Assembly: GCA_000146465.1 (NCBI GenBank)
Contig: CP001947.1
Reading direction: 5' to 3' (one strand)
Length of the DNA stretch: 64,000 nt
Position numbers and translations under genes: made by a program
Part shown: positions 1 to 64,000 of the stretch, one piece after another
How the letters are laid out: every line of letters starts with the position of its first letter
How positions within the stretch are numbered: the stretch's first letter is position 1
Notes under the pieces: generated by a model
Seen by the model: only the letters and a program-made list of their open reading frames with translations
Told to the model about the DNA's origin: nothing
The model's database searches: none

Positions 1-139
1 TCTCCATATCCGCAGTATCCCGTTTCTCTAAATGGCTTGCAGATGATTTTGTGTGTCTCTACCATTTCATTATCTTTGGCCATAAGCCCCAAGGATAGTC
101 TTGATGGGTCTTATATTTTTCCCAAAGCAATCTCAACAT

Positions 140-1168
140 TCAATCAAATTCGTCAGACAACGGGGCTTCTCTGGGAGGCTTTGTCCACCATCCATAAAAA
201 GATTTCGAGGCTTTGGAAAGACTCCCAAGTGCTTGAGGAACATACTCTTGAACCTTATTCTTAATGGTACTTCCAAGTTCTTGAGGAACATACTCTTGGA
301 TCTTTTCCCTAACGATGTTTTTAAAATTGGGAATATACTCCTGCAATATCTTCTTTACAATAGATGGAATTATCTTCTTTGCATATTCTAGAACAAGGAT
401 CTTGGCCTCTTCCTCCGATAGGGAGGAGCCCTTCTTTTTTGAGCTGTGCTCCTCATTTTCGATTGCAATGATCCATTCAAAAAAGAGAACAATGCATCTC
501 TTTGCTATTGGATATAAAAAGGGAAAAGATACCACGATCAAAAACAAAAAAGTTATTGGTAGTGAAAACTTTTCAAATCTAAACGGAACTCTCTCCATTC
601 TCTCTTCAACCTTTCTCTTGATAGTCGACTCCATTGCCATCAGAACAACACCCACCAGATAGGAAATCTCTGAGGGAATTCCTTCTCTTCCGTGATTCAG
701 AAAATCAACTGCCAGTGCTGTTCCAATGATCAGAATAGTCAAAGATGAAAATATAGTCTTACTGGCAGAATAAGGAGTAGTGGAATTCAATGTCTCACAA
801 GCATTTGGCAGTAGATATCCCATCGACACAAAAATGGCACACTTGTGGATTCCAGCCTTTCCAGTTTTGAATGCAACAATTGCCCTGAGAAAGTATATTG
901 TTAGAACAGCTATGCAGAATAGCTTCATCATAGTTTTGATATTTATATCATTCAAAGCAGACTTCCCGTCGCTTCTGTTGATGGAAATCAATCGCAATAA
1001 GAGTCTTACTTGGTAAAGGAAATTCACAAGCATAAGAATCCTAATTATCCAGCTAGCCAACACCCAGTTTACATTTGCGTATTGTATTCCAACTATAAAG
1101 TACAAGGTAAATAGTGTCAAAACCTCACTGCTAAACGGTTTTATGTTTATGGAAGCGATCTTCTCCAT
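140..1168 (-). CDS. Hypothetical multi-pass membrane protein with C-terminal 16-aa tandem repeats
   Basis: 342-aa ORF starting at a true ATG (cat at 1166-1168). Several hydrophobic segments. The C-terminal tail has three imperfect QEY(V/I)P... repeats encoded by 48-bp tandem repeats. A GGG-type motif sits on the sense strand just upstream of the ATG. No family recognised. Confidence 0.5.
   Translation of the reverse strand: MEKIASINIKPFSSEVLTLFTLYFIVGIQYANVNWVLASWIIRILMLVNFLYQVRLLLRLISINRSDGKSALNDINIKTMMKLFCIAVLTIYFLRAIVAFKTGKAGIHKCAIFVSMGYLLPNACETLNSTTPYSASKTIFSSLTILIIGTALAVDFLNHGREGIPSEISYLVGVVLMAMESTIKRKVEERMERVPFRFEKFSLPITFLFLIVVSFPFLYPIAKRCIVLFFEWIIAIENEEHSSKKKGSSLSEEEAKILVLEYAKKIIPSIVKKILQEYIPNFKNIVREKIQEYVPQELGSTIKNKVQEYVPQALGSLSKASKSFYGWWTKPPREAPLSDEFD
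221..365. repeat. Three imperfect 48-bp tandem repeats inside the 3' end of CDS 140..1168
   Basis: Direct repeat '..cc(c/t)aagt(g/t)cttgaggaacatactcttg..' at 221-254 and 269-301, plus a more diverged third copy. Translates on the minus strand to the repeated 16-aa peptide 'QEYVPQ(E/A)LGS..K'. Confidence 0.7.
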
Positions 1169-1306
1169 TCCCTACTTCTGAGAGAAAACCAAGATAAATT
1201 AATTACAACTGTGAACCAATAAAAACACTCTTTCTCTCCTTATTAATCAAATTCAAAAAGAAAATCCATGTTATTCAGGATCGCAGGGCTAAGTAAAGAT
1301 GTTTAT

Positions 1307-1851
1307 TCAAGACGAGACTGCTCTGTTCGACAAGTTAAGTGCCTCTGCCTGCTCGGCAAGCTCTCGGGCTCTTTGCTCATCGGCCTTTCTCTTGATTATG
1401 CTATCTTTCATGTGGAATCTGTGCTTGAAAAGATGGCCCTTTGCCTGCTTGTAAAACACTCGGAAGTCTTCCTTGGTGATCTCTCCATTGGCCCTCATCT
1501 CCTTCAGCATCTTCCTCATTGCACGAATCTTCTTCATCCATAGCTCCTTCCTTGGCATTCTTGCATTGGCCGTACCAAAGCGCTTTCCAGGCCCCATGTG
1601 CCTCCCCTTCTTCTTGGCTGCCAGGCGCTTTCGGAGTCGTCCTCTGCTGGTGTGCTTGTCCTGCTTCATAATAATCACATTGTCTTGTATCAGCTGCCTA
1701 ATCTGATCCCGAGTGGTTGCTCCGTTGAGCCTCTCAATTTCGTTGTTATCCAACCAAAGCTTCTTCTTCCCACATCCTAGGATGTCTGCTGCCAAACGCC
1801 TGACTCTCTCCTCGTTCGACCTTCAAATTAGAAATGATCCATCACTTACAT
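1307..1851 (-). CDS. RPL19: 60S ribosomal protein L19e, spliced. Exon 2 is 1307..1820; exon 1 is only 'AT' at 1850..1851.
   Basis: The ORF matches L19e (LAADILGCGKKKLWLDNNE...) but begins at a TTG with no in-frame ATG. The minus strand upstream reads aaaAT|GTAAGTGATGGATCATTTCTAATTTGAAG|GTCGAAC. Removing the 29-nt intron gives MSNEERVRRLAADILGCGKKK, which aligns residue-for-residue with yeast MANLRTQKRLAASVVGVGKRK. AAAAATTTGCACCCTAAAA lies immediately 5' of the ATG. Confidence 0.8.
1821..1849 (-). other. Spliceosomal intron (29 nt) in RPL19, splitting the start codon as AT|G
   Basis: GTAAGTGA 5' end, branch-like TCTAAT 8 nt before the 3' AG. The frame and conserved N-terminus are restored only when it is removed. 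Confidence 0.7.
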
Positions 1852-1870
1852 TTTTAGGGTGCAAATTTTT
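1852..1870 (-). promoter_or_regulatory. AAATTT + CCC promoter motif upstream of RPL19
   Basis: Sense-strand AAAAATTTGCACCCTAAAA directly abuts the ATG. Near-identical blocks precede RPL14 and RPS26. Confidence 0.6.
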
Positions 1871-1935
1871 CCGGGCTTTTGCCTAAAGGCCTGATCAAAC
1901 AACTCTCCAAAAACAAGATTTATTCGTCCGAGTCT

Positions 1936-2424
1936 CTAGGCCTCGCATCCACACTGCCAAATCTCATCAACGGTCCTGCAATCAACAATAGTCTTTCCAA
2001 GTCTCTCGTTAACTATGTTGTGGACCTCGCACAGCCATGTCTTGAATTCCTTACCACTTCCAACTCTTGGAGGATGATCTTGAATCAGCTTTTGAAAGTG
2101 CTTAGTACACTCACCACAGGGAAACAGAGATGACAGGAGATGAATGAAGCTTAGGGTATCTTTCTTCTGCTGGAAGCTTGGCGACGCTGGATATCTCGAC
2201 CCCATTGTGTGGAGTAGTGTCCATGTAGCCCTTCCCAGCCTTTCTCTTATCTCCTTCTTGTTCATCTTCCTCACCTGAAAGTCTTCAAGCCTAACTCCAT
2301 TCCAGGAGGATAGGTTGGAAATCTTCTTTTCTCTATTTCCTGCTACAAACTCGTAGCATCTATATATAATCCATGCTGCAATCAGTACTGCTAAGATCTT
2401 TCCATACCCCTTCTCTCTCTTCAT
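1936..2424 (-). CDS. ERV1: FAD-linked sulfhydryl oxidase, Erv1/ALR family
   Basis: CGECTKHF...W.CEVHN.VNERLGK motifs typical of Erv1/ALR. The ORF-track start is a GTG; the first in-frame ATG is cat at 2422-2424 (MKREKGYG...). Confidence 0.75.
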   Translation of the reverse strand: MKREKGYGKILAVLIAAWIIYRCYEFVAGNREKKISNLSSWNGVRLEDFQVRKMNKKEIRERLGRATWTLLHTMGSRYPASPSFQQKKDTLSFIHLLSSLFPCGECTKHFQKLIQDHPPRVGSGKEFKTWLCEVHNIVNERLGKTIVDCRTVDEIWQCGCEA

Positions 2425-2585
2425 GTTTATACTCCACACTTCTTTATTTATAGACTTTCATGTTTCATCCTTATCACTCCTCATCAGTTTTCGTCCCTTG
2501 GATATTTACTTGACAGAGCTCTTGAAAGCCGGATATCCAGTCATACTCGCAAGGAATAAATATAGCTGGTTGGCAGACCCCAAGG

Positions 2586-3524
2586 ATGAAAACACTTCCG
2601 AAGTTCAAGCCGTTTGTCCAGGCTTGTACAGACTGCGGAGAAACACAGAACATAGTCGAAGACTACAAAAACGGATACCATGTGTGTGGAAGATGTGGAT
2701 GTATTGTGGGAAACAGAATCATAGACGAGGGAAGCGAGTGGAGATCATTTGGAGATAGCAATAAGGTAGATCCATGCCGAATCGGAAGTGCAAGTAACCC
2801 TTATCTCGAATCGGAACAGCTAGACACCATTATAAGCACAGGCGGAGGAATGAATTCCTATATGCTGTCGAAAATCCAGATGAAAAACAGCATGAGAGGT
2901 CCAGAAAGAGCTCTAAAGCATGGGATGAATCTTATCACTGCATTCTGTGAGAGGTCGAATCTTTCAAGGACCATCATCGACAGAGCACATTACATCTTCA
3001 AGAACATCGAGGAGAGAAAGCTTCTGAAGGGTAAAAACGTGGAAGGGATTGTTGCAGCCTGCATATACATAGCATGCAGGCAAGAGGAGTGTCCCAGAAC
3101 ATTCAAGGAGATAAGTGTGATGACTGCTGTACAGAAAAGAGAGATAGGAAGATGCTTCAAGTTGATATCTCCCCACTTGGAGAGGATGGCAACAATGTCT
3201 ACAGAGAATATAATAGCAAGATTCTGCTCCGATCTTAATTTGAACATCAAGATCCAGAAGATTGCTACAGAAATAGCAAAGGCAGCACATGAGCTGGGAT
3301 GTCTTGCAGGTAAAAGCCCTGATTCCATAGCAGCAGCAGTCATATACATGGTAACAAATCTATTTCCCGAGGAAAAGAGAATCCAGAAGGATATTCAGTT
3401 TGTAACCAATGTCACGGAAGTTACAATCAAGAATACATATAAAGAATTGCTGGCCTTCAAATATGACATAATCCCCGAAAACATGGTCTGCAAGGAAAAC
3501 ATAGACAAACTCCCTGGATATTGA
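2586..3524 (+). CDS. Transcription initiation factor TFIIB
   Basis: N-terminal zinc ribbon (C.DCG....C..CG.I) followed by two cyclin-like repeats. Length 312 aa. GACCCCAAGG precedes the ATG. Confidence 0.85.
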   Translation: MKTLPKFKPFVQACTDCGETQNIVEDYKNGYHVCGRCGCIVGNRIIDEGSEWRSFGDSNKVDPCRIGSASNPYLESEQLDTIISTGGGMNSYMLSKIQMKNSMRGPERALKHGMNLITAFCERSNLSRTIIDRAHYIFKNIEERKLLKGKNVEGIVAACIYIACRQEECPRTFKEISVMTAVQKREIGRCFKLISPHLERMATMSTENIIARFCSDLNLNIKIQKIATEIAKAAHELGCLAGKSPDSIAAAVIYMVTNLFPEEKRIQKDIQFVTNVTEVTIKNTYKELLAFKYDIIPENMVCKENIDKLPGY

Positions 3525-3584
3525 TGAGATGCTAAGGACTGTAATTTCTAGGGATAGAGATATGCATAAGAATTAAAAATTCCT

Positions 3585-4046
3585 TTATTTCTTTCTTGAA
3601 ACACCCATGGACTTCCCACGTCTTCCATTTGACTTGGTCCTTTGTCCACGGACCTTGAGGCCAACATCGAGTCTGCATGCTCTGATGCGCTTGTTCTTCT
3701 TTCCTCTTTCAATCATCATTCTTAGATCTGCATCGAGTTTTGTACCTATGAGATGGGATGTTGTCCCGTCAACAGGATCCTTCTGATGGTTTAGATAAGA
3801 TTCCGGAATTCCTAGGCTTGCAGGGTCGAGAATTGCATCTGAAATCCTCTTCATCTCCTCCTCAGACATTTCTCCGGCACGCCTCTTCAAATCAATCCCA
3901 AGGCGCTTGCATATGGCTGTCGAGATTCTTATTCCCACACCTCTGATCTTTGTAAGAGCAAAAGCAATTCTCTTTGTCCCGTCAATGTTGGTGTTGTGGA
4001 TACGAACGATGTACTGGACGTCAGCCGGGTCGTAGACATAGTTCAT
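3585..4046 (-). CDS. RPS18: 40S ribosomal protein S18 (uS13)
   Basis: Full-length match to the S18/uS13 family (VRIHNTNIDG...RACRLDVGLKVRGQRTKSNGRRGK). GAAAAATTTAATCCCTTAAATG lies upstream. No intron. Confidence 0.9.
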   Translation of the reverse strand: MNYVYDPADVQYIVRIHNTNIDGTKRIAFALTKIRGVGIRISTAICKRLGIDLKRRAGEMSEEEMKRISDAILDPASLGIPESYLNHQKDPVDGTTSHLIGTKLDADLRMMIERGKKNKRIRACRLDVGLKVRGQRTKSNGRRGKSMGVSRKK

Positions 4047-4069
4047 TTAAGGGATTAAATTTTTCACGG
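4047..4069 (-). promoter_or_regulatory. AAATTT + CCC promoter motif upstream of RPS18
   Basis: Sense strand ccgtGAAAAATTTAATCCCTTAA immediately 5' of the ATG. Confidence 0.55.
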
Positions 4070-4141
4070 TTCAAAATGAAGGCAGACTTTCAAGATGGAA
4101 AGACAACAGGACGTAGTAACAGATAAAACCAAAAGTATACT

Positions 4142-4426
4142 TTATTCCTCCAGAAGCATCTTTGTCAACTTCTTCATCCTCTTTCCTGCACGCTTGTGAG
4201 ACCCCAATCTCTTTCGGAGAATCCTCTGTGCCTTGCTATTGTTCTTTGCCTCAATAAGCGAAATAACTTTCTTCTCAAGTGGAGAATAACCGCATAACTC
4301 CTCTGCAACTGAGGCTGCAAACATGCGTATCTTTCCAGACTCCTCGCTGGGCTTCTTGGCTTCTCTCTTCACATCGGGCCTCTTTACTGGATAACGTACT
4401 CGAACTTTCTTGAGAGCGTTCTTCAT
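4142..4426 (-). CDS. RPL36: 60S ribosomal protein L36e
   Basis: The C-terminal 94 aa of the 197-aa ORF match L36e (GYSPLEKKVISLIE...RILRKRLGSHKRAGKRMKK). The internal ATG at 4424-4426 is preceded by AAAATTTTTCTCGGCCCTGCA. The upstream part of the ORF is not L36-like. Confidence 0.8.
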   Translation of the reverse strand: MKNALKKVRVRYPVKRPDVKREAKKPSEESGKIRMFAASVAEELCGYSPLEKKVISLIEAKNNSKAQRILRKRLGSHKRAGKRMKKLTKMLLEE

Positions 4427-4478
4427 TGCAGGGCCGAGAAAAATTTTAATTCTACAAGGATGCAGTCCTTGCAAACCA

Positions 4479-7070
4479 ATGCTTATTGAGAGGTTCAAAG
4501 AAATAAGAAACAAGATATATGAGGATATCCATGCAGCCTCTGAGACAGACATAAGATTTATGAGGGATGCTCTGGGTCTACAAGACATGGCATATGGAAG
4601 GATCAAGACGTATTCTGCCGAGGACAGCAAGGTTCTGGCGCTTTTTACATTGAAGTACAATGTTGCAGTTCTCTTGGAGTTTATTTCCCGAAACGGAGTC
4701 GAGCTTGGGAGCGATATATGTATGGCGCTTTGCAATGCATTGTTTGAGGAGATTCCTCAGGCATCTCCTGAATGTTCCCTGGAGATCGAGGATATAAAAG
4801 CACGAACGGACGAGGTGATTGTAGACATCCTGTGTAGCATTGGAGAGGGGATGCATGTTGAGAAGATCAAGTCATATTTGAGCTTGCAGGAGATTCCTGA
4901 CGGGGTTAGCGTCAATCTTGCAGTGGTGTTTACAGCTCCATCCTGGAAGTCGTATGACCTCCGTGTGATTAATGAATTGGTTCTTGGGCCTGTTTTGGTG
5001 GAGCTGCTGAGAAGTTTTAAGGAATCTCTCCGGCCGCAAATAAAGGAAAGAATATTGGACTCTTGCAAGAAGAGACTTAGGAATGAAAGAGATCGGTCGA
5101 TTATTTACCAAATATTCTACGAGCTTAACACAGGGAAGGACATTAAGATGTTTGAAATTGAAGAAGACGAGAAAGAGGAGGCATATGTTGGATTTATATA
5201 CTCTCTAATGGTTGATGAAGAAAGTTGCTTAAAGGGATATGAGGTTTTGTCAAAGGCAGGTCTTTTTAACGACCTAAGAAAGGCTCTTGAAATGATAAAT
5301 GTTCTAAGCCAGGCAGAATATAAAAGAATTAGGCCTGAAGATGAAAAGCTCATCTATCATCTTATGCAAGTGATTGAGAGGCTTGTATCTTCAGACTGGC
5401 ATGGCCTTGGCTTTGTAAGGCTGTACTTCATGAGATTTGTCGAGCTGTTTCTTAACACTCTTGTAGGGCAAATTTCTCTAAGGATAAAAGGGCAGATATA
5501 CGAGATCCTATCTTCATTCATGAGAGATGGAGACTGTAAGGAAACAATCTGCGAGTTTATGAGAGGAGTTGGGATATTCAACAAAGAGGCCATCCATGCT
5601 GATTTCGAGAAAGAACTTGAGAGTAAGAACTTCTCTATGGCTCCGAGTTTCCTCCGGTTTTGTACGTTTCTTGGAAATGAGGAATGTATCAGATTTGCCA
5701 TGTACGCACTTAAAAGCGAGGATCCATCAACAGTCACCCGGTGCTTTGACGTCATCGAAAGGTTTGTGGACAAGAAAAACACAGAGGGGGGGAGTAGCAG
5801 TGAGTTTATTGTTTCTCAGCTCTCCTTGATGTCTCAACATATTCGAGTAGCAATGCTAAACAACTCACAAGTCACCAACAGGATTTTGGAATTCCAGCTG
5901 AGCACGGGCATTGTGATTGGAGATGTGTCGATAATCAATGTGATCATAAATACACCGAACCCAAGGTTCTTTGAGTATGTAAGGCTTTTTGAGGACTTCT
6001 CATTCTTCATGAATGAAAACTTCCTTGAAAGGCTTTCTGAAGATGAAGAAGAAGGCTTCAAATATCTCTGTGAGGTGACTGCTAACAACCATGAAGCATG
6101 CAAGTTTGTGATGAACAATGAAGATTGGTTCAATGCTTATGTCAAAAACAATCCTTGTGTTCAAGAAGCAGCCATTAGGATATACGAGAACCTGGTTGAT
6201 TATGACATCGAGAATGTGGAAGTCAGCTTTGACAGAGGGTTTATCCTTCCAGACATACCACATCGGTCAGTATTCTCGATTCTTAGCAAGTTGATTCTTT
6301 ATTCGGTTTATACAAGAAAGACTTCATACTCAAGATATATCACAGACAAAGACTACAGCTTGGATAGCTCAAATATCAATGAGTACTGTTTGTATATCAA
6401 ATGCAGAATAGTTGTAGGAGACAATGTTGAGGATAGGATCAAATATCTTATGAAACAGTATACAGGAATAGAAGATCTACTCGGATATTATGAGGTTTCC
6501 ACTGGGATATCACTGAACATCTCCTCCTCAAAGAACCTCTTGGTAAACATAGGAAAGAAGGATACAAGCATGTTTATCAACATGTTTAGCAATGCTAGTA
6601 ACTTCGAGAAGTTTCTTTTATTCTTTTTCATTGGAGAAATTGATGCAGAGGAAGGCAAGGCAATTGAGAAAATAGTCAAAGAGGAAATCACAAGAATAAT
6701 GGTATCCCAGTCCTCGAGCACATCGGAGAAAATGATTCTGAGGCAATGCTTGATAACACTCTTGTCTCTTAACAACATAGACTCGATTGTGAGGTTGATA
6801 GGCGAATATGACGACACCGATCTACTTCTAAAAGCCAACATAAGAAATCTTCTGTGCGGAGGGTCATACTTCAATAGCTCTTTGGTCATGAAAGGCCCAT
6901 TGGAGCTGCAAGTCTATGCTGTTCTCCTCCTTTATTACAAATCAGTCTGGGACTTAGCTGCTCTGAAGGATTGGATCCTGTATCTTAGGAGAGAGTGTAA
7001 GGATAACGACGACCTGGAATATCTTATAAGCGATATCAAGAGCAAAAACATACGGATTGAGCTTGAGTAA
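4479..7070 (+). CDS. Large hypothetical alpha-helical protein (about 863 aa)
   Basis: Long uninterrupted ORF. The track start at 4410 is a TTG that overlaps the RPL36 start. The first ATG, at 4479 (MLIERF...), leaves a 52-bp bidirectional spacer to RPL36. No recognisable family; predicted helical-repeat composition. Confidence 0.55.
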   Translation: MLIERFKEIRNKIYEDIHAASETDIRFMRDALGLQDMAYGRIKTYSAEDSKVLALFTLKYNVAVLLEFISRNGVELGSDICMALCNALFEEIPQASPECSLEIEDIKARTDEVIVDILCSIGEGMHVEKIKSYLSLQEIPDGVSVNLAVVFTAPSWKSYDLRVINELVLGPVLVELLRSFKESLRPQIKERILDSCKKRLRNERDRSIIYQIFYELNTGKDIKMFEIEEDEKEEAYVGFIYSLMVDEESCLKGYEVLSKAGLFNDLRKALEMINVLSQAEYKRIRPEDEKLIYHLMQVIERLVSSDWHGLGFVRLYFMRFVELFLNTLVGQISLRIKGQIYEILSSFMRDGDCKETICEFMRGVGIFNKEAIHADFEKELESKNFSMAPSFLRFCTFLGNEECIRFAMYALKSEDPSTVTRCFDVIERFVDKKNTEGGSSSEFIVSQLSLMSQHIRVAMLNNSQVTNRILEFQLSTGIVIGDVSIINVIINTPNPRFFEYVRLFEDFSFFMNENFLERLSEDEEEGFKYLCEVTANNHEACKFVMNNEDWFNAYVKNNPCVQEAAIRIYENLVDYDIENVEVSFDRGFILPDIPHRSVFSILSKLILYSVYTRKTSYSRYITDKDYSLDSSNINEYCLYIKCRIVVGDNVEDRIKYLMKQYTGIEDLLGYYEVSTGISLNISSSKNLLVNIGKKDTSMFINMFSNASNFEKFLLFFFIGEIDAEEGKAIEKIVKEEITRIMVSQSSSTSEKMILRQCLITLLSLNNIDSIVRLIGEYDDTDLLLKANIRNLLCGGSYFNSSLVMKGPLELQVYAVLLLYYKSVWDLAALKDWILYLRRECKDNDDLEYLISDIKSKNIRIELE

Positions 7071-7198
7071 TAAAATATCTTAAAGCACGCGATTGCGCTT
7101 CCTGTGTAATCTACTTCTCATCAAAACTGAAACAAGAAAGAGGCCGAAGCTATTTATTCAAGAAGGGCTTGACTTCCGTGCAGGCCCGTGGGTCTGGC

Positions 7199-7420
7199 TC
7201 AAGGCTTGCTTGTATTCTCTTGCTTCTTGATCTCTCTCTGCTTCTGCCGCTCCCTTAAGAAGTTCCTCTTCTTTGTCTTTAAGATCTTGATCTTGCTAAG
7301 GAGGCTCTTTCTTTCCTCCTGCTTCTGCTGCTTTATTCTCAGCCTCTGCTTGAAGGAGAGGACTGTATTGGGATCTTTTTGTTTCTTCTCCTTCCATACC
7401 TTCAAGTAAGTTTTGCTCAT
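7199..7420 (-). CDS. Small lysine-rich hypothetical protein (73 aa)
   Basis: Only the C-terminal part (MSKTYLKVWKEKKQKD...) of the 150-aa ORF avoids the Sm gene on the opposite strand. Internal ATG at 7418-7420. Function unknown, possibly a nucleolar or ribosome-biogenesis basic protein. Confidence 0.35.
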   Translation of the reverse strand: MSKTYLKVWKEKKQKDPNTVLSFKQRLRIKQQKQEERKSLLSKIKILKTKKRNFLRERQKQREIKKQENTSKP

Positions 7421-7504
7421 TGCTGCGGTTCCTTGAAAAATATTTTTATCGTTAAGACATTCAAGCCAAAATAGTTGTGAGGGTGGAAAAGCCCTTAATT
7501 CGAA

Positions 7505-7720
7505 ATGGACAACACCCTGTACACAGCCTTTATAGGAAAGGCTGTTAAGGTCAAGATTTGCGACGGCTCTGAGTTTAGAGGAACATCGGCAGCAATAGAT
7601 GCATATCTCAACATATCCTTGGAGTCTGTATTCTACCTTCAGAAAGGCCAAGAGCCCAGATATTATTCCTCTCTATTCATCAAAGGATCGTATATCGACC
7701 ACATAGCATTGGATGTATGA
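7505..7720 (+). CDS. Sm-like protein (SmF/LSm6-type)
   Basis: 71 aa with Sm1/Sm2 pattern (GK.V.VK...G.EFRG...D.YLNI.L....F...........LFIKGS.I.HIAL). AAAAGCCCTTAATTCGAA precedes the ATG. Confidence 0.7.
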   Translation: MDNTLYTAFIGKAVKVKICDGSEFRGTSAAIDAYLNISLESVFYLQKGQEPRYYSSLFIKGSYIDHIALDV

Positions 7721-7763
7721 GGTTTTCAGGCCGAATAGGCAAGTCTTCTATCTAAAATGAAGT

Positions 7764-8201
7764 TTATAAGGAAGGTTTATTTCTTTTGATCTTACAGACT
7801 ATCTTACTGCTCATAGCCTGGATGTTATGCCGTATGGACTCGATGTCATTCATGATCCTTAGGGTTTCTCTACGATACTCCGTAAGAAGTTTTCCTAAGT
7901 ACTCGATCTTCATCATTAGATTCTCACTTTTACTATCAACAGCCTCGTGGCGGAGAAGATGTTTCTTAAGAGGATCGCTTCGTGTATAATCCTTCCCACA
8001 CAAATGACACTCGAAGGGCCGTTCTCCCGTATGTCTCCGTGCATGGGCAAGCAGTGCGTGCTTACTAACCTGGACTTCTCCATATCTCGGACAATCTTTC
8101 CACAAGCACCTAGCCTCCTCGTCCTTTTCTATGTGGGAGAGCAGATGACCTCTCACATTATCTTCGATGTCTTTCTGACACTCCTCCCATTCACATCTCA
8201 T
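7764..8201 (-). CDS. C2H2 zinc-finger transcription factor (three fingers; first two of the C-x-W-x2-C GLI/PacC-like type)
   Basis: CEWEEC...H..SH, CLWKDC...H...H, HTGERPFECHLCGKDYTRSDPLKKHLLRH. True ATG at 8199-8201. Confidence 0.65.
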   Translation of the reverse strand: MRCEWEECQKDIEDNVRGHLLSHIEKDEEARCLWKDCPRYGEVQVSKHALLAHARRHTGERPFECHLCGKDYTRSDPLKKHLLRHEAVDSKSENLMMKIEYLGKLLTEYRRETLRIMNDIESIRHNIQAMSSKIVCKIKRNKPSL

Positions 8202-8276
8202 TGCTTAGGAGGGCTACCATGGGCAAAAGCTCTTCTCCAAAAGGAAAACAACATTTTAGCTTTATCATCATATAGA

Positions 8277-9194
8277 TCATGTTCTGTATAGATTATTGTA
8301 TTTCTTGAAAGCTTGGGCTTCAGAATCATACTCGCCTAGGCATGCTCGCTCCCTAGCCTCTTGGATTCTTTGCTTGAGTAGTCGAATCCTTGTTCTGTCA
8401 AACATAATGTCTCCAATAGTTCCGCTTGCACAAACCACTCCATCCTTCGGAGATTTTCCATGTCTATCCAGTATCTTCCTACCCATCTTCTTCCTTGCTT
8501 TCCTGGAACTGTTCTTCATGAGCAAACAAAATGTTTCGAGCAAGCTGCACTCCACATCCTCCAGATCCCTTTCCAGCTTGTTTCTCTTGCCATAAAGCTT
8601 GCACAATGCCTCAAGTAGATGTAGCTCTTTCCACATCCTTTCGACCTTCTCCTTCGAGAGCTCTTCACTTCTTCTACTTCTCCTACTAGGCTTAATAATT
8701 CTCTTGCGGAAGCACACATAAGCAAGAGGATTGAATTTCTCGTTTCTGATTAGTATTCTGGATGCAACCATCCTGGAGAACTTTTCCTTGCCTTCTAAAA
8801 GGTCTTGCTTGTTGGAGATCGTAGACAGTATCCCATAAAACTGCTTTTCATCCACTCCAGACTCCTTGCATATTCTCCTATCTTCGTTGTTCATCAAGTA
8901 CTCGTTCTCGGCATCTCCAATCCATTCGACATATTTGCGCTTGGGAACATATTTGCCATAAATTTCTCGTGCCGGGTTATCCACTTTAGTTATCACCGGA
9001 ATCGGGATGTTTCCCTTCTCTCCCTCCATTATCTTTTTCAGGTGGAGCTCTTTCTCTTCATCGGCTTCCATCCCTGTGTCAAGCGACGGAGGAACATACT
9101 CCTCCAAGGAAGACACGTCGAAGGACCCGGGTTTGTAAATAGCATATGGCAAGCCATTGTCTATTTTCACATTTCTCTTTCTCTTGTATACCAT
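8277..9194 (-). CDS. Enhancer-of-polycomb-like protein (Epl1, NuA4 subunit), EPcA domain
   Basis: IPIPVI...EY.....ED......(N)PLAYVCFRKRIIKPSRRSRR matches the EPc-N/EPcA signature (DPYVCFRRRE..K.RKTRR). Start moved to the internal ATG at 9192-9194. Confidence 0.55.
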   Translation of the reverse strand: MVYKRKRNVKIDNGLPYAIYKPGSFDVSSLEEYVPPSLDTGMEADEEKELHLKKIMEGEKGNIPIPVITKVDNPAREIYGKYVPKRKYVEWIGDAENEYLMNNEDRRICKESGVDEKQFYGILSTISNKQDLLEGKEKFSRMVASRILIRNEKFNPLAYVCFRKRIIKPSRRSRRSEELSKEKVERMWKELHLLEALCKLYGKRNKLERDLEDVECSLLETFCLLMKNSSRKARKKMGRKILDRHGKSPKDGVVCASGTIGDIMFDRTRIRLLKQRIQEARERACLGEYDSEAQAFKKYNNLYRT

Positions 9195-9281
9195 GGATAA
9201 TTTTTCAGAGACCACGTTTAAGCACAACAAATTGAGTTTATTGGGAGAGAATATAGGGCCGGAAGTCTTTTGGGCCCTTGA

Positions 9282-9929
9282 ATGGAGAGAGCAATAGAGC
9301 TGGTGATGGAGGAGCTAGGAAGTACTCACGACTCTGAATGCATAAGGAATTGGTACTTCTCGTATCTTCAAAGGAAAGAGAGCCCAAAAAGCAAGTTCAA
9401 GGATGTTCTATCGATTATCAAGGCAGACATTGAAGATATCAAGGTGCTGGAATCGACGGTCATGCTCTTTGAAATTTCACAAGAGACAGCAGATGAGATT
9501 TCCTTGAAAGATGTGGCCCATTCTTACGAGAATTCGATGGAGATCATCTCGATTTTGTCTTTATACAATTCTATCTTCCCTATAATTCAAAGATGCATCA
9601 GGAACGAGAGTGTTGGAAGCCGAGTCTCTGATCTCTACAATGAGGTTAGTATGCATTTGAATGGGCCACGGGAAGGATCCCGAGAAGTCCTGGAAGGGAG
9701 AAGGAGGTTTTTCTTTGATTTCTATATTCCTGTTGAGATATACTTTATGTCTGTGGGAAAGAACTATGAAATGAAAGAGAAGGAGAAGAAGTTCGTCGAA
9801 ATGTATTTGACTAAGAAGAAGCTGGATAAGAAGGGTTTGGCCTATGGAGACAAATTTTATGAGGAGATGTCGTGCGGGGACGAAAAGGTTTCCAAGGCAT
9901 TAAAATTTCTCTTTGAAGAGGTTTATTAG
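9282..9929 (+). CDS. Hypothetical protein (215 aa)
   Basis: True ATG preceded by TTTTGGGCCCTTGA (CCC motif). No family recognised. Confidence 0.5.
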   Translation: MERAIELVMEELGSTHDSECIRNWYFSYLQRKESPKSKFKDVLSIIKADIEDIKVLESTVMLFEISQETADEISLKDVAHSYENSMEIISILSLYNSIFPIIQRCIRNESVGSRVSDLYNEVSMHLNGPREGSREVLEGRRRFFFDFYIPVEIYFMSVGKNYEMKEKEKKFVEMYLTKKKLDKKGLAYGDKFYEEMSCGDEKVSKALKFLFEEVY

Positions 9930-9984
9930 ATTGGAAAATTGCAAGATAGTATAGATGTTGAAAATCCGGATGATTTTTTGACCC

Positions 9985-10923
9985 ATGACGATGGAAATTA
10001 ATAATAAGGAGGATGAAAATCTCTCTAGCTTTAAAAGGAATCTCAGGAAGATGATTCAACTGGAGGAGGAGGCCAAGAAGAGGAGAGAAGATCAAAGGTC
10101 CCGGAAGCTGGTCTCTATCAGGGTTGGGAAGATTGAGGGAATGGGAGAGTCACCTGAAAGAAAATTTGTTCAGGACAGGAAAAGGGTATTTGAAGAGCCA
10201 AAGGTGGAATATGAAGGAGAAGGAAAAGTAAGAGAGAGGATAGAAAGTTTCAGCAAGAAGGATGATGGTGTGGACGAAAGGATTTTAGGCGAAGAAGAAA
10301 AGAAGGGTTTTGTTTATGATAAAGACCATGGAAGGAATGGAGAAGAGGCCCAAAACAGCACCAATGCTGAGAGGAAGGGTAGTGAGAGCCTGAAGATTGT
10401 AGAAGAATGTAAGATAAGTGTCAACAGAGAGGTATTGGAATCTGGACCTAAATATAAAGACGAAGAAGCAGAGGATGAATGCTTCAAAGAGATTTCCGTT
10501 GAAGACATCAAAAAGAGCCTCCTTGCAGAATTAGATTCGGAGAGGGAAAGTGAAGCAGATATCATAAGTACTGTGATGAAGTCTGAAAACTCAGCACCTT
10601 CGCAGCAGGAAGTTATATATGTTGACAGAGAAAGTAGTTCTTTGGAAACAGAAAAGAACCCATATAACATAGGGTGTAATGTATATGCTTACGACATCCA
10701 CTATAAGATCTCTGATCTGTCTTGGGGGAACCCATCTGGACATATAACTCCTAATGAAAAAGAACCATCGATTAGTAGCAACAAAAGTCCTGTAAGGGAA
10801 CATGGAGACGTTAATCTGGAGGATGGACCTGTAACTTACCAAGATCTTGACGAGGAAAAGGAGGAGAAGGGATGGTTTTCTTTGATATTTGAGTCCGTTT
10901 TTTCTATCTGCTGTGGTAAGTAG
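9985..10923 (+). CDS. Hypothetical acidic glutamate/lysine-rich protein (312 aa)
   Basis: ATG preceded by ttttttgACCC. Low-complexity acidic composition. No family recognised. Confidence 0.45.
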   Translation: MTMEINNKEDENLSSFKRNLRKMIQLEEEAKKRREDQRSRKLVSIRVGKIEGMGESPERKFVQDRKRVFEEPKVEYEGEGKVRERIESFSKKDDGVDERILGEEEKKGFVYDKDHGRNGEEAQNSTNAERKGSESLKIVEECKISVNREVLESGPKYKDEEAEDECFKEISVEDIKKSLLAELDSERESEADIISTVMKSENSAPSQQEVIYVDRESSSLETEKNPYNIGCNVYAYDIHYKISDLSWGNPSGHITPNEKEPSISSNKSPVREHGDVNLEDGPVTYQDLDEEKEEKGWFSLIFESVFSICCGK

Positions 10924-11019
10924 AAATAAAGAGTTGTAATAGTTTTTAGCTAAGCCTAAGGGTCTTTGTCTTTATGCATCCAAGTAATAAAATTTATAGA
11001 CGAAAATTCTAGCCCTGAG

Positions 11020-12129
11020 ATGGTTGACCGAAAGGTGCTGTTTGCAAGGTCTTCGAAGTCAAATAACTTGAGCATGGGAATAGTTGGACTTCCAAATGTA
11101 GGGAAGTCAACTCTTTTCAACTTTCTTACAAGGAACAATGTTCCTGCGGAAAATTACCCGTTCTGCACGATTGATCCTTCGGAAGGTCGTGTGGAGATTC
11201 AGGACGAGAGAGTGGACTTTCTGGAAAAGAAGTACTCTCCTCAAAATGTTGTGAAGGCATATTTAAGTATAACAGACATAGCCGGACTTGTCAAGGGAGC
11301 TAGTACTGGAGTTGGGCTTGGAAATCATTTTCTGGACAACATCCGAAGTGTGGATGGAATATTTCATGTTGTAAGATGCTTTGAAGATACAGGAGTGGCT
11401 CATTTTGAGGATGGGGTTGATCCAATAAGAGACATAGAAATAGTCAACGAGGAGCTGAGGCTCAAGGACTATGAGACTATGGTTCGCCATGAAGAGAAAA
11501 TGTCGAAGGATCTGAAGTCGAAACCTTCTGACAAAAAGCTGAAGGATCAGGTTTTGCTGGTCAGGAGGCTTGTGGAGATATTGAAGAGCGATTGGGTAAA
11601 CAAGCATTCGTTCAACGAAGAAGAGATTGGATACATAAGCACTCTGAATCTGCTCACAGTGAAGAATGTAGTGTATCTAGCCAATATCAGTGAGAAGGAT
11701 TATGAAATGCGGCGGGCAAACAAGCACCTACGAGCGGTTATGAAGTATTCTGAGGATGTTATTGTGTTTAGTGCTACATATGAGGCCAACCATGAATCCA
11801 AGGTATTTTTGAACAAGCTTGTAAAGAAGGGATATGAGTCTTTAGACCTAATAAACTTCTTTACTGTGGGAAAGGACGAGGTCAGGAGCTGGACGATAAG
11901 AAGAGGAATAAATGCACCTTCTGCAGGGGCAGTAATCCACACGGACTTCAAGAAATATTTTATTATGGCCGAGGTGATGTCTTTTGAAGATTTCAAGACA
12001 TATGGAGGAGAGGCTGAGGTCAAGAAGGCTGGAAAGTACCACCAGAGAGGGAAAACATACATTGTTAATGACGGAGACATAATTCTCTTCAAGGTCAATC
12101 CACCCAAGTCCACAGGAAAGAAGAAATGA
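11020..12129 (+). CDS. OLA1: Obg-like ATPase 1 (OLA1/YchF)
   Basis: GIVGLPNVGKSTLFN G1 motif, TIDP...G.V..D.R, and the C-terminal TGS-like tail AGKYHQRGKTYIVNDGDIILFKVN. Start set at ATG 11020, preceded by TAGCCCTGAG. The track start at 10966 adds 18 non-conserved residues. Confidence 0.85.
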   Translation: MVDRKVLFARSSKSNNLSMGIVGLPNVGKSTLFNFLTRNNVPAENYPFCTIDPSEGRVEIQDERVDFLEKKYSPQNVVKAYLSITDIAGLVKGASTGVGLGNHFLDNIRSVDGIFHVVRCFEDTGVAHFEDGVDPIRDIEIVNEELRLKDYETMVRHEEKMSKDLKSKPSDKKLKDQVLLVRRLVEILKSDWVNKHSFNEEEIGYISTLNLLTVKNVVYLANISEKDYEMRRANKHLRAVMKYSEDVIVFSATYEANHESKVFLNKLVKKGYESLDLINFFTVGKDEVRSWTIRRGINAPSAGAVIHTDFKKYFIMAEVMSFEDFKTYGGEAEVKKAGKYHQRGKTYIVNDGDIILFKVNPPKSTGKKK

Positions 12130-12179
12130 ATATCTGTTCCGATTAAATAGAATTTATTTAAGTTTCTATGCATATACAA

Positions 12180-13970
12180 CTAGAAGAAATAGAACTCAAA
12201 GTCGTCGATTTCCTTTGTTTTTTCCTGCACGTGCTCCTCAGGCTTGTGTGCCTCCTTTCCATCTATCTTCTTGAGAATGTCCTGAAGTCTTTCGATAAGC
12301 TCGTTTTTCTTACCGGTGTGGTTCAGTCCAAACTCTTTCATAAGACTCTTGAGTTGCTGAACTGTGACATTGTTAAAGTCAAGCTCGCTTACCGAGTCCT
12401 TGAAGTTTTGAACCACTTCCTTAAACTCGTCTGTAACGCCTTTATTGGAATTAAGGAATAGCGGAAATATAGAATTTCCGTTGCTTCTCTCTGGAGAACT
12501 CTTTCTCATTGTCCCAAGATACATCTTTTGGCTGTCATCGACCCCTTGGATGAAGTCCAGACTCGAGTATTTTGATGGATGAACAATTCCCGGGTGCAAA
12601 CCTTGGTTACTCTTTATGTATTGCCACAAGAGAGGATTACTCTTCCTCTTTTTCCGGTTCATCCATGCATTGTTTTGTACAGGTACATCCGTATACCTCT
12701 GCTGGAAATGCGTCCTGAAGGCTGGATTCGGAAAGAGAGATGCCATCATTCTCCGGTCATAGTCTGCTCCGTCCACCTGCCTGTGCATTTTTTGGCCGCT
12801 TCCGAAAGAGGCTTGGCTATGACCGAACTCACGGTCGCCAAGAGTATGTGGTGAGGAAAATGCTCCACTATGTAGGTGATTTCTTGGTCCTTCGGAGCCA
12901 TGTATTCTAGAAATTTCCCCAGGCCCAAGGGGAACAGCTCTTCCTTCATAAAAGGAATGCCTTTCATTATTTCCAAATCCTCCTTCATAGTAGGAGTCAG
13001 GCCCCATCCTCACTTGAAAAGGCCCTTTGCGAAATCCTTGATTTAGTTCTTCGCCTTCCTTATACAAGAGATGTGTTGGGCCTTCAGAAAGCTTTTCCTC
13101 TCCCATACTCTTTCTTGAGGGCCCATATCTACCATATTCCTCTTTTCCTTTGGAAAATTCTTGATGGAAATTCCATGGTGTGCCTTGACTTCCAAAAGAT
13201 CCAGTATTACCGAATGCATCGTCTTCTTGGAACAGTCTTCTTCCCATTTCTCCGAAGTTGCTATCTTGTGAGCCTTTGGGCTCTCCCGGGAATTCCTGAA
13301 AAAAGGATGGAAGCCCAGTGCTCTGCTCATTTCCAGCTCTTCCACTATAATATGGATTTCTATTCCCTAGGTAGTCTCCTCCATCTTTCCCCACCCCATT
13401 CAGACCGTTATTGCTATAGGTCTCCACTTTTTTTACATCTAGAGAATTATCGGAGTTAATGCTATTGTTGCATGCTTCATTAGAAGAAATATCACCTGCT
13501 CTGGAAAATGGCTTACTAAATCCAAGAAAATTAGTTATGCTATCTGAGGAGTCTCCGGCCCTGCTGGTCTGTAGATATTCGCTAGGTAGGGAATTCTGCA
13601 TCCCTTGCAGTCCTCCTAAAGAGAAATGCTCTACTTGATTTGTAAACTGCTTTTGCCCATAGTCAACTTTGTCTCCAAAGCCATTTCGAATCTGGGTAAC
13701 ATGTAGAAAGGATTCCACATCTCTCTTTCGAGGCCTTCCTCTGGATGGAATTTCTATTGGCTTGGAATTCTGGTCGTCATCCATCTTGTCTCCTTCCTCT
13801 GTCCTCCATTTTGCTTTTAAATGTTTTAGGTACTCTGTTTCATTTCTCACAAATAGGATCTTGAGACTTCGTTTGTGGCCAGTAGCAGGGCGAGACTTGA
13901 TTCCCAAAACCTTCATTTTAGTAAAAGACAAGCGCAGGTCCAAATAATTGTTTTGTTTATGGATGTCCAT
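12180..13970 (-). CDS. Hypothetical nuclear protein with AT-hook-like RGRPRKR and C-terminal SAP domain
   Basis: 596 aa, low-complexity G/S/N-rich middle. C-terminus VTVQQLKSLMKEFGLNHTGKKNELIERLQDIL fits the SAP motif. True ATG at 13968-13970. Confidence 0.5.
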   Translation of the reverse strand: MDIHKQNNYLDLRLSFTKMKVLGIKSRPATGHKRSLKILFVRNETEYLKHLKAKWRTEEGDKMDDDQNSKPIEIPSRGRPRKRDVESFLHVTQIRNGFGDKVDYGQKQFTNQVEHFSLGGLQGMQNSLPSEYLQTSRAGDSSDSITNFLGFSKPFSRAGDISSNEACNNSINSDNSLDVKKVETYSNNGLNGVGKDGGDYLGNRNPYYSGRAGNEQSTGLPSFFQEFPGEPKGSQDSNFGEMGRRLFQEDDAFGNTGSFGSQGTPWNFHQEFSKGKEEYGRYGPSRKSMGEEKLSEGPTHLLYKEGEELNQGFRKGPFQVRMGPDSYYEGGFGNNERHSFYEGRAVPLGPGEISRIHGSEGPRNHLHSGAFSSPHTLGDREFGHSQASFGSGQKMHRQVDGADYDRRMMASLFPNPAFRTHFQQRYTDVPVQNNAWMNRKKRKSNPLLWQYIKSNQGLHPGIVHPSKYSSLDFIQGVDDSQKMYLGTMRKSSPERSNGNSIFPLFLNSNKGVTDEFKEVVQNFKDSVSELDFNNVTVQQLKSLMKEFGLNHTGKKNELIERLQDILKKIDGKEAHKPEEHVQEKTKEIDDFEFYFF

Positions 13971-13995
13971 GGCTAAAGACCAAGAGAAGGTTTAC

Positions 13996-14415
13996 ATGCT
14001 TTTGGAACTAGAAAGGATCCGGCAGCTGAATATCCCGCACGTGTATGCATTTCCTACTGGAACTCTGGAATTCACATGTGCAATGTTCCGAGGCTCGGAC
14101 CATACTGTCTTCAAGCTAATAAAATCAGACATTTATGAGAAGTGGAGTGTCCTAATCGATGGGGAATGTAGTGAGGAAATGAACAAGATGTCTGGCTCAT
14201 GCGATGCACATATAACACTAGAAACAACTGTACAGACACTAAGCAGATGCCATAATACCAGTCTCTTTGGAAAGTCTAAAAACATCTTTCCATTTATTTC
14301 CGAAGGTTTTCCAAACAGAGAGAAAAATATTACAGCGCTTTTGCTCTTTGTTAAAAATAGATGTTCCAAGACAAATGGTTGTGGAGAGAAGATGGCTATT
14401 CAGATAAAAGAGTAG
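13996..14415 (+). CDS. Hypothetical cysteine-containing protein (about 139 aa). Start uncertain.
   Basis: The only ORF filling the 477-bp gap between the SAP-domain gene start and the RPL14 stop. The track start is a TTG overlapping the opposite-strand start codon; first non-overlapping ATG used. No motif support. Confidence 0.25.
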   Translation: MLLELERIRQLNIPHVYAFPTGTLEFTCAMFRGSDHTVFKLIKSDIYEKWSVLIDGECSEEMNKMSGSCDAHITLETTVQTLSRCHNTSLFGKSKNIFPFISEGFPNREKNITALLLFVKNRCSKTNGCGEKMAIQIKE

Positions 14416-14446
14416 AAACAAACAGAAGCGAAGATAAGATGTTTAA

Positions 14447-14797
14447 TCATGCCAGTCCCTTTTCCTTTAGGAGCTCGTCCTCAACTCTTTTCCTCAGCTT
14501 CATCTGGAATCTCTCGAAATCATTGGTTGTATCCTCCTCACTAATGCTTTCTGGAATGAGCTTTCCTATCTCTTCTGGACTAAGATCCTTAATGTCAAAC
14601 GACTCATCCTCAAGGTGGAGATTAGATATAGAGCACATTTCCCTCTCTCCATCCTTCCTCTGGAGAAGTACAAAGGTTGCATCGATGATGCCAACAATTA
14701 TGCCATATGTTTTTCTTTTTTCTTTGAGTGCAGGTGTCACAATCCTTCCCAGCCTTACTGTCTTCTAAAGTTAGCCAAAAAGAAGCTCACTTACCAT
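14447..14797 (-). CDS. RPL14: 60S ribosomal protein L14e, spliced. Exon 2 is 14447..14764; exon 1 is ATG at 14795..14797.
   Basis: The ORF begins at a GTG. Upstream on the minus strand: aaaATG|GTAAGTGAGCTTCTTTTTGGCTAACTTTAG|AAGACA... The spliced product MKTVRLGRIVTPALKEKRKTYGIIVGIID...TNDFERFQMKLRKR matches eL14 (compare yeast ...LTDFERFQVMVLRKQKR). AAAAATTTGCCCTAAAA abuts the ATG. Confidence 0.8.
14765..14794 (-). other. Spliceosomal intron (30 nt) in RPL14, immediately after the ATG
   Basis: GTAAGTGA...GGCTAAC...TTTAG. An in-frame TAG inside it is removed by splicing. Confidence 0.75.
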
Positions 14798-14814
14798 TTT
14801 TAGGGCAAATTTTT
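14798..14814 (-). promoter_or_regulatory. AAATTT + CCC promoter motif upstream of RPL14
   Basis: Sense AAAAATTTGCCCTAAAA directly 5' of the ATG. Confidence 0.6.
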
Positions 14815-14862
14815 GTGTAGATTTAACCGTAGGAAAGTACACTGGTGAATCCCCAGGCACAG

Positions 14863-15162
14863 ATGAAGATAACAGACTTGCAGAATGAGGTCAACCACCT
14901 CCTGTTTCTTTATTTCACATCTATAGGGGTCATCCAAAGAGATGCGGGACTAGGAGACATTTACGACAAGATGGAAGAGCTGAAGAGAGAGATTGATGAC
15001 TGCCGAAAAAGGATTATGCGGCTCATGGACTCTGAGGAAGTGGATGTAGAACTCTGCAATGACTACAAAGAAATCATCACCGAGGGTAAGGAATTTGTGA
15101 GAGATGGGCTGAGTTTCCTTGACAAGCTTCTGAAGAAAGACTATGGACCTGGAAACTATTAA
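14863..15162 (+). CDS. MED21: Mediator complex subunit Med21 (Srb7)
   Basis: N-terminus ITDLQNEVNHLLFLYFTSIGVIQ parallels Med21 [23 protein letters not shown], followed by a coiled coil. Size about 100 aa. Start moved from a GTG to ATG 14863, preceded by TCCCCAGGCACAG. Confidence 0.6.
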   Translation: MKITDLQNEVNHLLFLYFTSIGVIQRDAGLGDIYDKMEELKREIDDCRKRIMRLMDSEEVDVELCNDYKEIITEGKEFVRDGLSFLDKLLKKDYGPGNY

Positions 15163-15189
15163 CATGAAAGATTTCAAGCTGCCCCTAAA

Positions 15190-17229
15190 ATGGTTATTAA
15201 AATTTCTATGGGAGATGGTGAAGATATTAGCTTTGATATCGAGAATCCTCCTCTAGATTCGAAGTTTGATGAGCTGTTAAAACTTCTGGATACTAATAAG
15301 GTTTCTCGATCTATACAACATAAAATAGTATATGGATATAGAAGACGTCCAGAGCTTGCCATGAAGATACTTGAGCAGCTGATCAGGGCTGACGGTGAGG
15401 ATCAGATCACACTTCTACTTCTACTTGCATGCAAGCTTCAAGCAGGAATGGATGGAGTTGACATAGTACAAAGGATGGAGCTTTTTGAATCTCCAATGCT
15501 TGATATTCTCAAAGGATTTGCTTCTCTAAGGAAGGAGAGCTATGACGGAGCACTGTTTCTCTTTGGAAAGGCAGGGTTTTCTCTCGGGATCCAAATCTGC
15601 AACTATTATCTTGGGAACATTGCAGAAGCCAAGAAGTCTGAAAATAAGGTGGTGAAGGGATATTGTCTTCTAAAGGAAGCCAAAAGCAACGACGAGCTCC
15701 GGGAGGTTACACGATTGTTTCGGGAGACCGGCAAAAAGGATCTTCTGTTTGGACTAGGAGTCGGAGAGGATTATGAAAATCGGGAGAATGTTGATGTGAA
15801 GATGAGACTTATTGGGGAATTTGTGGAAAGAGGAGAGTTTCAAGAGGCATGGGAGGAAATGGAAGGGATGCCAAGGAGCGCAGAAGTTCTCTATCTAAGA
15901 GGAAAGGTAGAGCACATGAAAGGGGATTTCGAGAAAGCAAAGAGGTACTACACAGAAAGTCTGGAGTGTGATAGAGATTTCTTTAAGAGTGAATACAATC
16001 TACAAAGGATAGTCCAGAATAAGATGAGAGAAGCGCACTATCGGTCTCCCGAGTTTTGTGATTTCAAAGCCTATCTCGAGCTCAAGAACAAGATAGTTGA
16101 TATAAATCTAGACGGATGCAGTGAAGAATTTCGGAATGTGGTCTCTGTGATAGCCAACAAAGGGCTGAGGAGAAGAGATACTCTTCTAAGAAGATATATG
16201 AAGCTGATAGGGAATCCATGGATTGAGAACTTTGTAGTGATGAACAATATTGGATATTCCCTGTGCAGTCACATGAGACCTTTTGACGAAACAGAAGAAA
16301 GGACGGAAGGAAACGACCGATTTCTTATTGGATCGATTGGAATAGATGAAGAAGACAAGAAATGGAGGGGAGAAGGAGAAGAGGGGGAAAAGAGAGCAAA
16401 GGAAGGAGAAAAGTATTTGAGAAAGGCATTAGACGAATGCCCTGATGAGTACAGGGAAGTGATAAGATACAACCTTGGATATGTGATGGAAGATAAAGAG
16501 TTGCTAGCAGATCTGTCATTAAAAGAAGCAAGGTTGCTGCTCTCAGTTGAAGGAGAAGGGATATCTTCCATTCCCAACGAGCTTGAACTAGCAGGGTTTT
16601 ATCATATGAAGAGAAAGGAATTCAAATTAGCAAAAAAGATATTCCAGAAGTTGGATACATTGTACAGTAGCATTGGGCTTGGAAATATATACATTAGAAG
16701 CTTCTACAAGGACAAGGACGAATCTGCATTAGGGAAGGCTATGAAAGCGTTTTCCAAGGGGTTGAAGTCGTACTATTGTGGAAATGGAGTTGGGATATGC
16801 CTTGCATTGAAGGGGAGGATGGAAGAGGCTATCGATGTGTTTAATAACGTTTCGATTGACTGGCCTGGAGGATATGTAAATCTTGGAAACACACTGATTC
16901 TTTGTAGAAGATATAGAGAGGCTATGGATGCCTTTTTGAAGACCTCTTCGATGAGATATTCTCGGAAGATGCTTGAAAGGCTCTGTAATATTGTTAATGA
17001 AATTGACGGATATAGACTGTGTGTGGATGTGGGGATAGCCGGGGCTAGAGAGAAGGCTTTTGAGCTTCTTGTTGAGCAAGGACGGTTTGAGGAAGCTTCT
17101 AAGCTTGGAGTCTCTGATGAAAGGCTTGTAAGAATATACGACGAAAAGAGAGAAGAGGAAAGAAAGAAGAAGGAGGAGTTGAAGAAAAAGGCTGAGGAGA
17201 TGAGGGAATACAGAAAGAGAAGAAAATAA
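15190..17229 (+). CDS. TPR-repeat protein with highly charged K/E C-terminus (Ctr9-like, Paf1 complex?)
   Basis: 679 aa with multiple TPR-like helical pairs and a C-terminal EEERKKKEELKKKAEEMREYRKRRK tail. GCCCCTAAA precedes the ATG. The Ctr9 assignment is tentative. Confidence 0.35.
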   Translation: MVIKISMGDGEDISFDIENPPLDSKFDELLKLLDTNKVSRSIQHKIVYGYRRRPELAMKILEQLIRADGEDQITLLLLLACKLQAGMDGVDIVQRMELFESPMLDILKGFASLRKESYDGALFLFGKAGFSLGIQICNYYLGNIAEAKKSENKVVKGYCLLKEAKSNDELREVTRLFRETGKKDLLFGLGVGEDYENRENVDVKMRLIGEFVERGEFQEAWEEMEGMPRSAEVLYLRGKVEHMKGDFEKAKRYYTESLECDRDFFKSEYNLQRIVQNKMREAHYRSPEFCDFKAYLELKNKIVDINLDGCSEEFRNVVSVIANKGLRRRDTLLRRYMKLIGNPWIENFVVMNNIGYSLCSHMRPFDETEERTEGNDRFLIGSIGIDEEDKKWRGEGEEGEKRAKEGEKYLRKALDECPDEYREVIRYNLGYVMEDKELLADLSLKEARLLLSVEGEGISSIPNELELAGFYHMKRKEFKLAKKIFQKLDTLYSSIGLGNIYIRSFYKDKDESALGKAMKAFSKGLKSYYCGNGVGICLALKGRMEEAIDVFNNVSIDWPGGYVNLGNTLILCRRYREAMDAFLKTSSMRYSRKMLERLCNIVNEIDGYRLCVDVGIAGAREKAFELLVEQGRFEEASKLGVSDERLVRIYDEKREEERKKKEELKKKAEEMREYRKRRK

Positions 17230-17292
17230 ATACTATTAAAGCTTCATGGGGTGGTTGTTTCCTTTTTAGAAGGATTTAATGTCCCTTGTATA

Positions 17293-18756
17293 ATGAATGA
17301 TTTTGAAACCATAGGAGTTAAAAGATTCTTCAATGGGCATATCAAGGACGGAGAATGTGTACTAAAACAGGAAGTATTTGACTTTATAGTTCAGGAGATG
17401 ACACCAACTAGGCTGTGTGGAATACTCCCTATTGTCGACCATAAAGGATTTCTGGAAGGAAAAGAAGTAGTCGGATATTCTGAGGGTCTAAGTATTGAGG
17501 AGAAGGAACAACGCACTATAATGCACAAGAAGCTAAAGTGTTATCCATTTGTAAAGGCCAAAACTATTGGGGGGAAGATATGTCTTGAGCATACCGACGA
17601 GGATGTATATTCATTTGTTCTCCAGAAGGTGATGTTTAATACGATTGATGCAGGAAAATGGATCTGTAAAAGACTTGGAGTTCCCGATAATGCATTTCAG
17701 TTTGCAGGGAATAAGGATAAGAGAGCTGTTACATTCCAGGAGGTTACTGTTCAATGTTCCTTCATGAAACTCTACAAACTTGCAGTGAAGTTGAACAAGG
17801 AAGAGAATTCTTTCGAATGGGAAGATTTGATTGGGGAAGGTTACAGCAGGGAAAGTATTGAAGAGGAAAACAGAAAGGTGGAAGAAGAAATCCTAAAGAT
17901 TAAGGGGATAAGCTCAGAAGAATGGAAAGAAGAACTTGAGAGGAGTTGGCCGGAGGAAAGAGAAAGGATAGAAAAGCCCTTAGATAGAGAACTAGCTGAA
18001 TGGGAAAGATTCAGGTCTTCAATAAAGATCTTTGATATCAAGAAGTCGTCAGTAAGGAAACTGGGAGACTTAAAGGGAAATAGGTTTAGTATAGCATTGC
18101 GAGGCTTCAAGGACAAAGGACTGATAGAGAACCTAGAAAGGGGCTTTTTGAATTACTTTGGACAGCAGAGATTTGGAAATAAGCTAAAAAATCACGAGAT
18201 AGGATATGAAATTCTGACAAAGAAATACGAAGAGGCTGTTAATAAGATTATGAAGGGAGGAAAATGCTATGAACTTTATATAGACGGGAAGTACGAAGAA
18301 GCCATGAGCCTCGGAGATGGAGTGGAAAAGTACATTCTGAAGTGCAAATCCAAAGGGATAAAGGAAAAGGATATGATATATGGACTACGCAGGGAGCTTC
18401 GGATGTTATACCTCCATTCTTACCAGAGTCTAAAGTTTAACGAAGCTATTAACAGCAGGATGGAGTATGGAACAAGTGTTGTTGAGGGAGACATGGTTTA
18501 TGTGGATGGAGAGGTCAAGGCTGTGGAGAATCCATCTGAGTTTAGTATATTCGATGTGGTCCTACCGTTGGAGAAATTCAACAACAAGATGCTAAAGGGT
18601 GGGTATAGAAAAATAGTGGAAAAGGCCAACAACGTCATTATGACTGAGTTTGAGGATCGGGTTGTGGTTAAGTTTTTCCTGAATAGCTCGTGCTATGCCA
18701 CAATGGCTCTGAGAGAGGTAATTGGAAACTCTGTACTGAATAAAGTAAGCGTTTAA
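17293..18756 (+). CDS. PUS7: tRNA/snRNA pseudouridine synthase, TruD/Pus7 family
   Basis: NYFGQQRFG and GNRFSIALRG motifs are diagnostic for the TruD/Pus7 family. The track start is a GTG; first ATG is at 17293, preceded by GTCCCTTGTATA. Confidence 0.75.
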   Translation: MNDFETIGVKRFFNGHIKDGECVLKQEVFDFIVQEMTPTRLCGILPIVDHKGFLEGKEVVGYSEGLSIEEKEQRTIMHKKLKCYPFVKAKTIGGKICLEHTDEDVYSFVLQKVMFNTIDAGKWICKRLGVPDNAFQFAGNKDKRAVTFQEVTVQCSFMKLYKLAVKLNKEENSFEWEDLIGEGYSRESIEEENRKVEEEILKIKGISSEEWKEELERSWPEERERIEKPLDRELAEWERFRSSIKIFDIKKSSVRKLGDLKGNRFSIALRGFKDKGLIENLERGFLNYFGQQRFGNKLKNHEIGYEILTKKYEEAVNKIMKGGKCYELYIDGKYEEAMSLGDGVEKYILKCKSKGIKEKDMIYGLRRELRMLYLHSYQSLKFNEAINSRMEYGTSVVEGDMVYVDGEVKAVENPSEFSIFDVVLPLEKFNNKMLKGGYRKIVEKANNVIMTEFEDRVVVKFFLNSSCYATMALREVIGNSVLNKVSV

Positions 18757-18763
18757 TTCCGTA

Positions 18764-19996
18764 TTAGTTGAGAAGTCCTTTTTCCAGGTTCTTTAAGATT
18801 TGGATTCGTTTCCAAACGATAAGCTTTTTTACATACCAAACGTTTCGGTTGAAGATCTTTTTGTGTTTATCGCAACGCCTTCTCCAATAGTTGTTTAGTG
18901 ATTCTGGGGTCTTGCAGCAGCTTAGCAAAGACTTGAAGTCTTTTATATTTTTTTCTATAATGTAGTTTCCAGTCCATGTAATTTTTGATATTAGGGTTTT
19001 GAGATAGATCTGGAGTCTTTCTTCTTCCCCTCCAAAGATTTCCAGCTGTTCTTGGGTGGTTTCCTCCACAGAGGTGTCGTAGGGCTTGTGAAGGATCTTG
19101 TTGAGGTTTTTTATGGCTCTCAACACATCAAAATTCTTTTTGTAGTTCATGATATATATGTACAGAAAGGTTGATATCTCTATCTCTGGAATGTGGATGG
19201 TCCAAGTGGTGTCGAGTGCATAAAAAAATGTCTTGAACTTCCTTTCAAGATCTTCGGTGATCTCCAGGAGAAAGATTCCACAAATCCTTTGAAGATACTG
19301 GAAAAACATTCCATAATCTCTTCTAAGATCCTGTCTGAAGCAAGCCTTGTTATTTTCAATCTCTTCATCAGGAATTCCTGTTTCGTTGTAGAATTCCACA
19401 ATGCGACAAGCATGGCGATTCTTTTGAATGCTAGTGCATTTTTCTCCAAGACGTTTAAGTATTCTATACACAGGAATTAGGCCTGTGTCTTCAAAGCGGG
19501 CCGTAAGGAATCGGGAGTATTTCATTCCTAAAGCCTCAAGCCTTTCCCTTTCTCTTTCTTCGCGTGGATACAGCTGCATCGACTGATAATAGTCCAAGTA
19601 AAGATAAGTCTTTCCTTCGGCTTCCATCTCTATTCTCTTCGAGTAATAGCCCAGTGCTCTGAGAACCGGATATATCGGCAAGGGCTTTGAAAGAGCTCTT
19701 CCCGGCATTTCTTTAACTGTGTCCGCAAAGATATCGAAGTATCTGGTGGATTTAATACCTAGATAGTTTTTGATGTCATCAAACAGTACATAGTAGATCA
19801 ACAAGTTCACATAGTCCTCGCTATATTTCTTGATTAGGAACTTCCTGGGCTTTTCCTTGTTGATGGTTTTTCCAACAAAAGCTGGTAGAATTTCGCTTGA
19901 AACTTCCATTCTGTCTTTTATGATATGACCCTCCTCACAGATATAGTCGTTCTCTATCATCTCGAGGGGAGCACCACATATTTCACAGACAATCAT
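18764..19996 (-). CDS. Zinc-ribbon protein, TFIIB-related factor (Brf1/Rrn7-like?)
   Basis: N-terminal C.IC(G)...x17...C..GH zinc ribbon of the TFIIB/Brf/Rrn7 type, followed by about 400 aa of helical sequence. Start moved to the ATG at 19994-19996, preceded by AAAATGCCCTTGGAAATCCCAGA. It is 45 bp head-to-head with the helicase gene. Confidence 0.35.
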   Translation of the reverse strand: MIVCEICGAPLEMIENDYICEEGHIIKDRMEVSSEILPAFVGKTINKEKPRKFLIKKYSEDYVNLLIYYVLFDDIKNYLGIKSTRYFDIFADTVKEMPGRALSKPLPIYPVLRALGYYSKRIEMEAEGKTYLYLDYYQSMQLYPREERERERLEALGMKYSRFLTARFEDTGLIPVYRILKRLGEKCTSIQKNRHACRIVEFYNETGIPDEEIENNKACFRQDLRRDYGMFFQYLQRICGIFLLEITEDLERKFKTFFYALDTTWTIHIPEIEISTFLYIYIMNYKKNFDVLRAIKNLNKILHKPYDTSVEETTQEQLEIFGGEEERLQIYLKTLISKITWTGNYIIEKNIKDFKSLLSCCKTPESLNNYWRRRCDKHKKIFNRNVWYVKKLIVWKRIQILKNLEKGLLN

Positions 19997-20040
19997 TCTG
20001 GGATTTCCAAGGGCATTTTTATCTATGTCTTCCTTCGCCC

Positions 20041-21435
20041 ATGGAAAAGAACACAAAGATCAAGGGCGGGTCCTTCAAAACCATGGGATTGGATTACAGA
20101 CTTCTCCGAAACATTCTTTACGAAAACCCAACGCCAATTCAAAGAAAGACAATTCCGTTGGTTCTGGAGAGAAGGAGTCTAATGGGGGTTGGAAGAACAG
20201 GGAGTGGAAAGACACTATGCTATCTCATCCCTGCTGTGCAACGAGCCATCGAGGGAGAAAGAACACTTGTGATTGCCCCTACCAAGGAGCTTGTCACCCA
20301 GGTCAGAAGGGTACTGAAGAGACTGGCAAGAGGGATAGAGGATGTATGGAAGCTCATTGAAATCAACACTCCAGGAAATATTCAAAGCACAAGTGTTGAG
20401 ATGCTGGTGGTTGATGAAATAGATAGAATTCTGGAAGAGCCAAGCCTGAAGTTGGTATTTGATAGGATAAGCGAAGAGGTGGCGTGCCAGAAGGTATTCT
20501 TTAGTGCAACACTCCCAGATCATCCATTGAACATAAAGGTAGTTGAAATAGAGGCCAAGATAAACGAGACGGTTAAGCATTTTTTCTTCTATGTTCCAAG
20601 TGAGAGCAAGGAGGCAGCTCTGCTTCGAGTATTGGATAAGACAAGAAAGACAATTGTGTTTGTTGCAACTAAGTATGCTGTGGAATTGCTTCTAGAGATC
20701 CTTAACAAAAACAATTTCGAGTCACGTGGAATTTATTCTTCAATGGACGATGAGGCAAGAAGAACCAATTTCAAAGACTTCAACTCTTCCAAGTTCAACA
20801 TTCTTGTTGTGACGGATGTTGCAGCACGTGGACTAGACATCCCATATCTTGACACTGTTGTAAACTATGATCTGTGTGACGAAAGGACATTTCTGCACAG
20901 GGTTGGGCGTGTTCGGGGAATGGGAGTGCAATACAGCTTTGTGACATACACAGATGTCTTTCACTTCTTCAACATACAGGAAACATATCTTCCCAATGTT
21001 GAGATCGGAACAATTCCTCAGGAGTATCTAGATGTTTATGACTTCGGGGAATTTGAGCATCTAAAGTCTGTTGCAAACAAAGGACATCAGAAATGCCTTG
21101 AATTTAGAAGAAAAGTCAGTGTTCCGGCCGAGTACAAAGACAAGATAAAGGGATTCAAAACTCATTCTATGTTTGAGCATAAGGAAACACTTCTTGACCA
21201 GCTTAAAGAGATGGAGAGCCGCAAGACATTACCTCGAAAGGAAGATGAAAAAGTAGAAAACAAAGAGTACAGAGACCAGACATTTATACCCTATGCCCGT
21301 AAGGACTCTAGAATTCATTCATCTGCGTTTGGAGTGGCGAAAGATGATTACGTCAGAGAAAGAAAGGAAAAATTTTCTTTTTCCATGATGAGGAGGAGAA
21401 CAGCAAAGAAAACGGCGGAAACAAGTAAAAAATAA
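20041..21435 (+). CDS. DEAD-box ATP-dependent RNA helicase
   Basis: Q motif (PTPIQ), GRTGSGKT, PTKEL, DEID, SAT, ARGLDIP and HRVGRVRG motifs. Basic C-terminal tail. Confidence 0.85.
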   Translation: MEKNTKIKGGSFKTMGLDYRLLRNILYENPTPIQRKTIPLVLERRSLMGVGRTGSGKTLCYLIPAVQRAIEGERTLVIAPTKELVTQVRRVLKRLARGIEDVWKLIEINTPGNIQSTSVEMLVVDEIDRILEEPSLKLVFDRISEEVACQKVFFSATLPDHPLNIKVVEIEAKINETVKHFFFYVPSESKEAALLRVLDKTRKTIVFVATKYAVELLLEILNKNNFESRGIYSSMDDEARRTNFKDFNSSKFNILVVTDVAARGLDIPYLDTVVNYDLCDERTFLHRVGRVRGMGVQYSFVTYTDVFHFFNIQETYLPNVEIGTIPQEYLDVYDFGEFEHLKSVANKGHQKCLEFRRKVSVPAEYKDKIKGFKTHSMFEHKETLLDQLKEMESRKTLPRKEDEKVENKEYRDQTFIPYARKDSRIHSSAFGVAKDDYVRERKEKFSFSMMRRRTAKKTAETSKK

Positions 21436-21532
21436 ACGAATTTTATTGGCAAGTAAGTTGTTGTGTCTTCTTAGTTATAAAGGTTTTCAAGAAATCAGGG
21501 TTTTGGAATTGTGTATCTCCTTTAAAGTAGGA

Positions 21533-21605
21533 GGCCTCATAGCTCAATGGTTAGAGTGTCGGCCTACGGAGCCGAAGGTTGAGGGTTCGAGTCCCTCTGG
21601 GGTCG
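21533..21605 (+). tRNA. tRNA-Arg (anticodon ACG)
   Basis: 73-nt cloverleaf folded by hand: acceptor GGCCTCA/TGGGGTC, D arm GCTC..GAGT, anticodon stem TCGGC/GCCGA with loop CTACGGA (ACG), T arm GAGGG-TTCGAGT-CCCTC. Confidence 0.85.
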
Positions 21606-22112
21606 GCTGTCTTTTGTGCTTCTTTTTTTCTTCCTAGACTTTTTCATCCACATCTCTAGTGCATTGCTTCTGTATCTGCCCTGCACATCTTCATCCAACG
21701 AGTTCCACATCTTAATGAACATACGAACGTTTTCTTCTGGAGACACATTTATGTCGCCACAGATGTCGAAGAGTTCGTTTACAAAGAAAAGATATCCTGA
21801 ACACTCCCATCGCTGTATATCCCGTATTTTAACATATTTTCTTAGCTTCTTTATCGTGTTTGTATCATTGACTAAATTGCCGTCGTCACAGCCATCCAAC
21901 TCATTGGCTTCCTCAAGATCTTTATTGCATTTTTCCACATACATATTCCTCTCCTCGTCCGGCATTTCCTTCCATACAGCCATCATATTCAAGGCAGTAT
22001 CGACACAACTTGTGTATTTGTAATTATTACTTTGGAAAAAGTCCCTGGCAAAGACCGTGAATGGAGATCTCTGCTTGGTAGGCATTGAATACAAGGATTC
22101 AAAAAATTTCAT
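21564..22112 (-). CDS. HMG-box protein with two HMG boxes
   Basis: MPTKQRSPFTVFARDFF...AVWKEMPDEERNMYVEKCNKD and a second KKLRKYV...FIKMWNSLDEDVQGRY box. Start set to ATG 22110-22112, preceded by ATACCCCCGAG. The hydrophobic N-terminus implied by the track start is rejected. The last about 14 codons overlap the tRNA-Arg gene antisense. Confidence 0.6.
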   Translation of the reverse strand: MKFFESLYSMPTKQRSPFTVFARDFFQSNNYKYTSCVDTALNMMAVWKEMPDEERNMYVEKCNKDLEEANELDGCDDGNLVNDTNTIKKLRKYVKIRDIQRWECSGYLFFVNELFDICGDINVSPEENVRMFIKMWNSLDEDVQGRYRSNALEMWMKKSRKKKRSTKDSRPQRDSNPQPSAP

Positions 22113-22194
22113 CTCGGGGGTATGTATCTTCGAAAAATACACCAAAGGAATTAGATAGTACAGTAGAGGCCAATAAATAGAGTCCATTTAATCC

Positions 22195-22740
22195 CTATTT
22201 TCCCACCAGGCCCGAATTCACATTCTTTTCTTCAGCAATCTTGTTATAGACGGCCTTCTCGTCGTCGCTGAGTTCTTTCCATCTCTTTGCAACAGCAGAC
22301 GTAGTCTCCATCATCGTGAAGCTGGGATTCTCTTCAGAAACAGCTTTTCGGACTGCCTTAAAGAACTCGTTGTACCCAGTTACTTTCTTGGCTCCTTTTT
22401 TCTTTCTTCCAGCTGCTGCTTCATCAGCTGCAACCTTCTCAAGATAATCCTGGTACTCATCGCTCTTCTTGTATTCCTCAACCTTTGCCAGATATAGCTC
22501 TCTCTCCTTGTTTGAAATCTTGTTGTATTCCTCTCTTTCCTCATCAGAGAGCTTCTTCCACATCTCAGAAATAGATCTTCCTTGGTCTGCTACGGGTAGC
22601 TTGCTCAGTTCCTCATTCTTCTTCCTTTGCTCCTGCCCAAAAATAAAGTACCCCGACATAGGCTTCTTCGGTGCATTGGGGTCCTTGCGTTTTTTTACTG
22701 CCGCTTTACTCCTTGGCTTTTTGCTCTTCTCAGTTACCAT
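22195..22740 (-). CDS. HMGB/Nhp6-like protein with two HMG boxes
   Basis: DPNAPKKPMSGYFIFGQEQRKK...EMWKKLSDEEREEY and a second ...KRWKELSDDEKAVY box. CTACCCCCATCATT precedes the ATG. Confidence 0.8.
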   Translation of the reverse strand: MVTEKSKKPRSKAAVKKRKDPNAPKKPMSGYFIFGQEQRKKNEELSKLPVADQGRSISEMWKKLSDEEREEYNKISNKERELYLAKVEEYKKSDEYQDYLEKVAADEAAAGRKKKGAKKVTGYNEFFKAVRKAVSEENPSFTMMETTSAVAKRWKELSDDEKAVYNKIAEEKNVNSGLVGK

Positions 22741-22866
22741 AATGATGGGGGTAGAAGAAATAGCTTATAAAATTTTAATAAGAACCAGCCCAGTCGATAT
22801 TTTACAGTTAAATCGCCCTTCTAACCTCTTATCATATGCAGTAGATACCAATTGATAGAGTGTCTT

Positions 22867-23643
22867 TTACAAAATATCATTCTCGGGCCTGAGTCTCTCC
22901 TTAACAATCTCAAGTAGCTTCTTCACCTCGGAAAGCATAGCATGTGTTGAAATGTATTCCTCTATGACTCTGTGTGCCTCATTCAAGTCTCCCTGAAGTG
23001 CATTACATACCTCCTTCTCATCTCCACTGACATCAAGATCTAGAGGCGTCCCCTCGATGGAATAGCAGAGAAATCCACAGAAGGTGTATATGTTTTCCTT
23101 GAACCCCAAGAATATTTTAGCTGCCTCTCCATACCTTCCAAGTTCTATATACACCTCTGCAATGTCTCTCATTGCCTTTTTCTTATGATGCTTCCAGCTG
23201 CTTCCACAGTAGCACTCAGCAACCTTCTGCAGGCATTCCAGGCATCCCTCGAGATTTCCTTCCTTTCTTAGTATCTCAGATGCTCTTTGGAAACTCACTG
23301 CTGCCAAGCTCTCTCGTCCACATTGCTTGGAATACATCCCAGACTTCTTATATGCCGAAATGGCTTTTTCAGGATATTCATCCTCACATGTCTGTGCTAT
23401 CTTCTCATACACCTGCGAAGCTTGATATCTTCCATACTCTCCGTCCTCCATCTCATAGGTCTTTGCCGCCTCCTCGTAGTATCGTATCTTTTCAGATGTC
23501 TCCTCTTCCATATTTCCAATCTCCATGAAAATCTCCGCAGAGCTTTCATAGTCTGGCGATGAAAACAGATTGAATGGAAATGCTCCCTTTGTCCTCAATT
23601 TCTCTGCTTCCTTTAGTTTTCTGGTTTTGGATTCAGCATCCAT
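22867..23643 (-). CDS. SEC17: Alpha-soluble NSF attachment protein (alpha-SNAP / Sec17)
   Basis: TPR-like helical hairpins throughout with the SNAP-family pattern. Start moved from a TTG to ATG 23641-23643, preceded by GGAAGGGGCCC. Confidence 0.7.
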   Translation of the reverse strand: MDAESKTRKLKEAEKLRTKGAFPFNLFSSPDYESSAEIFMEIGNMEEETSEKIRYYEEAAKTYEMEDGEYGRYQASQVYEKIAQTCEDEYPEKAISAYKKSGMYSKQCGRESLAAVSFQRASEILRKEGNLEGCLECLQKVAECYCGSSWKHHKKKAMRDIAEVYIELGRYGEAAKIFLGFKENIYTFCGFLCYSIEGTPLDLDVSGDEKEVCNALQGDLNEAHRVIEEYISTHAMLSEVKKLLEIVKERLRPENDIL

Positions 23644-23749
23644 GGGCCCCTTCCCGTGTGTTTTTTTAAGCACCTCCGCTTTTTCAAATCCAGAGAGCAA
23701 CCTGCACAAAACTTTATTTAATAAACATCAATAAATCTATCCTGAAGAC

Positions 23750-24673
23750 TTAATGGGAGCAGAAGGGCTTTCTGCTGAGATTGTATATTAGTATCCCCAC
23801 AATACTTATGGCTAATCCTGCATAGTTCAAACTGCTTAGGGTGATATCTTTTGTTACTATTGCATAAAAAATAATTATCAGCTCCTTAACAATCCCTGCA
23901 ACACTTAGAAACACAACACCGGTTTCCGAAACAAGCATGAACTCTGCACATAGTAGCGTAAATGATAGGACCCCGCAAAGAGAAATATACCCAAAATTTC
24001 GTAGGGCAGCATCAAACGTGTTGAAAAACCTAGATGTTGCTATCTCCATGAGACCTTCAACATGCAAAGAAATTAAGAGGAGGAGGAACGATATGGGAAG
24101 GCAAAGGTCCCTTATGGTTACAAGAATTCCTTCCTTCCGGACTTCCTGATTTCTAATAAGGTATTGGACAAACGCCCATCGGAACCCTGCCATCAAAGAA
24201 GCAAACGAGATGGTTCCGAATCCAATAATATCAAAGCTTGTGTTTTTTATTGACGTGAGAAACACTCCCACGCCAATGGTGAATATCGTCAGAAAAAACG
24301 TTATCGATGGTTTCTCGATCCCAAGTGCAAATCCAAATAACAGAATAAACACCGGAGAAGAAGACTTCACCATTGTGTAGAATGCAAGGGTTGCCGACCT
24401 TAGAGATATGGATGAAAGGCCTATGTCTGTGGCTCCTGCAAGGGCACATGGAAACGAAGGCCCAAAGTAATTAGGCTTTGGAGCTTTTTCCTTCTGAAAC
24501 CTCAGGGCTGTGGATGCTCCGAAAAAATGGATCAGGTTCTGCATGGACGCCTTGAACAAGGGAAAGGAGAAATTGTATGTCTTTTTGGAAAGCAGAAACG
24601 ATGTTAGATATCCCAGGCTTAATGACAGAACATAATACATGAGCACTAATCCCAGTACTCTGATTCTGTTCAT
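23750..24673 (-). CDS. Nucleotide-sugar / triose-phosphate transporter family membrane protein (DMT superfamily)
   Basis: 307 aa with about 9-10 TM helices and TPT/EamA-like repeats. Confidence 0.55.
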   Translation of the reverse strand: MNRIRVLGLVLMYYVLSLSLGYLTSFLLSKKTYNFSFPLFKASMQNLIHFFGASTALRFQKEKAPKPNYFGPSFPCALAGATDIGLSSISLRSATLAFYTMVKSSSPVFILLFGFALGIEKPSITFFLTIFTIGVGVFLTSIKNTSFDIIGFGTISFASLMAGFRWAFVQYLIRNQEVRKEGILVTIRDLCLPISFLLLLISLHVEGLMEIATSRFFNTFDAALRNFGYISLCGVLSFTLLCAEFMLVSETGVVFLSVAGIVKELIIIFYAIVTKDITLSSLNYAGLAISIVGILIYNLSRKPFCSH

Positions 24674-24800
24674 TCCTCTTGAGTGTATTTTCTTTGGAGA
24701 GTCTTTTCTTCACAATGTTTCAAAGCCCCATCCAATCACATTGTTGTGTCTGGAACAAATGAATTCTGGTTTCTATAAATATGTTTTTTTTCCTAGGCCC

Positions 24801-24997
24801 TACCTCTCAAGCCAATCGGCTTTGATCAAGTGTAGTATCTGTTCTTGCCAGTGTAAGAACTGGCATTATCCGTAAGGATAAATTCATCGAATTTTTGGAT
24901 GGCAGGGTGATGTAGAGGAGCTTGAGCGCTTGCGTTTCGGCCAATCTACTTGAGGTCTGCAGGCTTCTGGGCTGTAGAGCCTAGGAAAAGCCGTTTT
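24801..24997 (+). ncRNA. U2 spliceosomal snRNA
   Basis: GATCAAGTGTAGTATCTGTTCTT at 24823-24845 matches the universally conserved U2 branch-point-interaction region (GAUCAAGUGUAGUAUCUGUUCUU). It is preceded by stem-loop I (AAGCC-AATC-GGCTT) and followed by stem IIa (GCCAGT-GTAAGA-ACTGGC), stem IIb (TTATCC-GTAA-GGATAA), the Sm site AATTTTTGG (24890-24898) and 3' hairpins. TATAAATA lies about 25 nt upstream and a T7 run follows. Ends are approximate. Confidence 0.8.
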
Positions 24998-25051
24998 TTT
25001 GTAATGTTTTCTGTTCTATTTCTTTTATCCAAGGATCCCCAACTCAAAGAA

Positions 25052-25855
25052 ATGAAGTATGCGGAGATCATCATAGGGCCTCCTGGAAGCGGGAAGTCTA
25101 CCTATGTCATGAATAAAAAGACATGGCTCTCCCATAGAAGTCCATACACAATAAATCTTGATCCGGGGAATTCCAACTCCAAGGAGTTTGACTATTCGAT
25201 ATGCTCCATCTCGTCGTCTTCGGTATATCAAGAAAAACATGATGTTGGGCCTAACATGTCCACAAAATGCATTTTAGAGGAATTTGTTACTCGTATCGAT
25301 GAGTTCTTCCGGGAGAACATTGAAGATACAGACCACTACGTCCTAATAGATTTTCCAGGACAGGTGGAATTTTTTATATCCAGCGATATTCCCAACAGAA
25401 TCATCAGATATCTTAAAAGAAATGGATATTCGGTTGTGGTTTTGAATCTTATCGACCTGGTATTCTTCTCGAACAGTCACTCGCTGGTTTCATCGTATCT
25501 AATCTCGACATTGTGCCTCTGTCTTCTTGAGTCGGCCCAGATCAACATCATCAGCAAATGCGACAATTGGAAAAGTCTTGAGATGGAGTATCCGTTGGAA
25601 GAGATTGCATCGTTGGAATGTCTAGAGGAGATTCCGAGGAAGAAAAAGTTGTATAGTGAGATGATCTCTTTTGTCCTCAACCAAGGACTGCTACTGTATG
25701 AAATCCTGGACTATGACAATCCAGACTCTGTTCTAAATCTTCAGGTTGGCATAGACAGAGCAAGCGGGTTGTTTTTTGAAGACAACTACTTTGACACCGA
25801 GAAAATAACAAGGATTCCTTCCAGAGATGAGGTTTTCTCAAAATACAAATCCTAA
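25052..25855 (+). CDS. GPN-loop GTPase (Npa3/GPN family)
   Basis: IIGPPGSGKST P-loop and LDPGN (GPN motif). Start set at ATG 25052, preceded by GATCCCCAACTCAAAGAA. The track start at 24950 runs through the U2 snRNA gene and is rejected. Confidence 0.75.
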   Translation: MKYAEIIIGPPGSGKSTYVMNKKTWLSHRSPYTINLDPGNSNSKEFDYSICSISSSSVYQEKHDVGPNMSTKCILEEFVTRIDEFFRENIEDTDHYVLIDFPGQVEFFISSDIPNRIIRYLKRNGYSVVVLNLIDLVFFSNSHSLVSSYLISTLCLCLLESAQINIISKCDNWKSLEMEYPLEEIASLECLEEIPRKKKLYSEMISFVLNQGLLLYEILDYDNPDSVLNLQVGIDRASGLFFEDNYFDTEKITRIPSRDEVFSKYKS

Positions 25856-26170
25856 TAAAACTTATAAGTAAGCTTTTTGTTTTCATAGTATTTGGGAGTG
25901 CAAAAGAAATACCCTTCTCCAAAGCTACGGAACAAGGACAATTCCTACTTCTGCCATTTGGAGGCACAAAAAGAGCTCCAAGGAAACATGAGCCTAATGA
26001 GCTCATGTGCCATGGAGTCATACATTTTCATTTAGAGTTTTTACCACAAATCCAGTTTACCCAGAAACCGATCAATGGATAGTATATCTCTCCATATGCC
26101 TATTTGCCATCTAAAAGGGAAGGAAATTCTGATTGGTGATATCTAAGAAGATATAACATCAATTAAAAAG

Positions 26171-26935
26171 ATGTCCATGAAAAGTATTCCATACGATGGC
26201 GATCTCGAGATGAGTGAAGAACAGGATGAAACCAATGTGTCTGTAACGATGCCTAGAGAAACCATGGAAGACTCTAGGTTTTGTAAGATTTGCTACTCAT
26301 TAAGAAACCCAATAAATATGAAGGACGACTTAATTTCTCCTTGCAATTGCAAAGGATCCATCGGGCTTGTCCACGGGGTGTGTCTGAAGATGTGGAGATA
26401 CAGAGGTAAAAGAATCAAGGACATAAGAAAGTGTGAGCAATGCTCTTCATTCTATAAGCTGGACAACGAAGTAGTCCCCCACAGGATTGTTGTCTCGCTT
26501 GCAACTATCGGTGTCTTAGTCCTAATATACCTGGTGTCGACCATCTTGTTTAAGTCGCTGGTCGATGCATTTGCCATAATAATAAGAGACTTCTTCTTTA
26601 CAGATGGCCATGGATTGGTAGACCTTGAGATGGGAAGAGGCCGAGGCCTTGACTATGTTTTTTTTCAAAAGCAATCTTTCACAGAATACAAATTTATTGA
26701 GACAAATGGATTTATATATCTTTTTATCACAGTTATGCTCTACCAGATCTTTTCAAGACTAAGTTTCTTTTCGATATTCAACTACATGTTCACATTTTGG
26801 AGGCTAAACCAATTTGACTTCGCAGTAGACAAGATTCTCTTTGGATTTATGTCTATGTATTACATGAAGAAGGCATACAACGACATCTACAGTAGGGTTG
26901 ACTCCGGGCTTATCTTCTTTCTGAACTATAAATAG
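26171..26935 (+). CDS. RING-CH (MARCH-type) E3 ubiquitin ligase membrane protein
   Basis: C4HC3 RING-variant CKICY...CNCKGSIGLVHGVCLKMW...CEQC followed by TM helices. Confidence 0.65.
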   Translation: MSMKSIPYDGDLEMSEEQDETNVSVTMPRETMEDSRFCKICYSLRNPINMKDDLISPCNCKGSIGLVHGVCLKMWRYRGKRIKDIRKCEQCSSFYKLDNEVVPHRIVVSLATIGVLVLIYLVSTILFKSLVDAFAIIIRDFFFTDGHGLVDLEMGRGRGLDYVFFQKQSFTEYKFIETNGFIYLFITVMLYQIFSRLSFFSIFNYMFTFWRLNQFDFAVDKILFGFMSMYYMKKAYNDIYSRVDSGLIFFLNYK

Positions 26936-27019
26936 AGACGGCATAGCTCGGGATGCTTCATCACAATTAAACTATCTTTTCTAATACAGTAGACATCTAG
27001 AAAACACTTTATATCCCTG

Positions 27020-27580
27020 ATGTTTGTGCTAGTTGAGACGGTGTATTTTATTCTCTTGCCAATAGTAACAGTTGCTTCTCACATGTTCATGAACAACCTG
27101 ACAAGACACGGACACATACCCCAAGGAATATCAAAGAATAACTATCAGTATTTTTACGCATACGGCCTGATTCTATCATTGCTACTACCGATGAAGAACA
27201 TCTATCCACTTCATCTTGGACGTAGGCTTGCAGAAACCAAGGTTTTCAAATACTCTAATAGAAGCAAAATGAGTATCCTGCACTTTATTCACGGGCTGTT
27301 GTATTACACATTCGTTTGTGCACATCTTAGGAACAAGAGAATTGGAAACGTATATGTGTTTCTATTTCTCAATATCCTTCAGCTGGTTTCCCACTACTAT
27401 GTCTTTGTCCGAAAGACGTTTGTGTACACCCATTACATTGTTGAGGTGATGATATACGGATTTATTTGTTGGGAAGTTAGAACAATACAAATGCTCTTCA
27501 ATTTGCTGTATGTATTGTCTTTTGTATTTTCGACAATTATGAACAGAAGGACTTGCAGAAGTAAGATATTTTCCAAATAA
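27020..27580 (+). CDS. Hypothetical polytopic membrane protein (186 aa)
   Basis: Four to five hydrophobic helices. TATATCCCTG precedes the ATG. No family recognised. Confidence 0.45.
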   Translation: MFVLVETVYFILLPIVTVASHMFMNNLTRHGHIPQGISKNNYQYFYAYGLILSLLLPMKNIYPLHLGRRLAETKVFKYSNRSKMSILHFIHGLLYYTFVCAHLRNKRIGNVYVFLFLNILQLVSHYYVFVRKTFVYTHYIVEVMIYGFICWEVRTIQMLFNLLYVLSFVFSTIMNRRTCRSKIFSK

Positions 27581-27594
27581 CGAATATCCCCGTG

Positions 27595-28557
27595 ATGGAT
27601 TTCAATCTTCTTAACCAAAAACTAACAGGGAAAACCGAGGTAGGACTTCTATCCACAGAGGATTATAAGCATATGATCAAAGATGTTTATGACTACATAA
27701 GAGAAAACCATCCCCGTATAGACACATTTCTACTTCATGGAGAGGGTATACTCTGCCCTTTAAAAGCTCGGAGTTTTGAATTTTTCGTGCTTCTTGGAGT
27801 TTATTGCCCTATCCATCCTTTTAAGGACTTCATAAGTATAGAAACACACATGTCTCAGGAAGACAAGAACAATCTGGAGTCGGACTCTCGGTGTATAGTT
27901 TATGATTCAAGCTATGGAGTCCTTTCCTTGAAAGAGTCTGAGGAAATGTATTCCAGAGATGTTCTTGTGGTGACTAGGAATCAAATGTTCTATGACTATT
28001 ACCTCTACAAATATAATGCCAGGTCTTTCTACGAATTAGAAGGGCGAGACCGAATGCAGTACCTTGCATCTAAATGCAACAAAGGAGAGATGGTTCGGGA
28101 TCTGCAGGTATTTGCAATAATATTTACATCGAGGGTCTACGAAGAGTTGGCAAGGTCAATAAGGAAAAAGCTTATTTCCAGGCGTAAGAATGCATACCTC
28201 CTGTTTCTAAAGGATCTTTCGTATGAAAGAATGATAACAATAGAGGGAACCGAATGCATTGTGATTGTTGATTGCCCTTTCTTTGAGTGTTCTCTTGAAA
28301 TGCACATTCCTGTTGTAACGCCTTTTGAAGTTGAGTATGCGCTTTCCAGAGAGTGGAGAAGATTTGATAAAAACTCATTTCGTGTGGAGGATGAGGCTAC
28401 GAGCAACTGCAAAGAACTGGATCTTGTGGAAAGAGCCGGGAAGATTCTACTAAGATCTTCTGGACAAATTGTTCCGTTTTCCTATGAAGAAGAAGACATG
28501 GATATCCATAGCGGAGAAAGTGGGATTGCATGTAGGTACGACCATGAAGGCGTGTGA
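27595..28557 (+). CDS. Diphthamide biosynthesis protein Dph1/Dph2-like (tentative)
   Basis: Segments RCIVYDSSYGVLS and ECIVIVDCPFFECSLEMHIPVVTPFEVEYAL resemble the Dph1/2 blocks ADTSYGACCVD and ...ACPRL.ID...PLLTPYE. ATG 27595, preceded by AATATCCCCGTG. Confidence 0.4.
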   Translation: MDFNLLNQKLTGKTEVGLLSTEDYKHMIKDVYDYIRENHPRIDTFLLHGEGILCPLKARSFEFFVLLGVYCPIHPFKDFISIETHMSQEDKNNLESDSRCIVYDSSYGVLSLKESEEMYSRDVLVVTRNQMFYDYYLYKYNARSFYELEGRDRMQYLASKCNKGEMVRDLQVFAIIFTSRVYEELARSIRKKLISRRKNAYLLFLKDLSYERMITIEGTECIVIVDCPFFECSLEMHIPVVTPFEVEYALSREWRRFDKNSFRVEDEATSNCKELDLVERAGKILLRSSGQIVPFSYEEEDMDIHSGESGIACRYDHEGV

Positions 28558-28687
28558 AGGGCTAACAATAGAGGAGGCTATGGGCAGTATTATTTTTGTA
28601 GTAGGACATGTTTTTTGGATAGAAAAAGGTAGCAAACAAACATATGGTATAATTTAAAGATAAAAACTTTTGGCGATCAAGATTCCA

Positions 28688-29224
28688 TTACTTTTTAATC
28701 AAGGATCTTATTGAGCGGAAAACATTTACAATCACCATTGATGGCTCGGATTCCTTGATTTTCTTGGAACCCTTCTTCTTCGGGGCACTCTTATGATTGG
28801 CCATGAAGGCTAGATATTTAATACCGAAATATATCAAGTCGAGTGCTAACAAGCCAACCACAATGGACATTAAAATTACATAAAGATTGTTTCTGAAGTT
28901 CTCTTTTCCCCCAATATATAGGTATGAGTTGGCAAGTATAAAGTCATATGCAGGTTTTTTGTTTTTCAAGATGTTGTAAGCTTCAGTCAGGAGAGCTACA
29001 GCATCCTCTCTTTTCTCGATGCCAGGAATAGGTCTCGGGCGCTTCATCATTTTTTGGTATAGCTTCTTTACAGTGTTGATAGATGTGTTTTCTGATACCC
29101 CAAAAACCTCGTAAAAAGTGCTGTACTTTGTCTGTTCGTGAAGCCTTTTGATGGCCATAAGTGTGGAGTTAAGATCTTCTGGAATTGCCATTGCAAGTGC
29201 TACAAAAAGAGACAGATACTTCAT
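28688..29224 (-). CDS. Membrane protein with degenerate J-like domain (signal peptide + TM)
   Basis: FYEVFGVSENTSINTVKKLYQKMMK...LLTEAYNIL resembles a J domain but lacks HPD. N-terminal signal sequence and one TM segment. GTAACCCCAG precedes the ATG. Confidence 0.4.
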   Translation of the reverse strand: MKYLSLFVALAMAIPEDLNSTLMAIKRLHEQTKYSTFYEVFGVSENTSINTVKKLYQKMMKRPRPIPGIEKREDAVALLTEAYNILKNKKPAYDFILANSYLYIGGKENFRNNLYVILMSIVVGLLALDLIYFGIKYLAFMANHKSAPKKKGSKKIKESEPSMVIVNVFRSIRSLIKK

Positions 29225-29269
29225 CTGGGGTTACAAACAAAATCAAGGAATTTACTCAAGGCCCTAAAA

Positions 29270-29710
29270 ATGTCCGGAATAATTTATGAAAACAGGGGAG
29301 TAAATACGGAATACACGGATGTCTTTTCTAGCCTGGTAGAAGACCTGAAGAACGATGTTCTATCGTTACAACTCACAAACTTCGATGACGTAAACCATTT
29401 GTACAAGACAGAAGGAAGATGCTCTATGAATGTAAAGGATCTGGAGGATTACACAGAAAGCACCCAAGTAAAGAATATCGATTATAATGGCCAAAAATAC
29501 ATTTTCATGAGAGCCATCAGTGATGATGCACAACCTTCTTTGATATTTATCAGCGTGGATGGAGACGAAAGAGGACGAAAAAGAGGACTGCTGGTGACAT
29601 CCTTCTGTGAAATCCTCAAGATGATTGTTACTTTCGATTATCAGGTTGCCAACAGCGTAACAGCCAGGATCTTCAAGGTTCTTGAAGAATATTCTTGCGA
29701 AGAGGAGTGA
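29270..29710 (+). CDS. Hypothetical protein (146 aa), possible longin/roadblock-like fold
   Basis: The track start at 29138 overlaps the divergent gene. The internal ATG at 29270 is preceded by the strong motif GGCCCTAAAAATG, identical to the ribosomal-protein gene motif. No family recognised from sequence. Confidence 0.45.
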   Translation: MSGIIYENRGVNTEYTDVFSSLVEDLKNDVLSLQLTNFDDVNHLYKTEGRCSMNVKDLEDYTESTQVKNIDYNGQKYIFMRAISDDAQPSLIFISVDGDERGRKRGLLVTSFCEILKMIVTFDYQVANSVTARIFKVLEEYSCEEE

Positions 29711-29787
29711 AGGAAAAAGCCTTTAGAATCCTTCATGATTAAATATTCATGATATTTATATGCCCATTGGTACATTTATTAGGCCTT

Positions 29788-30744
29788 ATGAGGATAACAT
29801 CGTTCAATGTTAACGGGATCCGCTCCTTCAGTAAGTATATAATGAAGAGCCACAGGCTGAGGTTCAATGATTATGTCAAGGAAACTCTCAAGGCAGACAT
29901 TCTATGTGTTCAAGAAACCAGAGGAAACAAGAATGCCTTGAATGAGTTCCACTCTCTCAAGGACTACATCACATTTACAAGTACAAACAAGAGAAATAGT
30001 GGAAGGTCGGGTGTTTCAACAATTGTATCAAAAAAACTGTATTGTCGAGGGATCCTCCCCTCGCCATTTTCGGAAGAAGGGAGATCGTTGCTAACCGACC
30101 ACGGGGATTACAAGGTCCTGAACCTGTATTTCCCCTTTTTCGACGAGAATTCCGGGAAGGATAAATCCGAAGTGATTAAGTTTTATAATGAAGTTGGGAG
30201 GTTTATTAGGATGCATGAAAACATGGTTATCTGCGGGGACTTTAATGCAGTATATTCGATTGTGGACCATTACCAATTCTACAATGAACTTCTACGTATA
30301 CAACGCATGGGGAGGACGGGATGGACGAAGGAAACAAGACGAATGAAGAAATGCCCGTCCAAGACCGAGCTTCCTTATGAATTTTGCAGTGAAGATGCAT
30401 TAGAAGCCTATTTCTTTGAAGTACAACAAAGAAAGTGGCTAAAGAATCTAGTGGACTCGGGGGAGTATATAGATACTTACAGGATTCTGCATACAAGGCC
30501 TGAGTCGTACACATGCTGGAACACCATGCTTAACCTGCGCCCTCGCAACTTGGGTACGAGAATAGACTACATTCTTATTCCATCGGGTTTCTTCTACAAG
30601 CTCAAGGATTGCGATATACAACCTAAGATCTACGGAAGCGACCATTGCCCAGTGTACGCAGAGATGGATTTTAAGATCACAGACGATGGAAATAACATCC
30701 TAGACAAAAGAAAAAACAACATACTTGATTTCTTTGGGTCCTGA
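29788..30744 (+). CDS. AP endonuclease, exonuclease III family (APN2/APEX-like)
   Basis: MRITSFNVNGIRS, LCVQETR, ICGDFN and SDHCPV motifs of the ExoIII/EEP family. Start set at ATG 29788. Confidence 0.8.
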   Translation: MRITSFNVNGIRSFSKYIMKSHRLRFNDYVKETLKADILCVQETRGNKNALNEFHSLKDYITFTSTNKRNSGRSGVSTIVSKKLYCRGILPSPFSEEGRSLLTDHGDYKVLNLYFPFFDENSGKDKSEVIKFYNEVGRFIRMHENMVICGDFNAVYSIVDHYQFYNELLRIQRMGRTGWTKETRRMKKCPSKTELPYEFCSEDALEAYFFEVQQRKWLKNLVDSGEYIDTYRILHTRPESYTCWNTMLNLRPRNLGTRIDYILIPSGFFYKLKDCDIQPKIYGSDHCPVYAEMDFKITDDGNNILDKRKNNILDFFGS

Positions 30745-30764
30745 AACAAAAATGACAGTCCTAC

Positions 30765-31322
30765 TTAAACAGCCTTCCTTATGTTTTCAGAAACTATGTT
30801 TAGATGATTTCCATTAATCTTCCATAGAGAACAATTGGACAGTACTATAATCGCACCCACCTTCAATCCAAATTCGTCAACCACTCTCTGGGAACAAGAC
30901 CCGTATATGGAGTCGCTTTCGTCTACTAGCTCTAAACAAGCTACATCTCCTCCAAACATGTCTAGTTTTTTGATTATCCCTGTAAACTCTCCTTCAACCT
31001 TATACTTTTTGCTTTTCTTTATTTCATCTATGTCCATTTTGGCCTGTATTTCTCTTCTTATCTGCTTTAGTACATTAAAATCTAACTTCATGATGTGAAG
31101 CGGCGTAGAAACTTGGGAGGATGTAAGCTCATGGATATCTTCTTCATCTTCATCTAAGGTTTTTTCGACTTCCTCCTGGTTAAATGGGTTATGTGGATCT
31201 TCGTCAGACAGGTCTTTAGATGCGGTGTCGTCCATAGGATGGTCACTATCATTTTCTAAGGAACTTGCTTCGTCTCTCTCTTTTGTTTCTGTGTTTCTAA
31301 TCTGTGAAATTAACTCGTCCAT
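30765..31322 (-). CDS. Hypothetical acidic protein (185 aa)
   Basis: D/E-rich N-terminal half, ordered C-terminal half. True ATG. No family recognised. Confidence 0.4.
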   Translation of the reverse strand: MDELISQIRNTETKERDEASSLENDSDHPMDDTASKDLSDEDPHNPFNQEEVEKTLDEDEEDIHELTSSQVSTPLHIMKLDFNVLKQIRREIQAKMDIDEIKKSKKYKVEGEFTGIIKKLDMFGGDVACLELVDESDSIYGSCSQRVVDEFGLKVGAIIVLSNCSLWKINGNHLNIVSENIRKAV

Positions 31323-31374
31323 ATAAGCAATGGTAATTGAAGGGATTCTATCTAAAAAGAATTTGGAAACTGAT

Positions 31375-31905
31375 TTAATGTCTCTTTAGCAAGGACTGAT
31401 CAAATAGGAACAAACCTACGCCTTCTCCTCCACATCTTGTGCAGTTGACATATAAGTCGTTGAACTCCGAAATAGATTCTACCTGTTCGGCGATAAAATC
31501 CTCCAAGAATTGGACAATGGTCTCATCTCCTGCTTTTGCAGCTATTTCAGAAATAGTCAATATATTGTCAAGCACAGTCTGCTCAAACTCTTTGGAGGCC
31601 TTGAGAATATCACTTGTCTTTTCATACTTCTTTATGTCTGGAGCCTCTATGGTCCTGAACTCAATATTCAATCCTCTCATGTTCATAAAGTCAATGATTT
31701 TTTGTGCATGTTCGTTTTCCTCAAGACTGTTTTTCTTGAAGAAGCCAGCCAGTCCTTTGAGGCAGACATTGGGGTCTTCAAAATGGGCAGCACATGCAGT
31801 GTAGAAGTAAAATGCATTGTACTCCAATAACAATTGAGAAGAGAGGAGTAGGCCTGCTTCCATTTTCCATTCATCAGTTGAAGCTTCTCTTGTCTCGGGA
31901 TTCAT
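31375..31905 (-). CDS. Ferritin
   Basis: Over about 175 aa it aligns with eukaryotic ferritin H-chain: LLLEYNAFYFY..HFEDPNVCLKGLAGFFKKNSLEENEHAQKIIDFMNMRGLNIEFRTIEAP versus [65 protein letters not shown], and GVGLFLFDQSLL versus GLAEYLFDKHTL. Start set at ATG 31903-31905. The N-terminal 56 codons of the track ORF overlap the divergent RQC2 gene. Confidence 0.75.
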   Translation of the reverse strand: MNPETREASTDEWKMEAGLLLSSQLLLEYNAFYFYTACAAHFEDPNVCLKGLAGFFKKNSLEENEHAQKIIDFMNMRGLNIEFRTIEAPDIKKYEKTSDILKASKEFEQTVLDNILTISEIAAKAGDETIVQFLEDFIAEQVESISEFNDLYVNCTRCGGEGVGLFLFDQSLLKRH

Positions 31906-31996
31906 TGTATAGTAAACAAATATGTTGTTAAGAGTAGTTTCATCTTCTTTGAGATGATACTTACTCCAGAAATATTTGCAGAAAGAAAGAGCCCTG

Positions 31997-33943
31997 ATGA
32001 AGCAGAGATACACCTTTTTAGACATCAGAGCAACAGTCAACGAGTTGAAGCCTAGACTGGTGGGAAAGTTCATCCAGAACTTCTATACGACATCTCAGAG
32101 AATCATCTACATAAAGTTCAGTAACAAAGATATCCTCCTTGTCGAGCCGGGTGTTAGAATCCACTTGACGCAGGAGCATGACATGGACATTTCCCATTTC
32201 TGCAAGATTCTGCGAAGAAAGGCCAGAAGAGACAAGGTTGTTGATATATATCAATGCGGATTTGATCGGGTGGTTGTTTTAGAGCTTGGAAGGCAGAAGA
32301 TTGTATTTGAATTCTTTTCAGGGGGGAATATTTTGATTGTAGAAGATGGAAAGATAGCAGAAATATTTCGGGTTGTCAAGGACTTAGATATTGTCAAAGG
32401 GTCAGAGTATGTGTTCAATAAGGTTGACTTTGACCTTAGCATTGATGCTTTTATCAAGAACGATCTGAAAGATTTTCTCCCCCTAGACGACCTCCTGGTC
32501 AAGAAGGTCTTGAACGAACTAGGCACCCGGATCAAGGCTGATCCTATAGACATGAAAAAAGCAGCACAGAACGGTATTCCGATAAAGGAAGATGTCAAGA
32601 GCATATTCTTGGAGTTCATGAGTGAGTTCCGAAAGACGATGGAGGATATTCAAGGATATGGAGGTGTTATCATGGAAAAGGGAAAGCCATCGAATCTGAT
32701 TCCATTTAAGGCTGATGGGGCAAAGGACTTCAACACATTTAATGATGCTGCAGAGTATTTCTTTCAAGGGAGAAAGAAATTTGGAAAGAACGATAGAGAG
32801 ACAAAAGTGGATAAGGTGAGAAAAAGACAAGAAAACTATATGAAGGAGATGGAGCAGCAGGGAGAATGTTATAGGAAGAAGGCAGAGCTATTGGAAAAAA
32901 ATGCGGATCTTGTTAACCGAATCCTGGAGATCTTCAAAGTTGTTAGAAAAAACAAAGTGAAATGGACGGATTTTGAAAAGTTCCGAGAACAAGAGAACAA
33001 GAAAGGAAGCGAGGTTTCCAAGGCTATTGTGAAGACGGATTTTGTATCCCACACATGTTGGATAACTTTAGAAGGAGAAGAGATTCCGATTGATTTTAAT
33101 ATCTCACTATTCAATAATGTAAGCGAGTTTTATCAAAAAAGTAAGAAACTCGAAGAGAAGATTAGGAAGACTAGAGACAGTCTTGGAGAAGTGCTAAAGA
33201 AGATAGCGCCAAAGGTGGAGACTAAGAAAATCACAAGAACTCTGTATTGGTTTGAGAAGTTCCATTTCTTCTTTTCTTCAGACGGTGTACTTGTGATCGG
33301 GGGGAAAACTGCCCAGCAGAATGAAATTCTTGTTAAGAAGCATCTAGAGCCTACAGACTTGTACTTCCATAGTGATGTACATGGTGCTTCAAGTATTATT
33401 GTCAAGAAGCCTACAGAGAAGACTATTGTAGAGACGGCATCGATGGCGCTTTGTATGTCAAGATGTTGGGAGACAAATGTTGTTTCTCCTGTATGGTATG
33501 TTTATGGTGAACAGGTTAGCAAGACGGCACCTTCAGGGGAGTATTTGGGAAAAGGGTCTTTTATGATAAAGGGAAAGAAGAACTATGTGGATTGCCATAA
33601 GATAGAGTATGGGCTAGGATTGTTATTTCGAGTTTTCGAGGATATTGAAAAGCAGGTTGAAAACATGAAGGTTGATGAGAAGGAAAACCACAAGTTTGTG
33701 AGCGATCCGGAGGGGATGGAGATTGTCCATTCGATGCCTGTGTGTGGGCCTTGGAGTGTCATATCGACCTACAAATATAAAGTCAGGCTTGTGCCCGGAA
33801 GAGAAAGAAAAGGAAAACTGGTGCAGGAAGTATCGAAAAGATTTGTTGGGCAGGCGCCTGATAGCGAGAAGAGCTATGTGAGAAGTATATCGGTAGAAGA
33901 ATACATTAACGTTCTTTTTGGAAATGTCCGAATAGGAAAATGA
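31997..33943 (+). CDS. RQC2: Ribosome quality-control complex subunit Rqc2/Tae2 (NEMF; NFACT family)
   Basis: N-terminus MKQRYTFLDIRATVNELKPRLVGKFIQNFY (NFACT-N). NFACT-R block YWFEKFHFFFSSDGVLVIGGKTAQQNEILVKKHLEPTDLYFHSDVHGASSIIVKKP. Start at the second ATG (31997), directly preceded by AGAGCCCTG. Confidence 0.8.
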   Translation: MKQRYTFLDIRATVNELKPRLVGKFIQNFYTTSQRIIYIKFSNKDILLVEPGVRIHLTQEHDMDISHFCKILRRKARRDKVVDIYQCGFDRVVVLELGRQKIVFEFFSGGNILIVEDGKIAEIFRVVKDLDIVKGSEYVFNKVDFDLSIDAFIKNDLKDFLPLDDLLVKKVLNELGTRIKADPIDMKKAAQNGIPIKEDVKSIFLEFMSEFRKTMEDIQGYGGVIMEKGKPSNLIPFKADGAKDFNTFNDAAEYFFQGRKKFGKNDRETKVDKVRKRQENYMKEMEQQGECYRKKAELLEKNADLVNRILEIFKVVRKNKVKWTDFEKFREQENKKGSEVSKAIVKTDFVSHTCWITLEGEEIPIDFNISLFNNVSEFYQKSKKLEEKIRKTRDSLGEVLKKIAPKVETKKITRTLYWFEKFHFFFSSDGVLVIGGKTAQQNEILVKKHLEPTDLYFHSDVHGASSIIVKKPTEKTIVETASMALCMSRCWETNVVSPVWYVYGEQVSKTAPSGEYLGKGSFMIKGKKNYVDCHKIEYGLGLLFRVFEDIEKQVENMKVDEKENHKFVSDPEGMEIVHSMPVCGPWSVISTYKYKVRLVPGRERKGKLVQEVSKRFVGQAPDSEKSYVRSISVEEYINVLFGNVRIGK

Positions 33944-34152
33944 TGTCTGATTAAAGATTATAAAGAATGTTTTTAGACGCCCCTCAAAGCAGAAGAAGGG
34001 ATGTAGCTTGTGCAAAGTCCTTTAAACGCTTTTAAACAAAGCACCAGAGGCAAAACATTCATGTGTTCCTAATAGTGCATGAACACCTATCCTCTGGAAC
34101 ATTTTTATTGTAATTTTTCGTTGTATAAATTTTTTTCTGATGGGCTTGGAGG

Positions 34153-35289
34153 ATGGGAGAGCACGAGACAAAGAGAAGGTACTCGCTTAGAAGAAGGAAG
34201 GATCCTTCGAAGGAGGTTACAAGGGCTAGAGGATCCAAGGTTGAGAAGGATTTAGACTTGGGTAGAACAGCCTTGATCGGGAAGTGGCTGGAGAAGCTAA
34301 AGGACCTTGGGCTGAATAGCGAAGAAAATACAATTCTAGAGAAGAAGAGTACGAGAGATGGGGAAGAGGTGTTTGGAGCTTCTAATAAAGAGGATTCCTG
34401 TATTGAGGAATGGAAAACGACATCAAATGAGGAGAGAAAGGAAAAGATTCGGCAGTTTGGTGGGATATCACATTTAGAATTTAAAGGACTGAGTCTAAAT
34501 TTCCATCTTTATCTTCCAAAGACTCTCCAGAAGTTGTCAAGAATATTCCGCGTCTTAGAAACAATTCAACGCTTTAATACAGCAAGAAACCTGACAACGA
34601 TTTTTATAAAATCGTTAGGATGTATAGAAAATCTTGTTAAACAGCGAGTGCAGGTGGAGGACATTGAAAGAATGTATTACATAGCTCCGAGGCTTTTTGG
34701 ATTCAAAAGGATAAATATTCACCATGACGGAAAGGAAGTTAGGACTTTTGTCATTTATATTAATGGAGAAGCAAGGGAATTTAACGAAGAGCTTGAGAGG
34801 TATGTTAAAGATTGCCACCTAAAGTTTCTCAAAGAGAGGGGATATGATTACAATGGAAATGGATTCCATCCTGAATTTGACTTTGAAGAGATCCCCTTGT
34901 ATAGGAAGCCTTTATTTCCTGAAGAAGCTCAAGAGGAAGAAGCCTCTGGAAACGAAAACCTTATTCCGGTGAAAAGAAATCTTAAAATAGAAGAAGTAGC
35001 CAGGAAAAGAGCATCTACCATATTGGAAAGGATAAGGGAGAAGGAAAGGATGAGAAGAGAGGAGTTTATGAATAAATCTAAGGAGGAAGAGGATAATGTT
35101 CTTTTGAGCAATAGAATCCAAATCCTATTTAAGTCAGAAAACAAGCGTGCAATTCCAGTTAGTAGAGTCGTGGAGCTATTGAAGATATTTGATGGAGCAA
35201 ACACAATTAACAGAATCATCAAATGGGATTCCTCTCTGTTTTACATAAAAACCATGAACGGAACGGAGTACCTTGTCTCTAAAGGCTAA
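34153..35289 (+). CDS. Cdt1-like DNA replication licensing factor (tentative)
   Basis: Middle region TTIFIKSLGCIENLVKQRVQVEDIERMYYIAPRLFGFKRI resembles the Cdt1 central winged-helix block (tF..V...V..........qI.tVyP..Y.f). C-terminal ...IPVSRVVELLKIF...LFYIKTMNGTEYLV is WH-like. Confidence 0.4.
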   Translation: MGEHETKRRYSLRRRKDPSKEVTRARGSKVEKDLDLGRTALIGKWLEKLKDLGLNSEENTILEKKSTRDGEEVFGASNKEDSCIEEWKTTSNEERKEKIRQFGGISHLEFKGLSLNFHLYLPKTLQKLSRIFRVLETIQRFNTARNLTTIFIKSLGCIENLVKQRVQVEDIERMYYIAPRLFGFKRINIHHDGKEVRTFVIYINGEAREFNEELERYVKDCHLKFLKERGYDYNGNGFHPEFDFEEIPLYRKPLFPEEAQEEEASGNENLIPVKRNLKIEEVARKRASTILERIREKERMRREEFMNKSKEEEDNVLLSNRIQILFKSENKRAIPVSRVVELLKIFDGANTINRIIKWDSSLFYIKTMNGTEYLVSKG

Positions 35290-35889
35290 TGTAAGCTTGA
35301 ATGAATATTTAGATTTTTATTTTCTTCTTCTGGACTCCATGGTATTATAGCCCCCTAGGACATGGAATAGATCCTTTATGAAATACTTTAATTACTTTAA
35401 AAGTCTCGGATAGGCTAAATGTTCTTTCGCCTAGCATATGTTCTTGGGGATGATATACAATTAGGTTATAAAGCTAAGACATTTTGGGCAAAGACCCAAC
35501 CAAAAGATTTCCGTCCTTCATGGGAATTGGCGGCCGGTTTATTTCCGTAGTACTCATGCATGCTGAGAAGTTTTCTGGTAAGAATCCTGTGCTTGGAGAT
35601 CCTTTGTCTTTGGTTTTATCTATTCTCAAAGAAAAGAGATTTTTTTCTAATTTATTCTGGAGAATCCTTGGAACCTCGAGGCTGCCTGAAGCTTTCATCA
35701 GGGTGGCAGTTAAGGCCTGTTTTTTAATAACTTCGTACTCCAACAAAGAGGAATTGAAAGAAGTAGGACGATAACCAACTGCTCTTGGATTTAAACAGAA
35801 GGACTTGGAGCCTGATTTATGTTTCCAACTGGAAGTGTACCCTTGCTAAGTTTTCCCACTCTATATATTCTGCATATGTAAATGTCCTT

Positions 35890-36417
35890 ATGGCAATATC
35901 TCCAGAGGAAATTTTTCATATTGCCCACGAAGAGCTTGTTGAGATAGAACCCACAACGTCAATACCAGAGCTGTGTCTTCTAGAGAAGACTTATCCGGCG
36001 CTGATGCCCTTAGATATAGCAAGAATTCCGCTATATGCAGCCCTACTTCTGAAAAAATCGAACATGTGCAAGATAAGACTTCCATCGTATCTGCAGATAG
36101 AAAATCTTAAGGCGACAATGGATGCCGAAATACAAAAAGTCGATGAATACTCTCAGATCCATCCATATTTCTTTCCTCTTGCAGAGAAGCTTCTGGAATG
36201 CTGCTACAATGTTGAGAACATAGAAGAAAGTAAGGTGATTGTTGAAAAGATCAAGGAAATAAGACTTGCAAAGACACTCAAAGGTATCAAATGCTTGGAT
36301 GGAAGAGCTTTAAACATGAATAATATCACACTATTTGAGTTTAATGAGGTTAAAGAGCTTATCATCGGATCTGTGGAAGCAGGGCGGAAGATTGAGGCCT
36401 TGTCAAAAAACCAATGA
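35890..36417 (+). CDS. PSF2: GINS complex subunit Psf2
   Basis: IPLYAALLLKKSNMCKIRLPSYLQIENLK matches the Psf2 signature (VPLWLA..LKQR.KCRI..P.WM). B-domain-like C-terminus. Start moved to ATG 35890 (MAISPEEIFHIAHEELVEIEP, compare Psf2 N-termini). Confidence 0.65.
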   Translation: MAISPEEIFHIAHEELVEIEPTTSIPELCLLEKTYPALMPLDIARIPLYAALLLKKSNMCKIRLPSYLQIENLKATMDAEIQKVDEYSQIHPYFFPLAEKLLECCYNVENIEESKVIVEKIKEIRLAKTLKGIKCLDGRALNMNNITLFEFNEVKELIIGSVEAGRKIEALSKNQ

Positions 36418-36547
36418 AGTCAGTATACGCATTACAAACGACTGAGAATTGGAAACCTTGTTTCATGGAGGAACTCCCTGAGTCGTCTTATCTGCGATGA
36501 AACAAGTAGGAGTAGTATATAACTACTTTGAAAAGGTTTAGTAACAT

Positions 36548-38383
36548 ATGAGATTCCAGAAGTATCTGAGGAGAAATGTATATGCACCGTATAAGTACAA
36601 TTACCTTGATTACGAAAATCTGAGAGAGAAGTTTAGGGAGAAAGAGTTTACTTCGAGCGATGAAGACGAGTTCGTCAAGGACCTAGATTCCAACATAAAG
36701 AGAGTTTTTGGGTTTGTTGAATCCAAGCATTCCGAATTTGTACAAAGGCTGAAGACACTAGAGAAAAAATCACATAGAGAGGCAAAGACCAAGATAAAGG
36801 AAATGGCCGAGGAGATGCGGCATTTTGCAGAGTTTATAAGAATCAACGTCATAGGATTCAAAAAGCTCTTGAAAAGACATGATAAGCACACCAAGTACAA
36901 ACTTCTTCCCTCTTACAAACCGATGCTAAAAGGGAAGATTAGATCTATCGAGGGTCTTGACGAGTTGATATACAAGGCAAGTAAGATTTCTCTTAAAGTT
37001 TCAGAGATGAAGAAAAGAGAAGTTGAAAGCAACAGCACGTTTATAAGAAGAACCGACAAGTATTGGGTCCACAAGGAAAACTTAGTACCTGTGAAGTTTT
37101 ATATTACCCAGCATCTTCCAATATATGTTTTCACAAAAAACAACGATGGAAAGAGTCCGTACAGTTCATGGGACAAGAGTTCGCATGACTCCTGCATATC
37201 GTCTGTTTACTTTGATAACGTAACATTCGATCTTTATAGTGAGAGACTTAAGAAACTGCATCACTCAGAGGCCATCAGGATAAGGTGGTATACCTCTGAG
37301 GACCCGGAAGTGGTGTTTGTCGAAAGGAAGAGACACGAAGATGGATGGACTGGAGAGTCAAGCAAGAAGTTAAGATTTATGATAAAAGAAAAAGACGTGC
37401 TTAAATACATTAATGGAGAAGATGTATGGGAGGATGTAGAGAAACTGAACAAAAATGAAGACGTAAGAACATTGTATGAAGAAATACAGTCGTCTATTAT
37501 CAATAGGGGGTTAAGGCCTGTTGTCAGAACGTTTTACAAAAGGAGTGCGTTTCAGCTTCCAAATGACTCCAGTGTCAGAGTCAGCCTTGATACAGACTTA
37601 TGTATGATAAAAGAATGTAGTGATGGTGAAATAGCCGATCCAACCGGTCCAATCCGAAAATGGAGAAGAAGTGATGTGGGATGCGACTTTCCCTTTAGAA
37701 ATGTCCCAAAGAATGAGATAGTTCGCTTTCCTCATGCAATACTCGAGATCAAAACACAAAGTTTTGACGAGACAAATCCTAAGTGGATTGAAGAGCTTAT
37801 CAATGGCCCATTAGTGGAGCATGTGCACAAGTTTTCCAAGTATCTCCATGGTTGTGCAGTCTTGTATCCATTTATCCAGGATATTCCTTATTGGCTTCCT
37901 CAAGTAACTGTAGACATAAGGAAGGATCCATTTCAGCCAGATGTGGACAAGAAGTCTTTTAAGGATACGGTTCTAGTCGATATTCCTGCAGAAAGTGATC
38001 CCAGCAACAGTGAAAAGCTAAGTCCTATAGAAGTACATGGAAAAAGAATATCGATTCCTGTCCGTGTTGAGCCGAAGGTATTTTTTGCTAACGAAAGAAC
38101 GTTTCTGTCTTGGGTCCAATTTGCCATCTTCTTAGGAGGTATAGGAAGTGCTTTATTGGGCCTTGGGGATGAGAAGGCTAGTCTCTCTGGTTTGATTCTG
38201 GTCATTGTAGCAATAATCTTCTCCTTCTATTCTTTGTACCTTTATCTATGGAGGGCCAAAATGATAAGAATGAGGGATCCAGGACCATACGACGATATAT
38301 ATGGCCCTGCTGTTCTTGTCTGTGTGTTTTTAGTTGCTATGGGACTCTCAGTTTTCTTTAAGTTTCCACTAAAGAGAGTCTGA
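36548..38383 (+). CDS. VTC4: Vacuolar transporter chaperone Vtc4-like polyphosphate polymerase (SPX + VTC + C-terminal TM)
   Basis: N-terminal SPX (MRFQKYLRRNVYAPYKYNYLDYENLRE). Central VTC catalytic tunnel domain (YWVHKEN...RIRWY...). C-terminal DUF202-type TM helices (FANERTFLSWVQFAIFLGGIG...). Confidence 0.7.
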   Translation: MRFQKYLRRNVYAPYKYNYLDYENLREKFREKEFTSSDEDEFVKDLDSNIKRVFGFVESKHSEFVQRLKTLEKKSHREAKTKIKEMAEEMRHFAEFIRINVIGFKKLLKRHDKHTKYKLLPSYKPMLKGKIRSIEGLDELIYKASKISLKVSEMKKREVESNSTFIRRTDKYWVHKENLVPVKFYITQHLPIYVFTKNNDGKSPYSSWDKSSHDSCISSVYFDNVTFDLYSERLKKLHHSEAIRIRWYTSEDPEVVFVERKRHEDGWTGESSKKLRFMIKEKDVLKYINGEDVWEDVEKLNKNEDVRTLYEEIQSSIINRGLRPVVRTFYKRSAFQLPNDSSVRVSLDTDLCMIKECSDGEIADPTGPIRKWRRSDVGCDFPFRNVPKNEIVRFPHAILEIKTQSFDETNPKWIEELINGPLVEHVHKFSKYLHGCAVLYPFIQDIPYWLPQVTVDIRKDPFQPDVDKKSFKDTVLVDIPAESDPSNSEKLSPIEVHGKRISIPVRVEPKVFFANERTFLSWVQFAIFLGGIGSALLGLGDEKASLSGLILVIVAIIFSFYSLYLYLWRAKMIRMRDPGPYDDIYGPAVLVCVFLVAMGLSVFFKFPLKRV

Positions 38384-38452
38384 ATAAAACAATTTATTTG
38401 CCAATGGTTCTTAGAAATTAATGCCTTGGGAGTGGTATTATGTGGTTTTTCC

Positions 38453-38671
38453 TTACATAAAGAAGTCCATAGCGGGACTGGGGTTTTTACGGAAAAACCT
38501 AGAACCGTCAAAGCAGTCGAGAAGCCATTCAAGAGTAAGCCTTTCCTCCACCTTAAGGCTTTCCATCATCTCTTTCAACTTATGATTATATTCTATTACA
38601 TTTGCAATGTCCTCCTCAAGCTTCTTAAGCTTTGTTTCTAGTTCTTTATTAATTTCTTCCCTTGATTCCAT
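38453..38671 (-). CDS. Small coiled-coil protein (72 aa), hypothetical
   Basis: True ATG preceded by AAATACCCTTTCC (CCC motif). Heptad-like K/E pattern. No family recognised. Confidence 0.4.
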   Translation of the reverse strand: MESREEINKELETKLKKLEEDIANVIEYNHKLKEMMESLKVEERLTLEWLLDCFDGSRFFRKNPSPAMDFFM

Positions 38672-38695
38672 GGAAAGGGTATTTTGGAGTTGAGT

Positions 38696-40087
38696 TTATT
38701 TGTTAGCGAGACTTGCATAGTAAGAGCTTCTCTTATCATCAAACATTCTTTTAAAATATTCCTCCAAAAATAAACATATTCTTCTTGTGTCGTCCTTGCT
38801 TGTTTCAACATACTTCTCATAGTACACGACTGCTTCTGTATACATCTTCATGTTCTTATAGGCATCTCCTATATATAGATATCCATCGGGATCGTTCAGC
38901 TCTATGACGTTTTTGAAGCATCTAATAGCATCGTCCATCTTATTCAGGTTCATATAGCATTGCCCTAGAGTTGTCCAAACAATAGGGTCGTTACTCTTGT
39001 ACTCCAAAGCTTTCTTGATAAAGAAAAGGGCATATTCATACATTGTCATCGTTGCATATGCCTGTCCAATACTATACCAGGCCCGGTAGTCCATAGGACA
39101 CATTTTCAGAGCGATGTTGTAAGAGTTAACCGCCTTTTCCATATTCTTCATTTCAAGATGCTCATGACCTATAAGCGTATGGACTATCGAAGAAGAAGGG
39201 TTCAGCCTTACGCTGAGCTGAAAGTATTCAATTGCTTTCTTATGCTCCTTTTTCATAGAATAATAGTTTGCTATGCAGCACATTGTCTCGGATCTATACT
39301 TGTTTATGTTCAGAGCATTTTCTGCAAGAAGAAGAACTCTATTATCATTCTTTATGTACAAAGCGTTTGAATAGAGATCGATGTAATCCAAATCATAGTA
39401 AAAGGAGTTTTTTGTAATCTTCTCAAACACCTCGATGCATCCTTTAAAATCCTTCTGGTGATATAGAACAGCCCCGGCTAAGTTCGGATATTTCATGTTA
39501 ATACAGAGTCCGTCCGAGAACTTTCTCCACTTACTTTCGCATACTTCATTTTCAGGAACAAAGGCCGGGGTCCAGGTTTTCTTGATCATCTTTGTACAAA
39601 ACAGATGCATGAAAAAGAAGTCGCTTAAGCCACCAACAATGCTAATTGATCCTATAGTTTCAGGGGTGGCGATCTCTGCAAGATCCAGATATGCTTCCCA
39701 AAACCATGGATTTATCAAAATAACATCGGAGAGAATACGGCAGTCTTTTTTTACCTTACCTTCTATGTAGAGTAAAAACTCGTCTTTTTCGCATCCACAC
39801 CAATGGACCTCCACAGGTTTATTGAGATGAAGAAGTAGATTTATGTTTCTTATGAAGTTGATTCTCTGGGAACAACATGCACAAAACACGACTTCTTCAA
39901 GATGGAGAAGACTGGCCTTGCAAAGGAGAGAGACGTATGCTTTTCTGTACTCCTTTATGTTTTGGTAAGTTAGTGAAAGATACTCCTTCGAGGACAATGT
40001 TACTGAAATTTCATCAGATGTTATTCCAACCTTGGACAAGAAGTCAACTGTTTTATGGAGATTGCGTGCAAAGAACTCGGCCATCAT
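38696..40087 (-). CDS. CDC23: Anaphase-promoting complex subunit 8 (Cdc23/APC8), TPR protein
   Basis: TLIGHEHLEMKNMEKAVNSYNIALKMCPMDYRAWYSIGQAYATMTMYEYALFFIKKALEYKSNDPIVWTTLGQCY aligns closely with the Cdc23 TPR block (AWTLMGHEYVELKN...DYRAWYGLGQTYEVL...). Start moved from a TTG to ATG 40085-40087, preceded by AAATTTTTGGAGCTCCAAGCCCTG. Confidence 0.75.
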   Translation of the reverse strand: MMAEFFARNLHKTVDFLSKVGITSDEISVTLSSKEYLSLTYQNIKEYRKAYVSLLCKASLLHLEEVVFCACCSQRINFIRNINLLLHLNKPVEVHWCGCEKDEFLLYIEGKVKKDCRILSDVILINPWFWEAYLDLAEIATPETIGSISIVGGLSDFFFMHLFCTKMIKKTWTPAFVPENEVCESKWRKFSDGLCINMKYPNLAGAVLYHQKDFKGCIEVFEKITKNSFYYDLDYIDLYSNALYIKNDNRVLLLAENALNINKYRSETMCCIANYYSMKKEHKKAIEYFQLSVRLNPSSSIVHTLIGHEHLEMKNMEKAVNSYNIALKMCPMDYRAWYSIGQAYATMTMYEYALFFIKKALEYKSNDPIVWTTLGQCYMNLNKMDDAIRCFKNVIELNDPDGYLYIGDAYKNMKMYTEAVVYYEKYVETSKDDTRRICLFLEEYFKRMFDDKRSSYYASLANK

Positions 40088-40145
40088 CAGGGCTTGGAGC
40101 TCCAAAAATTTGTTGCCCAATAAATGGACTTGAAATTGGTCCCTG

Positions 40146-41420
40146 ATGGATTTGGAGAAAGTACGTATTTCTCAAAAGAAGGTTATCAACATTGTATTTG
40201 TCGGCCATGTTGATGCAGGAAAGTCAACGATATGCGGGCAGATCCTTGTTCAAATGGGATTGGTAGATCCAAGGACATTGGAGAAGTATAAGGAGATGTC
40301 TCGAGAACAGAATAGAGAAAGTTGGTATTTGAGCTGGTGTCTGGACATCAATCCTGAAGAAAGAGAGAGGGGAAAGACTACAGAAGTAGGAACGGCATCG
40401 TTTGAGCTTCCTCACAGAAGAATAAATATACTAGACGCACCGGGGCATAACCAGTTTGTATTTGAGATGATAAATGGGGCCAACCGAGCGGATGTGGGGA
40501 TACTGGTTATATCTGCAAGGATAAACGAGTTTGAGGCGGGGTTTGAAAAGGGAGGTCAGACTAGAGAACACATCTTTTTGTTAAAGGCCGGAAGTGTCCA
40601 AAGGTTGATTGTACTAGTTAATAAGATGGATGATCCAAGTGTGGGATGGAACAAGAGTAGGTTCGATGAGATCAAGGACAAAGTCTCGGCATTTGTTAGA
40701 AGGATGTTTCCTGTCCCTGTATTTATTCCTGTTAGTGGATTTACTGGAGAATACATCAAGGACAAAGGATCATGCCCATGGTACGATGGGGAATCTTTTC
40801 TTTCGGAGCTCGACAAGATAACAATCCCAAGAAGATCGGATGTGCCTTTGGCAATTACTGTTACAGAAAAGGTAAAGCTAATGGGAATGACGATTTTGTA
40901 CGGGAAGGTTGAATGCGGAAAGGTAACTCCCGGGATGCCAATAAAAATCCTGCCACACAATACAAAGAACTTCATTTCGTCTATAATGGATGATGAAGAT
41001 GTTGAAATTGAGGAAGGGAATCCAGGAGATGTTGTGAAACTGAAGCTAAAGGAGGATCCAGATGATGTATCAGTTGGAACTAAAATACTAGATCTCAACA
41101 ACATGGATTACAGATCTACACAGGAATTTACATGTGGATTAAACATACTCGACGTCGATACAATAATAAGCTCTGGGTATACATGTATTCTTCATGTAGG
41201 AATTGCTACCGTTCAGTGCAAAATAAAAGAAATAAGGGACATCAATAACAAGAAGATCAGATTCTGCCGCCATGGAAGTAAGGTTCTTGCAAAGATAGTG
41301 GTTTCATCTCCTATCTGCGTTTTTCATGGTAACAAGGATGAAGAAGAAAGACAGAGATTTGCACTGAGGCTCGAGAGTAAAACCATTGCTGTAGGTGTAA
41401 TAAGAACCGTAAAAGAATAA
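40146..41420 (+). CDS. Translational GTPase of the eRF3/Hbs1 (EF1A-like) family
   Basis: GHVDAGKST, DAPGH, NKMD GTPase motifs plus beta-barrel domains II/III. No N-terminal extension. Resembles eRF3 (Sup35 C-domain) or Hbs1; it cannot be discriminated by eye. CCCTG immediately precedes the ATG. Confidence 0.7.
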   Translation: MDLEKVRISQKKVINIVFVGHVDAGKSTICGQILVQMGLVDPRTLEKYKEMSREQNRESWYLSWCLDINPEERERGKTTEVGTASFELPHRRINILDAPGHNQFVFEMINGANRADVGILVISARINEFEAGFEKGGQTREHIFLLKAGSVQRLIVLVNKMDDPSVGWNKSRFDEIKDKVSAFVRRMFPVPVFIPVSGFTGEYIKDKGSCPWYDGESFLSELDKITIPRRSDVPLAITVTEKVKLMGMTILYGKVECGKVTPGMPIKILPHNTKNFISSIMDDEDVEIEEGNPGDVVKLKLKEDPDDVSVGTKILDLNNMDYRSTQEFTCGLNILDVDTIISSGYTCILHVGIATVQCKIKEIRDINNKKIRFCRHGSKVLAKIVVSSPICVFHGNKDEEERQRFALRLESKTIAVGVIRTVKE

Positions 41421-41481
41421 AACACTCCGGCTTAAGAATCGCTGACTCCTGGAGGATTTTTATGAAAGTTCGGAAAGTCTT

Positions 41482-41838
41482 TTAATTATGAGAGCTTACC
41501 CTGTTCGGATTGAATCCATATCTGATCTTTCTTCCTTGAGAAGAGCGGACTCTAACTATCTTGGCGTGGCACGCACAAGACACGCAGAACTGTGACTTAT
41601 AGCCCATCCTTGGAACTTCAAACACTTCGTAGATGGTTTTCTCTTTCAGATCATCAAATGAGGCCTGTTCAATGAGAGACTGAATCCTAAATCTTTTGAT
41701 TGCCTTATCCTTAGGTGTTACACTGCCGCACTTATCGCACTGGATGGGCTTCACACTTCCTCTGTTCTTCTTTGATCTCCCGTGGTTTCTTCTTTTAACT
41801 GTCTATAAAATTAGAATGCTTCGCCTATCACTTACCAT
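41482..41838 (-). CDS. RPS26: 40S ribosomal protein S26e, spliced. Exon 2 is 41482..41802; exon 1 is ATG at 41836..41838.
   Basis: Minus strand: gaATG|GTAAGTGATAGGCGAAGCATTCTAATTTTATAG|ACAGTTAAAAGAAGAAACCAC... gives [39 protein letters not shown]..., a clear S26e (compare [23 protein letters not shown]...VPKDKAIK). AAAATTTTTGCCCTTAAGA abuts the ATG. Confidence 0.8.
41803..41835 (-). other. Spliceosomal intron (33 nt) in RPS26, immediately after the ATG
   Basis: GTAAGTGA...TTCTAAT...TATAG. Same architecture as the RPL14 and RPL19 introns. Confidence 0.75.
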
Positions 41839-41858
41839 TCTTAAGGGCAAAAATTTTC
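41839..41858 (-). promoter_or_regulatory. AAATTT + CCC promoter motif upstream of RPS26
   Basis: Sense AAATTTTTGCCCTTAAGA directly 5' of the ATG. Confidence 0.6.
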
Positions 41859-42025
41859 GAGTCAATGAACTTTGCCATTCGCAGGTTTGATCAAGTGCAG
41901 AATTCTGTTCCACCAGCCATTCCATTCTTAAAGACGGAAGAGAAATGATCCAATTCTATTTTAGTTCTTTAACTTTTAAATAAGGTACGTACTTACCCCA
42001 AACAATAACAGAACCTTGCATTTGG

Positions 42026-42838
42026 ATGAGCTTTCTAGAATACTTATCAACAATAAAAAGACATCTTCTATCCCAGAAGCTCCCGGGGACCTATAGATCC
42101 GAATCCAATAGGAACTTCCAGGCAATATTCTTTACCTTAGGCCTTCTAAACCTGATCTTCGGGGTGATGGCAACACTTGTTTATGCCAGCCTACTGGAGG
42201 AAATCATTCCATACACAGACAGTACAAGTATCGATGTCTATCTTCCCAGTGGGAAGATTTATCTTTTTTTGGAAATGAGAGAGTTCTACCAGACCAATCT
42301 GAGATACAGCAAGAGCATCAGCCATCCTCAGCTCCAAGGCAAAAGGCCGAAGAATCTCCAAGCGGCTAGACCATTAGCTTACGACGATGGAAAGGTTATA
42401 TATCCTGCAGGACTTCTCCCAAACAGCTTCCCTCACGACACATATGAGATTGATGGAGTAGACGTTGAGACAGATGGAATTTCATGGGAATCAGAAAGAA
42501 GCACAATGAAGCCACCGTCTTATACGAGGGATGAAGTTGTTTCTCCTCCTCTTTGGCCTGTTTATGATGATATTCCGGACCTAAGCCAAAATGAGAGGTT
42601 TATCAACTGGATTTATATATCTCCCTTTCCAAGCTTCAGAAAACTCTGGGGAGTAGCTAATGTAGAAACAGAAGGAACATACAAACTGAATATCACATCT
42701 ATATTCCCATATGGAAAGAAAAGAGTGTGTCTCTTGCAATCATCGGTCATAGGGCCCAAGAACTATTTCTTGTCTATTGGGTTGATTTTTGTAGGGCTGG
42801 GGATGATTCTACTCTCTCTCCACGGCCATTTTTTGTGA
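42026..42838 (+). CDS. CDC50/LEM3 family protein (P4-ATPase flippase beta subunit)
   Basis: Two TM segments flanking a lumenal domain with FYQTNLRYSKS...QLQG...A.P.AYDDGKVIYPAGLLPNSFPHDTY (CDC50 signature FYQNHRRYVKS..QL.G / PCGLIAWS.FNDT). Confidence 0.65.
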   Translation: MSFLEYLSTIKRHLLSQKLPGTYRSESNRNFQAIFFTLGLLNLIFGVMATLVYASLLEEIIPYTDSTSIDVYLPSGKIYLFLEMREFYQTNLRYSKSISHPQLQGKRPKNLQAARPLAYDDGKVIYPAGLLPNSFPHDTYEIDGVDVETDGISWESERSTMKPPSYTRDEVVSPPLWPVYDDIPDLSQNERFINWIYISPFPSFRKLWGVANVETEGTYKLNITSIFPYGKKRVCLLQSSVIGPKNYFLSIGLIFVGLGMILLSLHGHFL

Positions 42839-42941
42839 TGAAAGTCCTACAGATAGCATTCTTATGATTGAATAAATTAGATCCTTTTAATTGTAATACT
42901 CTAGACTTCCAGAACGCATTCTTTGCTTACCTGTATCCAAT

Positions 42942-44414
42942 CTAACTAGTGGTCTTCATAATGTCCTTATAAGATATCATCGAGTCTCCCGTAACATAAA
43001 TTCTAGACTTCCCTTTCATTTCTGTATTATAATACTCATACAAAGCCCTGTATTCCGAGTAGGTTACTCCTCCCCGGACATATACTATCATGTAGTCCAT
43101 TGGATTCTCCGATTCTCTTATCTCTAAGAAGTATCTATCATCAAGCCTACTTGTCCACCAGTGGCGAGCAATTCTTTTGATTGCAGGCTGATATCCTAGC
43201 TTAACATCAATACCATCGTGAAATCTGTATCCATAGCATCTTGGTATGGAAGCTCCAATAGAATATCTTCTTGTAAACGACTCCACTTCTTCTATAAGGT
43301 CTGGATATTTCTTAGCTTCGTCATTGGGATTTCTTTTGTTTCGGAGCGAGTATATTATAAGCAATTTACTCCGCTCCATAATAGAAATATCCTTTCTTGT
43401 AAGGTACTCGCCAACCTCTTCTTTACTAGTCCTGTTGTTTTTTAAGATGTTCATCTCGGTTTCGCTTAGGTCCTTAAGCCTGAGGCATGCTCTCATCACA
43501 TAGCCATGCTGAGAAAGGTGTGCCTCTAGCTGCCGGGAAATCTTAGTGTTTTCTTCCAGATCATCGAAGACAAAGTCATGAAGCTTCTTCTTCTTAAACT
43601 CGGCCTTTTTGATTAAGCCTTTGATATCTTCCGAAACTTCATATATGTCCTTAAATTTAGAAGCATTGAAAAATGAATCATCCACTACCGAATAACTTTT
43701 CTTTCCTATTTGAACAACACCGTTCTCATAATCTGCATGTTCATAAAGTAGAGATTGATACCTCCATTCATATAACAACGGAGTATATATATCGAAAGTT
43801 CTGTCTAGGATTATGAGAGTCCCTCCTTGCTTGCTCCCAAGACTCATAAGCCTGGTGTTCAGTGAATCTGCATCTTCTAGCAGCAACTTGTCTCCCACTT
43901 GAACCTTAATTGCTGGGACTCCTCCTAGATTCATGATAAGGGAAAAAAGACCATCCAAAGTTCTTTTTCTTATGGAAGGGGATACTTGATTACTTGTCTT
44001 TGCTCTGTGGAAGGTATACAGAAAATCATCTTGTCTAAAGAAGTCAATATATATTTCATGAACTTCGGAGATAACACAATATATATCGCTCGTAGCCAGT
44101 ATTTCCAGCATCAAGGAATCCATCTGATTCGTAAATAGAACAATATATCTCTCATAGAATGGATTTGCCACCTCTTCTATCAGCCATCTTATACTCTCAG
44201 GCCGTATTACTGCCATGCAGGTAATACCTTGAATCTTTTCCCTTCTTTTGTTCATTATATTATCAAATAGGAAGTAATCGTTCTCGAGAAATCTTGAATG
44301 AGGAATTATGTTACTAAGGATTATCTTGGTGTCTTCATCAAATAAGAGGGCCTTAACACCCTCTCCCATTTCCAATATCTCATCAATCTTTTTGCTGAGT
44401 AGATCATCGTGCAT
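42942..44414 (-). CDS. Sec1/Munc18-family (SM) protein
   Basis: N-terminal KALLFDEDTKIILSNII...MAVIRPESIRWLIEE...YERYIVLFTN pattern characteristic of Sec1 domain 1. Start moved from a TTG to ATG 44412-44414. Confidence 0.55.
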   Translation of the reverse strand: MHDDLLSKKIDEILEMGEGVKALLFDEDTKIILSNIIPHSRFLENDYFLFDNIMNKRREKIQGITCMAVIRPESIRWLIEEVANPFYERYIVLFTNQMDSLMLEILATSDIYCVISEVHEIYIDFFRQDDFLYTFHRAKTSNQVSPSIRKRTLDGLFSLIMNLGGVPAIKVQVGDKLLLEDADSLNTRLMSLGSKQGGTLIILDRTFDIYTPLLYEWRYQSLLYEHADYENGVVQIGKKSYSVVDDSFFNASKFKDIYEVSEDIKGLIKKAEFKKKKLHDFVFDDLEENTKISRQLEAHLSQHGYVMRACLRLKDLSETEMNILKNNRTSKEEVGEYLTRKDISIMERSKLLIIYSLRNKRNPNDEAKKYPDLIEEVESFTRRYSIGASIPRCYGYRFHDGIDVKLGYQPAIKRIARHWWTSRLDDRYFLEIRESENPMDYMIVYVRGGVTYSEYRALYEYYNTEMKGKSRIYVTGDSMISYKDIMKTTS

Positions 44415-44518
44415 GGCTTCCAAGTGTTTGTTGGATTGCTCTATTTCTCTGTTTCAGAATCATATCCAAAACTAGAAATCACTCTGTTTCGAAACCACAT
44501 CCATTAGTTTTACATCTT

Positions 44519-46366
44519 TTATTTCTTAGATAGAAAGCTTGCCTCAAGAAAATGGAGCTGGCCTTTAGTCCTTTCTTCTCTCTCACTATTGAACAAGGAG
44601 TTATATCCACGTCCAAACAACCATGAAAACGCAGACATTCTCTCGACGCCTTTGAGCCAATGCATTGTAGAAATTCTTTCCAGAGGAAGCACTTCTGTGG
44701 TTTTTATGAACCATTGGCTGCTATTTCTTAATTTAAATGTAAGATGAGGCCCAATATTCAGGCTGTAACTGTCGTCCTTTAGATAATATGATGTGCGGAT
44801 CTCAGAGCCTCTGACAACGGCTTTGTTATAGAAAAGTCGATATACCGGGTATCCTAGGTCATAGAAGTCGTGCAAAGATACTTCTGTTTCCAAACCCTTT
44901 GTATCATCTTTGAAACACCCTATCAATCCCATGACATCATTCCTCATGCTGACAAGATTCTCGACATTCTTCCGCGGGGTTTTTATTACAACATTGTCCT
45001 TGTATGCAGATTTCTTTCTCTCTCTTTCATTCATGAATTTGATATAGACACCATGCTTTTTCATTATCTTTTGGATATTCTTCCCTCCATACCCAATGAT
45101 CCTTTTATGATGTTTTTCATCAATATAAAAGGTCAACTCTTCAGGAAATTCGTCTTCAATCATTTCTAAGGCATTTTTGAATGCTTCAGAGCGCCCATTT
45201 ATGACCATATGGACCCGGGAGCTCCCCGGCTTCTTATGTATTCCAATTCCACAACATACGTCTCTCATGATCCTTGTGATTTTTCCATTTTTCTTTCCGC
45301 AGAGGAACTCCACTGTTTCTGTCTCTATGTCCATCTCAGCCTCCACATACCCTCCGTTTTCTTCTACCATCCTCAGTAAATTTTGCTTCTCGCTAATGAC
45401 CAAGAAGGAACTCGTGTCGCTGATATGAAGTACAAAAGCATTATCATAATTCAAATGCTTCATGTTTTTCATCACAACCTTCATTATGTTGTTGTACAAT
45501 AAATTTATCTTGTTCTTTGCTCTTCGGACTTCATAAAGGTCAAAGCCCTTCAGAACTATCTCTGTGTAGTCGGAGCATATCTTTCTTGTGTTTATGTATG
45601 TCTGGGTGTCAGATAGAATATCCTCGATTTCTTTTCCCTTGTATAGAAGCAAATACATAACCTTTTGCGAATCAAGCACAAGGCTTTCAATTATTTTCTC
45701 TGGCTCCTTGATATCAAGACCTAAGCCGCTATGGGATATAAGACATTCGTCAGAGTTTATTCTGGAGTGATAGAATATCCTTCCTCCTTTCTCAATAACT
45801 TCTTTTGTGGGTATGAGAATTCTCCTAATCTCTGTGGTTCTCCCAAAGGCTTCTTCGATCATTAATAGGATCTTCGTTCGAGCACTGAGACACGCCTTTC
45901 TTTTTCCACAAATAAATATTTCAACCTTCCCGCTTATCTTAATGCAAATGGAAGTGTCTGTACTACTCATTATTTCCTTAACTCTCTCCATTATCTCAGC
46001 TTTCATGGAGTAAAGACAAAGGGGGATTTCCAGTCTGTAGCAGTATCTAAAGCATCTACTAGCCAGCTCCATCATTTGGTGAATGCCGTAAGGATGGCCC
46101 ATACTCAGAGATACCTGAACCTTGTTTCCTATGCTTTTAGATACAGAGACATGGCCTATTCCCACAAGAATTTTATGGAGGTCCAAGCATATTCCATTAT
46201 ACATGGACGAAACCATTTCCCTCGGCGTATGTTCCCCTAATGGTATTATGAAAGACAAGGAGGCTCCGTCGAGCTCGGGCACAGTGAAGGACTCGAGCCC
46301 CTTTCTACGGTGCTCCATGGTTCTAAGGAACTGTCTGTCTTTTATACGCATAAGCATATGAAACAT
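44519..46366 (-). CDS. Multi-KH-domain RNA-binding protein
   Basis: KH core motifs (e.g. KRIIGYGGKNIQKIMKKHGVYIKF, RILIPTKEV..GGRI). 615 aa. Specific orthology not determined. Confidence 0.5.
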   Translation of the reverse strand: MFHMLMRIKDRQFLRTMEHRRKGLESFTVPELDGASLSFIIPLGEHTPREMVSSMYNGICLDLHKILVGIGHVSVSKSIGNKVQVSLSMGHPYGIHQMMELASRCFRYCYRLEIPLCLYSMKAEIMERVKEIMSSTDTSICIKISGKVEIFICGKRKACLSARTKILLMIEEAFGRTTEIRRILIPTKEVIEKGGRIFYHSRINSDECLISHSGLGLDIKEPEKIIESLVLDSQKVMYLLLYKGKEIEDILSDTQTYINTRKICSDYTEIVLKGFDLYEVRRAKNKINLLYNNIMKVVMKNMKHLNYDNAFVLHISDTSSFLVISEKQNLLRMVEENGGYVEAEMDIETETVEFLCGKKNGKITRIMRDVCCGIGIHKKPGSSRVHMVINGRSEAFKNALEMIEDEFPEELTFYIDEKHHKRIIGYGGKNIQKIMKKHGVYIKFMNERERKKSAYKDNVVIKTPRKNVENLVSMRNDVMGLIGCFKDDTKGLETEVSLHDFYDLGYPVYRLFYNKAVVRGSEIRTSYYLKDDSYSLNIGPHLTFKLRNSSQWFIKTTEVLPLERISTMHWLKGVERMSAFSWLFGRGYNSLFNSEREERTKGQLHFLEASFLSKK

Positions 46367-46465
46367 ACATCACATCAGGCTTCTAAAACACGGATTGTAA
46401 TACCTTATGGATGTTTATTGGATTCCAACATGGAGCAAAGGCTCAGTTTAGTAAGAATGTTTTCT

Positions 46466-47650
46466 CTAGCTACAGCAGATAATATAACTACAAATAGAAA
46501 TTCCCATTAGCGATGCAAATAAGGGGACTGAAAGTGGAAGATTGAAGGGCCTTTCCTCAGAAGGATACTTCAGCTTGAGAAGTACAAGACCTATGCATGA
46601 CAAAGAATAAAACAGAGATATTCCAAATGCTATCTTGTTTACCATCCAGGTTATGCTCTCCAGCTTGGCAAATCCAAAGACAATGAAAGAGAAAGCAATA
46701 AGTGACATCACCTCCGTCTTCTTGTTGAATTTCTCTGGAATAAGAGACTCGATAATCCCAGAACCAACAATAAATGAGCATATGAGAGATCCAAAGGTGG
46801 GGATAAGTGTAACTATCACCGATAGAATTCTAGGAGTAACTGGGATTCCCACTGCTTTGAAGTATTCGTCGATAAAAAAGACGCTTCCAATAATGTGGTC
46901 GTATGGTACCACACACATCATCGATAAACTTATGAGTATGTAAATGAAAGCTACAGCCCATATAGATCCAACTATAGCCCTTGGAAAGGTCTTTGCAGGG
47001 TTATGTATTCTGTTTGCAATGTAGTTTCCACAGTTCCATCCGTCAAACGAAAATTGCGTAAAGCACAGTCCCTGAACTATTGACGTTGAGTCTATCTCCA
47101 CAGTATTATTTCTTTCGTCCAGTATTGCGGGATTTGCAGAATTCTTAATTACGGTAAACGACACCAAAGAAATTCCCAAAAGAGAGACAACAGTGGCAAC
47201 CTTGAGGAAAAACAGTGCCCTCATTGTCCATGTGACTAGTCTCCCTCCAAAGGATAGAAATATAGTGCATAGAGCTAATACCACGCCAATGCAACAATCT
47301 CTTCCAATGTCGTCCTCAAAACACTCATATATCTTGATCGACATAACTGCACAAGACAGTGGTAGGATCAGTAGTATGGAAACCATGGAATAAATAGTTC
47401 CTACATGTTTTGAATATGCTCTTCCAAGATAGTTCAAGTCTCCTCCCGGATATGGATAGGTTGCCCCAAGTTCTGCGTAACATAGTCCAAATACTGTTGC
47501 AATTACTGCCGAAGCAACTATTAGAAGGATGGAAGAGACACAAGTTCCCGTCTGTGATAAAATATAGTGGGCCATACTAAAAACTCCTATTCCAACCATG
47601 TTACATATGGACAAAAACATAAGATCAAACGTCTTGATTTTTTTTTTCAT
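46466..47650 (-). CDS. Amino acid permease (APC superfamily)
   Basis: 394 aa, about 10-11 TM helices. N-terminal FLSICNMVGIGVF consensus of amino-acid/polyamine transporters. Confidence 0.6.
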   Translation of the reverse strand: MKKKIKTFDLMFLSICNMVGIGVFSMAHYILSQTGTCVSSILLIVASAVIATVFGLCYAELGATYPYPGGDLNYLGRAYSKHVGTIYSMVSILLILPLSCAVMSIKIYECFEDDIGRDCCIGVVLALCTIFLSFGGRLVTWTMRALFFLKVATVVSLLGISLVSFTVIKNSANPAILDERNNTVEIDSTSIVQGLCFTQFSFDGWNCGNYIANRIHNPAKTFPRAIVGSIWAVAFIYILISLSMMCVVPYDHIIGSVFFIDEYFKAVGIPVTPRILSVIVTLIPTFGSLICSFIVGSGIIESLIPEKFNKKTEVMSLIAFSFIVFGFAKLESITWMVNKIAFGISLFYSLSCIGLVLLKLKYPSEERPFNLPLSVPLFASLMGISICSYIICCS

Positions 47651-47725
47651 TTACGGGGCTTTGATTCGGAGCTTTTAAATTAAGGGATATGCCGCTGAGC
47701 CAAAACTAGTAAAAAAGAATGCCCT

Positions 47726-48583
47726 ATGGATATCGAGTCCGCAAGAGACAATCTAAGAAATGATAGTGTCCCTATAGCAAGGAGAATGAGATCTCTGTTC
47801 TATTTACGAAATATATTGGAGCCTGGGTCTGTAGATGCTATTTCTGGGGCATTTACATCCAAGTCCGTTCTCTTGAAGCATGAGGCTGCATATGTTCTTG
47901 GACAAATGTGCATAGAAAATTCTATTAAGGTACTTCTAAATGTTTTATCTGATGAAAGCGAGAATGAAATTGTTAGGCATGAGGCGGCGGAAGCACTGGG
48001 GAATTTCAAGGCAACAGAAGAGATTGTAGCAGCGTTAAAGAAATACTCCGATCATCCTTTGAAGCCTATTTCCGAGACTTGCTATCTGGCACTTATGAAA
48101 CTGAAGAACGGAATAAATATTGTGTCCAAGTTTGGATCTCGGGACCCGGCATCTCCAATGGAAGGAAGTTTTGAGGAGGCAAGAAAGATTTTACTGGATA
48201 GAAATGAATGTCTGTATAGAAGATACCAAGCGATGTTTTACTTGAGAGATCTAAATACGCTTGATGCTATACATTCTCTTGGGGAGGCTATGAGAGACGA
48301 TTCATCACTATTCAAACATGAAATATCGTTCGTTTTTGGCCAGATGAGATCAGTGGAATCTATTCCATACCTTATTAAGGGGATGGAAGATGAAAAAGAA
48401 CATGGGATGGTTAGGCATGAATGTGCAGAAGCTTTGGGAGCGATTGGAAATGACAAGGCTTTGGAGGCGTTGGCCAAATACCTTCACGATCCATGTGACA
48501 TTCTGAGAGAAAGTGTAGAAGTGGCGGTAGACATTCACAATTATATGACCAGTAACGAGATAGAGTACTGCAATGTACAATGA
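47726..48583 (+). CDS. LIA1: Deoxyhypusine hydroxylase (DOHH/Lia1), HEAT-repeat di-iron enzyme
   Basis: Four His-Glu motifs in HEAT hairpins: [53 protein letters not shown] at the start. Confidence 0.85.
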
Positions 48584-48688
48584 GATGAACATAGTGAGTT
48601 GCATTAGAAGAGAACATGAAACTATGTTGCTTGGGTATTTTCATTAAATTGGTTCAAGATCTTTGGGGAAACTTACAAGATACGCAGT

Positions 48689-49381
48689 TTATTTTCCAGA
48701 CAGAGTGGAAATGTAACCTTTTAGTAAAGGAATGAGAAAACACCAATTGGCTAGTACGGTCATTACATGGAATATCTCGTGGTATCCAAATACCTGAGGA
48801 TATGGATTAGGCTTTTCGATTCCGTAAATGAGTCCTCCGATTATGTATATGGCACCACCCAATATAAAAAGTGAAGTATCCCCGACTGTAATGCTACTCG
48901 CAATGATACGGAAGAATGGAATAACAGAAATACCGTGAAGTATATAGACCATAAGATCAAAATGCAGATGCAGCTTTTTCATCAGAACGATCTTTAGAAT
49001 TCCTGCAAGTGATATTGTCCAGGTCATCAATAGAGCGTACTTTGTATATGTGCCCACTGGAACCAAGGTAAGAATCACAGAAGTCTGGGTACCCGATATC
49101 AGAAGGAATATAGAGATGTGGTCCAGCCTCTGGAAGAGGGATCTTATCTTCTCATCCTTCCACGACGTAACATGGTATGTGCTGCTTACACCGAACAAGA
49201 TCAGCTGAGACAGAAGATATATCATTATTCCAAAGTTGCCTTTTTTATGAAAACAGCAAATAGTGTACAAAAAGGTCTTTACGATGGTGAGATAAAAAGC
49301 TATCTGGTGGATCCGTCCACGGAGCATAGGTTTTGGCTTTGTCATTTTGTTGGGTATGAGTAAACTAATTTTAATGCACAT
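48689..49381 (-). CDS. PAQR / hemolysin-III family membrane protein (Izh-like)
   Basis: Seven TM helices with the C-terminal HEIFHVMTV motif of the Hly-III/PAQR family. The precise start is uncertain (ATG at 49381, or a downstream Met). Confidence 0.6.
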   Translation of the reverse strand: MCIKISLLIPNKMTKPKPMLRGRIHQIAFYLTIVKTFLYTICCFHKKGNFGIMIYLLSQLILFGVSSTYHVTSWKDEKIRSLFQRLDHISIFLLISGTQTSVILTLVPVGTYTKYALLMTWTISLAGILKIVLMKKLHLHFDLMVYILHGISVIPFFRIIASSITVGDTSLFILGGAIYIIGGLIYGIEKPNPYPQVFGYHEIFHVMTVLANWCFLIPLLKGYISTLSGK

Positions 49382-49483
49382 CAATCAATGTTGTTGTTGC
49401 TTTAAAACAATCCTGAAATGATCGTGCATATGAGAGGGGAGGAGGAATAGAGGAAATTAAAAAGAAGAAGGTAGGCCCCGAAT

Positions 49484-50167
49484 ATGAAAAGATCTCAAGA
49501 TAATAAGAAGGATGAGATACGAAAAGACAAAAACATGAAGTCTCCTTCACTTAAAGAAAAGCTCACACCGGAAGAAGTGTGGAAAAACGCAGCTATTCTC
49601 CTAGGGACAAAAAAAAAAGAAGTAGCGCCAAAATCAACACAGGGCATGAAGAGTTTTGACTTTAACGAGGTTTGTACGGAGATTGAGAAAATAAACAAAG
49701 AAAGAATCCAGCTCTACGGTAGTGAGCACGAAGAGGGGATAAAAAGGTTTTATGAAATAGAGACTTCAAACTCCCTTGTCCACATTCCTAATTTCAAGAG
49801 TTTGGAGAGAAAATATGTTCCAAGAACTCCTGTGGAGACTCCCATCTTCTTTCCCAAAACACCGTTGTATGTGTTTGAGAGCCAGGACATATTTAAGAAA
49901 CTAGATATAGACACACTTTTCTTTATTTTCTACTCACAGCTCGGAACTGTTCAGCAATACTACGCTGCAGCACAATTGAAGATGTATTCATGGAGATTTC
50001 ATACAAAATACTTTACGTGGTTTCAGAGGTTGGACGAGCCCAAGCTAATAACAGCAGATTATGAAAGAGGAGATTTTCTATTTTTCGATTATGATGTCAC
50101 ATGGTCCTTCATGAAAAAAAGTGACTTTACATTTGAGTACAAATATCTGGAATGTTCCGAGTGGTAA
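49484..50167 (+). CDS. CCR4-NOT complex subunit with NOT2/3/5 box
   Basis: C-terminal LFFIFYSQLGTVQQYYAAAQLKMYSWRFHTKYFTWFQR...DYERGDFLFFDYDVTW matches the NOT-box. GGCCCCGAAT precedes the ATG. Confidence 0.7.
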   Translation: MKRSQDNKKDEIRKDKNMKSPSLKEKLTPEEVWKNAAILLGTKKKEVAPKSTQGMKSFDFNEVCTEIEKINKERIQLYGSEHEEGIKRFYEIETSNSLVHIPNFKSLERKYVPRTPVETPIFFPKTPLYVFESQDIFKKLDIDTLFFIFYSQLGTVQQYYAAAQLKMYSWRFHTKYFTWFQRLDEPKLITADYERGDFLFFDYDVTWSFMKKSDFTFEYKYLECSEW

Positions 50168-50231
50168 ACTCTCCTTTATGTACTTGTAACCCATATAGCT
50201 ATCTTGGTAGAAGAAATAAATACTTTTGTTC

Positions 50232-51296
50232 CTATTTCTTTTTTCTCTTCAAAATTTCCTTGTATATCCTTTGAATTTCTTCTCTCTGCTTTGTGTCTTC
50301 AATTTCCTTTCTAAACCACAAGGAAATCAAAAACTTCTGGGGCGGAATCTTCGCCTTGAGAGCCATGCTCATCACCTTGTATGCGTGCCGGAATATTTCA
50401 AGCACCAACTGGGAGTTTCTACAAACCGCTGCCACGTCGCAATCGGGATCAGTTGGATCCTCTATGGACAATGTTCTTGTGTCATTCTTTACATATCCGG
50501 CCTTGTTTACTGAAATCCTTGCTATTTTGTATGGAAAGTCACATCCATAGTACTGGAAAAAGTCCATAAAAAGAATTCCGATATTCTTAAGAGGGGAGAT
50601 TTGATTCTCTTGGACAAGCGGATGTAATTGGAAGAAACTCAAAAGAAGAAGAAATTGGGAGTAACTGTTGAGACCTCCTGTTGCTGCATCCGATTGGTTT
50701 CTTATTGTAAGAAAGTGCTTTAACAGAATGGCAAACACCTTCATGTAAGGATGCTCCTTCAAGGTGTAGCTTACGAACTTGGCTGCTTCGATTCCATTTG
50801 TCTGGTTCACAGAAATATCTATTTTAAACCCAAACACTTTATCGCTAAACTTAAGGATAGGTATTCTGCATTTTCTGATATGAAATAGAGTTTCTTTTCT
50901 GATGAAGTCTGCCTTAAGCATGAGGCTTTTTATCTTTGATAGGTACCTATTAGAATATTCCTTATCGTGGTTATTCCCAAGCTGGATATTTATGTCAATA
51001 TCACTTGATGGAATAATAAGTCCGGTAGTATAGCTTCCAAAAGGCTCTACTTCGGCATTTGGAATCTCACGGACTATTAGCCTTTTGATTTTTTCAAATA
51101 TATACTTCCGAGAGTTGATTTCTGTTGTTGTAGGTGCTAACTTTTGGTACAGTTGGTGTAGCTCAAGATCGAGTTTTTCCAAGTTTCCAAGAGAAACAGA
51201 GGACATATTTGTATCAAGCAATGATTCTATCGAAACCGCCTTGTGAACTATGGGGTTTACTCCTGCTTTGTTGTCTCGAGTTGGCCTAATAGACAT
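50232..51296 (-). CDS. Non-canonical poly(A)/nucleotidyl transferase, Trf4/Cid1 family
   Basis: VEPFGSYTTGLIIPSSDIDINIQ (GS...DxD nucleotidyltransferase motif) and a PAP-associated domain. Start moved to the internal ATG 51294-51296, because the track start overlaps the NDK stop. Confidence 0.65.
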   Translation of the reverse strand: MSIRPTRDNKAGVNPIVHKAVSIESLLDTNMSSVSLGNLEKLDLELHQLYQKLAPTTTEINSRKYIFEKIKRLIVREIPNAEVEPFGSYTTGLIIPSSDIDINIQLGNNHDKEYSNRYLSKIKSLMLKADFIRKETLFHIRKCRIPILKFSDKVFGFKIDISVNQTNGIEAAKFVSYTLKEHPYMKVFAILLKHFLTIRNQSDAATGGLNSYSQFLLLLSFFQLHPLVQENQISPLKNIGILFMDFFQYYGCDFPYKIARISVNKAGYVKNDTRTLSIEDPTDPDCDVAAVCRNSQLVLEIFRHAYKVMSMALKAKIPPQKFLISLWFRKEIEDTKQREEIQRIYKEILKRKKK

Positions 51297-51355
51297 CTCT
51301 ACGGCACAATTTGTATGAGGATAAAAATAAGATGAAATATTATAGAGAAGAAAAT

Positions 51356-51799
51356 TTAATAGACCCATTTCTCATCAAAGAAGGACATTGGCAGAGCTTC
51401 GTCCCCAATCCAAAGCTTGATTTCCTTCTCGGCATTTTCAACCGAGTCCGAGCCATGGATGATGTTTTTTCCCGTAGCCATTCCATAATCTCCTCGGATA
51501 GTTCCTACAGAGGCTTCCCGAGGATTTGTTTCTCCAATTAGTTTCCTTCCCACAGATACAGCATCTTTACCAACCCACACCATTGCTAGAACCATTCCAG
51601 ACATCATGTGCTCCACCATTTCACCAAAAAATGGCCTGGCAGACAGATGGGAATAGTGCTGTTCTAGAACCTCTTTCTTTGGAATTACACATTTGGAAGC
51701 GGCTAGGTACAGTCCCTTTTCCTCGAATCTTTGGATCACTTTGGACATCAGCCTTCGCTTGATACCTTCGGGCTTGATCATGATAAAAGTTCTCTCCAT
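51356..51799 (-). CDS. NDK: Nucleoside diphosphate kinase
   Basis: ERTFIMIKPEG...NIIHGSD (active-site His) ...E..LW. Full-length 147 aa. AAAAATTTAATCGAAAAGAACGAATCCCTTTAA lies upstream. Confidence 0.95.
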   Translation of the reverse strand: MERTFIMIKPEGIKRRLMSKVIQRFEEKGLYLAASKCVIPKKEVLEQHYSHLSARPFFGEMVEHMMSGMVLAMVWVGKDAVSVGRKLIGETNPREASVGTIRGDYGMATGKNIIHGSDSVENAEKEIKLWIGDEALPMSFFDEKWVY

Positions 51800-51835
51800 T
51801 TAAAGGGATTCGTTCTTTTCGATTAAATTTTTACC
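51800..51835 (-). promoter_or_regulatory. AAATTT + CCC motif upstream of NDK
   Basis: Sense aaAAAATTTAATcgaaaagaacgaATCCCTTTAA|ATG, the same architecture as the ribosomal-protein genes. Confidence 0.5.
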
Positions 51836-51960
51836 AAGGTATTCAGAATACTAAAACTATTAATTCATCGGTTTATTACTTTCTATAAAAAGCACATAGA
51901 TATCCCTGCCATATAGAAATCACTTGGTATACCGTACCTTATGTATTTTGGAGTATCTAA

Positions 51961-53496
51961 TTAAACAAAGTCATTTAAGTCGCTGTTTGTCAGAAGCTCT
52001 CGGAATTTATCTATAAAATCATCATCCAAATTTAGCTTTTGATGTTTGCTTGTTTCTTTCATCTTGGAGCTTAAATTTTTTCCGTTGCTTCTCTTCTCCT
52101 GAACCGGTGAGTTGGTAGTAATAGAAGTTACACCGGTGTCAGGCTTTATAGTCTCTACGCTAGTTCTTAAAGGAATATGTATTTTTTCTGGATGCAAAGT
52201 GTTTCCTGCGGAGTTCTCTAGGGAATTTCTTCGATTGTAGTCCATGTGAGCATCTTTATCCAGTCGGTTGGCAAGATATTGGCTGTAACTACTCTTGAAG
52301 CCTGATTTACCATCCATTATCTTAGAGTTTGTAGAGTCATGCATGATATCTTTGGAGAAGTAAGATGGCCCCTGTGGACCTTTATAAAGTTCCTCTTTCT
52401 TTTCATCCTCACTCTCTGTCGAATCGAGAATAATAGCCTCTTGATTTTCTGTTGCTTTGGGTTCCTCCAAACTAAAGGATTTTCCCTTCTTTAGTACCTC
52501 CTCAGAGCTTTCTAGCTTGAATATCTGCTCTGGGGCACGCGAACATGGCATAAAGACAAACGAGTCCTTATAATACGTCACACAAGAGTTCTTTCCCCCA
52601 ACTAATGTAAAATGGCCCTTGTTATCTACTTCTGAGACGGCCACATTCTTTATGACATATCCAAACTCATGTTCATCCATCTTAGAATCACTTTCAACCA
52701 CATAGGACCTCTTAGGTGTTTCAGATTTTCTGGGGAGCCTTATATTGTGTAAAGTACTGTTAACTTCCACATCCAACTGCGACTCTGACGGAACGTCATA
52801 TACCTTCTTATTATCAGGATCCCCTATCTCGTCGGAGATTTCACCCGGCGATTTAGTTCCCTCCTCAGCAACCTTTGCTTCAAGAGACTTTCTCTGCTTT
52901 GCTTGCCGAAAACCTCTCTCTTTCCACCCTCCATGTCCTATGCCATATTCTTCCTGATCCTTTGGAACGGTGGAAGATATTTGCTCTCTTTTCTTTGGAG
53001 CTGAAAATCTCTCTCCTCCCAAGGATAACTTTTCCGATGCAGGTTTCCTTTTACTGCTTGGGACGTCTTTTGTTTTCTCTATTTCATTTGGATTGTCTTT
53101 GCGGCCGGGATGCGATAGGTAGCCAAACGGATCTATCTTTTTTCTGTGTGGGCGAAACGATGGATTGGAGGAAAATCCTATGCTTTTTTCTCCCATTGCA
53201 TTGTAAACAATTAGCTTGATTTCCAATTCTCCATGCACCATCGCTAGTGTATAATATATTCCGTCCTTGAGAAAATACAAGACTCGGTTGTGGACTACAA
53301 CTCGCTGATCAGACAGGCTAGGTAGCAATGGAAAGTCGAGCTTCAGAATTCCATTATTATTGGTGACATATTGGCTATCCTTATGTTTAAGTCTTAGTAG
53401 TCTATCGCATATCACAAAAGGAAGAAATACAAGCATGGATATCATTGCTCGTAATGCATTGTTTATCTCTTTCCGCTTTAATTCTCTGTGTTTCAT
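51961..53496 (-). CDS. Hypothetical type-II membrane/secretory-pathway protein (about 511 aa), Ser/Lys-rich C-terminal half
   Basis: The track start is a TTG. The first ATG, at 53494-53496, gives MKHRELKRK...ISMLVFLPFVICD (signal anchor). No family recognised. Confidence 0.4.
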   Translation of the reverse strand: MKHRELKRKEINNALRAMISMLVFLPFVICDRLLRLKHKDSQYVTNNNGILKLDFPLLPSLSDQRVVVHNRVLYFLKDGIYYTLAMVHGELEIKLIVYNAMGEKSIGFSSNPSFRPHRKKIDPFGYLSHPGRKDNPNEIEKTKDVPSSKRKPASEKLSLGGERFSAPKKREQISSTVPKDQEEYGIGHGGWKERGFRQAKQRKSLEAKVAEEGTKSPGEISDEIGDPDNKKVYDVPSESQLDVEVNSTLHNIRLPRKSETPKRSYVVESDSKMDEHEFGYVIKNVAVSEVDNKGHFTLVGGKNSCVTYYKDSFVFMPCSRAPEQIFKLESSEEVLKKGKSFSLEEPKATENQEAIILDSTESEDEKKEELYKGPQGPSYFSKDIMHDSTNSKIMDGKSGFKSSYSQYLANRLDKDAHMDYNRRNSLENSAGNTLHPEKIHIPLRTSVETIKPDTGVTSITTNSPVQEKRSNGKNLSSKMKETSKHQKLNLDDDFIDKFRELLTNSDLNDFV

Positions 53497-53610
53497 GTTC
53501 AAAAACTGAAGTATAAACAGAATAAGAGTTAGAAACGTGTATCTCAATAAATAGAATTTATCCCAGAATCATGGTTTAGTGCTCGAGCCCAGACGGTGCA
53601 CTCCCATCAG

Positions 53611-54567
53611 TTATACCTTTACACCAGTAGTGCTGACCTGAATGGCCTTAAGCTGTGTAGGTCTGTAGGTCGTTACGTATCCTGTAGACCAATCATTTCC
53701 GGTGGCATAGACATAATAGCTTCCGTTTGTGTTAAATCTTCCATAAGTTATAGGCTGGCTTTCCGTTTGAGTAAACATTTTTGTCCTTGCCTGCGAGTCA
53801 AAAAATACGATGGTACCATCACTTCCTGCGGTAACAAGTATGTTATGGTTAGTTGGAAGAAATGATACAGAGTTGACAGCATAGACCTTATTGTCAACTC
53901 TGTGGCATCTAAAGATCATCTTCTTCACAGGAGAATTGACGTTGAATATTTCTGCCTTTCCTTCTATTCCTCCAACTGCAAAGGTTTCGTTGTCCTGGGC
54001 ACAGGCTATAGACCTAATCATCCAATTTAGTTTTGAGACATGAGGTTTCTTTTGGTTTATGTTGTTCAGATTGTATGTAATCACTTCGTTTCGTGAAAGA
54101 GACATTGAAAGTAATTCTTTCTCAAGATCCATGGCATAAACCTTTCCTGGAAGGTCTAGAGAAACCACAAGCTTGGACGACCTGACGTCCCAGAACTTAA
54201 CTGTCTTATCCCATGAGCCTGTAATCAACATGTTTGAAAAGCATCTTACAGACTTGACTCCTTCGTCGTGTGCTTGAAAGGATGAGACCTGGTTAGTCTG
54301 GAGGTCCACCATTTGTAAGCTTCCGTCAGCAGCACCTGCAAAAGCCAATGAAGGAGTCTCTTTGCTGAAGCAACATGTAAGAAGAGGCTTGTTCAAACTC
54401 ACAACACTGCTGTTTGGACTGTATAGATTTTCCAGGTCATATGTCCGAATTGTACCATCCCAACTGGATGCTGCCATCAAGCCATGCATCTGGCTAAATG
54501 CAATCTCCGAAACTGTATCGGACGGAGGATTGGGAATGTCCGAAATCTTAGCGCTGTACTGAGCCAT
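53611..54567 (-). CDS. WD40-repeat protein of the Bub3 / Rae1(Gle2) family
   Basis: ASSWDGTIRTYDL and ITGSWDKTVKFWDVRS repeats. About 318 aa, seven blades. AATTTTTAACCCCACGGA precedes the ATG. Confidence 0.65.
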   Translation of the reverse strand: MAQYSAKISDIPNPPSDTVSEIAFSQMHGLMAASSWDGTIRTYDLENLYSPNSSVVSLNKPLLTCCFSKETPSLAFAGAADGSLQMVDLQTNQVSSFQAHDEGVKSVRCFSNMLITGSWDKTVKFWDVRSSKLVVSLDLPGKVYAMDLEKELLSMSLSRNEVITYNLNNINQKKPHVSKLNWMIRSIACAQDNETFAVGGIEGKAEIFNVNSPVKKMIFRCHRVDNKVYAVNSVSFLPTNHNILVTAGSDGTIVFFDSQARTKMFTQTESQPITYGRFNTNGSYYVYATGNDWSTGYVTTYRPTQLKAIQVSTTGVKV

Positions 54568-54697
54568 TCCGTGGGGTTAAAAATTAGGCCAAAGAAATCT
54601 CACTTCAGGACTTCCACTTAATACGTTGATAGTCACTTTGCCAAGATGGACCGAAGGATTGTTTTATTTTATTTACGTTCAATCAGAAAATCCCAGG

Positions 54698-56779
54698 CTA
54701 CATTTTCTTCTTGAGGAGCTGGAGATACTGGCTATACTCCTCAGGATATTGTTCCGCCGTGCAGACGTTAGTCCATAGGCATCCCGAGCTCATCTTTTTG
54801 ATCTTTTCAGTGTTATCCAAGATGATCTGTCTATAGTCCATTTCCTCTTTCTTTTTTAACTCTTCCAAGCTTTCCCTGCCAACAAATTTGTTTCTATATA
54901 TAAAGACCTTGTCATAAATATTTCTAAGAGACTCGTCTAAATATGTCCGATCCCCAGTGGTGATAAGCAAATGATAATACAAGGCGGAAGCTTCTGTACT
55001 CCTTCCATTTGATAGGAGGAATGATATACCTTGCTCAATTCCTGGAGAATATTTGAGGAAATATTCCACCATGTCTGAAGACATCAATGTTTTCATCGAT
55101 TCGGGGAGTATGCATCCAACTAATAAATCATATCTCCCGCCTATAAATTGCACTATATCCCTAGATGCTTTACATCTATCCTTACTTTTCTTCCACATTT
55201 CACAGAGACATCTAAGAACATCCCATCCACTGACTATGGAATAAGCATGCTTTTGTGATATAAGATAAGCAAGGTTGTGTTTGCAAATACACTCAAGAGA
55301 AGAGTCTCTGCCGAACCCGGTCTTCTTCCACAAGAGTATAATTTCGGCTATTTTATCGTTTTTTTCCAATATCCTCACCACATCGTCAAACAGCCCAGTA
55401 CACTTGTAAAAAGGTTCCATAAACTCTTCTCCTTGCTCCATAAGCTTTCTTCCCTGGAGAAGGAAATATCTAGGAACTTCGATAAAATCAATATTCCTGA
55501 ATGAAATCTCCGCCATATCCACTAGGAGCTCCTCATTGATGGCTTGAGGGTGAATTATCTCGGTGATCTTTCCATATATCTTCTCTATATCCACATTCAT
55601 GCCCACAAATCTCTTATAAACCCTGTGTCCAAACTTCATGGCCTCGTTAAGAACCTTCAATTTTTTAATGGCTTTACTGTCTTTCTCTACTTCATTGAGC
55701 GTATTGCAGATCAACTTACAACATTCGACTTTGAACCCACAGTACACCAAAAAGCCCAAGAAATATCCTATCTTTCTTTCTTTGCCTTCCTCCTCTGCTA
55801 AGTCCCAGGAGTTCTCCTTTGTCTTGGAAAACTTGAAACTTCGGCACGTGTAAGGAGTGAAGTTTCCATTGAGCACATTGTTCAGTAATCTGTATTCGCT
55901 GTCTAGGAGTTTTAAGTCGAAATCCTTGTCATTGGGTAGAAAATACAAAAAAGAAGAACTAACGCCAATAAAGCAACCTCTGTAGGACCCAAAGGATTGT
56001 ACAAGGTCGTTTGTATCAAACAAATATCCGTCAACATAGAGAATATATCCGCTATTGGTGATGCCACTCATATAGAGTAAATTGTTCTGATACTTCAGAT
56101 ACTTCCATTTGGCGCTTATCCTTACATTAGGATTTATTCTTGCAAGAAGCTCAACTCCATCCGACACATCATACAAAAATATCTCGTTGTTCTTTTGAAT
56201 AGCTACTCCTTTGTCGCTTATAAATGCTTTCTGCGTGCAGGGATACTTCTTTAGGATTGGTATACCATCAGTAGAATAAATACTTGTGTAAGAATCTGTC
56301 TGGTAAACAATTATGTCTGTATTCGACGTTCTTCCACAAGAATAGGTGACTATAGTTCGGAAGTACGGGGAAATCCGCAGGTTTTTAAATCCACTCTCGG
56401 TGAGTAAGTAGAACGAGTTGCTGCTAAATATCACCACAGTCTGTCCCCAGGCGCTGATTTCAGGGCGTGAAAAGTTGTGTGCCATCTCACTGAACGAAGA
56501 CAATCCATCCGTAAAGTGATAGAGCTTGGTTGCTGTTATAGCAAACACATGTAAGCCGTCGTCTCTTTCGGAAATAGCTGCGTCTATAACAGGTAAGGCT
56601 TTGGAAACAGAAGTTTCTTCCCGGCGGCCCAGGAGTGGAACAGTAACTAGTTCTATATACTCCTCATTCCACAGAAGTATGCTTAGCTCATCACCTATTA
56701 CAACCATTTTACTCCTTTTTGGATCAAACCTTACAAGAAAGTTCAGATTGTTTCTTACTGACAATGGGACAAGAAACAT
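54698..56779 (-). CDS. Large hypothetical protein (693 aa); beta-rich N-terminal half, helical C-terminal half
   Basis: True ATG preceded by GTTATCCCCAGGA. A possible Vps16/HOPS-like architecture is speculative. Confidence 0.4.
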   Translation of the reverse strand: MFLVPLSVRNNLNFLVRFDPKRSKMVVIGDELSILLWNEEYIELVTVPLLGRREETSVSKALPVIDAAISERDDGLHVFAITATKLYHFTDGLSSFSEMAHNFSRPEISAWGQTVVIFSSNSFYLLTESGFKNLRISPYFRTIVTYSCGRTSNTDIIVYQTDSYTSIYSTDGIPILKKYPCTQKAFISDKGVAIQKNNEIFLYDVSDGVELLARINPNVRISAKWKYLKYQNNLLYMSGITNSGYILYVDGYLFDTNDLVQSFGSYRGCFIGVSSSFLYFLPNDKDFDLKLLDSEYRLLNNVLNGNFTPYTCRSFKFSKTKENSWDLAEEEGKERKIGYFLGFLVYCGFKVECCKLICNTLNEVEKDSKAIKKLKVLNEAMKFGHRVYKRFVGMNVDIEKIYGKITEIIHPQAINEELLVDMAEISFRNIDFIEVPRYFLLQGRKLMEQGEEFMEPFYKCTGLFDDVVRILEKNDKIAEIILLWKKTGFGRDSSLECICKHNLAYLISQKHAYSIVSGWDVLRCLCEMWKKSKDRCKASRDIVQFIGGRYDLLVGCILPESMKTLMSSDMVEYFLKYSPGIEQGISFLLSNGRSTEASALYYHLLITTGDRTYLDESLRNIYDKVFIYRNKFVGRESLEELKKKEEMDYRQIILDNTEKIKKMSSGCLWTNVCTAEQYPEEYSQYLQLLKKKM

Positions 56780-56825
56780 TCCTGGGGATAACCATTAGAC
56801 AAGGATATATGTAAGTACTTGAGGA

Positions 56826-57542
56826 TTATAATTCTCCTTTAATATTCGACGAGGGAAGCCTTTCGGATATTCCAGACTTCCTGAAAACATGTTTGTAATA
56901 TACTGCAAAGAAGTCCATATAAAGTAGGGTCTGAACAATCCCACATGCAATGGGAATATTTCCTGTGTTCCTTATATTATAGAATCTTTTGACGATGAAG
57001 TATACTGTGTACGAAGCCCTGTAAAGGCCCAGCAGAAGAATGTATTTAGAAGTCATTGTCTCTGATTCACCGGCTTCTTGGAGCTGAACAAGTTGTGGAA
57101 GAATAGAAACGCTTTCAAGGAACAAAGATGATATGTACAGGACTTTGGGGACATATTTGGAGAAACTTCCTGAATCCCTGGCAAAGTACAACGAAAGCAC
57201 AAAGCACGGGATTATCAGAACTAAGATATTAAACTTGTCCCACTTCTTGTCGTAGGTGGAAAAGTACTTGAATCTCATCAAGAAAAGAATGAGGACTTGG
57301 AACCCGATAAATAAGATCTTCATTATGAAGTTGTAAACTTCAAGAGGGCTTTCGACGTGGAGATCAAGGAGATCGATATATCTAAATACAAATACCATGG
57401 CATACAGGAATTGAGTCTTGAGTGACAGCCCACTACAGGACCTTGTTTTTGTTATCTTTGTTATTAACACAATTTTTGAGGCCACGTGAAGGAAGTCCCC
57501 ACAAAATCTGAATGCATCTGCTATTATATATGGAAGAAACAT
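56826..57542 (-). CDS. ERD2: ER lumen protein-retaining receptor (KDEL receptor, Erd2)
   Basis: Near-colinear with the Erd2 family: FRFCGDFLHVASKIVLITKITKTRSCSGLSLKTQFLYAMVF...LESVSILPQLVQLQEAGESETMTSKYILLLGLYRASY. TAACCCCAAAG precedes the ATG. Confidence 0.9.
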   Translation of the reverse strand: MFLPYIIADAFRFCGDFLHVASKIVLITKITKTRSCSGLSLKTQFLYAMVFVFRYIDLLDLHVESPLEVYNFIMKILFIGFQVLILFLMRFKYFSTYDKKWDKFNILVLIIPCFVLSLYFARDSGSFSKYVPKVLYISSLFLESVSILPQLVQLQEAGESETMTSKYILLLGLYRASYTVYFIVKRFYNIRNTGNIPIACGIVQTLLYMDFFAVYYKHVFRKSGISERLPSSNIKGEL

Positions 57543-57662
57543 CTTTGGGGTTAGGAAAAGTTTTGAAGATAGGTCTTAGTGGGGAGAGACATGAGGTTGT
57601 AAGGGTTAGGCCTGGAAATAATAAGTTTCAAAAGGGAAGTGGGACCGCAGCCTCGTGAGGAA

Positions 57663-57734
57663 GGTTGCGTGGTGTAATGGTTATCACTTCAGACTCTGAA
57701 TCTGACAATCTGAGTTCGAATCTCGGCGCGACCA
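57663..57734 (+). tRNA. tRNA-Gln (anticodon CTG)
   Basis: 72-nt cloverleaf: acceptor GGTTGCG/CGCGACC, anticodon stem TCAGA/TCTGA with loop CTCTGAA, T arm CTGAG-TTCGAAT-CTCGG, discriminator A. Confidence 0.8.
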
Positions 57735-57920
57735 ATAGCTTTTGGCCCAAAGCTTAATTGTTTAAATTTTGCTGAGGACTCTTTGTATAGAAGGATGCTT
57801 TGTTCTTTCAAAACAAGAAATATGGGCACCACAAACTTTTCGTATCAGAATGAAAACAAAATCGCTTTGAAAACTTGTTTTAACTGCAGAATAAAAGAGA
57901 AAGGAGTCTGTTTTTGAATA

Positions 57921-58613
57921 ATGTTTAACCACCCAGAGTGGATATCATATCACCTAAACAGCATCTGGAACGAGACAAACGAGAAATGGAATGAAGGTGA
58001 TATGGAATGGAAGACCGTGGGTGTAACCCCGAGTAGATTTATCGATATTCCTGGAGATATAGAGACAAACAAAAAAGGGCTTCCGCCAATAGGGTTCAGG
58101 GCCATGTTCCCTGGAAGGTGGTACTCTGTTGTTGAGTTTCCCAGCGGAAGACTTGAAATAGGCTATCACACGAATATAATTGATTTGGATACATATGTGA
58201 TACTAGAAGCGGACCGAGGAGAGGATTGCGGGAAAATAGTTGGAAACATGAGTGAACACGAATTCGAAAGCTCTGTTGCAAAGATAAGAGATACAAAGAT
58301 CGAGTTTGAGCTCAAAAAGATACTCCGAAGGGCGTCTCTTGATGATCTTAATAAGCTGAGACAGAGGAAGAAGATAGAGGCTGAGTCTCTGAAGCAATGC
58401 AAAGACCTGGTCAATGCTAGAAATCTAAATATGGAGATACTGAGCTGCGAGTATCAATGGGACATGAAAAAAATAACATTCTACTTCAAAAGTGACCGGA
58501 GAATAGATTTTAGAGATTTACTGAAAGAACTGTTTAAGATATTCAAAGTAAGAATCTGGATGTGTGCAGAAAGAAGAACCAATAACGATCTAATTAAAAA
58601 AATATTAGGATAA
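57921..58613 (+). CDS. PSP1 C-terminal domain protein
   Basis: [18 protein letters not shown]...[16 protein letters not shown] matches the PSP1 C-terminal conserved region. Confidence 0.6.
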
Positions 58614-58736
58614 ATTCCACCAATGAGGGAGACCAATCTGTTACATAGAATTGTCTCACATTGGAAATATTTGTTAGGATATTGTTTGTTTTAAGTAAAA
58701 GTGAAATTTGTCTCACCCTTGAAAGTGAAGGAGAAA

Positions 58737-60302
58737 ATGGAAGATGGAGACGGGATGGAAGACACGGACGGGGAAAGATTTAGCGAAGCCATGGCAGCCT
58801 TAAATAGAATATCACAGTCCATTAGTCTAATGGATAAAAACAATAGGGATTGTTTGGCATGCGATAATACCATTGAAATCTCGACGATTGGAGATGTTGT
58901 TCGGATGTATTCCTATCTTCTTGCTTGTGTGTCTGATCATGTGGCCAAGGTTCTACCTATTGACTTCCGGGATGCCTTTATTGTGGAGAGTCTTATTCTT
59001 GACAACATCTGCGAGAAAAAGGTACTTGACTTCAATAAGATCTTTGAAGAAATAAGAGAACCCTGCGACTTTGTAAAGAAAGAAATACGGGAAGCAGCTG
59101 AGAAATGCTTACTGAACAATTCTATAAACATCGACTGCGAACAAGAGCTGGATTCTCTGATGTACAAGGTGTACAAGAAGTGTGTGGATTCCAATTTTTC
59201 CAAAAACCTCAGTCTGAAAGAGGTGGAACTTCTGCTTGTGATTTTGTTTAGAAGATCGGAATCTTCGAGATTCTTCAAGGTTTTTGGCAGGCATAAAAAA
59301 AGTAAGGGGATATTTAGACTAGGGCTTCTTATGAGTCTTAAGGATGGAGACGAAGCCAGCATGCACAAATTGCTGGAAGGATATAACGAAGATAGTCTTT
59401 CAGTAGAAAGCTACTTTCTGAGCAACGAGAGTGATTTTCTTAGGAGGTCGATTGATCCTGACTGGATTCTCCTTGGGGAGGATAATAAAGAATGGATCTC
59501 TTTTAGAAGAAAAGAAATGGAATGGGAAGAATGCGTTCATTTCTGGGCTGTAAACAGAGAGGGATCCTCTTCTGCACTAAATAAGTCAATGATGGACCTC
59601 TGCATCAAACACGAGAAGTATGAGGAGGGATGGGTTGTTTACTCCCGAGGATGCAAAAAAACACTCTATGTTATACACAAGGCATGTCTTCTTTCGCTGA
59701 AGGGGCTGAGACAAACCAACGATCGAAAGTGGATTTCAAGGCTGTTTGAAGTAGTGGAAGCCTCAGGACCTGAAGAAGACGATGCAAAATATTTGGTCGC
59801 AAGTGACGTCATTGAAAACCTCTCGGCTCTCTCTGAAAATACGCGGAATCTTGTCCTGAAAGAATTTATAACCCGAATGGATCTTCTTGGAAAAAACGAG
59901 AAAATAGTGAATTTGGTTATAAGAGGACTTCTATCCCTCTGCCAGAAGTGCGAAGAGAGCCAGAAAGCACATACTTCCCTTGGGAACTATGCCGACATTC
60001 TATACACTAAGTGGAAAAAACACAAACTTTGCGGCAACTATCCTCTAGACAACCGAGACCAAATCGAGTCAGAAATATATTCAAATGTGCTGAGTGTTTT
60101 CGATACTTTGCAAGATAAGGAAAAAGTCCTTGGAGTTTGCAAAGACGTGGTTAACAGCAATGCAAAGATAACCAAAGAACTTTGCTCCAAGATTCAGGCA
60201 CTCCACACAGTGAACCTTGAGTCCCTTAAATCGGAACCTACGTCCCTGGAACAGTATTCTGTCTTAGAGCGGCTAGTATCGCTCGTTCTGCAGAAGCATT
60301 AA
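58737..60302 (+). CDS. Hypothetical protein (about 521 aa)
   Basis: The track start is a GTG. First ATG is at 58737 (MEDGDG...), with CACCCTTG 22 nt upstream. Helical, no family recognised. Confidence 0.45.
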   Translation: MEDGDGMEDTDGERFSEAMAALNRISQSISLMDKNNRDCLACDNTIEISTIGDVVRMYSYLLACVSDHVAKVLPIDFRDAFIVESLILDNICEKKVLDFNKIFEEIREPCDFVKKEIREAAEKCLLNNSINIDCEQELDSLMYKVYKKCVDSNFSKNLSLKEVELLLVILFRRSESSRFFKVFGRHKKSKGIFRLGLLMSLKDGDEASMHKLLEGYNEDSLSVESYFLSNESDFLRRSIDPDWILLGEDNKEWISFRRKEMEWEECVHFWAVNREGSSSALNKSMMDLCIKHEKYEEGWVVYSRGCKKTLYVIHKACLLSLKGLRQTNDRKWISRLFEVVEASGPEEDDAKYLVASDVIENLSALSENTRNLVLKEFITRMDLLGKNEKIVNLVIRGLLSLCQKCEESQKAHTSLGNYADILYTKWKKHKLCGNYPLDNRDQIESEIYSNVLSVFDTLQDKEKVLGVCKDVVNSNAKITKELCSKIQALHTVNLESLKSEPTSLEQYSVLERLVSLVLQKH

Positions 60303-60491
60303 AGATCTTGGGTTCCTCCTCTGTATCCAAGCCCTTGGGTTTCTCAAAGATTTTTTGCTTAGTGTTCATAAGTTGTCGTTTTCCTTCTTCCACTTCTCTT
60401 CGGACACACGGAGTTCGTTTCCTAAGAATTAATAATTTAAATTAAGATGAAAACCATAATAAAATTTTATTAAGTAAGACCATACCACACA

Positions 60492-61328
60492 ATGGAATTC
60501 TTTTCAACTTGCAAAAATTATATATATAAAAGATGGAGATATATCGAAGATCTTTTTTTTACGATATGTATAGCTCTTCAATACAATTGTGACACCAACG
60601 ATAATTCTACACCCTTTGTAATAGCACTTATAACTATGATTTATCTTTTGATCAAGACAATTTATGGACTATTAGACGGATTTGAGGTAGACAATAATAC
60701 GCCATTCACGGTATTCGATTTGATTCAAACATTTCTTATAGTAATACACATCTTTGTGTATTTTCTGGCCTTTGTTTCGATTTGTAAGATTTTCGAATGC
60801 AAAGATCCCCAATGGAGATATGATATCGACCCCAAATCCTTGATTATCTCCCAAACATCATACATGTTTTTGGCATCTCAATCTATCATGGAGAATATTG
60901 GCTCAAACTTCGCAATAGAAATAGTCCGCAGTATTTTGGGATTTTATGAGATAACTAATCTCTCAGGCATGGCTAGCTACCATAACTATGGAAGCATCTT
61001 ATCTCAAATATATCCGATGGCCTTTTCATTTCTTCCTTTTATCCTGGGAGAAACCTCTTCAATTATAGGAAAGTGGCTGTCTCGGAATAAACTAGTGGAT
61101 TACATTCCCAGAGTAGCTAAAACAATCACAGTTATTGCTTCTATCATGTGCATCGTTGTGGGTATTTATGGAACTTTCACAATCCTAAATTTCACAGGAA
61201 ATATTACTCCAACCAATTTAGTTGGTGAATCTAGCTACAATTCCTCCTTTAGAAATTCTGTTAAAAAAACTATATTTGGAATTGCAGAAGAATGTGGACA
61301 TTACCTTTTTTTCAGAAAAAACCGTTAA
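60492..61328 (+). CDS. Hypothetical polytopic membrane protein (278 aa)
   Basis: Six or more hydrophobic helices. No family recognised. Confidence 0.45.
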   Translation: MEFFSTCKNYIYKRWRYIEDLFFTICIALQYNCDTNDNSTPFVIALITMIYLLIKTIYGLLDGFEVDNNTPFTVFDLIQTFLIVIHIFVYFLAFVSICKIFECKDPQWRYDIDPKSLIISQTSYMFLASQSIMENIGSNFAIEIVRSILGFYEITNLSGMASYHNYGSILSQIYPMAFSFLPFILGETSSIIGKWLSRNKLVDYIPRVAKTITVIASIMCIVVGIYGTFTILNFTGNITPTNLVGESSYNSSFRNSVKKTIFGIAEECGHYLFFRKNR

Positions 61329-61569
61329 TCACAATCTTGGTTACTTTGAAAGTTGAAAGGCCATCCTATTCTCTTTCAAAGGCTTATACGGCGGCCATTA
61401 AGGACGTTGTAGGGCACCATAATTAATTTTTTGCTTTGAATCTATGATTGTATGATTTCTTTGGTGCCGATATATCAAAAGGTATTTTTAATATAGGTTT
61501 TACCAATGAAAAGGAAATAGAAAAGGAAGATGGTATAAATCAATTCGGAATCACGCCCTAGACAGTTGA

Positions 61570-62292
61570 ATGCAGTTGGTATGGATATTCATTTTGTTTG
61601 ATATATTGTTTACTTCTGCGATTGAAGAAGTAAAAAAAGCATGGGAAAAAGGTATGTCCCGTGAGCTAAATAGCTCGGAAGTCAAGAGGCTAGAAGAAGA
61701 ACTTGGGAATGTTGCAGGGATGGATATGAATGGTTTGATTCCATTGATCTTTCATGAAAACGAGGTTATTGTGTCACCTGTTACTAAATACAGGGATATC
61801 GAAGATAGTAAAAGAAAATATGTCGAGAACATTATCGAAAGACTTCCAAGCCTAGCATGGGAGTCGATGGTGGGCATCTATGTCCCAAAACACGCTGATT
61901 GGATCTGGAAGTTAATGAATGATATCTTCTTCAAAGGAAAATACCGTGACAATTTTGATGTTCTTGATACGTACCGAGGAGGGAAATCAAAAAGGCTTGA
62001 GCCGAGGTTAGTGGATCTGATTATGAACATATTCAAAAGAAATGCTGAAATGTTGAAGGACTTTGGAGAAAGTCTTTCTAATGAAGCAAAAAAGAAGATG
62101 GGAGAGATATCAAAGAACATGGATAGCAAGAAACGAGAGAAAGAGGAGGAGATATTAACCAAGGTCCAAATATATGGAAAGAGTCTGTGCACCAAATCAA
62201 AAAAAGAACAAATAATAAAAGCACAGAAAATAGTGTGTGATGCATGCGTGTATCTTTGGGAGAGAGAAAGACAGAACAAGCTTCCTTCTTAA
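61570..62292 (+). CDS. Hypothetical protein with N-terminal signal-peptide-like segment (240 aa)
   Basis: MQLVWIFILFDILFTSAIE hydrophobic leader. CACGCCCTAGACAG precedes the ATG. K/E-rich C-terminus. Confidence 0.45.
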   Translation: MQLVWIFILFDILFTSAIEEVKKAWEKGMSRELNSSEVKRLEEELGNVAGMDMNGLIPLIFHENEVIVSPVTKYRDIEDSKRKYVENIIERLPSLAWESMVGIYVPKHADWIWKLMNDIFFKGKYRDNFDVLDTYRGGKSKRLEPRLVDLIMNIFKRNAEMLKDFGESLSNEAKKKMGEISKNMDSKKREKEEEILTKVQIYGKSLCTKSKKEQIIKAQKIVCDACVYLWERERQNKLPS

Positions 62293-62320
62293 AATTTACC
62301 TGAGAAACTTGGAGTTTAGT

Positions 62321-63346
62321 ATGATGGGACTAAGTCAAGATGAGACCGAACCGTTATTTCACTACATAAGCCACGAAATCCTAGTAAATACGCCTGAGAA
62401 GTTTAGAAAGGAAGTTGTAGGAGAGTTAATCCAACTAGCTCTCCTAAAGAATGAAGAAATTCCCCCAGAGCATGCCAATATGATTATAGAGGAAGTCATT
62501 AAAAGAAAAAATGATGAAATGAAGGAAGAAGCAAGGAAGATAAAAAAACAGGAGGAAGAAAGACACCGATATGAAGAGGAGCTGATAAGAGAGGAAGAGA
62601 AAGAAAAAAGAGAATATCTAAGGTCTAAAAAAGAAGTAAAAAAGGTAAAAAAAAATAATAAGACGAAGAAAGAAGTAAAGAAAGAACAAGCTGAAGAAGA
62701 GGTTCTCGAAGGGGCTTCTAACTATGCGAAGAATAAAGATAGGAGTGTCGTACATTTCTACAAAATTCACAAGAGGGTCTTTCGATGGATGATGGACACT
62801 CAGAATATCAAAAGAGAATTAGATGCCGGGAGCGAAGAAAAATGGAAAAAAAGAAGCATTAAAGATATAAAGAAACAAAAAGTGGTACACGACATAATAG
62901 AAGTTACGAAGATACTCAAGAAGGATTACTCCGACAAGTTTTTCATAGATACTGAAAGTTATCTCAAAAATGGTAGTAAAAGACGGGGGAAAATAGCAGT
63001 TGGAATGCTTGAAAACGAAGGAAGTAAAAAACTGGGAATAGTAGAGGTTGGGATTTTTGAAGACAGAAATGGAAGAGATGTTATTTATCATTTAATGTTC
63101 AAATCCATAAACTCAGAAAATATAGAAAAAGTCGTAAATTCCGCATTGGAGAAGATGGATAGCATAGACGAAATAAATATCTTGGATGATCCTTCAAACC
63201 TAAAAGGATTCAATTATTCAAAGAATATACGCTCAGAGACTATAGAAAAGGAAAAGCATATTAAAATAGTATGGAGGGATCCCAAGGAGATTTCTATAAT
63301 AATAAAGAGTCTCACAATATTTCACAAGCCATTCGGAATACAATAG
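62321..63346 (+). CDS. Hypothetical K/E-rich coiled-coil protein (about 341 aa)
   Basis: The track start is a GTG inside the previous gene. First ATG is at 62321 (MMGLSQDE...), with AAAATTT about 30 nt upstream. Highly charged low-complexity middle. Confidence 0.4.
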   Translation: MMGLSQDETEPLFHYISHEILVNTPEKFRKEVVGELIQLALLKNEEIPPEHANMIIEEVIKRKNDEMKEEARKIKKQEEERHRYEEELIREEEKEKREYLRSKKEVKKVKKNNKTKKEVKKEQAEEEVLEGASNYAKNKDRSVVHFYKIHKRVFRWMMDTQNIKRELDAGSEEKWKKRSIKDIKKQKVVHDIIEVTKILKKDYSDKFFIDTESYLKNGSKRRGKIAVGMLENEGSKKLGIVEVGIFEDRNGRDVIYHLMFKSINSENIEKVVNSALEKMDSIDEINILDDPSNLKGFNYSKNIRSETIEKEKHIKIVWRDPKEISIIIKSLTIFHKPFGIQ

Positions 63347-63621
63347 AGACGCTTAATCCAGCGTATAGTGATTAAAATAATAGGATATTTCTTAAATATA
63401 TTTAGTCCTCAGGTTGTAAATTCAGTTCTTTTCGGCACCAGTCTGGTTTGTTCTGGAAAACAAAAAAGGCTTGGACAAAGTCTAAGTGGAATTATTTCCC
63501 AGAATTATAGAAGAGCATCTAGAACCATAACTTCTTTAGTATTTTCATTCAAATTAGTACGGTTTTTTATTTACCATAAAGGGTAATGGCATTATAAAAG
63601 TACTCTTCGATTTAGAAATAG

Positions 63622-64000
63622 ATGATATCGATAAGGGCTTTAGGAGCTGCTAGCTTTCTGTTGGGAATGATAAGAAATGCAGCAGCAATCAACTTTTTTG
63701 GCAATAATAATAACAAGAAAAGCAGCCTTGAGCCTTCGGAACTCAATGAAAAACTAATGTCAGGAGGGCGTCTTTTCCGTGTGTGCCTGACCGGAGGCCC
63801 GTGCGGAGGAAAAACGACACTTCAGATCTCGGTAGCAGACATGTTTGAAAACATGGGATGGCATGTGTTTCGATCTCCAGAAGTAGCCACTATTCTCTTA
63901 GGAGGAGGAGTTGAGTTTGGAAGACTAAAACCTTATCAACAGAAGGTGTTTCAGGTGGATATATTGAAAGTGATACTTCAAATCGAAGACGCTTACAATA
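63622..64000 (+). CDS. P-loop NTPase/kinase, 5' partial (runs off the window end)
   Basis: Open frame from ATG 63622 to the window edge, containing the Walker A motif CLTGGPCGGKTTL. Not in the ORF track because no stop is reached. Confidence 0.45.
   Translation, partial: MISIRALGAASFLLGMIRNAAAINFFGNNNNKKSSLEPSELNEKLMSGGRLFRVCLTGGPCGGKTTLQISVADMFENMGWHVFRSPEVATILLGGGVEFGRLKPYQQKVFQVDILKVILQIEDAYN

Follow-up and report, generated by a model that had tools for sequence, protein, structure and literature searches.

The closest described counterparts of the intron reported here are the miniature, 5′-biased introns of Encephalitozoon (Katinka 2001, Lee 2010 and Grisdale 2013, via PMC6349667 and PMC3629993), which are ∼25–30 nt long with GT-AG boundaries and a GTAAGT 5′ splice site, carry a branch box near the 3′ AG, and lie at the start of the coding sequence of ribosomal protein genes behind an AAATTT/CCC leader. 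All of these features recur in the eL19 (RPL19) gene of E. intestinalis; the difference is that its 5′ splice site is placed one base earlier, so that exon 2 supplies the G of the ATG. The introns of E. cuniculi are all GT-AG with a strict GTAAGT 5′ motif, and retention of any of them disrupts the reading frame through a stop or a frameshift (PMC3629993). The Encephalitozoon U1 snRNA carries an ACUUACC motif for recognition of the 5′ splice site (Belkorchia 2017, PMC5499648), and the intron complement is the same in E. intestinalis and E. cuniculi (Corradi 2010).

RNA-seq has confirmed splicing of all previously annotated E. cuniculi introns, 30 of the 37 introns being removed in less than half of transcripts, while alternative downstream acceptors are rare (<5%) and were seen in three genes (Grisdale 2013, PMC3629993). 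The short introns of this species are spliced in a minority of transcripts only (PMC3629993, PMC6349667). The AAATTT and CCC signals of E. cuniculi ribosomal protein genes were described by Peyretaillade 2009 (PMC2803860), where 5′ UTRs shorter than 7 nt were found by RACE and where a supplementary table lists 'L19 AAAAAATTTGCACCCTGAAA (intron)' for E. cuniculi. The L19 intron was annotated there before Grisdale 2013, and it is the confirmation of the annotated introns as a set in that study that supports its splicing.

A further class for comparison is that of the 'start codon introns' (Nielsen and Wernersson 2006, PMC1626468), which are likewise located at the start codon and are enriched in short, lysine-rich, conserved ribosomal proteins, but which are phase-0 and follow an intact ATG. 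Introns that disrupt the start codon are described as 'relatively rare' in eukaryotes (PMC1626468). The preliminary description of this DNA had called the split start of eL19 unusual, and this is correct for eukaryotes generally but not within the clade, where it belongs to a known intron set.

A split start codon in the eL19 gene

The eL19 gene of Encephalitozoon intestinalis almost certainly carries a miniature, extremely 5′-biased spliceosomal intron typical of Encephalitozoon/Ordospora ribosomal protein genes, with the joining of AT to G rebuilding the start codon. The sequence anatomy, the conservation in eight taxa, the match to existing annotation and the onset of coding constraint that underlie this reading come from the present analysis, and splicing is taken from the literature on E. 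cuniculi introns. The gene is encoded on the minus strand of the window, by which we mean the whole 64-kb stretch of DNA that was analysed, and its parts are as follows (a slash within a motif, here and below, marks a splice junction).

1852..1875, minus strand: ribosomal protein gene leader, with an AAATTT-like box GGAAAAATTTG, a CCC box (CACCC) and 5 nt (TAAAA), then ATG
1850..1851, minus strand: coding portion of exon 1, 'AT', supplying positions 1 and 2 of the start codon; gene annotations of E. cuniculi, E. hellem and Ordospora begin at the homologous A
1821..1849, minus strand: spliceosomal intron, 29 nt, phase 2 within codon 1, with boundary motifs near-invariant in eight taxa
1849–1843, minus strand: 5′ splice site GTAAGTG of the intron, conserved in eight taxa
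1848–1846, minus strand: TAA that follows the unspliced ATG, read from the sequence
Between the 5′ splice site and the branch box, minus strand: variable middle of the intron, ATGGATCATTTC, differing among taxa in sequence and length
1830–1825, minus strand: branch box TAATTT, conserved, with predicted use as the branch point
1822–1821, minus strand: 3′ AG of the intron, followed by G in all eight taxa
1307..1820, minus strand: exon 2, in which G1820 completes the ATG and codons 2–171 follow, with the TGA stop at 1309–1307

The leader at 1852..1875 (−) is presumed to comprise the core promoter, the transcription start region and a very short 5′ UTR of eL19. Behind it, an ATG is present at 1851–1849 (−) and is directly followed by TAA. 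The order on the minus strand across the 5′ end of the gene is ggAAAAATTTgcaCCCtaaaa-AT, then the 29-nt intron GTAAGTGATGGATCATTTCTAATTTGAAG (1849–1821), then GTCGAACGAGGAGAGAGTCAGGCGTTTGGCAGCAGAC..., with exon 2 beginning at G1820. Joining AT to G gives a 171-aa eL19 beginning MSNEERVRRLAADILGCGKKK..., and the string across the junction becomes CACCCTAAAAATGTCGAACGAGGAG once spliced, its unspliced counterpart being AAAATGTAAGTGATGG.

On the minus strand, the eL19 frame extends from 1819 to its TGA stop (1309–1307). It offers no usable in-frame ATG, as the preliminary description had noted; the first one downstream is Met52, within the conserved domain. The same description placed an in-frame TGA nine codons ahead of the conserved block. 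This TGA (1825–1823 (−)) is part of the proposed intron and precedes the Ser codon by two codons and the RLAA block by nine. Retention of the intron breaks the frame, with the unspliced mRNA reading ATG-TAA and the TGA at 1825–1823 standing in the eL19 frame. The boundaries are GT-AG with a GTAAGT 5′ splice site, as in miniature introns of the Encephalitozoon type, and the length of 29 nt (25–34 nt when relatives are included) is inside the published range of 22/23–76 nt. An antisense ORF at 1713–1886 (+) was rejected because it arises mechanically, on the strand opposite to this conserved ribosomal protein gene.

Identity of the spliced product and existing annotation

The spliced product contains the Pfam Ribosomal_L19e N-terminal domain at residues 5–54 (8.4e-22) and the L19e C-terminal domain at residues 56–145 (1.9e-31); the two domains, PF01280 and PF25476, score 77.3 and 108.5 bits and both pass their curated cut-offs of 25. 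Residues 2–169 align with residues 2–169 of the yeast L19-A chain, in agreement with the yeast-like N-terminal spacing that had been proposed. A structure match is to chain M9 of the E. cuniculi ribosome 7QEP over the full length of 171 aa (5.9e-98), and protein searches give identities of 89% to E. cuniculi L19 and 87% to E. hellem L19.

In an exact-sequence look-up, the 171-aa product was found to be identical to ADM11708.1, '60S ribosomal protein L19 [Encephalitozoon intestinalis ATCC 50506]', and to three KAL73... entries. This residue-for-residue match bears out the earlier proposal that removal of 29 nt rebuilds the ATG, and it follows that public annotation of the E. intestinalis genome already includes the split start codon. 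The match also assigns the window to E. intestinalis, and its G+C content of ∼40% fits the value of 41.4% published for that genome (PMC4355639). Its gene order and density agree with those of E. cuniculi, where the order is TFIIB, Erv1/Alr, L19, a hypothetical protein and a CCCH/RING protein.

The split start codon of eL19 exists and had been interpreted correctly; it is nevertheless already known, being annotated in GenBank for E. intestinalis and for sister species; the case is the L19 member of the published miniature intron set, shifted by one base. Phrase searches of the accessible literature for split start codons returned nothing on microsporidia and no published wording that the L19 ATG is split, only annotations that embody it. 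A search for assembled contigs that encode the exact spliced eL19 product found none on record, and the E. cuniculi product was found only on genome assemblies.

Conservation of the intron among relatives

The L19 start was compared in eight taxa, namely E. intestinalis, E. cuniculi, E. hellem, Ordospora colligata and the Logan assemblies SRR29713747, SRR21023581, SRR21279729 and SRR21633403. Public read archives hold at least four further Encephalitozoon/Ordospora-like genomes, to which these four accessions correspond.

The comparison with L19e N-termini of relatives, which had been suggested as a check, revealed the same AT/G design in all eight taxa. The motif AT/GTAAGTG is invariant (8/8), the TAATTT box ends 6–7 nt from the 3′ end of the intron in every case, as expected of a branch box in this class, and in each of the eight the first AG past this box has a G directly after it, so that an ATG is always rebuilt. 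The middle of the intron, 8–17 nt, is free to vary in both sequence and length. An AAATTT..CCC leader with 4–6 nt before the ATG precedes L19 throughout the set.

The L19 gene ranges annotated for E. cuniculi, E. hellem and Ordospora all begin at the A of ATGTAAGT. They span 547 nt in E. cuniculi (three strains), 547 nt in E. hellem and 545 nt in O. colligata, for products of 171, 171 and 172 aa, from which intron lengths of 31, 31 and 26 nt can be deduced, counted from AT/GTAAGTG. The annotated products (MSNEERV.., MSNEKRI.. and MTNEQRV.., respectively) are obtainable only via the AT/G join. An orthologous L19 intron is found at the same site in the sister species. The introns of E. cuniculi (AL590446.1; 7QEP chain M9), E. 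hellem and O. colligata resemble that of E. intestinalis in the AT/G position, the 5′ splice site, the branch box and the leader, and the loci share the upstream neighbours Erv1/Alr and TFIIB, whereas the lengths (31, 31 and 26 nt versus 29 nt here) and the sequence of the middle segment differ. The four SRR relatives have introns of the same design with lengths of 25, 27, 30 and 34 nt. The differences in length among the taxa are not multiples of three, as is expected of non-coding sequence.

From the junction onwards a coding pattern is observed. Over codons 2–11 of L19 in the eight taxa, 5 of the 10 first, 3 of the 10 second and all 10 third codon positions are variable, and the pairwise codon differences are 132 synonymous versus 53 nonsynonymous. 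Translation constraint therefore starts right at the junction, and the N-terminal L19e domain requires the residues encoded there.

In the more distantly related Tubulinosema ratisbonensis and Cucumispora dikerogammari, L19 lacks the intron and opens with an intact ATG at the corresponding site, preceded by an A/T-rich leader of similar kind that contains CCC or CC. Some microsporidian lineages therefore do not have the L19 intron. Nosema ceranae L19 has been marked '(intron)' (PMC2803860).

Sister introns and leaders in the window

Two further miniature introns are located in the window, and leaders of the kind seen at 1852–1875 (−) ahead of eL19 precede these and other ribosomal protein genes.

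14765..14794, minus strand: eL14 intron, 30 nt, ATG/GTAAGTGAGCTTCTTTTTGGCTAACTTTAG/AAG, start codon intact, supported by motif and structure match
41803..41835, minus strand: eS26 intron, 33 nt, ATG/GTAAGTGATAGGCGAAGCATTCTAATTTTATAG/ACA, start codon intact, supported by motif and Pfam
14798–14818, minus strand: eL14 leader with AAATTT..CCC, read from the sequence
41839–41860, minus strand: eS26 leader with AAATTT..CCC, read from the sequence
4047–4066 and 4426–4449, minus strand: leaders with AAATTT..CCC of uS13/S18 and eL36, read from the sequence

Both sister introns have the 5′ splice site ATG/GTAAGTG, one base later than in L19, which agrees with the earlier remark that RPL14 and RPS26 share the intron architecture but keep the ATG intact. 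The eS26 protein is recognized by Pfam Ribosomal_S26e (7.3e-38). The eL14 gene (14448–14797 (−), 106 aa) has no Pfam hit at E ≤ 0.01, and its identity was set by solved microsporidian ribosome structures instead of Pfam: after splicing, its product corresponds to E. cuniculi ECU06_1215 (7QEP chain M4, 4.7e-53) and to the chain that 6RM3 labels eL14. The eL14 of this clade shows how divergent and shortened microsporidian ribosomal proteins are.

Three copies of the motif ATG?GTAAGTG..TAAYTT..AG are present in the 64-kb window and none in 100 Markov-1 simulations, which is more than chance; a looser intron pattern is found at two loci in the window against 0.23 matches expected. All three copies of the motif stand at the start of ribosomal protein genes with an AAATTT..CCC leader ahead of them. 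An AAATTT-like box and a CCC box, with the ATG 4–6 nt further on, are present in five of the five ribosomal protein genes examined in the window, and this shared promoter-to-ATG layout independently marks 1851–1849 as the true initiation codon. The leader agrees with the promoter signals published for E. cuniculi ribosomal protein genes and is a practical marker for true start codons in the E. intestinalis genome.

Alternative readings of the eL19 start

One alternative retains the 5′ splice site and moves the acceptor downstream to the AG at 1801–1800 (−), which would give a 50-nt intron (1800–1849) and a protein read from ATG-CGT (MRLAADIL...), seven residues shorter. We consider this very improbable. 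Such an intron likewise restores an ATG without loss of frame, both in the window and, with a length of 52 nt, in E. cuniculi, and rare downstream acceptors (<5%) have been reported in three E. cuniculi genes (PMC3629993). However, the equivalent distal AG is followed by A, yielding ATA, in E. hellem, SRR21023581, SRR21279729 and SRR21633403, and a frame-preserving AG is absent from this position in Ordospora and in the SRR29713747 relative. Codons 2–8 (SNEERVR), which the distal acceptor would skip, display a coding-type substitution pattern, while the branch box is 6–7 nt from the proximal AG in 8/8 taxa and it is the proximal AG that public annotations take. The distal acceptor is at most a rare by-product.

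A second alternative dispenses with splicing, such that eL19 would be translated from a non-AUG codon (e.g. the TTG at 1795–1793) or from the internal Met52. The 162-aa eL19 with a TTG start that appears in the ORF listing and in the Logan gene calls is in keeping with this, as is the report that most short-intron transcripts of E. cuniculi are unspliced (PMC3629993). It would, however, leave unexplained the invariant AT/GTAAGTG...TAATTT..AG/G of eight taxa, the promoter-to-ATG spacing common to four other ribosomal protein genes, and the coding constraint on codons upstream of the TTG. A start at Met52 would moreover remove the Pfam L19e N-terminal domain, and the intron-less L19 of Tubulinosema and Cucumispora starts with ATG at the homologous place; the likelihood of translation without splicing is, in our estimate, close to nil. 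The level of unspliced RNA also affects how cDNA is to be interpreted. The preliminary description had proposed that a cDNA colinear with the genome would refute the intron, but this is invalid here because unspliced cDNA is expected alongside spliced cDNA in this group, where unspliced transcripts are reported to be abundant (PMC3629993, PMC6349667).

Scarcely credible, finally, is a junction shifted to ATG/TAAGTG...GAAGG/TCG, which would keep the start codon intact and give an identical mature mRNA that cDNA cannot distinguish, but which would make this a non-canonical UA-GG intron, against the report that E. cuniculi introns are all GT-AG with a strict GTAAGT (PMC3629993), the alignment of both sister introns in the window as GTAAGTG...AG, and the pairing of the U1 motif ACUUACC with GUAAGU (PMC5499648).

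A sequencing error or frameshift at the eL19 start was ruled out by the occurrence of the same layout, with differing intron lengths, in eight independent genomes.

Discussion

Expression of eL19 through the 29-nt GT-AG intron can be envisaged as follows. Transcription presumably begins past the AAATTT and CCC boxes, a few bases ahead of the ATG. The proposal that exon 1 consists of just 'AT' stands for its coding part but not for the transcript, in which a very short 5′ UTR also belongs to exon 1, as indicated by the RACE data for E. cuniculi (<7 nt, PMC2803860). From the same data, exon 1 of eL19 is probably composed of a few leader bases and AU, with the 5′ splice site therefore within ∼10 nt of the cap. 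Recognition of AU/GUAAGUG would fall to the major (U2-type) spliceosome, the U1 snRNA being predicted to pair with GUAAGU, and the A of UAAUUU that lies 7 nt from the intron's 3′ end is likely to serve as the branch point. AU would then be ligated to the G after the first downstream AG to give AUG-UCG-AAC.... Because unspliced eL19 mRNA reads AUG-UAA, it should yield nothing, and only the spliced fraction would be productive for eL19.

The base at position −1 of the eL19 5′ splice site is U, which, unlike the G found there in eL14 and eS26, cannot lengthen the pairing with the ACUUACC motif of U1. This suggests a slightly weaker site in eL19 than in the two sister genes. The predicted outcome of intron retention also differs among the three genes: an AUG-UAA in eL19 (1846–1851 (−)), MVSELLFG followed by a stop in eL14 (14765–14797 (−)) and a short peptide of 11 protein letters in eS26 (41803–41838 (−)).

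It may be speculated that the one-base-early 5′ splice site of eL19 is functional and not an accident of intron sliding, with the AUG-UAA start-stop, in combination with the low splicing efficiency reported for this group, regulating how much eL19 is made through splicing gating or ribosome stalling. If so, unspliced eL19 would carry a minimal AUG-UAA ORF instead of coding for a short junk peptide. The AT/GTAAGTG arrangement is kept across Encephalitozoon, Ordospora and relatives, but conservation of ATGTAA is not independent support for a regulatory role because it is forced by the combination of ATG with the GTAAGT consensus. We regard such a function as unlikely.

The eL19 gene demonstrates that a microsporidian start codon can be assembled by splicing, although this instance adds nothing past the public annotations and published descriptions. 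The intron class is of interest for research on minimal spliceosomes, given a 5′ splice site within ∼10 nt of the cap, a length of ∼25–34 nt and the low splicing efficiency that has been reported. The main stake of the eL19 case is correct annotation. Gene callers without splice models mis-start L19, as both the ORF listing and the Logan calls arrive at a 162-aa product with a TTG start. Among the prokaryote-style Logan calls for L19 on microsporidian contigs, starts are placed at TTG (P0001, 162 aa; P0007) or at GTG (P0006, P0009), and in the call P0004 the start is a GTG inside the intron, giving a product of 175 aa that begins 'MVICRTNEK..'.

Follow-up and report, generated by a model that had tools for sequence, protein, structure and literature searches.

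CCC and AAATTT-like signals directly upstream of start codons on Encephalitozoon intestinalis chromosome VI: candidate compressed core promoters

Our data suggest, with a probability that we put at about 90%, that the protein genes studied here are served by compressed core promoters, in which a CCC triplet plays an initiator-like role, a minority of genes add a TATA-like box, and ribosomal-protein genes carry an AAATTT element characteristic of their regulon. This reading rests on the position, strand bias, enrichment and conservation of the motifs and, for the transcription starts, on the E. cuniculi literature; the initiator role and the binding factors are, judged from sequence, its most likely further steps. 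The CCC/AAATTT promoter grammar as such has been known since 2009, is built into annotation software and constitutes no new biology. What may interest the specialist are promoter classes that are stable across the clade, a sharply placed TATA-like word, an (A)TGAAACA element and the finding that the ribosomal protein msL2 joins the ribosomal-protein promoter type. It also means that a reader given sequence only can recover the true regulatory grammar of a minimal eukaryotic genome.

The window, i.e. the whole stretch of 64,000 nucleotides that was analysed, is part of chromosome VI of E. intestinalis ATCC 50506 (40% GC, about one gene per kb): the product of 4479-7070 (863 aa) is identical over its full length to Eint_061060, and the other exact matches are Eint_0610xx to Eint_0616xx. 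All counts refer to 58 protein genes in this one 64-kb window. To choose their starts, the motif was disregarded and the first in-frame ATG of every long ORF taken; nine starts were then moved to the NCBI-annotated position according to exact-sequence look-ups or homologue searches. For two genes (13963-14415 and 29749-30744) exact-sequence look-ups did not fix the start. A first look-up with the NDK protein returned solely a Logan contig identical to the window. Earlier gene identifications were upheld by Pfam (RPS18, RPL36, RPL19, eS26), by the E. cuniculi ribosome structures 7QEP and 6RM3 (eL14) and by Rae1 structures, in which the WD40 protein finds its best match with Rae1/Gle2 (E 5e-42); those of NDK, the APC8-like TPR protein, the eRF3/HBS1-like GTPase, NFACT/RQC2 and the DOHH-like protein hold as well. 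A search of solved structures with the product of 8277-9194, a gene with GAAAAATTATCC upstream of its start codon, gave only a weak match to the EPc region of Enhancer-of-polycomb.

A C-triplet and TATA-like words upstream of start codons

Exact CCC on the sense strand is found within 10, 15 and 25 nt of the ATG in 31, 35 and 37 of the 58 genes, respectively, against background rates of 5.6%, 8.7% and 14.3% over all 2535 ATGs of the window (p 1e-23 to 8e-18; 9e-23 within 15 nt). CCC and ATG are separated by a median of 4 nt (range 0 to 11 nt). An unbiased word count over the 58 genes likewise ranks CCC first among 3-mers in -12 to -1, and the leading 4-mers are GCCC and CCCT. At positions -1 and -4 there is a preference for A. 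GGG precedes three to five genes only (4/58 within 15 nt), e.g. Eint_061000 and the CDT1-like gene. Among genes without exact CCC, 11 have a one-base variant and eight have none; since 36% of the genes do without it, exact CCC is no universal requirement. The preliminary description of this DNA had placed a C-triplet before nearly every start, which captured a signal far above chance but overstated its reach, as exact CCC lies within 25 nt in 64% of the genes only. It was right to equate the motifs with the CCC-like and AAATTT-like transcriptional signals known from microsporidia, Encephalitozoon among them. Its sequence examples are also there, i.e. GCCCTTAAGAATG at 41836-41848 (eS26), CCCTGATG for the eRF3-like gene, APC8 and RQC2, and GCCCTATG for DOHH; GCCCTAAAAATG occurs at eL14 (14795-14806, minus strand) and at 29261-29272 (plus strand), but not at the Ctr9-like gene, which reads GCCCCTAAAATG.

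In these features the window signal resembles the microsporidian CCC/GGG signal described before (Cornman et al. 2009, Nosema ceranae; PMC2803860; Belkorchia et al. 2017, PMC5499648), which is a C-triplet on the sense strand, no more than about 15 nt from the ATG, with GGG as a rare alternative, which also precedes ncRNA genes and which places start codons. There is no essential difference, except that exact CCC serves 60-64% of the window genes rather than nearly all.

Conservation was followed at 10 syntenic loci from E. cuniculi (two strains), E. romaleae, E. hellem, Ordospora colligata and five Encephalitozoon-like contigs, which range from 36% to 59% in GC. Of the orthologues of CCC genes, 70 of 72 have retained CCC, as against 2 of 49 with CCC among those of CCC-less genes; whether a gene has CCC thus is a stable property of that gene across the clade. 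Identity to E. intestinalis is 0.73 at the CCC positions as against 0.49 at neighbouring positions. Three of the contigs (L003, L006 and L007 from Logan SRR21633403, SRR21023581 and SRR29713747), which are syntenic with Encephalitozoon chromosome VI, have 53-59% GC compared with 38-48% at the loci of the named species, and encode proteins that share 65-77% identity with Eint_061060; undescribed relatives are a possible source of these contigs.

Could the motifs have arisen from base composition or from short spacers between genes, without having any function? Non-coding DNA is indeed slightly richer in A/T than coding DNA (63% versus 59%). However, the enrichment reaches p values of 1e-10 to 1e-23 against all ATGs of the same sequence, CCC is strongly preferred over GGG on the sense strand, AAATTT is depleted overall yet three times denser in non-coding DNA, and the motifs persist in relatives with 53-59% GC. 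This explanation therefore has a practically negligible probability.

TATA-like words (TATAWA or ATAAAW) occupy a sharp position. They start at -26 to -35 in 15 cases as against 1.6 expected, covering 12 of the 58 genes, with only four hits elsewhere within -80 to -1, and they are commoner in CCC-less genes (8/21) than in CCC genes (4/37; Fisher p 0.02). The band from -26 to -35 corresponds to the usual distance between TATA and transcription start and thus fits transcription starting right at the ATG. In the promoters of Trachipleistophora hominis and N. ceranae, too, a TATA box at fixed distance is found in a minority and CCC in a majority of genes; the same study describes E. cuniculi spacers as being without canonical motifs (Heinz et al. 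2012, PMC3486916), whereas the window has TATA-like words in 12/58 genes. Both signals also precede an untranslated RNA:

24800-24992, plus strand: U2 snRNA gene (Rfam U2, 83.5 bits), between the TPT transporter and GPN3 genes
24774-24800, plus strand: U2 promoter, with TATAAATA (24774-24781, about -26) and GGCCC (24796-24800), the CCC of which (24798-24800) lies at the 5' end of the U2 match

This gene bears on the question whether CCC is a Kozak-like context for translation initiation, residing on the mRNA, instead of a transcription signal. Such a role would be compatible with CCC standing immediately before the ATG and with the favoured A at -1 and -4. That U2 snRNA has both TATA and CCC implies, however, that CCC acts on an untranslated RNA, i.e. 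in transcription, and for 18 ncRNA genes of E. cuniculi the same combination of TATA and CCC has been reported (PMC5499648). Moreover, 5'RACE in E. cuniculi has revealed 5'UTRs of less than 7 nt (PMC2803860), which puts CCC at -5 to -8 mostly outside the mRNA, and a spacer varying from 0 to 11 nt is unlike a fixed ribosomal contact. A Kozak-like function is thus very improbable. In our preferred reading as a core promoter, (G)CCC(T), strand-specific and 2-6 nt upstream of the ATG, most likely is initiator-like and would fix the transcription start a few bases before the start codon, with the TATA-like box of a minority of genes (5' base at -26 to -35) as a second putative component.

The AAATTT-like element of ribosomal-protein and other genes

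The interval 4047-4478, to which the preliminary description had been attached, contains three promoters and one gene; with the adjoining RPS18 gene its features are as follows:

3585-4046, minus strand: RPS18 (uS13) coding sequence, 153 aa (Pfam Ribosomal_S13, E 4e-35)
4051-4064, minus strand: RPS18 promoter, with AAAAATTT (4057-4064), AAT, CCC (4051-4053), TTAA and the ATG at 4046
4142-4426, minus strand: RPL36 (eL36) coding sequence, 94 aa (Pfam Ribosomal_L36e; orthologues also 94 aa)
4431-4447, minus strand: RPL36 promoter, with AAAATTTTT (4439-4447), CTCGG, CCC (4431-4433), TGCA and the ATG at 4426
4466-4481, plus strand: start region of Eint_061060, with TCCTT (4466-4470), GCAAACCA and the ATG at 4479

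The other three classical ribosomal-protein genes have the same arrangement:

1857-1870, minus strand: RPL19 (eL19) promoter, with AAAAATTT, GCA, CCC, TAAAA and the ATG at 1851
14803-14814, minus strand: eL14 promoter, with AAAAATTT, G, CCC, TAAAA and the ATG at 14797
41845-41857, minus strand: eS26 promoter, with AAAATTTTT, G, CCC, TTAAGA and the ATG at 41838

In all five, AAAA(A)TTT stands 1-5 nt before CCC, and CCC 4-6 nt before the ATG, so that the element spans -10 to -21. The preliminary description correctly assigned AAATTT to each of them, although it set the element 10-20 nt upstream of CCC instead of 1-5 nt. Among all words AAATTT is the top 6-mer in -45 to -6 (14/58 genes versus 2.5%, p 1.5e-10), and within 50 nt upstream it is found in 5/5 classical ribosomal-protein genes as compared with 9/53 others (Fisher p 4e-4). 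Over the entire window it is depleted (39 sites versus 64 +/- 8 in shuffles), and 13 of the 39 sites fall into non-coding DNA, which makes up 13% of the window (p 0.001). A composite of an AAATTT-like element, up to 12 nt, CCC, up to 10 nt and ATG is found at eight genes and at just 11 of the 2535 ATGs.

The ribosomal-protein promoters are nearly unchanged in seven species, in which their flanks diverge. The RPS18 layout is kept in 5/5 orthologues and the RPL36 promoter in 6/6; the 2009 supplement (PMC2803860) gives aaaaatttaatcccctaa for E. cuniculi ECU06_1110 (RPS18) and aaaatttttcccgaccctgca for ECU06_1120 (RPL36), the start of which was likewise corrected there. The palindromic core at RPL36 also faces the divergent gene Eint_061060. 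In L006, in which the spacer between the two genes has grown to 189 nt, AAAATTTT still adjoins RPL36, which shows the palindrome to belong to the ribosomal-protein gene; the AAATTT before Eint_061060 is a bystander, i.e. a property of its neighbour RPL36. Eint_061060 itself has no CCC; its TCCTT is a one-base variant of the CCC-like signal, and (A)TCCTT is conserved at 6/7 loci. An ATG at 4460 was rejected as the start of this gene, being out of frame and opening a 9-codon ORF.

All this is in line with the AAATTT-like signal of Peyretaillade et al. 2009 (PMC2803860), who described CCC-, GGG- and AAATTT-like signals, with AAAA(A)TTT standing immediately before the CCC of each classical ribosomal-protein gene, a palindrome that divergent genes can have in common, and AAATTT also before some abundant non-ribosomal proteins. 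The window differs from their description in the gene for msL2:

7427-7447, minus strand: msL2 promoter, with AAAAATATTTTT, CAAGGA, ACC, GCAGCA and the ATG (coding sequence 7199-7420, 73 aa)

The product matches chain MS of 7QEP (ECU06_1135, E 1.9e-29), i.e. msL2, a ribosomal protein specific to microsporidia (Encephalitozoon/Ordospora) and found in 2022 (PMC8807834). Its promoter, which the preliminary description did not list, has a variant AAATTT-like signal that is conserved in five orthologues. By its sequence, this recently evolved ribosomal protein is served by a variant of the ribosomal-protein promoter type; we found no mention of the interrupted form, AAAAATATTTTT followed by ACC, in the papers that we consulted.

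Outside the ribosomal-protein genes, AAATTT presents a mixed picture at the three places for which it had been reported:

54573-54585, minus strand: promoter of the Rae1/Gle2-like WD40 gene, with AATTTTTAACCCC, ACGGA and the ATG at 54567
51805-51832, minus strand: NDK promoter, with AAAAATTT (51825-51832), 17 nt, CCC (51805-51807), TTTAA and the ATG at 51799
40088-40145: divergent spacer of 58 nt between the APC8-like gene (minus strand) and the eRF3/HBS1-like gene (plus strand)

The WD40 gene reads AATTTTTAACCCC, without the exact AAATTT ascribed to it, and this element is nearly invariant in E. cuniculi, E. romaleae, E. hellem and Ordospora colligata. The idea that a WD40 gene with a ribosomal-protein-like promoter might encode RACK1, itself a ribosomal protein, was rejected, because RACK1 matches weakly and Rae1/Gle2 best. 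At NDK, CCC is conserved in all four orthologues and AAATTT is loosely kept. The APC8/eRF3 spacer has its own CCCTG on each side (40090-40092, minus strand; 40141-40143, plus strand) and one shared AAATTT (40106-40111); E. cuniculi ECU06_1430 reads aaatttttagagctgcgcaccctg in the 2009 supplement, i.e. the AAATTT of APC8 is kept there (PMC2803860). For ECU06_1550, a further orthologue of the window promoters, the supplement gives aatttttaaccccatcga. As AAATTT is poorly conserved at NDK and at YchF (-30), some of its non-ribosomal occurrences may be incidental.

What binds the element? One candidate is TBP, in which case the element would simply serve ribosomal-protein genes as their TATA box and no specific regulator would be involved. 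In favour of this are its richness in A/T, the lack of any further TATA-like word at the five classical ribosomal-protein genes, the presence of a TFIIB gene in the window and the TATA-like role proposed by the 2009 authors (PMC2803860). At -10 to -21, however, instead of -26 to -35, the element would be about 10-14 nt too near the ATG, and the word conserved across species is GAAAA(A)TTT and not TATAWA. Position and word together favour, as we infer, a regulon factor over TBP, which makes a TATA box rather unlikely. In the core-promoter reading that we prefer, the palindromic (G)AAAA(A)TTT(T) placed 1-5 nt upstream of CCC in ribosomal-protein and a few other genes is most likely bound by a putative regulon-specific factor, which would lead to coordinated high expression; AAATTT-like signals have been found to correlate with high expression (PMC4589312).

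The word itself resembles the yeast RRPE (TGAAAAATTT, bound by Stb3; PMC551538, PMC9952952), with which it has in common a tie to a ribosome regulon, but no more than a resemblance is meant. In 6/6 species (T)GAAAA(A)TTT stands in the RPS18 promoter, and the majority of the other ribosomal-protein promoters have GAAAA(A)TTT on one of their strands; within the window (T)GAAAA(A)TTT is found in RPS18, RPL19 and eS26, and on the opposite strand in RPL36 and msL2, with eL14 having ACAAAAATTT. In yeast, however, RRPE lies at a median of 188 bp from the ATG (PMC551538), not at 10-21 nt, and serves ribosome-biogenesis genes, with repression via Stb3 and Rpd3, whereas the window element serves ribosomal-protein genes. 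By analogy, the AAATTT-like element might be a reduced-genome counterpart of the fungal RRPE (GAAAAATTT) that moved from a distal position at ribosome-biogenesis genes into the core promoter of ribosomal-protein genes and of which msL2 acquired a variant, a speculation that we consider distinctly unlikely. If true, it would mean that ribosome synthesis in microsporidia is linked to an ancestral circuit of fungal growth control. A literature search for RRPE, Stb3 or TGAAACA in connection with microsporidia found nothing relevant.

Start codons and annotation

Twenty-two ORFs of the window open with TTG or GTG; CCC is present in 13 of these and, when three intron-bearing ribosomal-protein genes are included, in 16. 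The TTG/GTG 'starts' are an artefact of applying the bacterial code to a eukaryote. In 17 of the 22, the first in-frame ATG is the true start, such that the claim that the motif had fixed more than 20 starts holds for a small part of them: CCC overrules the choice of the first ATG at RPL36 (4426), GPN3 (25052), Eint_061210 (22112) and the haemolysin-III-like gene (49345), and in all four the CCC-preceded ATG is the annotated start. For RPL36 this is an internal ATG within a TTG-opened ORF of 197 codons. CCC also helps in three genes in which an intron separates the ATG from the ORF:

1821-1849, minus strand: eL19 intron, splitting the start codon AT/G
14765-14794, minus strand: eL14 intron, directly after the ATG
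41803-41835, minus strand: eS26 intron, directly after the ATG

Introns of 29-33 nt right at the start codon make these ATGs invisible to ORF finders. For annotation, the motifs thus help to tell real starts apart from first-ATG calls in a small number of genes, and they point out ribosomal-protein genes with an ATG severed by an intron. Placing starts by the motif, presented as a new point in the preliminary description, goes back to 2009, when 364 E. cuniculi start codons were corrected in this way (PMC2803860). E. intestinalis was later re-annotated with these signals (Nat Commun 2012, cited in PMC10815200), and MicroAnnot automates the motif-based start rule. At four loci, all on the minus strand (53445-53496, 13784-13970, 51296-51368 and 46318-46366), the annotated start is a downstream ATG without CCC; at Eint_061510 the rejected first ATG falls inside the ATGAAACA element.

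(A)TGAAACA in CCC-less genes and further loci

CCC-less genes have a candidate signal of their own. The word (A)TGAAACA occurs on the sense strand 42-58 nt before the ATG in 6 of 21 CCC-less genes and in none of 37 CCC genes (Fisher p 0.0013), at the following sites:

2461-2467, minus strand: TGAAACA
13836-13842, minus strand: TGAAACA
24716-24722, minus strand: TGAAACA
36498-36504, plus strand: TGAAACA
44450-44456, minus strand: TGAAACA
53489-53495, minus strand: TGAAACA

The genes concerned are those for Erv1, a SAP protein, the TPT transporter, Vtc4 and Sec1 as well as Eint_061510. A TATA-like word follows 3-14 nt after (A)TGAAACA, and orthologues as distant as those of Ordospora keep the element in the form TGAAAC(A/G). 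In a positional test that makes no use of annotation, ATGAAAC and TGAAACA take ranks 1 and 2 among 210 permutations. The signal is positional only, i.e. the global count of TGAAACA in the window shows no excess (17 versus 15.3 expected). Three of the six sites lie in divergent spacers, and the element therefore is no 3'-end signal. The word is the same as that of the yeast Ste12 site, again a resemblance only, and we found no published description of (A)TGAAACA in microsporidia.

Three further observations concern other loci of the window. The region 20041-24673 contains a DEAD-box RNA helicase, two HMG-box genes (21564-22112 and 22195-22740) and the TPT transporter, which we take to be the arrangement of the microsporidian sex-related locus (Lee et al. 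2008). A tRNA-Arg(ACG) gene (21533-21605, plus strand) overlaps the last 42 nt of Eint_061210 (21564-22112, minus strand). Finally, a tRNA-Gln(CTG) gene (57663-57734) lies in an unusually long spacer of 378 nt between the KDEL-receptor and PSP1 genes.

Follow-up and report, generated by a model that had tools for sequence, protein, structure and literature searches.

The short introns of Encephalitozoon cuniculi, about 25 nt long, reside mainly in genes for ribosomal proteins, where most begin in the codon that follows the ATG (PMC6349667); this 5'-biased class goes back to Katinka 2001, Lee et al. 2010 and Grisdale et al. 2013, as summarised in PMC6349667 and PMC3629993. RNA-seq in E. cuniculi found every annotated intron to be spliced, yet for 30 of 37 introns fewer than 50% of transcripts had lost the intron, and for 22 fewer than 20%, levels that were read as the product of an inefficient, reduced spliceosome and that for some introns differed between time points (PMC3629993). 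The eL14 gene ECU06_1215 appears in the table of Grisdale et al. with an expression of about 90-115 FPKM (PMC3629993). For one predicted 27-nt ribosomal-protein intron of E. cuniculi, 5' RACE showed no splicing (PMC2803860), and whole microsporidian lineages have lost all their introns (PMC6349667). The ribosomal-protein genes carry AAATTT-like and CCC-like signals upstream and have 5' UTRs of less than 7 nt (PMC2803860). For E. intestinalis, the literature searched yielded no RNA-seq study on splicing.

We analysed a 64-kb window, that is, the whole stretch of DNA under study, in which the genes for the ribosomal proteins eL14, eS26 and eL19 each carry an intron at the start codon. With a probability of about 0.93, sequence comparison identifies these three as members of the short Encephalitozoon class of ordinary U2-type (major-spliceosome) introns, placed at the extreme 5' end of their genes. 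The basis for this assignment is the anatomy of the introns, the exact match of the spliced products to annotated proteins, the conservation of position and signals across species, and the presence of a U2 snRNA gene in the window.

The three introns share one layout: GTAAGTGA at the start codon, then CTAA(C/T), then AG. All three lie on the minus strand. Their coordinates (Table 1) and their sizes of 29-33 nt are exactly those reported by the first-pass annotation, which had also placed them after (eL14, eS26) or inside (eL19) the ATG and had read GTAAGTGA at the start of each; both features are seen in the sequence.

Table 1. Introns, exons, upstream signals and RNA genes located in the window.
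Feature	Position	Strand	Description
eL19 upstream signal	1852..1869	-	AAAATTT-GCACCCT-AAAA
eL19 exon 1	1851-1850	-	AT alone; exon 2 supplies G of ATG
eL19 intron	1849-1821	-	29 nt, phase 2 within start codon (AT/G); GTAAGTGATGGATCATTTCTAATTTGAAG
eL19 exon 2 + stop codon	1307..1820	-	starts G TCG AAC GAG
uS13 upstream signal	4063-4047	-	AAAATTT..CCCTTAA
eL14 upstream signal	14798..14813	-	AAAATTT-GCCCT-AAAA (AAATTT-like + CCC-like)
eL14 exon 1	14797-14795	-	ATG alone
eL14 intron	14794-14765	-	30 nt, phase 0 after codon 1; GTAAGTGAGCTTCTTTTTGGCTAACTTTAG
eL14 exon 2 + stop codon	14447..14764	-	starts AAG ACA GTA AGG
tRNA-Arg(ACG)	21533-21605	+	Rfam + ARAGORN
U2 snRNA gene	24800-24992	+	Rfam RF00004, full-length, 83.5 bits; carries universal GAUCAAGUGUAGUAUCUGUUCUU
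eS26 upstream signal	41839..41857	-	AAAATTTTT-GCCCT-TAAGA
eS26 exon 1	41838-41836	-	ATG alone
eS26 intron	41835-41803	-	33 nt, phase 0 after codon 1; GTAAGTGATAGGCGAAGCATTCTAATTTTATAG
eS26 exon 2 + stop codon	41482..41802	-	starts ACA GTT AAA AGA
tRNA-Gln(CTG)	57663-57734	+	Rfam + ARAGORN

All three introns have GT...AG boundaries, and in all three the acceptor is the first AG past the branch site. The 3' parts read CTAAC-TTT-AG in eL14, CTAAT-TTTAT-AG in eS26 and CTAAT-TTGA-AG in eL19. An earlier estimate that the CTAAC or CTAAT lies 6-9 nt before the 3' AG was roughly right; measured from the presumed branch A to the 3' junction, the distances are 6, 8 and 7 nt for eL14, eS26 and eL19, respectively. 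The start codon of eL19 is completed twice over, by the intron's first G in the pre-mRNA and by the first G of exon 2 in the mRNA.

In each gene the unspliced frame closes within the intron. For eL19 it consists of a single codon, since the RNA reads ATG TAA and the stop is the TAA inside GTAAGT. The eL14 frame spans 8 codons (MVSELLFG-stop-L-stop); here the in-frame TAG noted in the first-pass annotation is present as the acceptor, but it is preceded by a TAA inside CTAAC, which is the first stop. The eS26 frame runs for 11 codons and is closed by the acceptor TAG. As the 30- and 33-nt introns are multiples of three, length alone cannot force splicing; the in-frame stops alone do so. Open reading frame prediction recovered only truncated GTG- or TTG-started pieces at eL14, eS26 and eL19 (97, 90 and 162 aa), and eL14 was indeed visible to it only as a GTG-started fragment of 97 aa (14447-14740), as had been remarked at the outset. 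Splicing would give the junction k-mers CCCTAAAAATGAAGACAGTAAGG (eL14), CCCTTAAGAATGACAGTTAAAAG (eS26) and CACCCTAAAAATGTCGAACGAGG (eL19), and yield proteins of 106, 107 and 171 aa whose coding sequences end at 14447, 41482 and 1307.

By exact-sequence look-up at NCBI, these spliced products are identical to AHL30120.1 (Eint_061145), ADM11746.1 (40S ribosomal protein S26) and ADM11708.1 (60S ribosomal protein L19) of E. intestinalis ATCC 50506. All three introns are therefore already annotated with precisely these boundaries, and the Eint_06 locus tag points to E. intestinalis chromosome VI as the source of the window. Domain and structure searches agree with the gene names. The eS26 product scores 129.8 bits with Pfam Ribosomal_S26e (cut-off 27), its residues 1-103 corresponding to positions 1-101 of the profile, and aligns from residue 1 with eS26 of 6RM3, 6ZU5 and many other eukaryotes in the PDB. 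The eL19 product matches the N- and C-terminal domains of Ribosomal_L19e with 77.3 and 108.5 bits (cut-off 25), its residues 5-54 corresponding to positions 3-52 of the N-terminal profile, and aligns over residues 1-171 with chain M9 of 7QEP (E = 6e-98). For eL14, Pfam L14e alone is too weak (E = 0.09, below cut-off); the label, correctly given as RPL14 in the first-pass annotation, is settled by ribosome structures, because a PDB sequence search aligns residues 1-106 with residues 1-106 of 7QEP chain M4 (ECU06_1215; E = 5e-53) and also recovers the eL14 chains of 6RM3 (7e-29) and 6ZU5 (9e-19).

The likeness to the E. cuniculi introns is close. It covers size (22-76 nt overall, typically about 25-33 nt), GT-AG boundaries, a strict GTAAGT, a CTAAY near the AG, a position within or immediately behind the start codon, and ribosomal-protein hosts, and the introns of ECU06_1215 (eL14), eS26 and eL19 occupy the same positions; the two species differ only in interior sequence and in the eL19 intron, which is 2 nt shorter here than in E. 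cuniculi and E. hellem. The expectation that the three introns belong with the microsporidian introns found at the 5' ends of ribosomal-protein genes is borne out by the published descriptions (PMC6349667, PMC3629993), by the orthologues, by the identical annotated proteins and by the alignment of the spliced products, from their first residue, with ribosomal-protein chains of solved microsporidian ribosomes. The roughly 76-nt introns of the same organisms share the spliceosome and the GT-AG boundaries, but their branch site is extended, they contain a conserved internal stem-loop, and about 80% of them is spliced out (PMC6349667), whereas the three described here fall into the short, poorly spliced class. 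In Saccharomyces cerevisiae, too, introns are concentrated in ribosomal-protein genes and lie near the 5' end, with strict signals (GUAUGU and UACUAAC in yeast) and an identical U2 GUAGUA box. Its introns, however, are hundreds of nucleotides long and efficiently spliced, with a branch-to-AG distance usually above 10 nt, while those of E. intestinalis measure 29-33 nt in their entirety, have the branch A 6-8 nt from the junction and carry a metazoan-like GUAAGU at the 5' site.

We compared orthologous loci for eL14 and eL19 in E. cuniculi, E. hellem and Ordospora colligata, and for eS26 in E. cuniculi, E. hellem and E. romaleae. Every orthologous locus fetched from these four species has an intron at the same position. 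The eL14 intron reads GTAAGTGTGCTTAGTCTTACTAACTTCTAG in E. cuniculi (30 nt), GTAAGTGAATATCTCCTTGGCTAACTTTAG in E. hellem (30 nt) and GTATGTGAATTCAATGCGCTAATTTAAG in O. colligata (28 nt). The eS26 intron is 33 nt long in all four Encephalitozoon species, E. intestinalis included, with an invariant GTAAGTG and an invariant TCTAATTTT(A/G)TAG; the eL19 intron retains an invariant CTAATTTGAAG at lengths of 29, 31, 31 and 26 nt in E. intestinalis, E. cuniculi, E. hellem and O. colligata, respectively. Subtracting the coding sequence from the gene range gives 30, 33 and 31 nt for eL14, eS26 and eL19 in E. cuniculi, and the same values in E. hellem.

Mean pairwise identity amounted to 0.35-0.64 for the intron interior, as against 0.80-1.0 for the 5' splice site and 0.68-1.0 for the segment between branch site and AG; the first 30 nt of exon 2 gave 0.76-0.84. 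The low signal values of 0.80 and 0.68 reflect columns shifted by MAFFT, the motifs being intact by eye. Length differences between orthologous introns in eL14 and eL19 are non-multiples of three. Conserved signals, an interior that evolves fast and orthologues that differ in length by 2-5 nt form the pattern of a true intron and not that of a coding segment. Two distant microsporidian contigs from read-archive assemblies (L012 and L013, from SRR31023090 and SRR29026035) encode eL14 (44% identity) and eL19 (50% identity) without an intron, with AAATTT-ACCC directly before the ATG in both. Thus, the introns are common to the Encephalitozoon/Ordospora clade and absent from at least some other lineages. 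The automatic gene call for the eL19 of L013 begins about 25 codons too far upstream.

Two further gene models came to light in the comparison. In O. colligata GCA_052575955.1 (L005, 1424-1501), the current model of OCOL_000771 is a hypothetical protein of 90 aa that begins at an internal Met. The locus nevertheless reads ATG followed by GTATGTGA...CTAAT..AAG and then the conserved eL14 N-terminus, a layout which implies that the first exon and the intron were overlooked in that annotation. The eS26 model of E. cuniculi GB-M1, CAD25505.1 (105 aa, MRRNHGR..., used as chain D6 in 7QEP; L006, 1001-1075), would require an acceptor AG located 9 nt downstream of that of EcunIII-L (108 aa) and E. intestinalis. 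Because the N-terminus of eukaryotic eS26 is conserved, we favour the proximal AG, and CAD25505.1 probably lacks three residues.

The window also holds a part of the splicing machinery. A U2 snRNA gene lies between two protein-coding genes, and its GUAGUA box (24832-24837) complements the CUAAY branch sites: with GGCUAAC (eL14) or UUCUAAU (eS26, eL19) it can form four Watson-Crick pairs and one G-U around a bulged A. Encephalitozoon U1 snRNA, that of E. intestinalis included, is reported to carry ACUUACC (PMC5499648). Compared with this published sequence (the U1 gene lies outside the window), G/GUAAGU of eL14 and eS26 is a 7-nt complement and U/GUAAGU of eL19 a 6-nt complement. A gene for a 71-aa LSm/Sm-domain protein, likely a snRNP core component, is located at 7505-7720 (+).

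These elements suggest the following course of events. Transcription would begin a few bases before the ATG and downstream of the AAATTT/CCC promoter signal, as in E. cuniculi. The 5' splice site, (G)GUAAGU, would then be recognised through pairing with the 5' ACUUACC of U1, and the CUAAY branch site through pairing with the GUAGUA box of U2, which leaves the branch adenosine bulged. The first AG, 6-8 nt downstream, would serve as acceptor; with ATG (or AT) thereby fused to codon 2, each protein would regain its conserved N-terminus. RNA left unspliced would be non-productive, offering ORFs of 1, 8 or 11 codons: the stop falls in the 5' splice site in eL19, in the branch site in eL14 and in the acceptor in eS26. 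That splicing does occur in E. intestinalis, that its efficiency is low and that the 5' UTR is very short, we infer from work on E. cuniculi.

In the fourth ribosomal-protein gene of the window, uS13 (S18; minus strand, 3585-4046; 121 bits with Pfam S13), the reading frame runs unbroken from the ATG and there is no intron. The composite AAA(A/T)TTT-N0-5-CCCT-N1-8-ATG occurs in the window only at the four ribosomal-protein genes. Since uS13 shares this upstream signal and is nonetheless intron-free, an intron is not general to ribosomal-protein genes here. The sole AAAATTT-N-CCC copy in the window away from ribosomal-protein genes (40105-40146, plus strand) lies upstream of a gene for an EF-Tu-family GTPase (40146-41420). 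Past that signal, the first ATG (40124) lies in a different frame from the gene; the 29-codon ORF that begins there (MDLKLVPDG...) extends across the annotated start at 40146 (MDLEKVR...) and might represent an upstream ORF. Alternatively, transcription may start further downstream.

The introns, if real, might also have been retained because they serve a function. Inefficient splicing at a cap-proximal 5' splice site would then set or tune the output of ribosomal proteins, with the retained form a dead-end mRNA bearing an AUG-stop or a mini-ORF. Position and signals have indeed been kept across Encephalitozoon and Ordospora, whose genomes are under strong reduction, each of the three genes has a stop codon built into a splicing signal, and some E. 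cuniculi introns combine low splicing with the time-point differences mentioned above (PMC3629993). Nevertheless, we consider such a function unlikely. Under the same promoter signal, uS13 manages without an intron, and the published view attributes low splicing to an inefficient, reduced spliceosome (PMC3629993). Moreover, the intron-less eL14 and eL19 genes of the two more distant microsporidians, together with the lineages free of all introns (PMC6349667), indicate that the introns are dispensable. A more specific version, in which the start-codon introns are not just relics but form a conserved gate on ribosomal-protein synthesis and splicing competes with cap-dependent translation at a 5' splice site no more than about 10 nt from the cap, the retained RNA presenting an AUG-stop (eL19) or a mini-ORF (eL14, eS26), seems slightly more doubtful still.

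Alternatively, the segments might never be removed, so that each protein would begin at a downstream AUG or at a non-AUG codon such as GTG. The E. cuniculi intron found unspliced by 5' RACE (PMC2803860) and the generally low splicing levels of that species (PMC3629993) speak for this idea, as does the fact that prokaryote-style gene callers produce the 97-aa and 162-aa fragments at these loci. However, the next in-frame AUG corresponds to residue 44 of eL14 and to residue 52 of eL19, and a start there would delete the conserved N-terminal domain. From the acceptor up to that AUG, the DNA shows the conservation of a coding sequence, and its translation aligns with residues 2 onward of ribosomal proteins in solved ribosomes. 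Furthermore, the splice signals are conserved above the neighbouring coding sequence, the interior between them is unconserved and bears indels of 2-5 nt, and all annotated E. cuniculi introns have been confirmed by RNA-seq (PMC3629993). We therefore regard pseudo-introns as very improbable. Continuous cDNA through these segments, which had been put forward as a refutation, would not refute the introns, because most E. cuniculi transcripts of most intron-containing genes keep their intron (PMC3629993).

True introns are also indicated by where the signals stand in the window. GTAAGTGA occurs three times on both strands of the 64 kb, always at the 5' end of one of the three introns, a count that is in itself unremarkable (1.66 expected; at least 3 in 26 of 100 shuffles). 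The looser GTAAGT..CTAAY..AG likewise has three matches, at the same three sites, with about 1.1 expected. The non-random part is the placement: every match adjoins the ATG of a ribosomal-protein gene. Accidental co-occurrence of the GTAAGTGA, CTAAY and AG strings beside three start codons, with which both counts, lying within the shuffle range, would agree, is effectively refuted already by cross-species conservation, since the same arrangement recurs in four other species, and also has against it that all matches lie 0-1 nt from a start codon, in three of the four ribosomal-protein genes of the 64 kb, and that removal restores exactly the annotated proteins.

A scan of the window with a relaxed pattern (GT[AG][ATG]GT ... 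[ACT]T[AG]A[CT] ... AG, up to 80 nt) returned 29 candidates, and beyond the three introns none follows an ATG or joins open frames, in keeping with the initial impression that no other gene in the window shows the pattern. Two candidates were considered individually and rejected. One is a 41-nt candidate (GTAAGT...ACTAAAATAG) that opens with a minus-strand GTAAGT at 41996, in the intergenic region between eS26 and CDC50. Orthologues have GTATGC, GTATGT and GTATAT in place of this GTAAGT, with neither a conserved branch site nor a conserved AG; what is conserved, TTGTTTGGGGTA, corresponds in reverse complement to the CCC signal that belongs to the divergently oriented CDC50. The other, GTAGGT...GCTAAC..AG at 28532-28571 (+), spans the stop of the ORF 27595-28557, and its splicing would only replace the last 8 residues by an immediate stop.

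Elsewhere in the window, besides the two tRNA genes, a gene at 62240-63346 (+) encodes DUF1609 and DUF3654 domains. It belongs to an Encephalitozoon family that we take to be typical of subtelomeric regions, which suggests that the window runs toward a chromosome end. The GC content falls to 0.36 in the last 4 kb.

In conclusion, the introns of eL14, eS26 and eL19 are genuine and canonical; they are already annotated in GenBank, and their class has already been published. For annotation, the case illustrates that a reader of the sequence alone can recover one- or two-nucleotide first exons, which ORF finders miss; eL14 is truncated by prokaryote-style callers and in one recent Ordospora annotation. 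If the introns did act as a gate, spliceosome activity would set ribosome output in a cell without most other regulators. For the biology of the organism, the findings add nothing beyond published work on Encephalitozoon: these are textbook examples of minimal, signal-dense introns surviving in a heavily reduced eukaryotic genome, and their persistence at the start codons of ribosomal-protein genes is an already recognised question.

Follow-up and report, generated by a model that had tools for sequence, protein, structure and literature searches.

The gap between two divergent protein genes on chromosome VI of the microsporidian parasite Encephalitozoon intestinalis ATCC 50506 raises the question of what it encodes: an RNA gene, a piece of a protein, or the leader of a neighbouring mRNA. 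In the stretch of 64,000 nucleotides that was analysed as a whole (the window), the upstream gene, Eint_061240, lies on the minus strand at 23750-24673 and codes for a transporter of the TPT family, its product being exactly ADM11730.1 (Pfam PF03151, E 1.2e-17). The downstream gene, on the plus strand, starts at the ATG at 25052 and ends at 25855; it codes for a GPN-loop GTPase of 267 aa, which is exactly ADM11731.1 (PF03029, E 3.6e-32). It is by these exact protein matches that the window was assigned to chromosome VI of E. intestinalis. The intergenic gap between the two genes measures 378 bp. As a side observation, only one protein gene stands between the locus tags Eint_061240 and Eint_061270, so that one tag is left over; this spare tag would fit an annotated RNA gene, without being proof of it. 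A mechanical search for ORFs covers the gap with two plus-strand frames, one of 78 aa at 24639-24875 and one starting from a TTG at 24950, which extends the GPN frame by 34 aa (24950-25855). According to the original prediction, both frames are translation artefacts and hide an unannotated gene for the U2 snRNA.

To answer this question at the level of RNA families, the whole 64-kb window was scanned against 4227 families of Rfam, and a rescan at a permissive threshold was added. The comparison with the U2 family bore out the original prediction: RF00004 matched positions 24800-24992 of the plus strand with 83.5 bits, against a gathering score of 46 (E 5.6e-15), and the alignment spanned the whole model, positions 1 to 192 of 192, without truncation. 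Besides U2, the only matches in the window, even at the permissive threshold, were those of tRNA-Arg(ACG) at 21533-21605 and tRNA-Gln(CTG) at 57663-57734, and the permissive scan of the 64 kb returned no further ncRNA and no other snRNA, U6 included. The U2 gene can be placed at 24800-24993 (+), with a length of about 192 nt, a predicted 5' end at 24800-24802 and a predicted 3' end at about 24992-24993. It occupies the middle of the gap, with 128 nt between the ATG of the TPT gene and the U2 5' end. Taking into account this full-length match, the syntenic U2 found in nine other genomes and the covariation of the stems, we conclude, with a probability of about 0.97, that 24800-24993 (+) is the functional U2 snRNA gene of E. 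intestinalis, and its identity as U2 is regarded as demonstrated.

The motifs expected from a U2 RNA are all found on the plus strand of this segment. The invariant single-stranded core, GAUCAAGUGUAGUAUCUGUUCUU, which is the same as the Rfam consensus, is located at 24824-24846. In the DNA, the 23-nt GATCAAGTGTAGTATCTGTTCTT has a single exact occurrence in the window, and among 100 dinucleotide shuffles none contained a match to it with two mismatches or fewer. The letters of this core had been predicted exactly, but its position had been given as 24823-24845 and is in reality one base to the right. The core contains the branch-point recognition sequence GUAGUA (24832-24837), which is unpaired in both the MFE and the centroid folds, and it is unchanged in all ten orthologs, E. 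intestinalis included. In other eukaryotes the U2 core also includes the segment that pairs with U6, and the U2 side of the U2/U6 helix I (GAUC) is present in the E. intestinalis U2. Between the 5' and the 3' domains lies the predicted binding site of the Sm proteins, AAUUUUUGG (DNA AATTTTTGG), at 24890-24898; it aligns to the Sm columns of Rfam and fits the A U4-6 G pattern. Its T5 (24892-24896) is the sole internal run of four or more T in the U2 gene, and is found in eight of the ten orthologs (E. intestinalis and seven others).

The conservation of the locus was monitored in syntenic loci from nine other microsporidian genomes, which were anchored on the orthologs of the GPN gene: E. romaleae, E. 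hellem, E. cuniculi GB-M1, Ordospora pajunii, O. colligata, Nosema granulosis and three microsporidia from public read assemblies. The gene order TPT(-), gap, GPN(+), RINGv(+) is common to all nine, and a SNAP gene precedes TPT in eight of them, none being called there in Nosema granulosis. In each of the nine genomes, the TPT-GPN gap contains a full-length U2, with Rfam scores of 67.6 to 85.9 bits, so that both the conservation and the synteny of the gene are demonstrated. The 5' half of U2 is 82-97% identical to that of E. intestinalis over these nine genomes, whereas the identity of the adjacent GPN protein goes down to 46%. The stretch from stem-loop I to the start of stem-loop IIa (approximately 24805-24850) is almost wholly invariant in the ten genomes, and the stem positions that vary still pair.

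The secondary structure follows the canonical order announced by the original prediction, with stem-loops I, IIa and IIb, the Sm site and the 3' hairpins all recovered from the Rfam alignment and the folds. Stem-loops I (24807-24825), IIa (24846-24865) and IIb (24866-24881) are supported by the Rfam alignment and the MFE fold; an extended stem-loop III (24902-24960) is supported by the Rfam alignment and the folds, and the terminal stem-loop IV (24962-24992), a long hairpin whose loop is a GUAG tetraloop, by the folds. Stem-loop III is capped by the block GCGCUUGCG (24926-24934), which is identical in nine of the ten orthologs and reads GUGAUUGC in Nosema granulosis. The single-sequence fold has an energy of -66.7 kcal/mol, with a z-score of -2.67 relative to shuffles. 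The comparison of the orthologs gives a sharper view of these stems, the control being slid registers in which the 3' partners were moved by 1 to 3 columns. In the 5' domain (20 pairs, ten orthologs), 97.5% of the cells are paired, against 22-44% in the slid registers, and three compensatory pairs are observed. All cells of stem-loop I are paired (100%), with two changes from A-U to G-U; in stem-loop IIa (98.6% paired), one pair changes from C-G to U-A in two genomes, with U-G intermediates in two others; in stem-loop IIb (93% paired), two-sided changes affect two pairs. Because MAFFT failed to align the 3' domain correctly between genera, the corresponding test was limited to the Encephalitozoon clade and one further locus, L010. 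In this set, 86.9% of the cells of the 3' domain are paired, against 27-57% in the slid registers, and there are nine compensatory pairs, a count that was reached in none of 500 shuffles. Helices 1 and 2 of stem-loop III carry seven compensatory pairs inside the Encephalitozoon clade; in stem-loop IV, compensatory changes are found at two pairs of the outer stem, and the inner stem is 96% paired. This pattern of pairing is that of a structured RNA under selection, and is unlike that of coding sequence, UTR or pseudogene.

Two other pairings proposed by the folding programs were discarded. RNAalifold, applied to the ten full-length orthologs, predicted a long-range helix between CAAGUGU in the core and GCGCUUG in the loop of stem-loop III. 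Since both segments are essentially invariant, and thus without covariation, and since their pairing would occlude the branch-recognition region, this helix was considered an artefact and excluded from the pair counts. The weak hairpin at 24885-24901 that pairs the Sm site in the MFE fold was rejected as unconserved.

These comparisons also bear on the possibility that the region is protein-coding, through ORF 24639-24875 or the TTG-extended GPN frame, or forms the 5' UTR of the GPN mRNA. Mechanical ORFs do span the U2 region, and overlapping, multi-gene transcripts are known in microsporidia, which counts for such a reading. However, no Pfam family match was obtained for ORF 24639-24875 or for the 34-aa TTG extension, the public GPN protein begins at the ATG at 25052, and nearly all its orthologs are of similar length (259-270 aa, save for an annotation of 283 aa in O. 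colligata). The two frames are thus artefacts, in agreement with the original prediction. Furthermore, the conservation tracks the structure of the RNA and not the codons, as seen from the compensatory pairs and from indels that disrupt any frame, and the distances between U2 and its neighbours shift in Ordospora and Nosema while U2 itself remains intact. A coding reading of the U2 region is refuted, and we give practically no credence to the idea, taken in its wider form, that the region belongs to a coding frame or to the leader of the GPN mRNA.

A functional U2 also needs substrates, and the original prediction had pointed out that GUAGUA is complementary to CTAAC or CTAAT elements in the introns of three ribosomal-protein genes of the window. 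A pattern search of the whole window for ATG-proximal GT...AG introns indeed located three of them, all on the minus strand: (i) the eL19 intron at 1821-1849, of 29 nt, with 'AT' as exon 1 and the branch element UUCUAAU, the spliced product of which is a Ribosomal_L19e protein (E 1.9e-31); (ii) the eL14 intron at 14765-14794, of 30 nt, with 'ATG' as exon 1 and the branch element GGCUAAC, in a gene whose product matches chain M4 of 7qep (ECU06_1215, E 4.7e-53) and the eL14 chain of 6rm3; and (iii) the eS26 intron at 41803-41835, of 33 nt, with 'ATG' as exon 1 and the branch element UUCUAAU, the spliced product of which is a Ribosomal_S26e protein (E 7.3e-38). Each branch element forms 4 to 5 pairs with GUAGUA, wobbles included, in the canonical register and with a bulged A, and the branch A sits 6-8 nt from the 3' AG in the three introns. 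The complementarity of U2 to the branch sites of its own neighbourhood is in this way demonstrated; a branch-site pairing of 4 to 5 pairs is normal for U2, and is weak as stand-alone evidence.

Upstream of the gene, a TATA-type box had been predicted at a distance of about 25 nt. It is read directly as TATAAATA at 24774-24781 (+), its first base preceding the predicted U2 5' end by 26-28 nt, and it is found at the same distance in nine of the ten orthologous loci, the remaining one (L008) having AATAAACA. A CCC motif at 24798-24800 (+) lies beside the predicted start; it appears as CCCTA or CCCCA in all orthologs, and the alignment shows no variation in the three C columns that immediately precede the 5' end. 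In E. cuniculi, a TATA-like box precedes nearly all ncRNA genes, independently of the polymerase expected for them, and a CCC/GGG motif stands beside the start of all ncRNA and mRNA genes, whereas A and B boxes were found by Belkorchia et al. in tRNA genes only (PMC5499648). As the TATA and CCC/GGG signals are common to ncRNA genes of either expected polymerase, the promoter sequence does not discriminate between the polymerases. A conserved TGTTTCA block, considered as a possible proximal element of U2, was rejected: in Nosema it stays beside TPT, approximately 560 nt from U2. A scan for promoters and terminators of the bacterial type, which is irrelevant to a eukaryote, flagged nothing at U2.

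The conservation of these upstream signals is relevant to a further possibility, namely that the locus is a decaying pseudogene or relic of U2, with the functional copy elsewhere. The part of the E. intestinalis genome searched was this 64-kb window, and nothing specific speaks in favour of a relic. Against it stand the core, near-invariant in ten genomes, the stems maintained by compensatory changes, the conserved promoter elements and the expression of the syntenic E. cuniculi gene, as seen by RACE (PMC5499648). The pattern of purifying selection that appears from the sequence comparisons effectively refutes such a decay, which we judge extremely improbable; our preferred reading remains that of a functional U2 gene.

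Downstream of the gene, directly after the terminal hairpin, the predicted run of seven T is present at 24994-25000 (+), and its end is 52 nt from the ATG of the GPN gene. A run of at least four T occurs at the equivalent site in nine of the ten orthologs, E. hellem having TTTCTT instead, and in Ordospora, where some 100 nt more separate the U2 3' end from the GPN gene, the run still stays beside U2. The T run is probably part of an uncharacterised 3'-end signal. In this respect, the conserved hairpin and T run at the U2 3' end constitute a small unexplained regularity. Beyond the T run, the segment 25001-25035 contains GUAA and UCUU motifs that are similar to the Nrd1/Nab3 sites of yeast, and that could equally belong to the promoter of the GPN gene.

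The original prediction went further, and took the TATA-type box and the T7 run as signs of termination of the Pol III type. The transcription and termination of U2 by RNA polymerase III would be in agreement with the T run that follows the hairpin in nine of ten orthologs and remains tied to U2 when the downstream gene moves, as well as with the scarcity of runs of T7 or longer, which occur in the window at 0.24 per kb per strand. It would also agree with the TATA and CCC/GGG signals that the Encephalitozoon ncRNA genes expected to depend on Pol II share with those expected to depend on Pol III, for which the authors proposed shared factors and a recruitment of Pol III by the TATA box only (PMC5499648). 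However, both tRNA genes of the window have only a T4 within 7 nt downstream (e.g., ...CTTTTGG for tRNA-Gln), and this T4 is exceeded by the internal T5 that eight of ten orthologs carry in the Sm site. If CTTTTGG halts the polymerase behind tRNA-Gln, ATTTTTGG inside U2 should halt it too: should T4 suffice here as a Pol III terminator, U2 would be cut short at approximately 95 nt by ATTTTTGG in its Sm site. In addition, only TTTCTT follows the hairpin in E. hellem, and the TATA box is not discriminating. In fungi and animals, the snRNAs of the Sm class are products of Pol II. Considering the internal T5 of the Sm site relative to the T4 of the tRNA genes, together with this origin of Sm-class snRNAs, we rate the transcription and termination of U2 by Pol III as improbable, and termination of the Pol III type appears more likely wrong than right. 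A related hypothesis can be issued from the end of U2, which in Encephalitozoon, Ordospora and Nosema is always a long hairpin with a T run directly behind it, and from its bare TATA/CCC promoter, which is as in genes expected to depend on Pol III: the formation of the U2 3' end could depend on the T tract, either by a switch to a Pol III that tolerates the T5 of the Sm site or by a simplified termination that the polymerases of these minimal genomes would share. This is a speculative proposal, which we think has little chance of being correct.

Taken together, these data lead us to propose that U2 forms a transcription unit of its own, about 192 nt long, contained in the 378 bp that separate the GPN-loop GTPase gene from the divergently transcribed TPT transporter gene. 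The TATAAATA box at approximately -26 and the CCC at the start would drive its transcription, most likely by RNA polymerase II, as happens for U2 in other fungi and in animals, and the transcript would end at or just after the long terminal hairpin that precedes the T run. The RNA would then bind the Sm ring at AAUUUUUGG, and its GUAGUA would pair with the CUAA[U/C] of the few, very short introns of the organism, so that the branch adenosine bulges out for the first splicing step. What we infer for the E. intestinalis U2 are its polymerase, its precise ends and its cap; concerning the cap, our search of the literature on snRNA caps in microsporidia returned nothing relevant.

According to Davila Lopez et al. 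2008, orthologues of U2 and U6 from E. cuniculi were in Rfam before 2008, and a U2 of Antonospora locustae is recorded there as well (PMC2396436). In the poly(A) RNA-seq of Grisdale et al. 2013, the annotated U2 snRNA of E. cuniculi was near background; the gene ECU06_1295, with FPKM values of 8.2, 4.3 and 8.6, is listed between ECU06_1290 and ECU06_1300 (PMC3629993). Our comparison identifies ECU06_1290 as the TPT ortholog, and no protein gene is called in the TPT-GPN gap of E. cuniculi. From this syntenic position and the absence of called protein genes from the gap, the U2 gene of E. cuniculi is very probably ECU06_1295. Belkorchia et al. 2017 analysed four Encephalitozoon genomes, including that of E. 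intestinalis, counted U2 among eight previously described ncRNAs, and validated all 18 ncRNAs of E. cuniculi, U2 included, by 5' and 3' RACE (PMC5499648). Microsporidian U2 sequences were also aligned, and their pairing with extended branch points modelled, by Whelan et al. 2018 (PMC6349667). The description of the gene as unannotated therefore holds for the ORF track, but not for the E. cuniculi ortholog, which is in Rfam, validated by RACE and present in a gene list (PMC2396436, PMC5499648, PMC3629993). The U2 gene is thus already known, both as a kind of gene and as an ortholog in the sister species E. cuniculi.

The value of the present result lies mainly in the quality of the annotation: it supplies the coordinates and the substructure of the E. 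intestinalis U2, and it shows that ORF 24639-24875 and the TTG-started extension of GPN should be kept out of the coding annotation. In at least three microsporidian genera U2 has stayed in a single chromosomal slot, so that it can be located easily in newly assembled genomes. Encephalitozoon serves as a minimal model of splicing: it has approximately 24-37 spliceosomal proteins, and its introns number fewer than 50 (PMC10158995, PMC5499648). A clean inventory of U2 and its substrates helps this model slightly, and leaves the understanding of U2 and of microsporidian splicing unchanged.

Compared with the canonical U2 of animals and fungi, as represented by the RF00004 consensus, the E. intestinalis RNA has the same order of elements (I, IIa, IIb, Sm, III, IV), a length of about 190 nt, like that of the human U2, and the same 23-nt core including GUAGUA. 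In contrast, its 5' leader is ACCUCUCAAGCC, whereas the canonical leader is AUCGCUUCUCGGCC, and its stem-loop III is extended. Stem-loop IV of the human U2 has a longer loop, which binds U2B'', where that of E. intestinalis has the GUAG tetraloop; the U2B'' part of the snRNP may therefore differ from the human one.

Within the microsporidia, the U2 of E. cuniculi is the direct ortholog, located in the same TPT-GPN slot; it shares the TATAAATA box, the CCC motif and the arrangement of the stem-loops with the E. intestinalis gene. The two RNAs are 85% identical overall and 97% identical in the 5' half, against 73% in the 3' half, where stem-loops III and IV carry compensatory substitutions; the T run behind the gene counts four T in E. 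cuniculi and seven in E. intestinalis. The U2 of Nosema granulosis, which scores 67.6 bits, occupies the same TPT-GPN gap and has a core identical to that of E. intestinalis, but it is shorter (approximately 160 nt), with a reduced 3' domain and a degenerate Sm site, AUUCUUUGG, whereas E. intestinalis keeps a textbook Sm site. In 1996, DiMaria and colleagues reportedly described a U2 of 165 nt in Vairimorpha necatrix, which is said to be without a recognisable Sm site.

A more distant comparison is that with the trypanosomatids, in which the U2 genes are transcribed by Pol III. These genes depend on upstream tRNA-like A and B boxes, and their branch-recognition and Sm regions are divergent. 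In both trypanosomatids and E. intestinalis, a T run follows the U2 gene; unlike the trypanosomatid RNA, however, the E. intestinalis U2 has a canonical GUAGUA and a canonical Sm site, the latter with an internal T5 of the kind that Pol III genes would be expected to avoid.

The gap between the gene of a TPT-family transporter (TPT) and that of a GPN-loop GTPase (GPN), at 24674-25051 in the window and in the nine syntenic loci L002-L010, houses the U2 snRNA gene in Encephalitozoon, Ordospora, Nosema granulosis and three further microsporidia. This slot is unchanged across genomes in which the GPN protein identity falls to 46%. The GPN annotation of Ordospora colligata (L006 3001-3852) is 283 aa long, all other orthologs being of 259-270 aa, and its start codon was probably placed too far upstream, the same fault as in the window's TTG extension.

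On the TPT side of the gap, a short block, (A/G)TGTTTCA, is kept in 10 of the 10 loci; in the window, TGTTTCA occupies 24716-24722 and the start codon of TPT is at 24673, a distance of 43-49 nt. Since it still adjoins TPT in Nosema granulosis, despite U2 being approximately 560 nt away, the block looks like a promoter or leader element of TPT and not an upstream element of U2. The TPT-U2 spacer of Nosema granulosis (L009 2250-2810) is enlarged by tandem copies of a unit of approximately 115 nt (GGAGTGTGCCTAAAATGAGA.CAAGAAAATGGTACAAATTTTTT...) and includes Ns, which represent an assembly gap.

Closer to U2, the stretch from the TATA box to the start site of U2 includes a T8 run at 24784-24791 (TATAAATATGTTTTTTTTCC); the equivalent run is T7-T8 in the four Encephalitozoon species and shorter elsewhere. 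Directly 3' of the T run that follows U2, the segment GTAATGT...TTCTATTTCTTTT (25001-25035) is kept in the Encephalitozoon clade and in L010, a relative aligned with it, and is absent from the Ordospora loci. Its GUAA and UCUU motifs resemble the Nrd1/Nab3 terminator sites of yeast; instead of such a terminator-like region, 25001-25035 could be the GPN promoter, a reading in favor of which a CCCC motif is found at 25037, upstream of the GPN ATG at 25052. As regards termination by Pol III, both tRNA genes in the window have a T4 run within 7 nt of their 3' end, in the flanks 21606-21645 and 57735-57774, and therefore the sequence suggests that short T runs are enough in E. intestinalis. The tRNA-Arg gene has an additional T7 at +18.

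The three intron-containing ribosomal-protein genes (eL19, eL14 and eS26) share a nearly identical string, AAA(A)TTTGC(A)CCCT(A/T)A(A/G)A, which abuts the ATG in all three (1852-1870, 14798-14816 and 41839-41857, minus strand). Their exon 1 is merely 'AT' or 'ATG', and 6-8 nt separate the branch A from the 3' AG in their introns. These genes match what has been described for E. cuniculi, namely AAATTT/CCC signals and a constrained structure of the introns. In human U2, the loop of stem-loop IV is longer and binds U2B''/U2A'; in E. intestinalis, by contrast, this terminal hairpin is capped by a GUAG tetraloop (24974-24977) in place of the protein-binding loop, which may be linked to the spliceosome of microsporidia having a reduced set of proteins.
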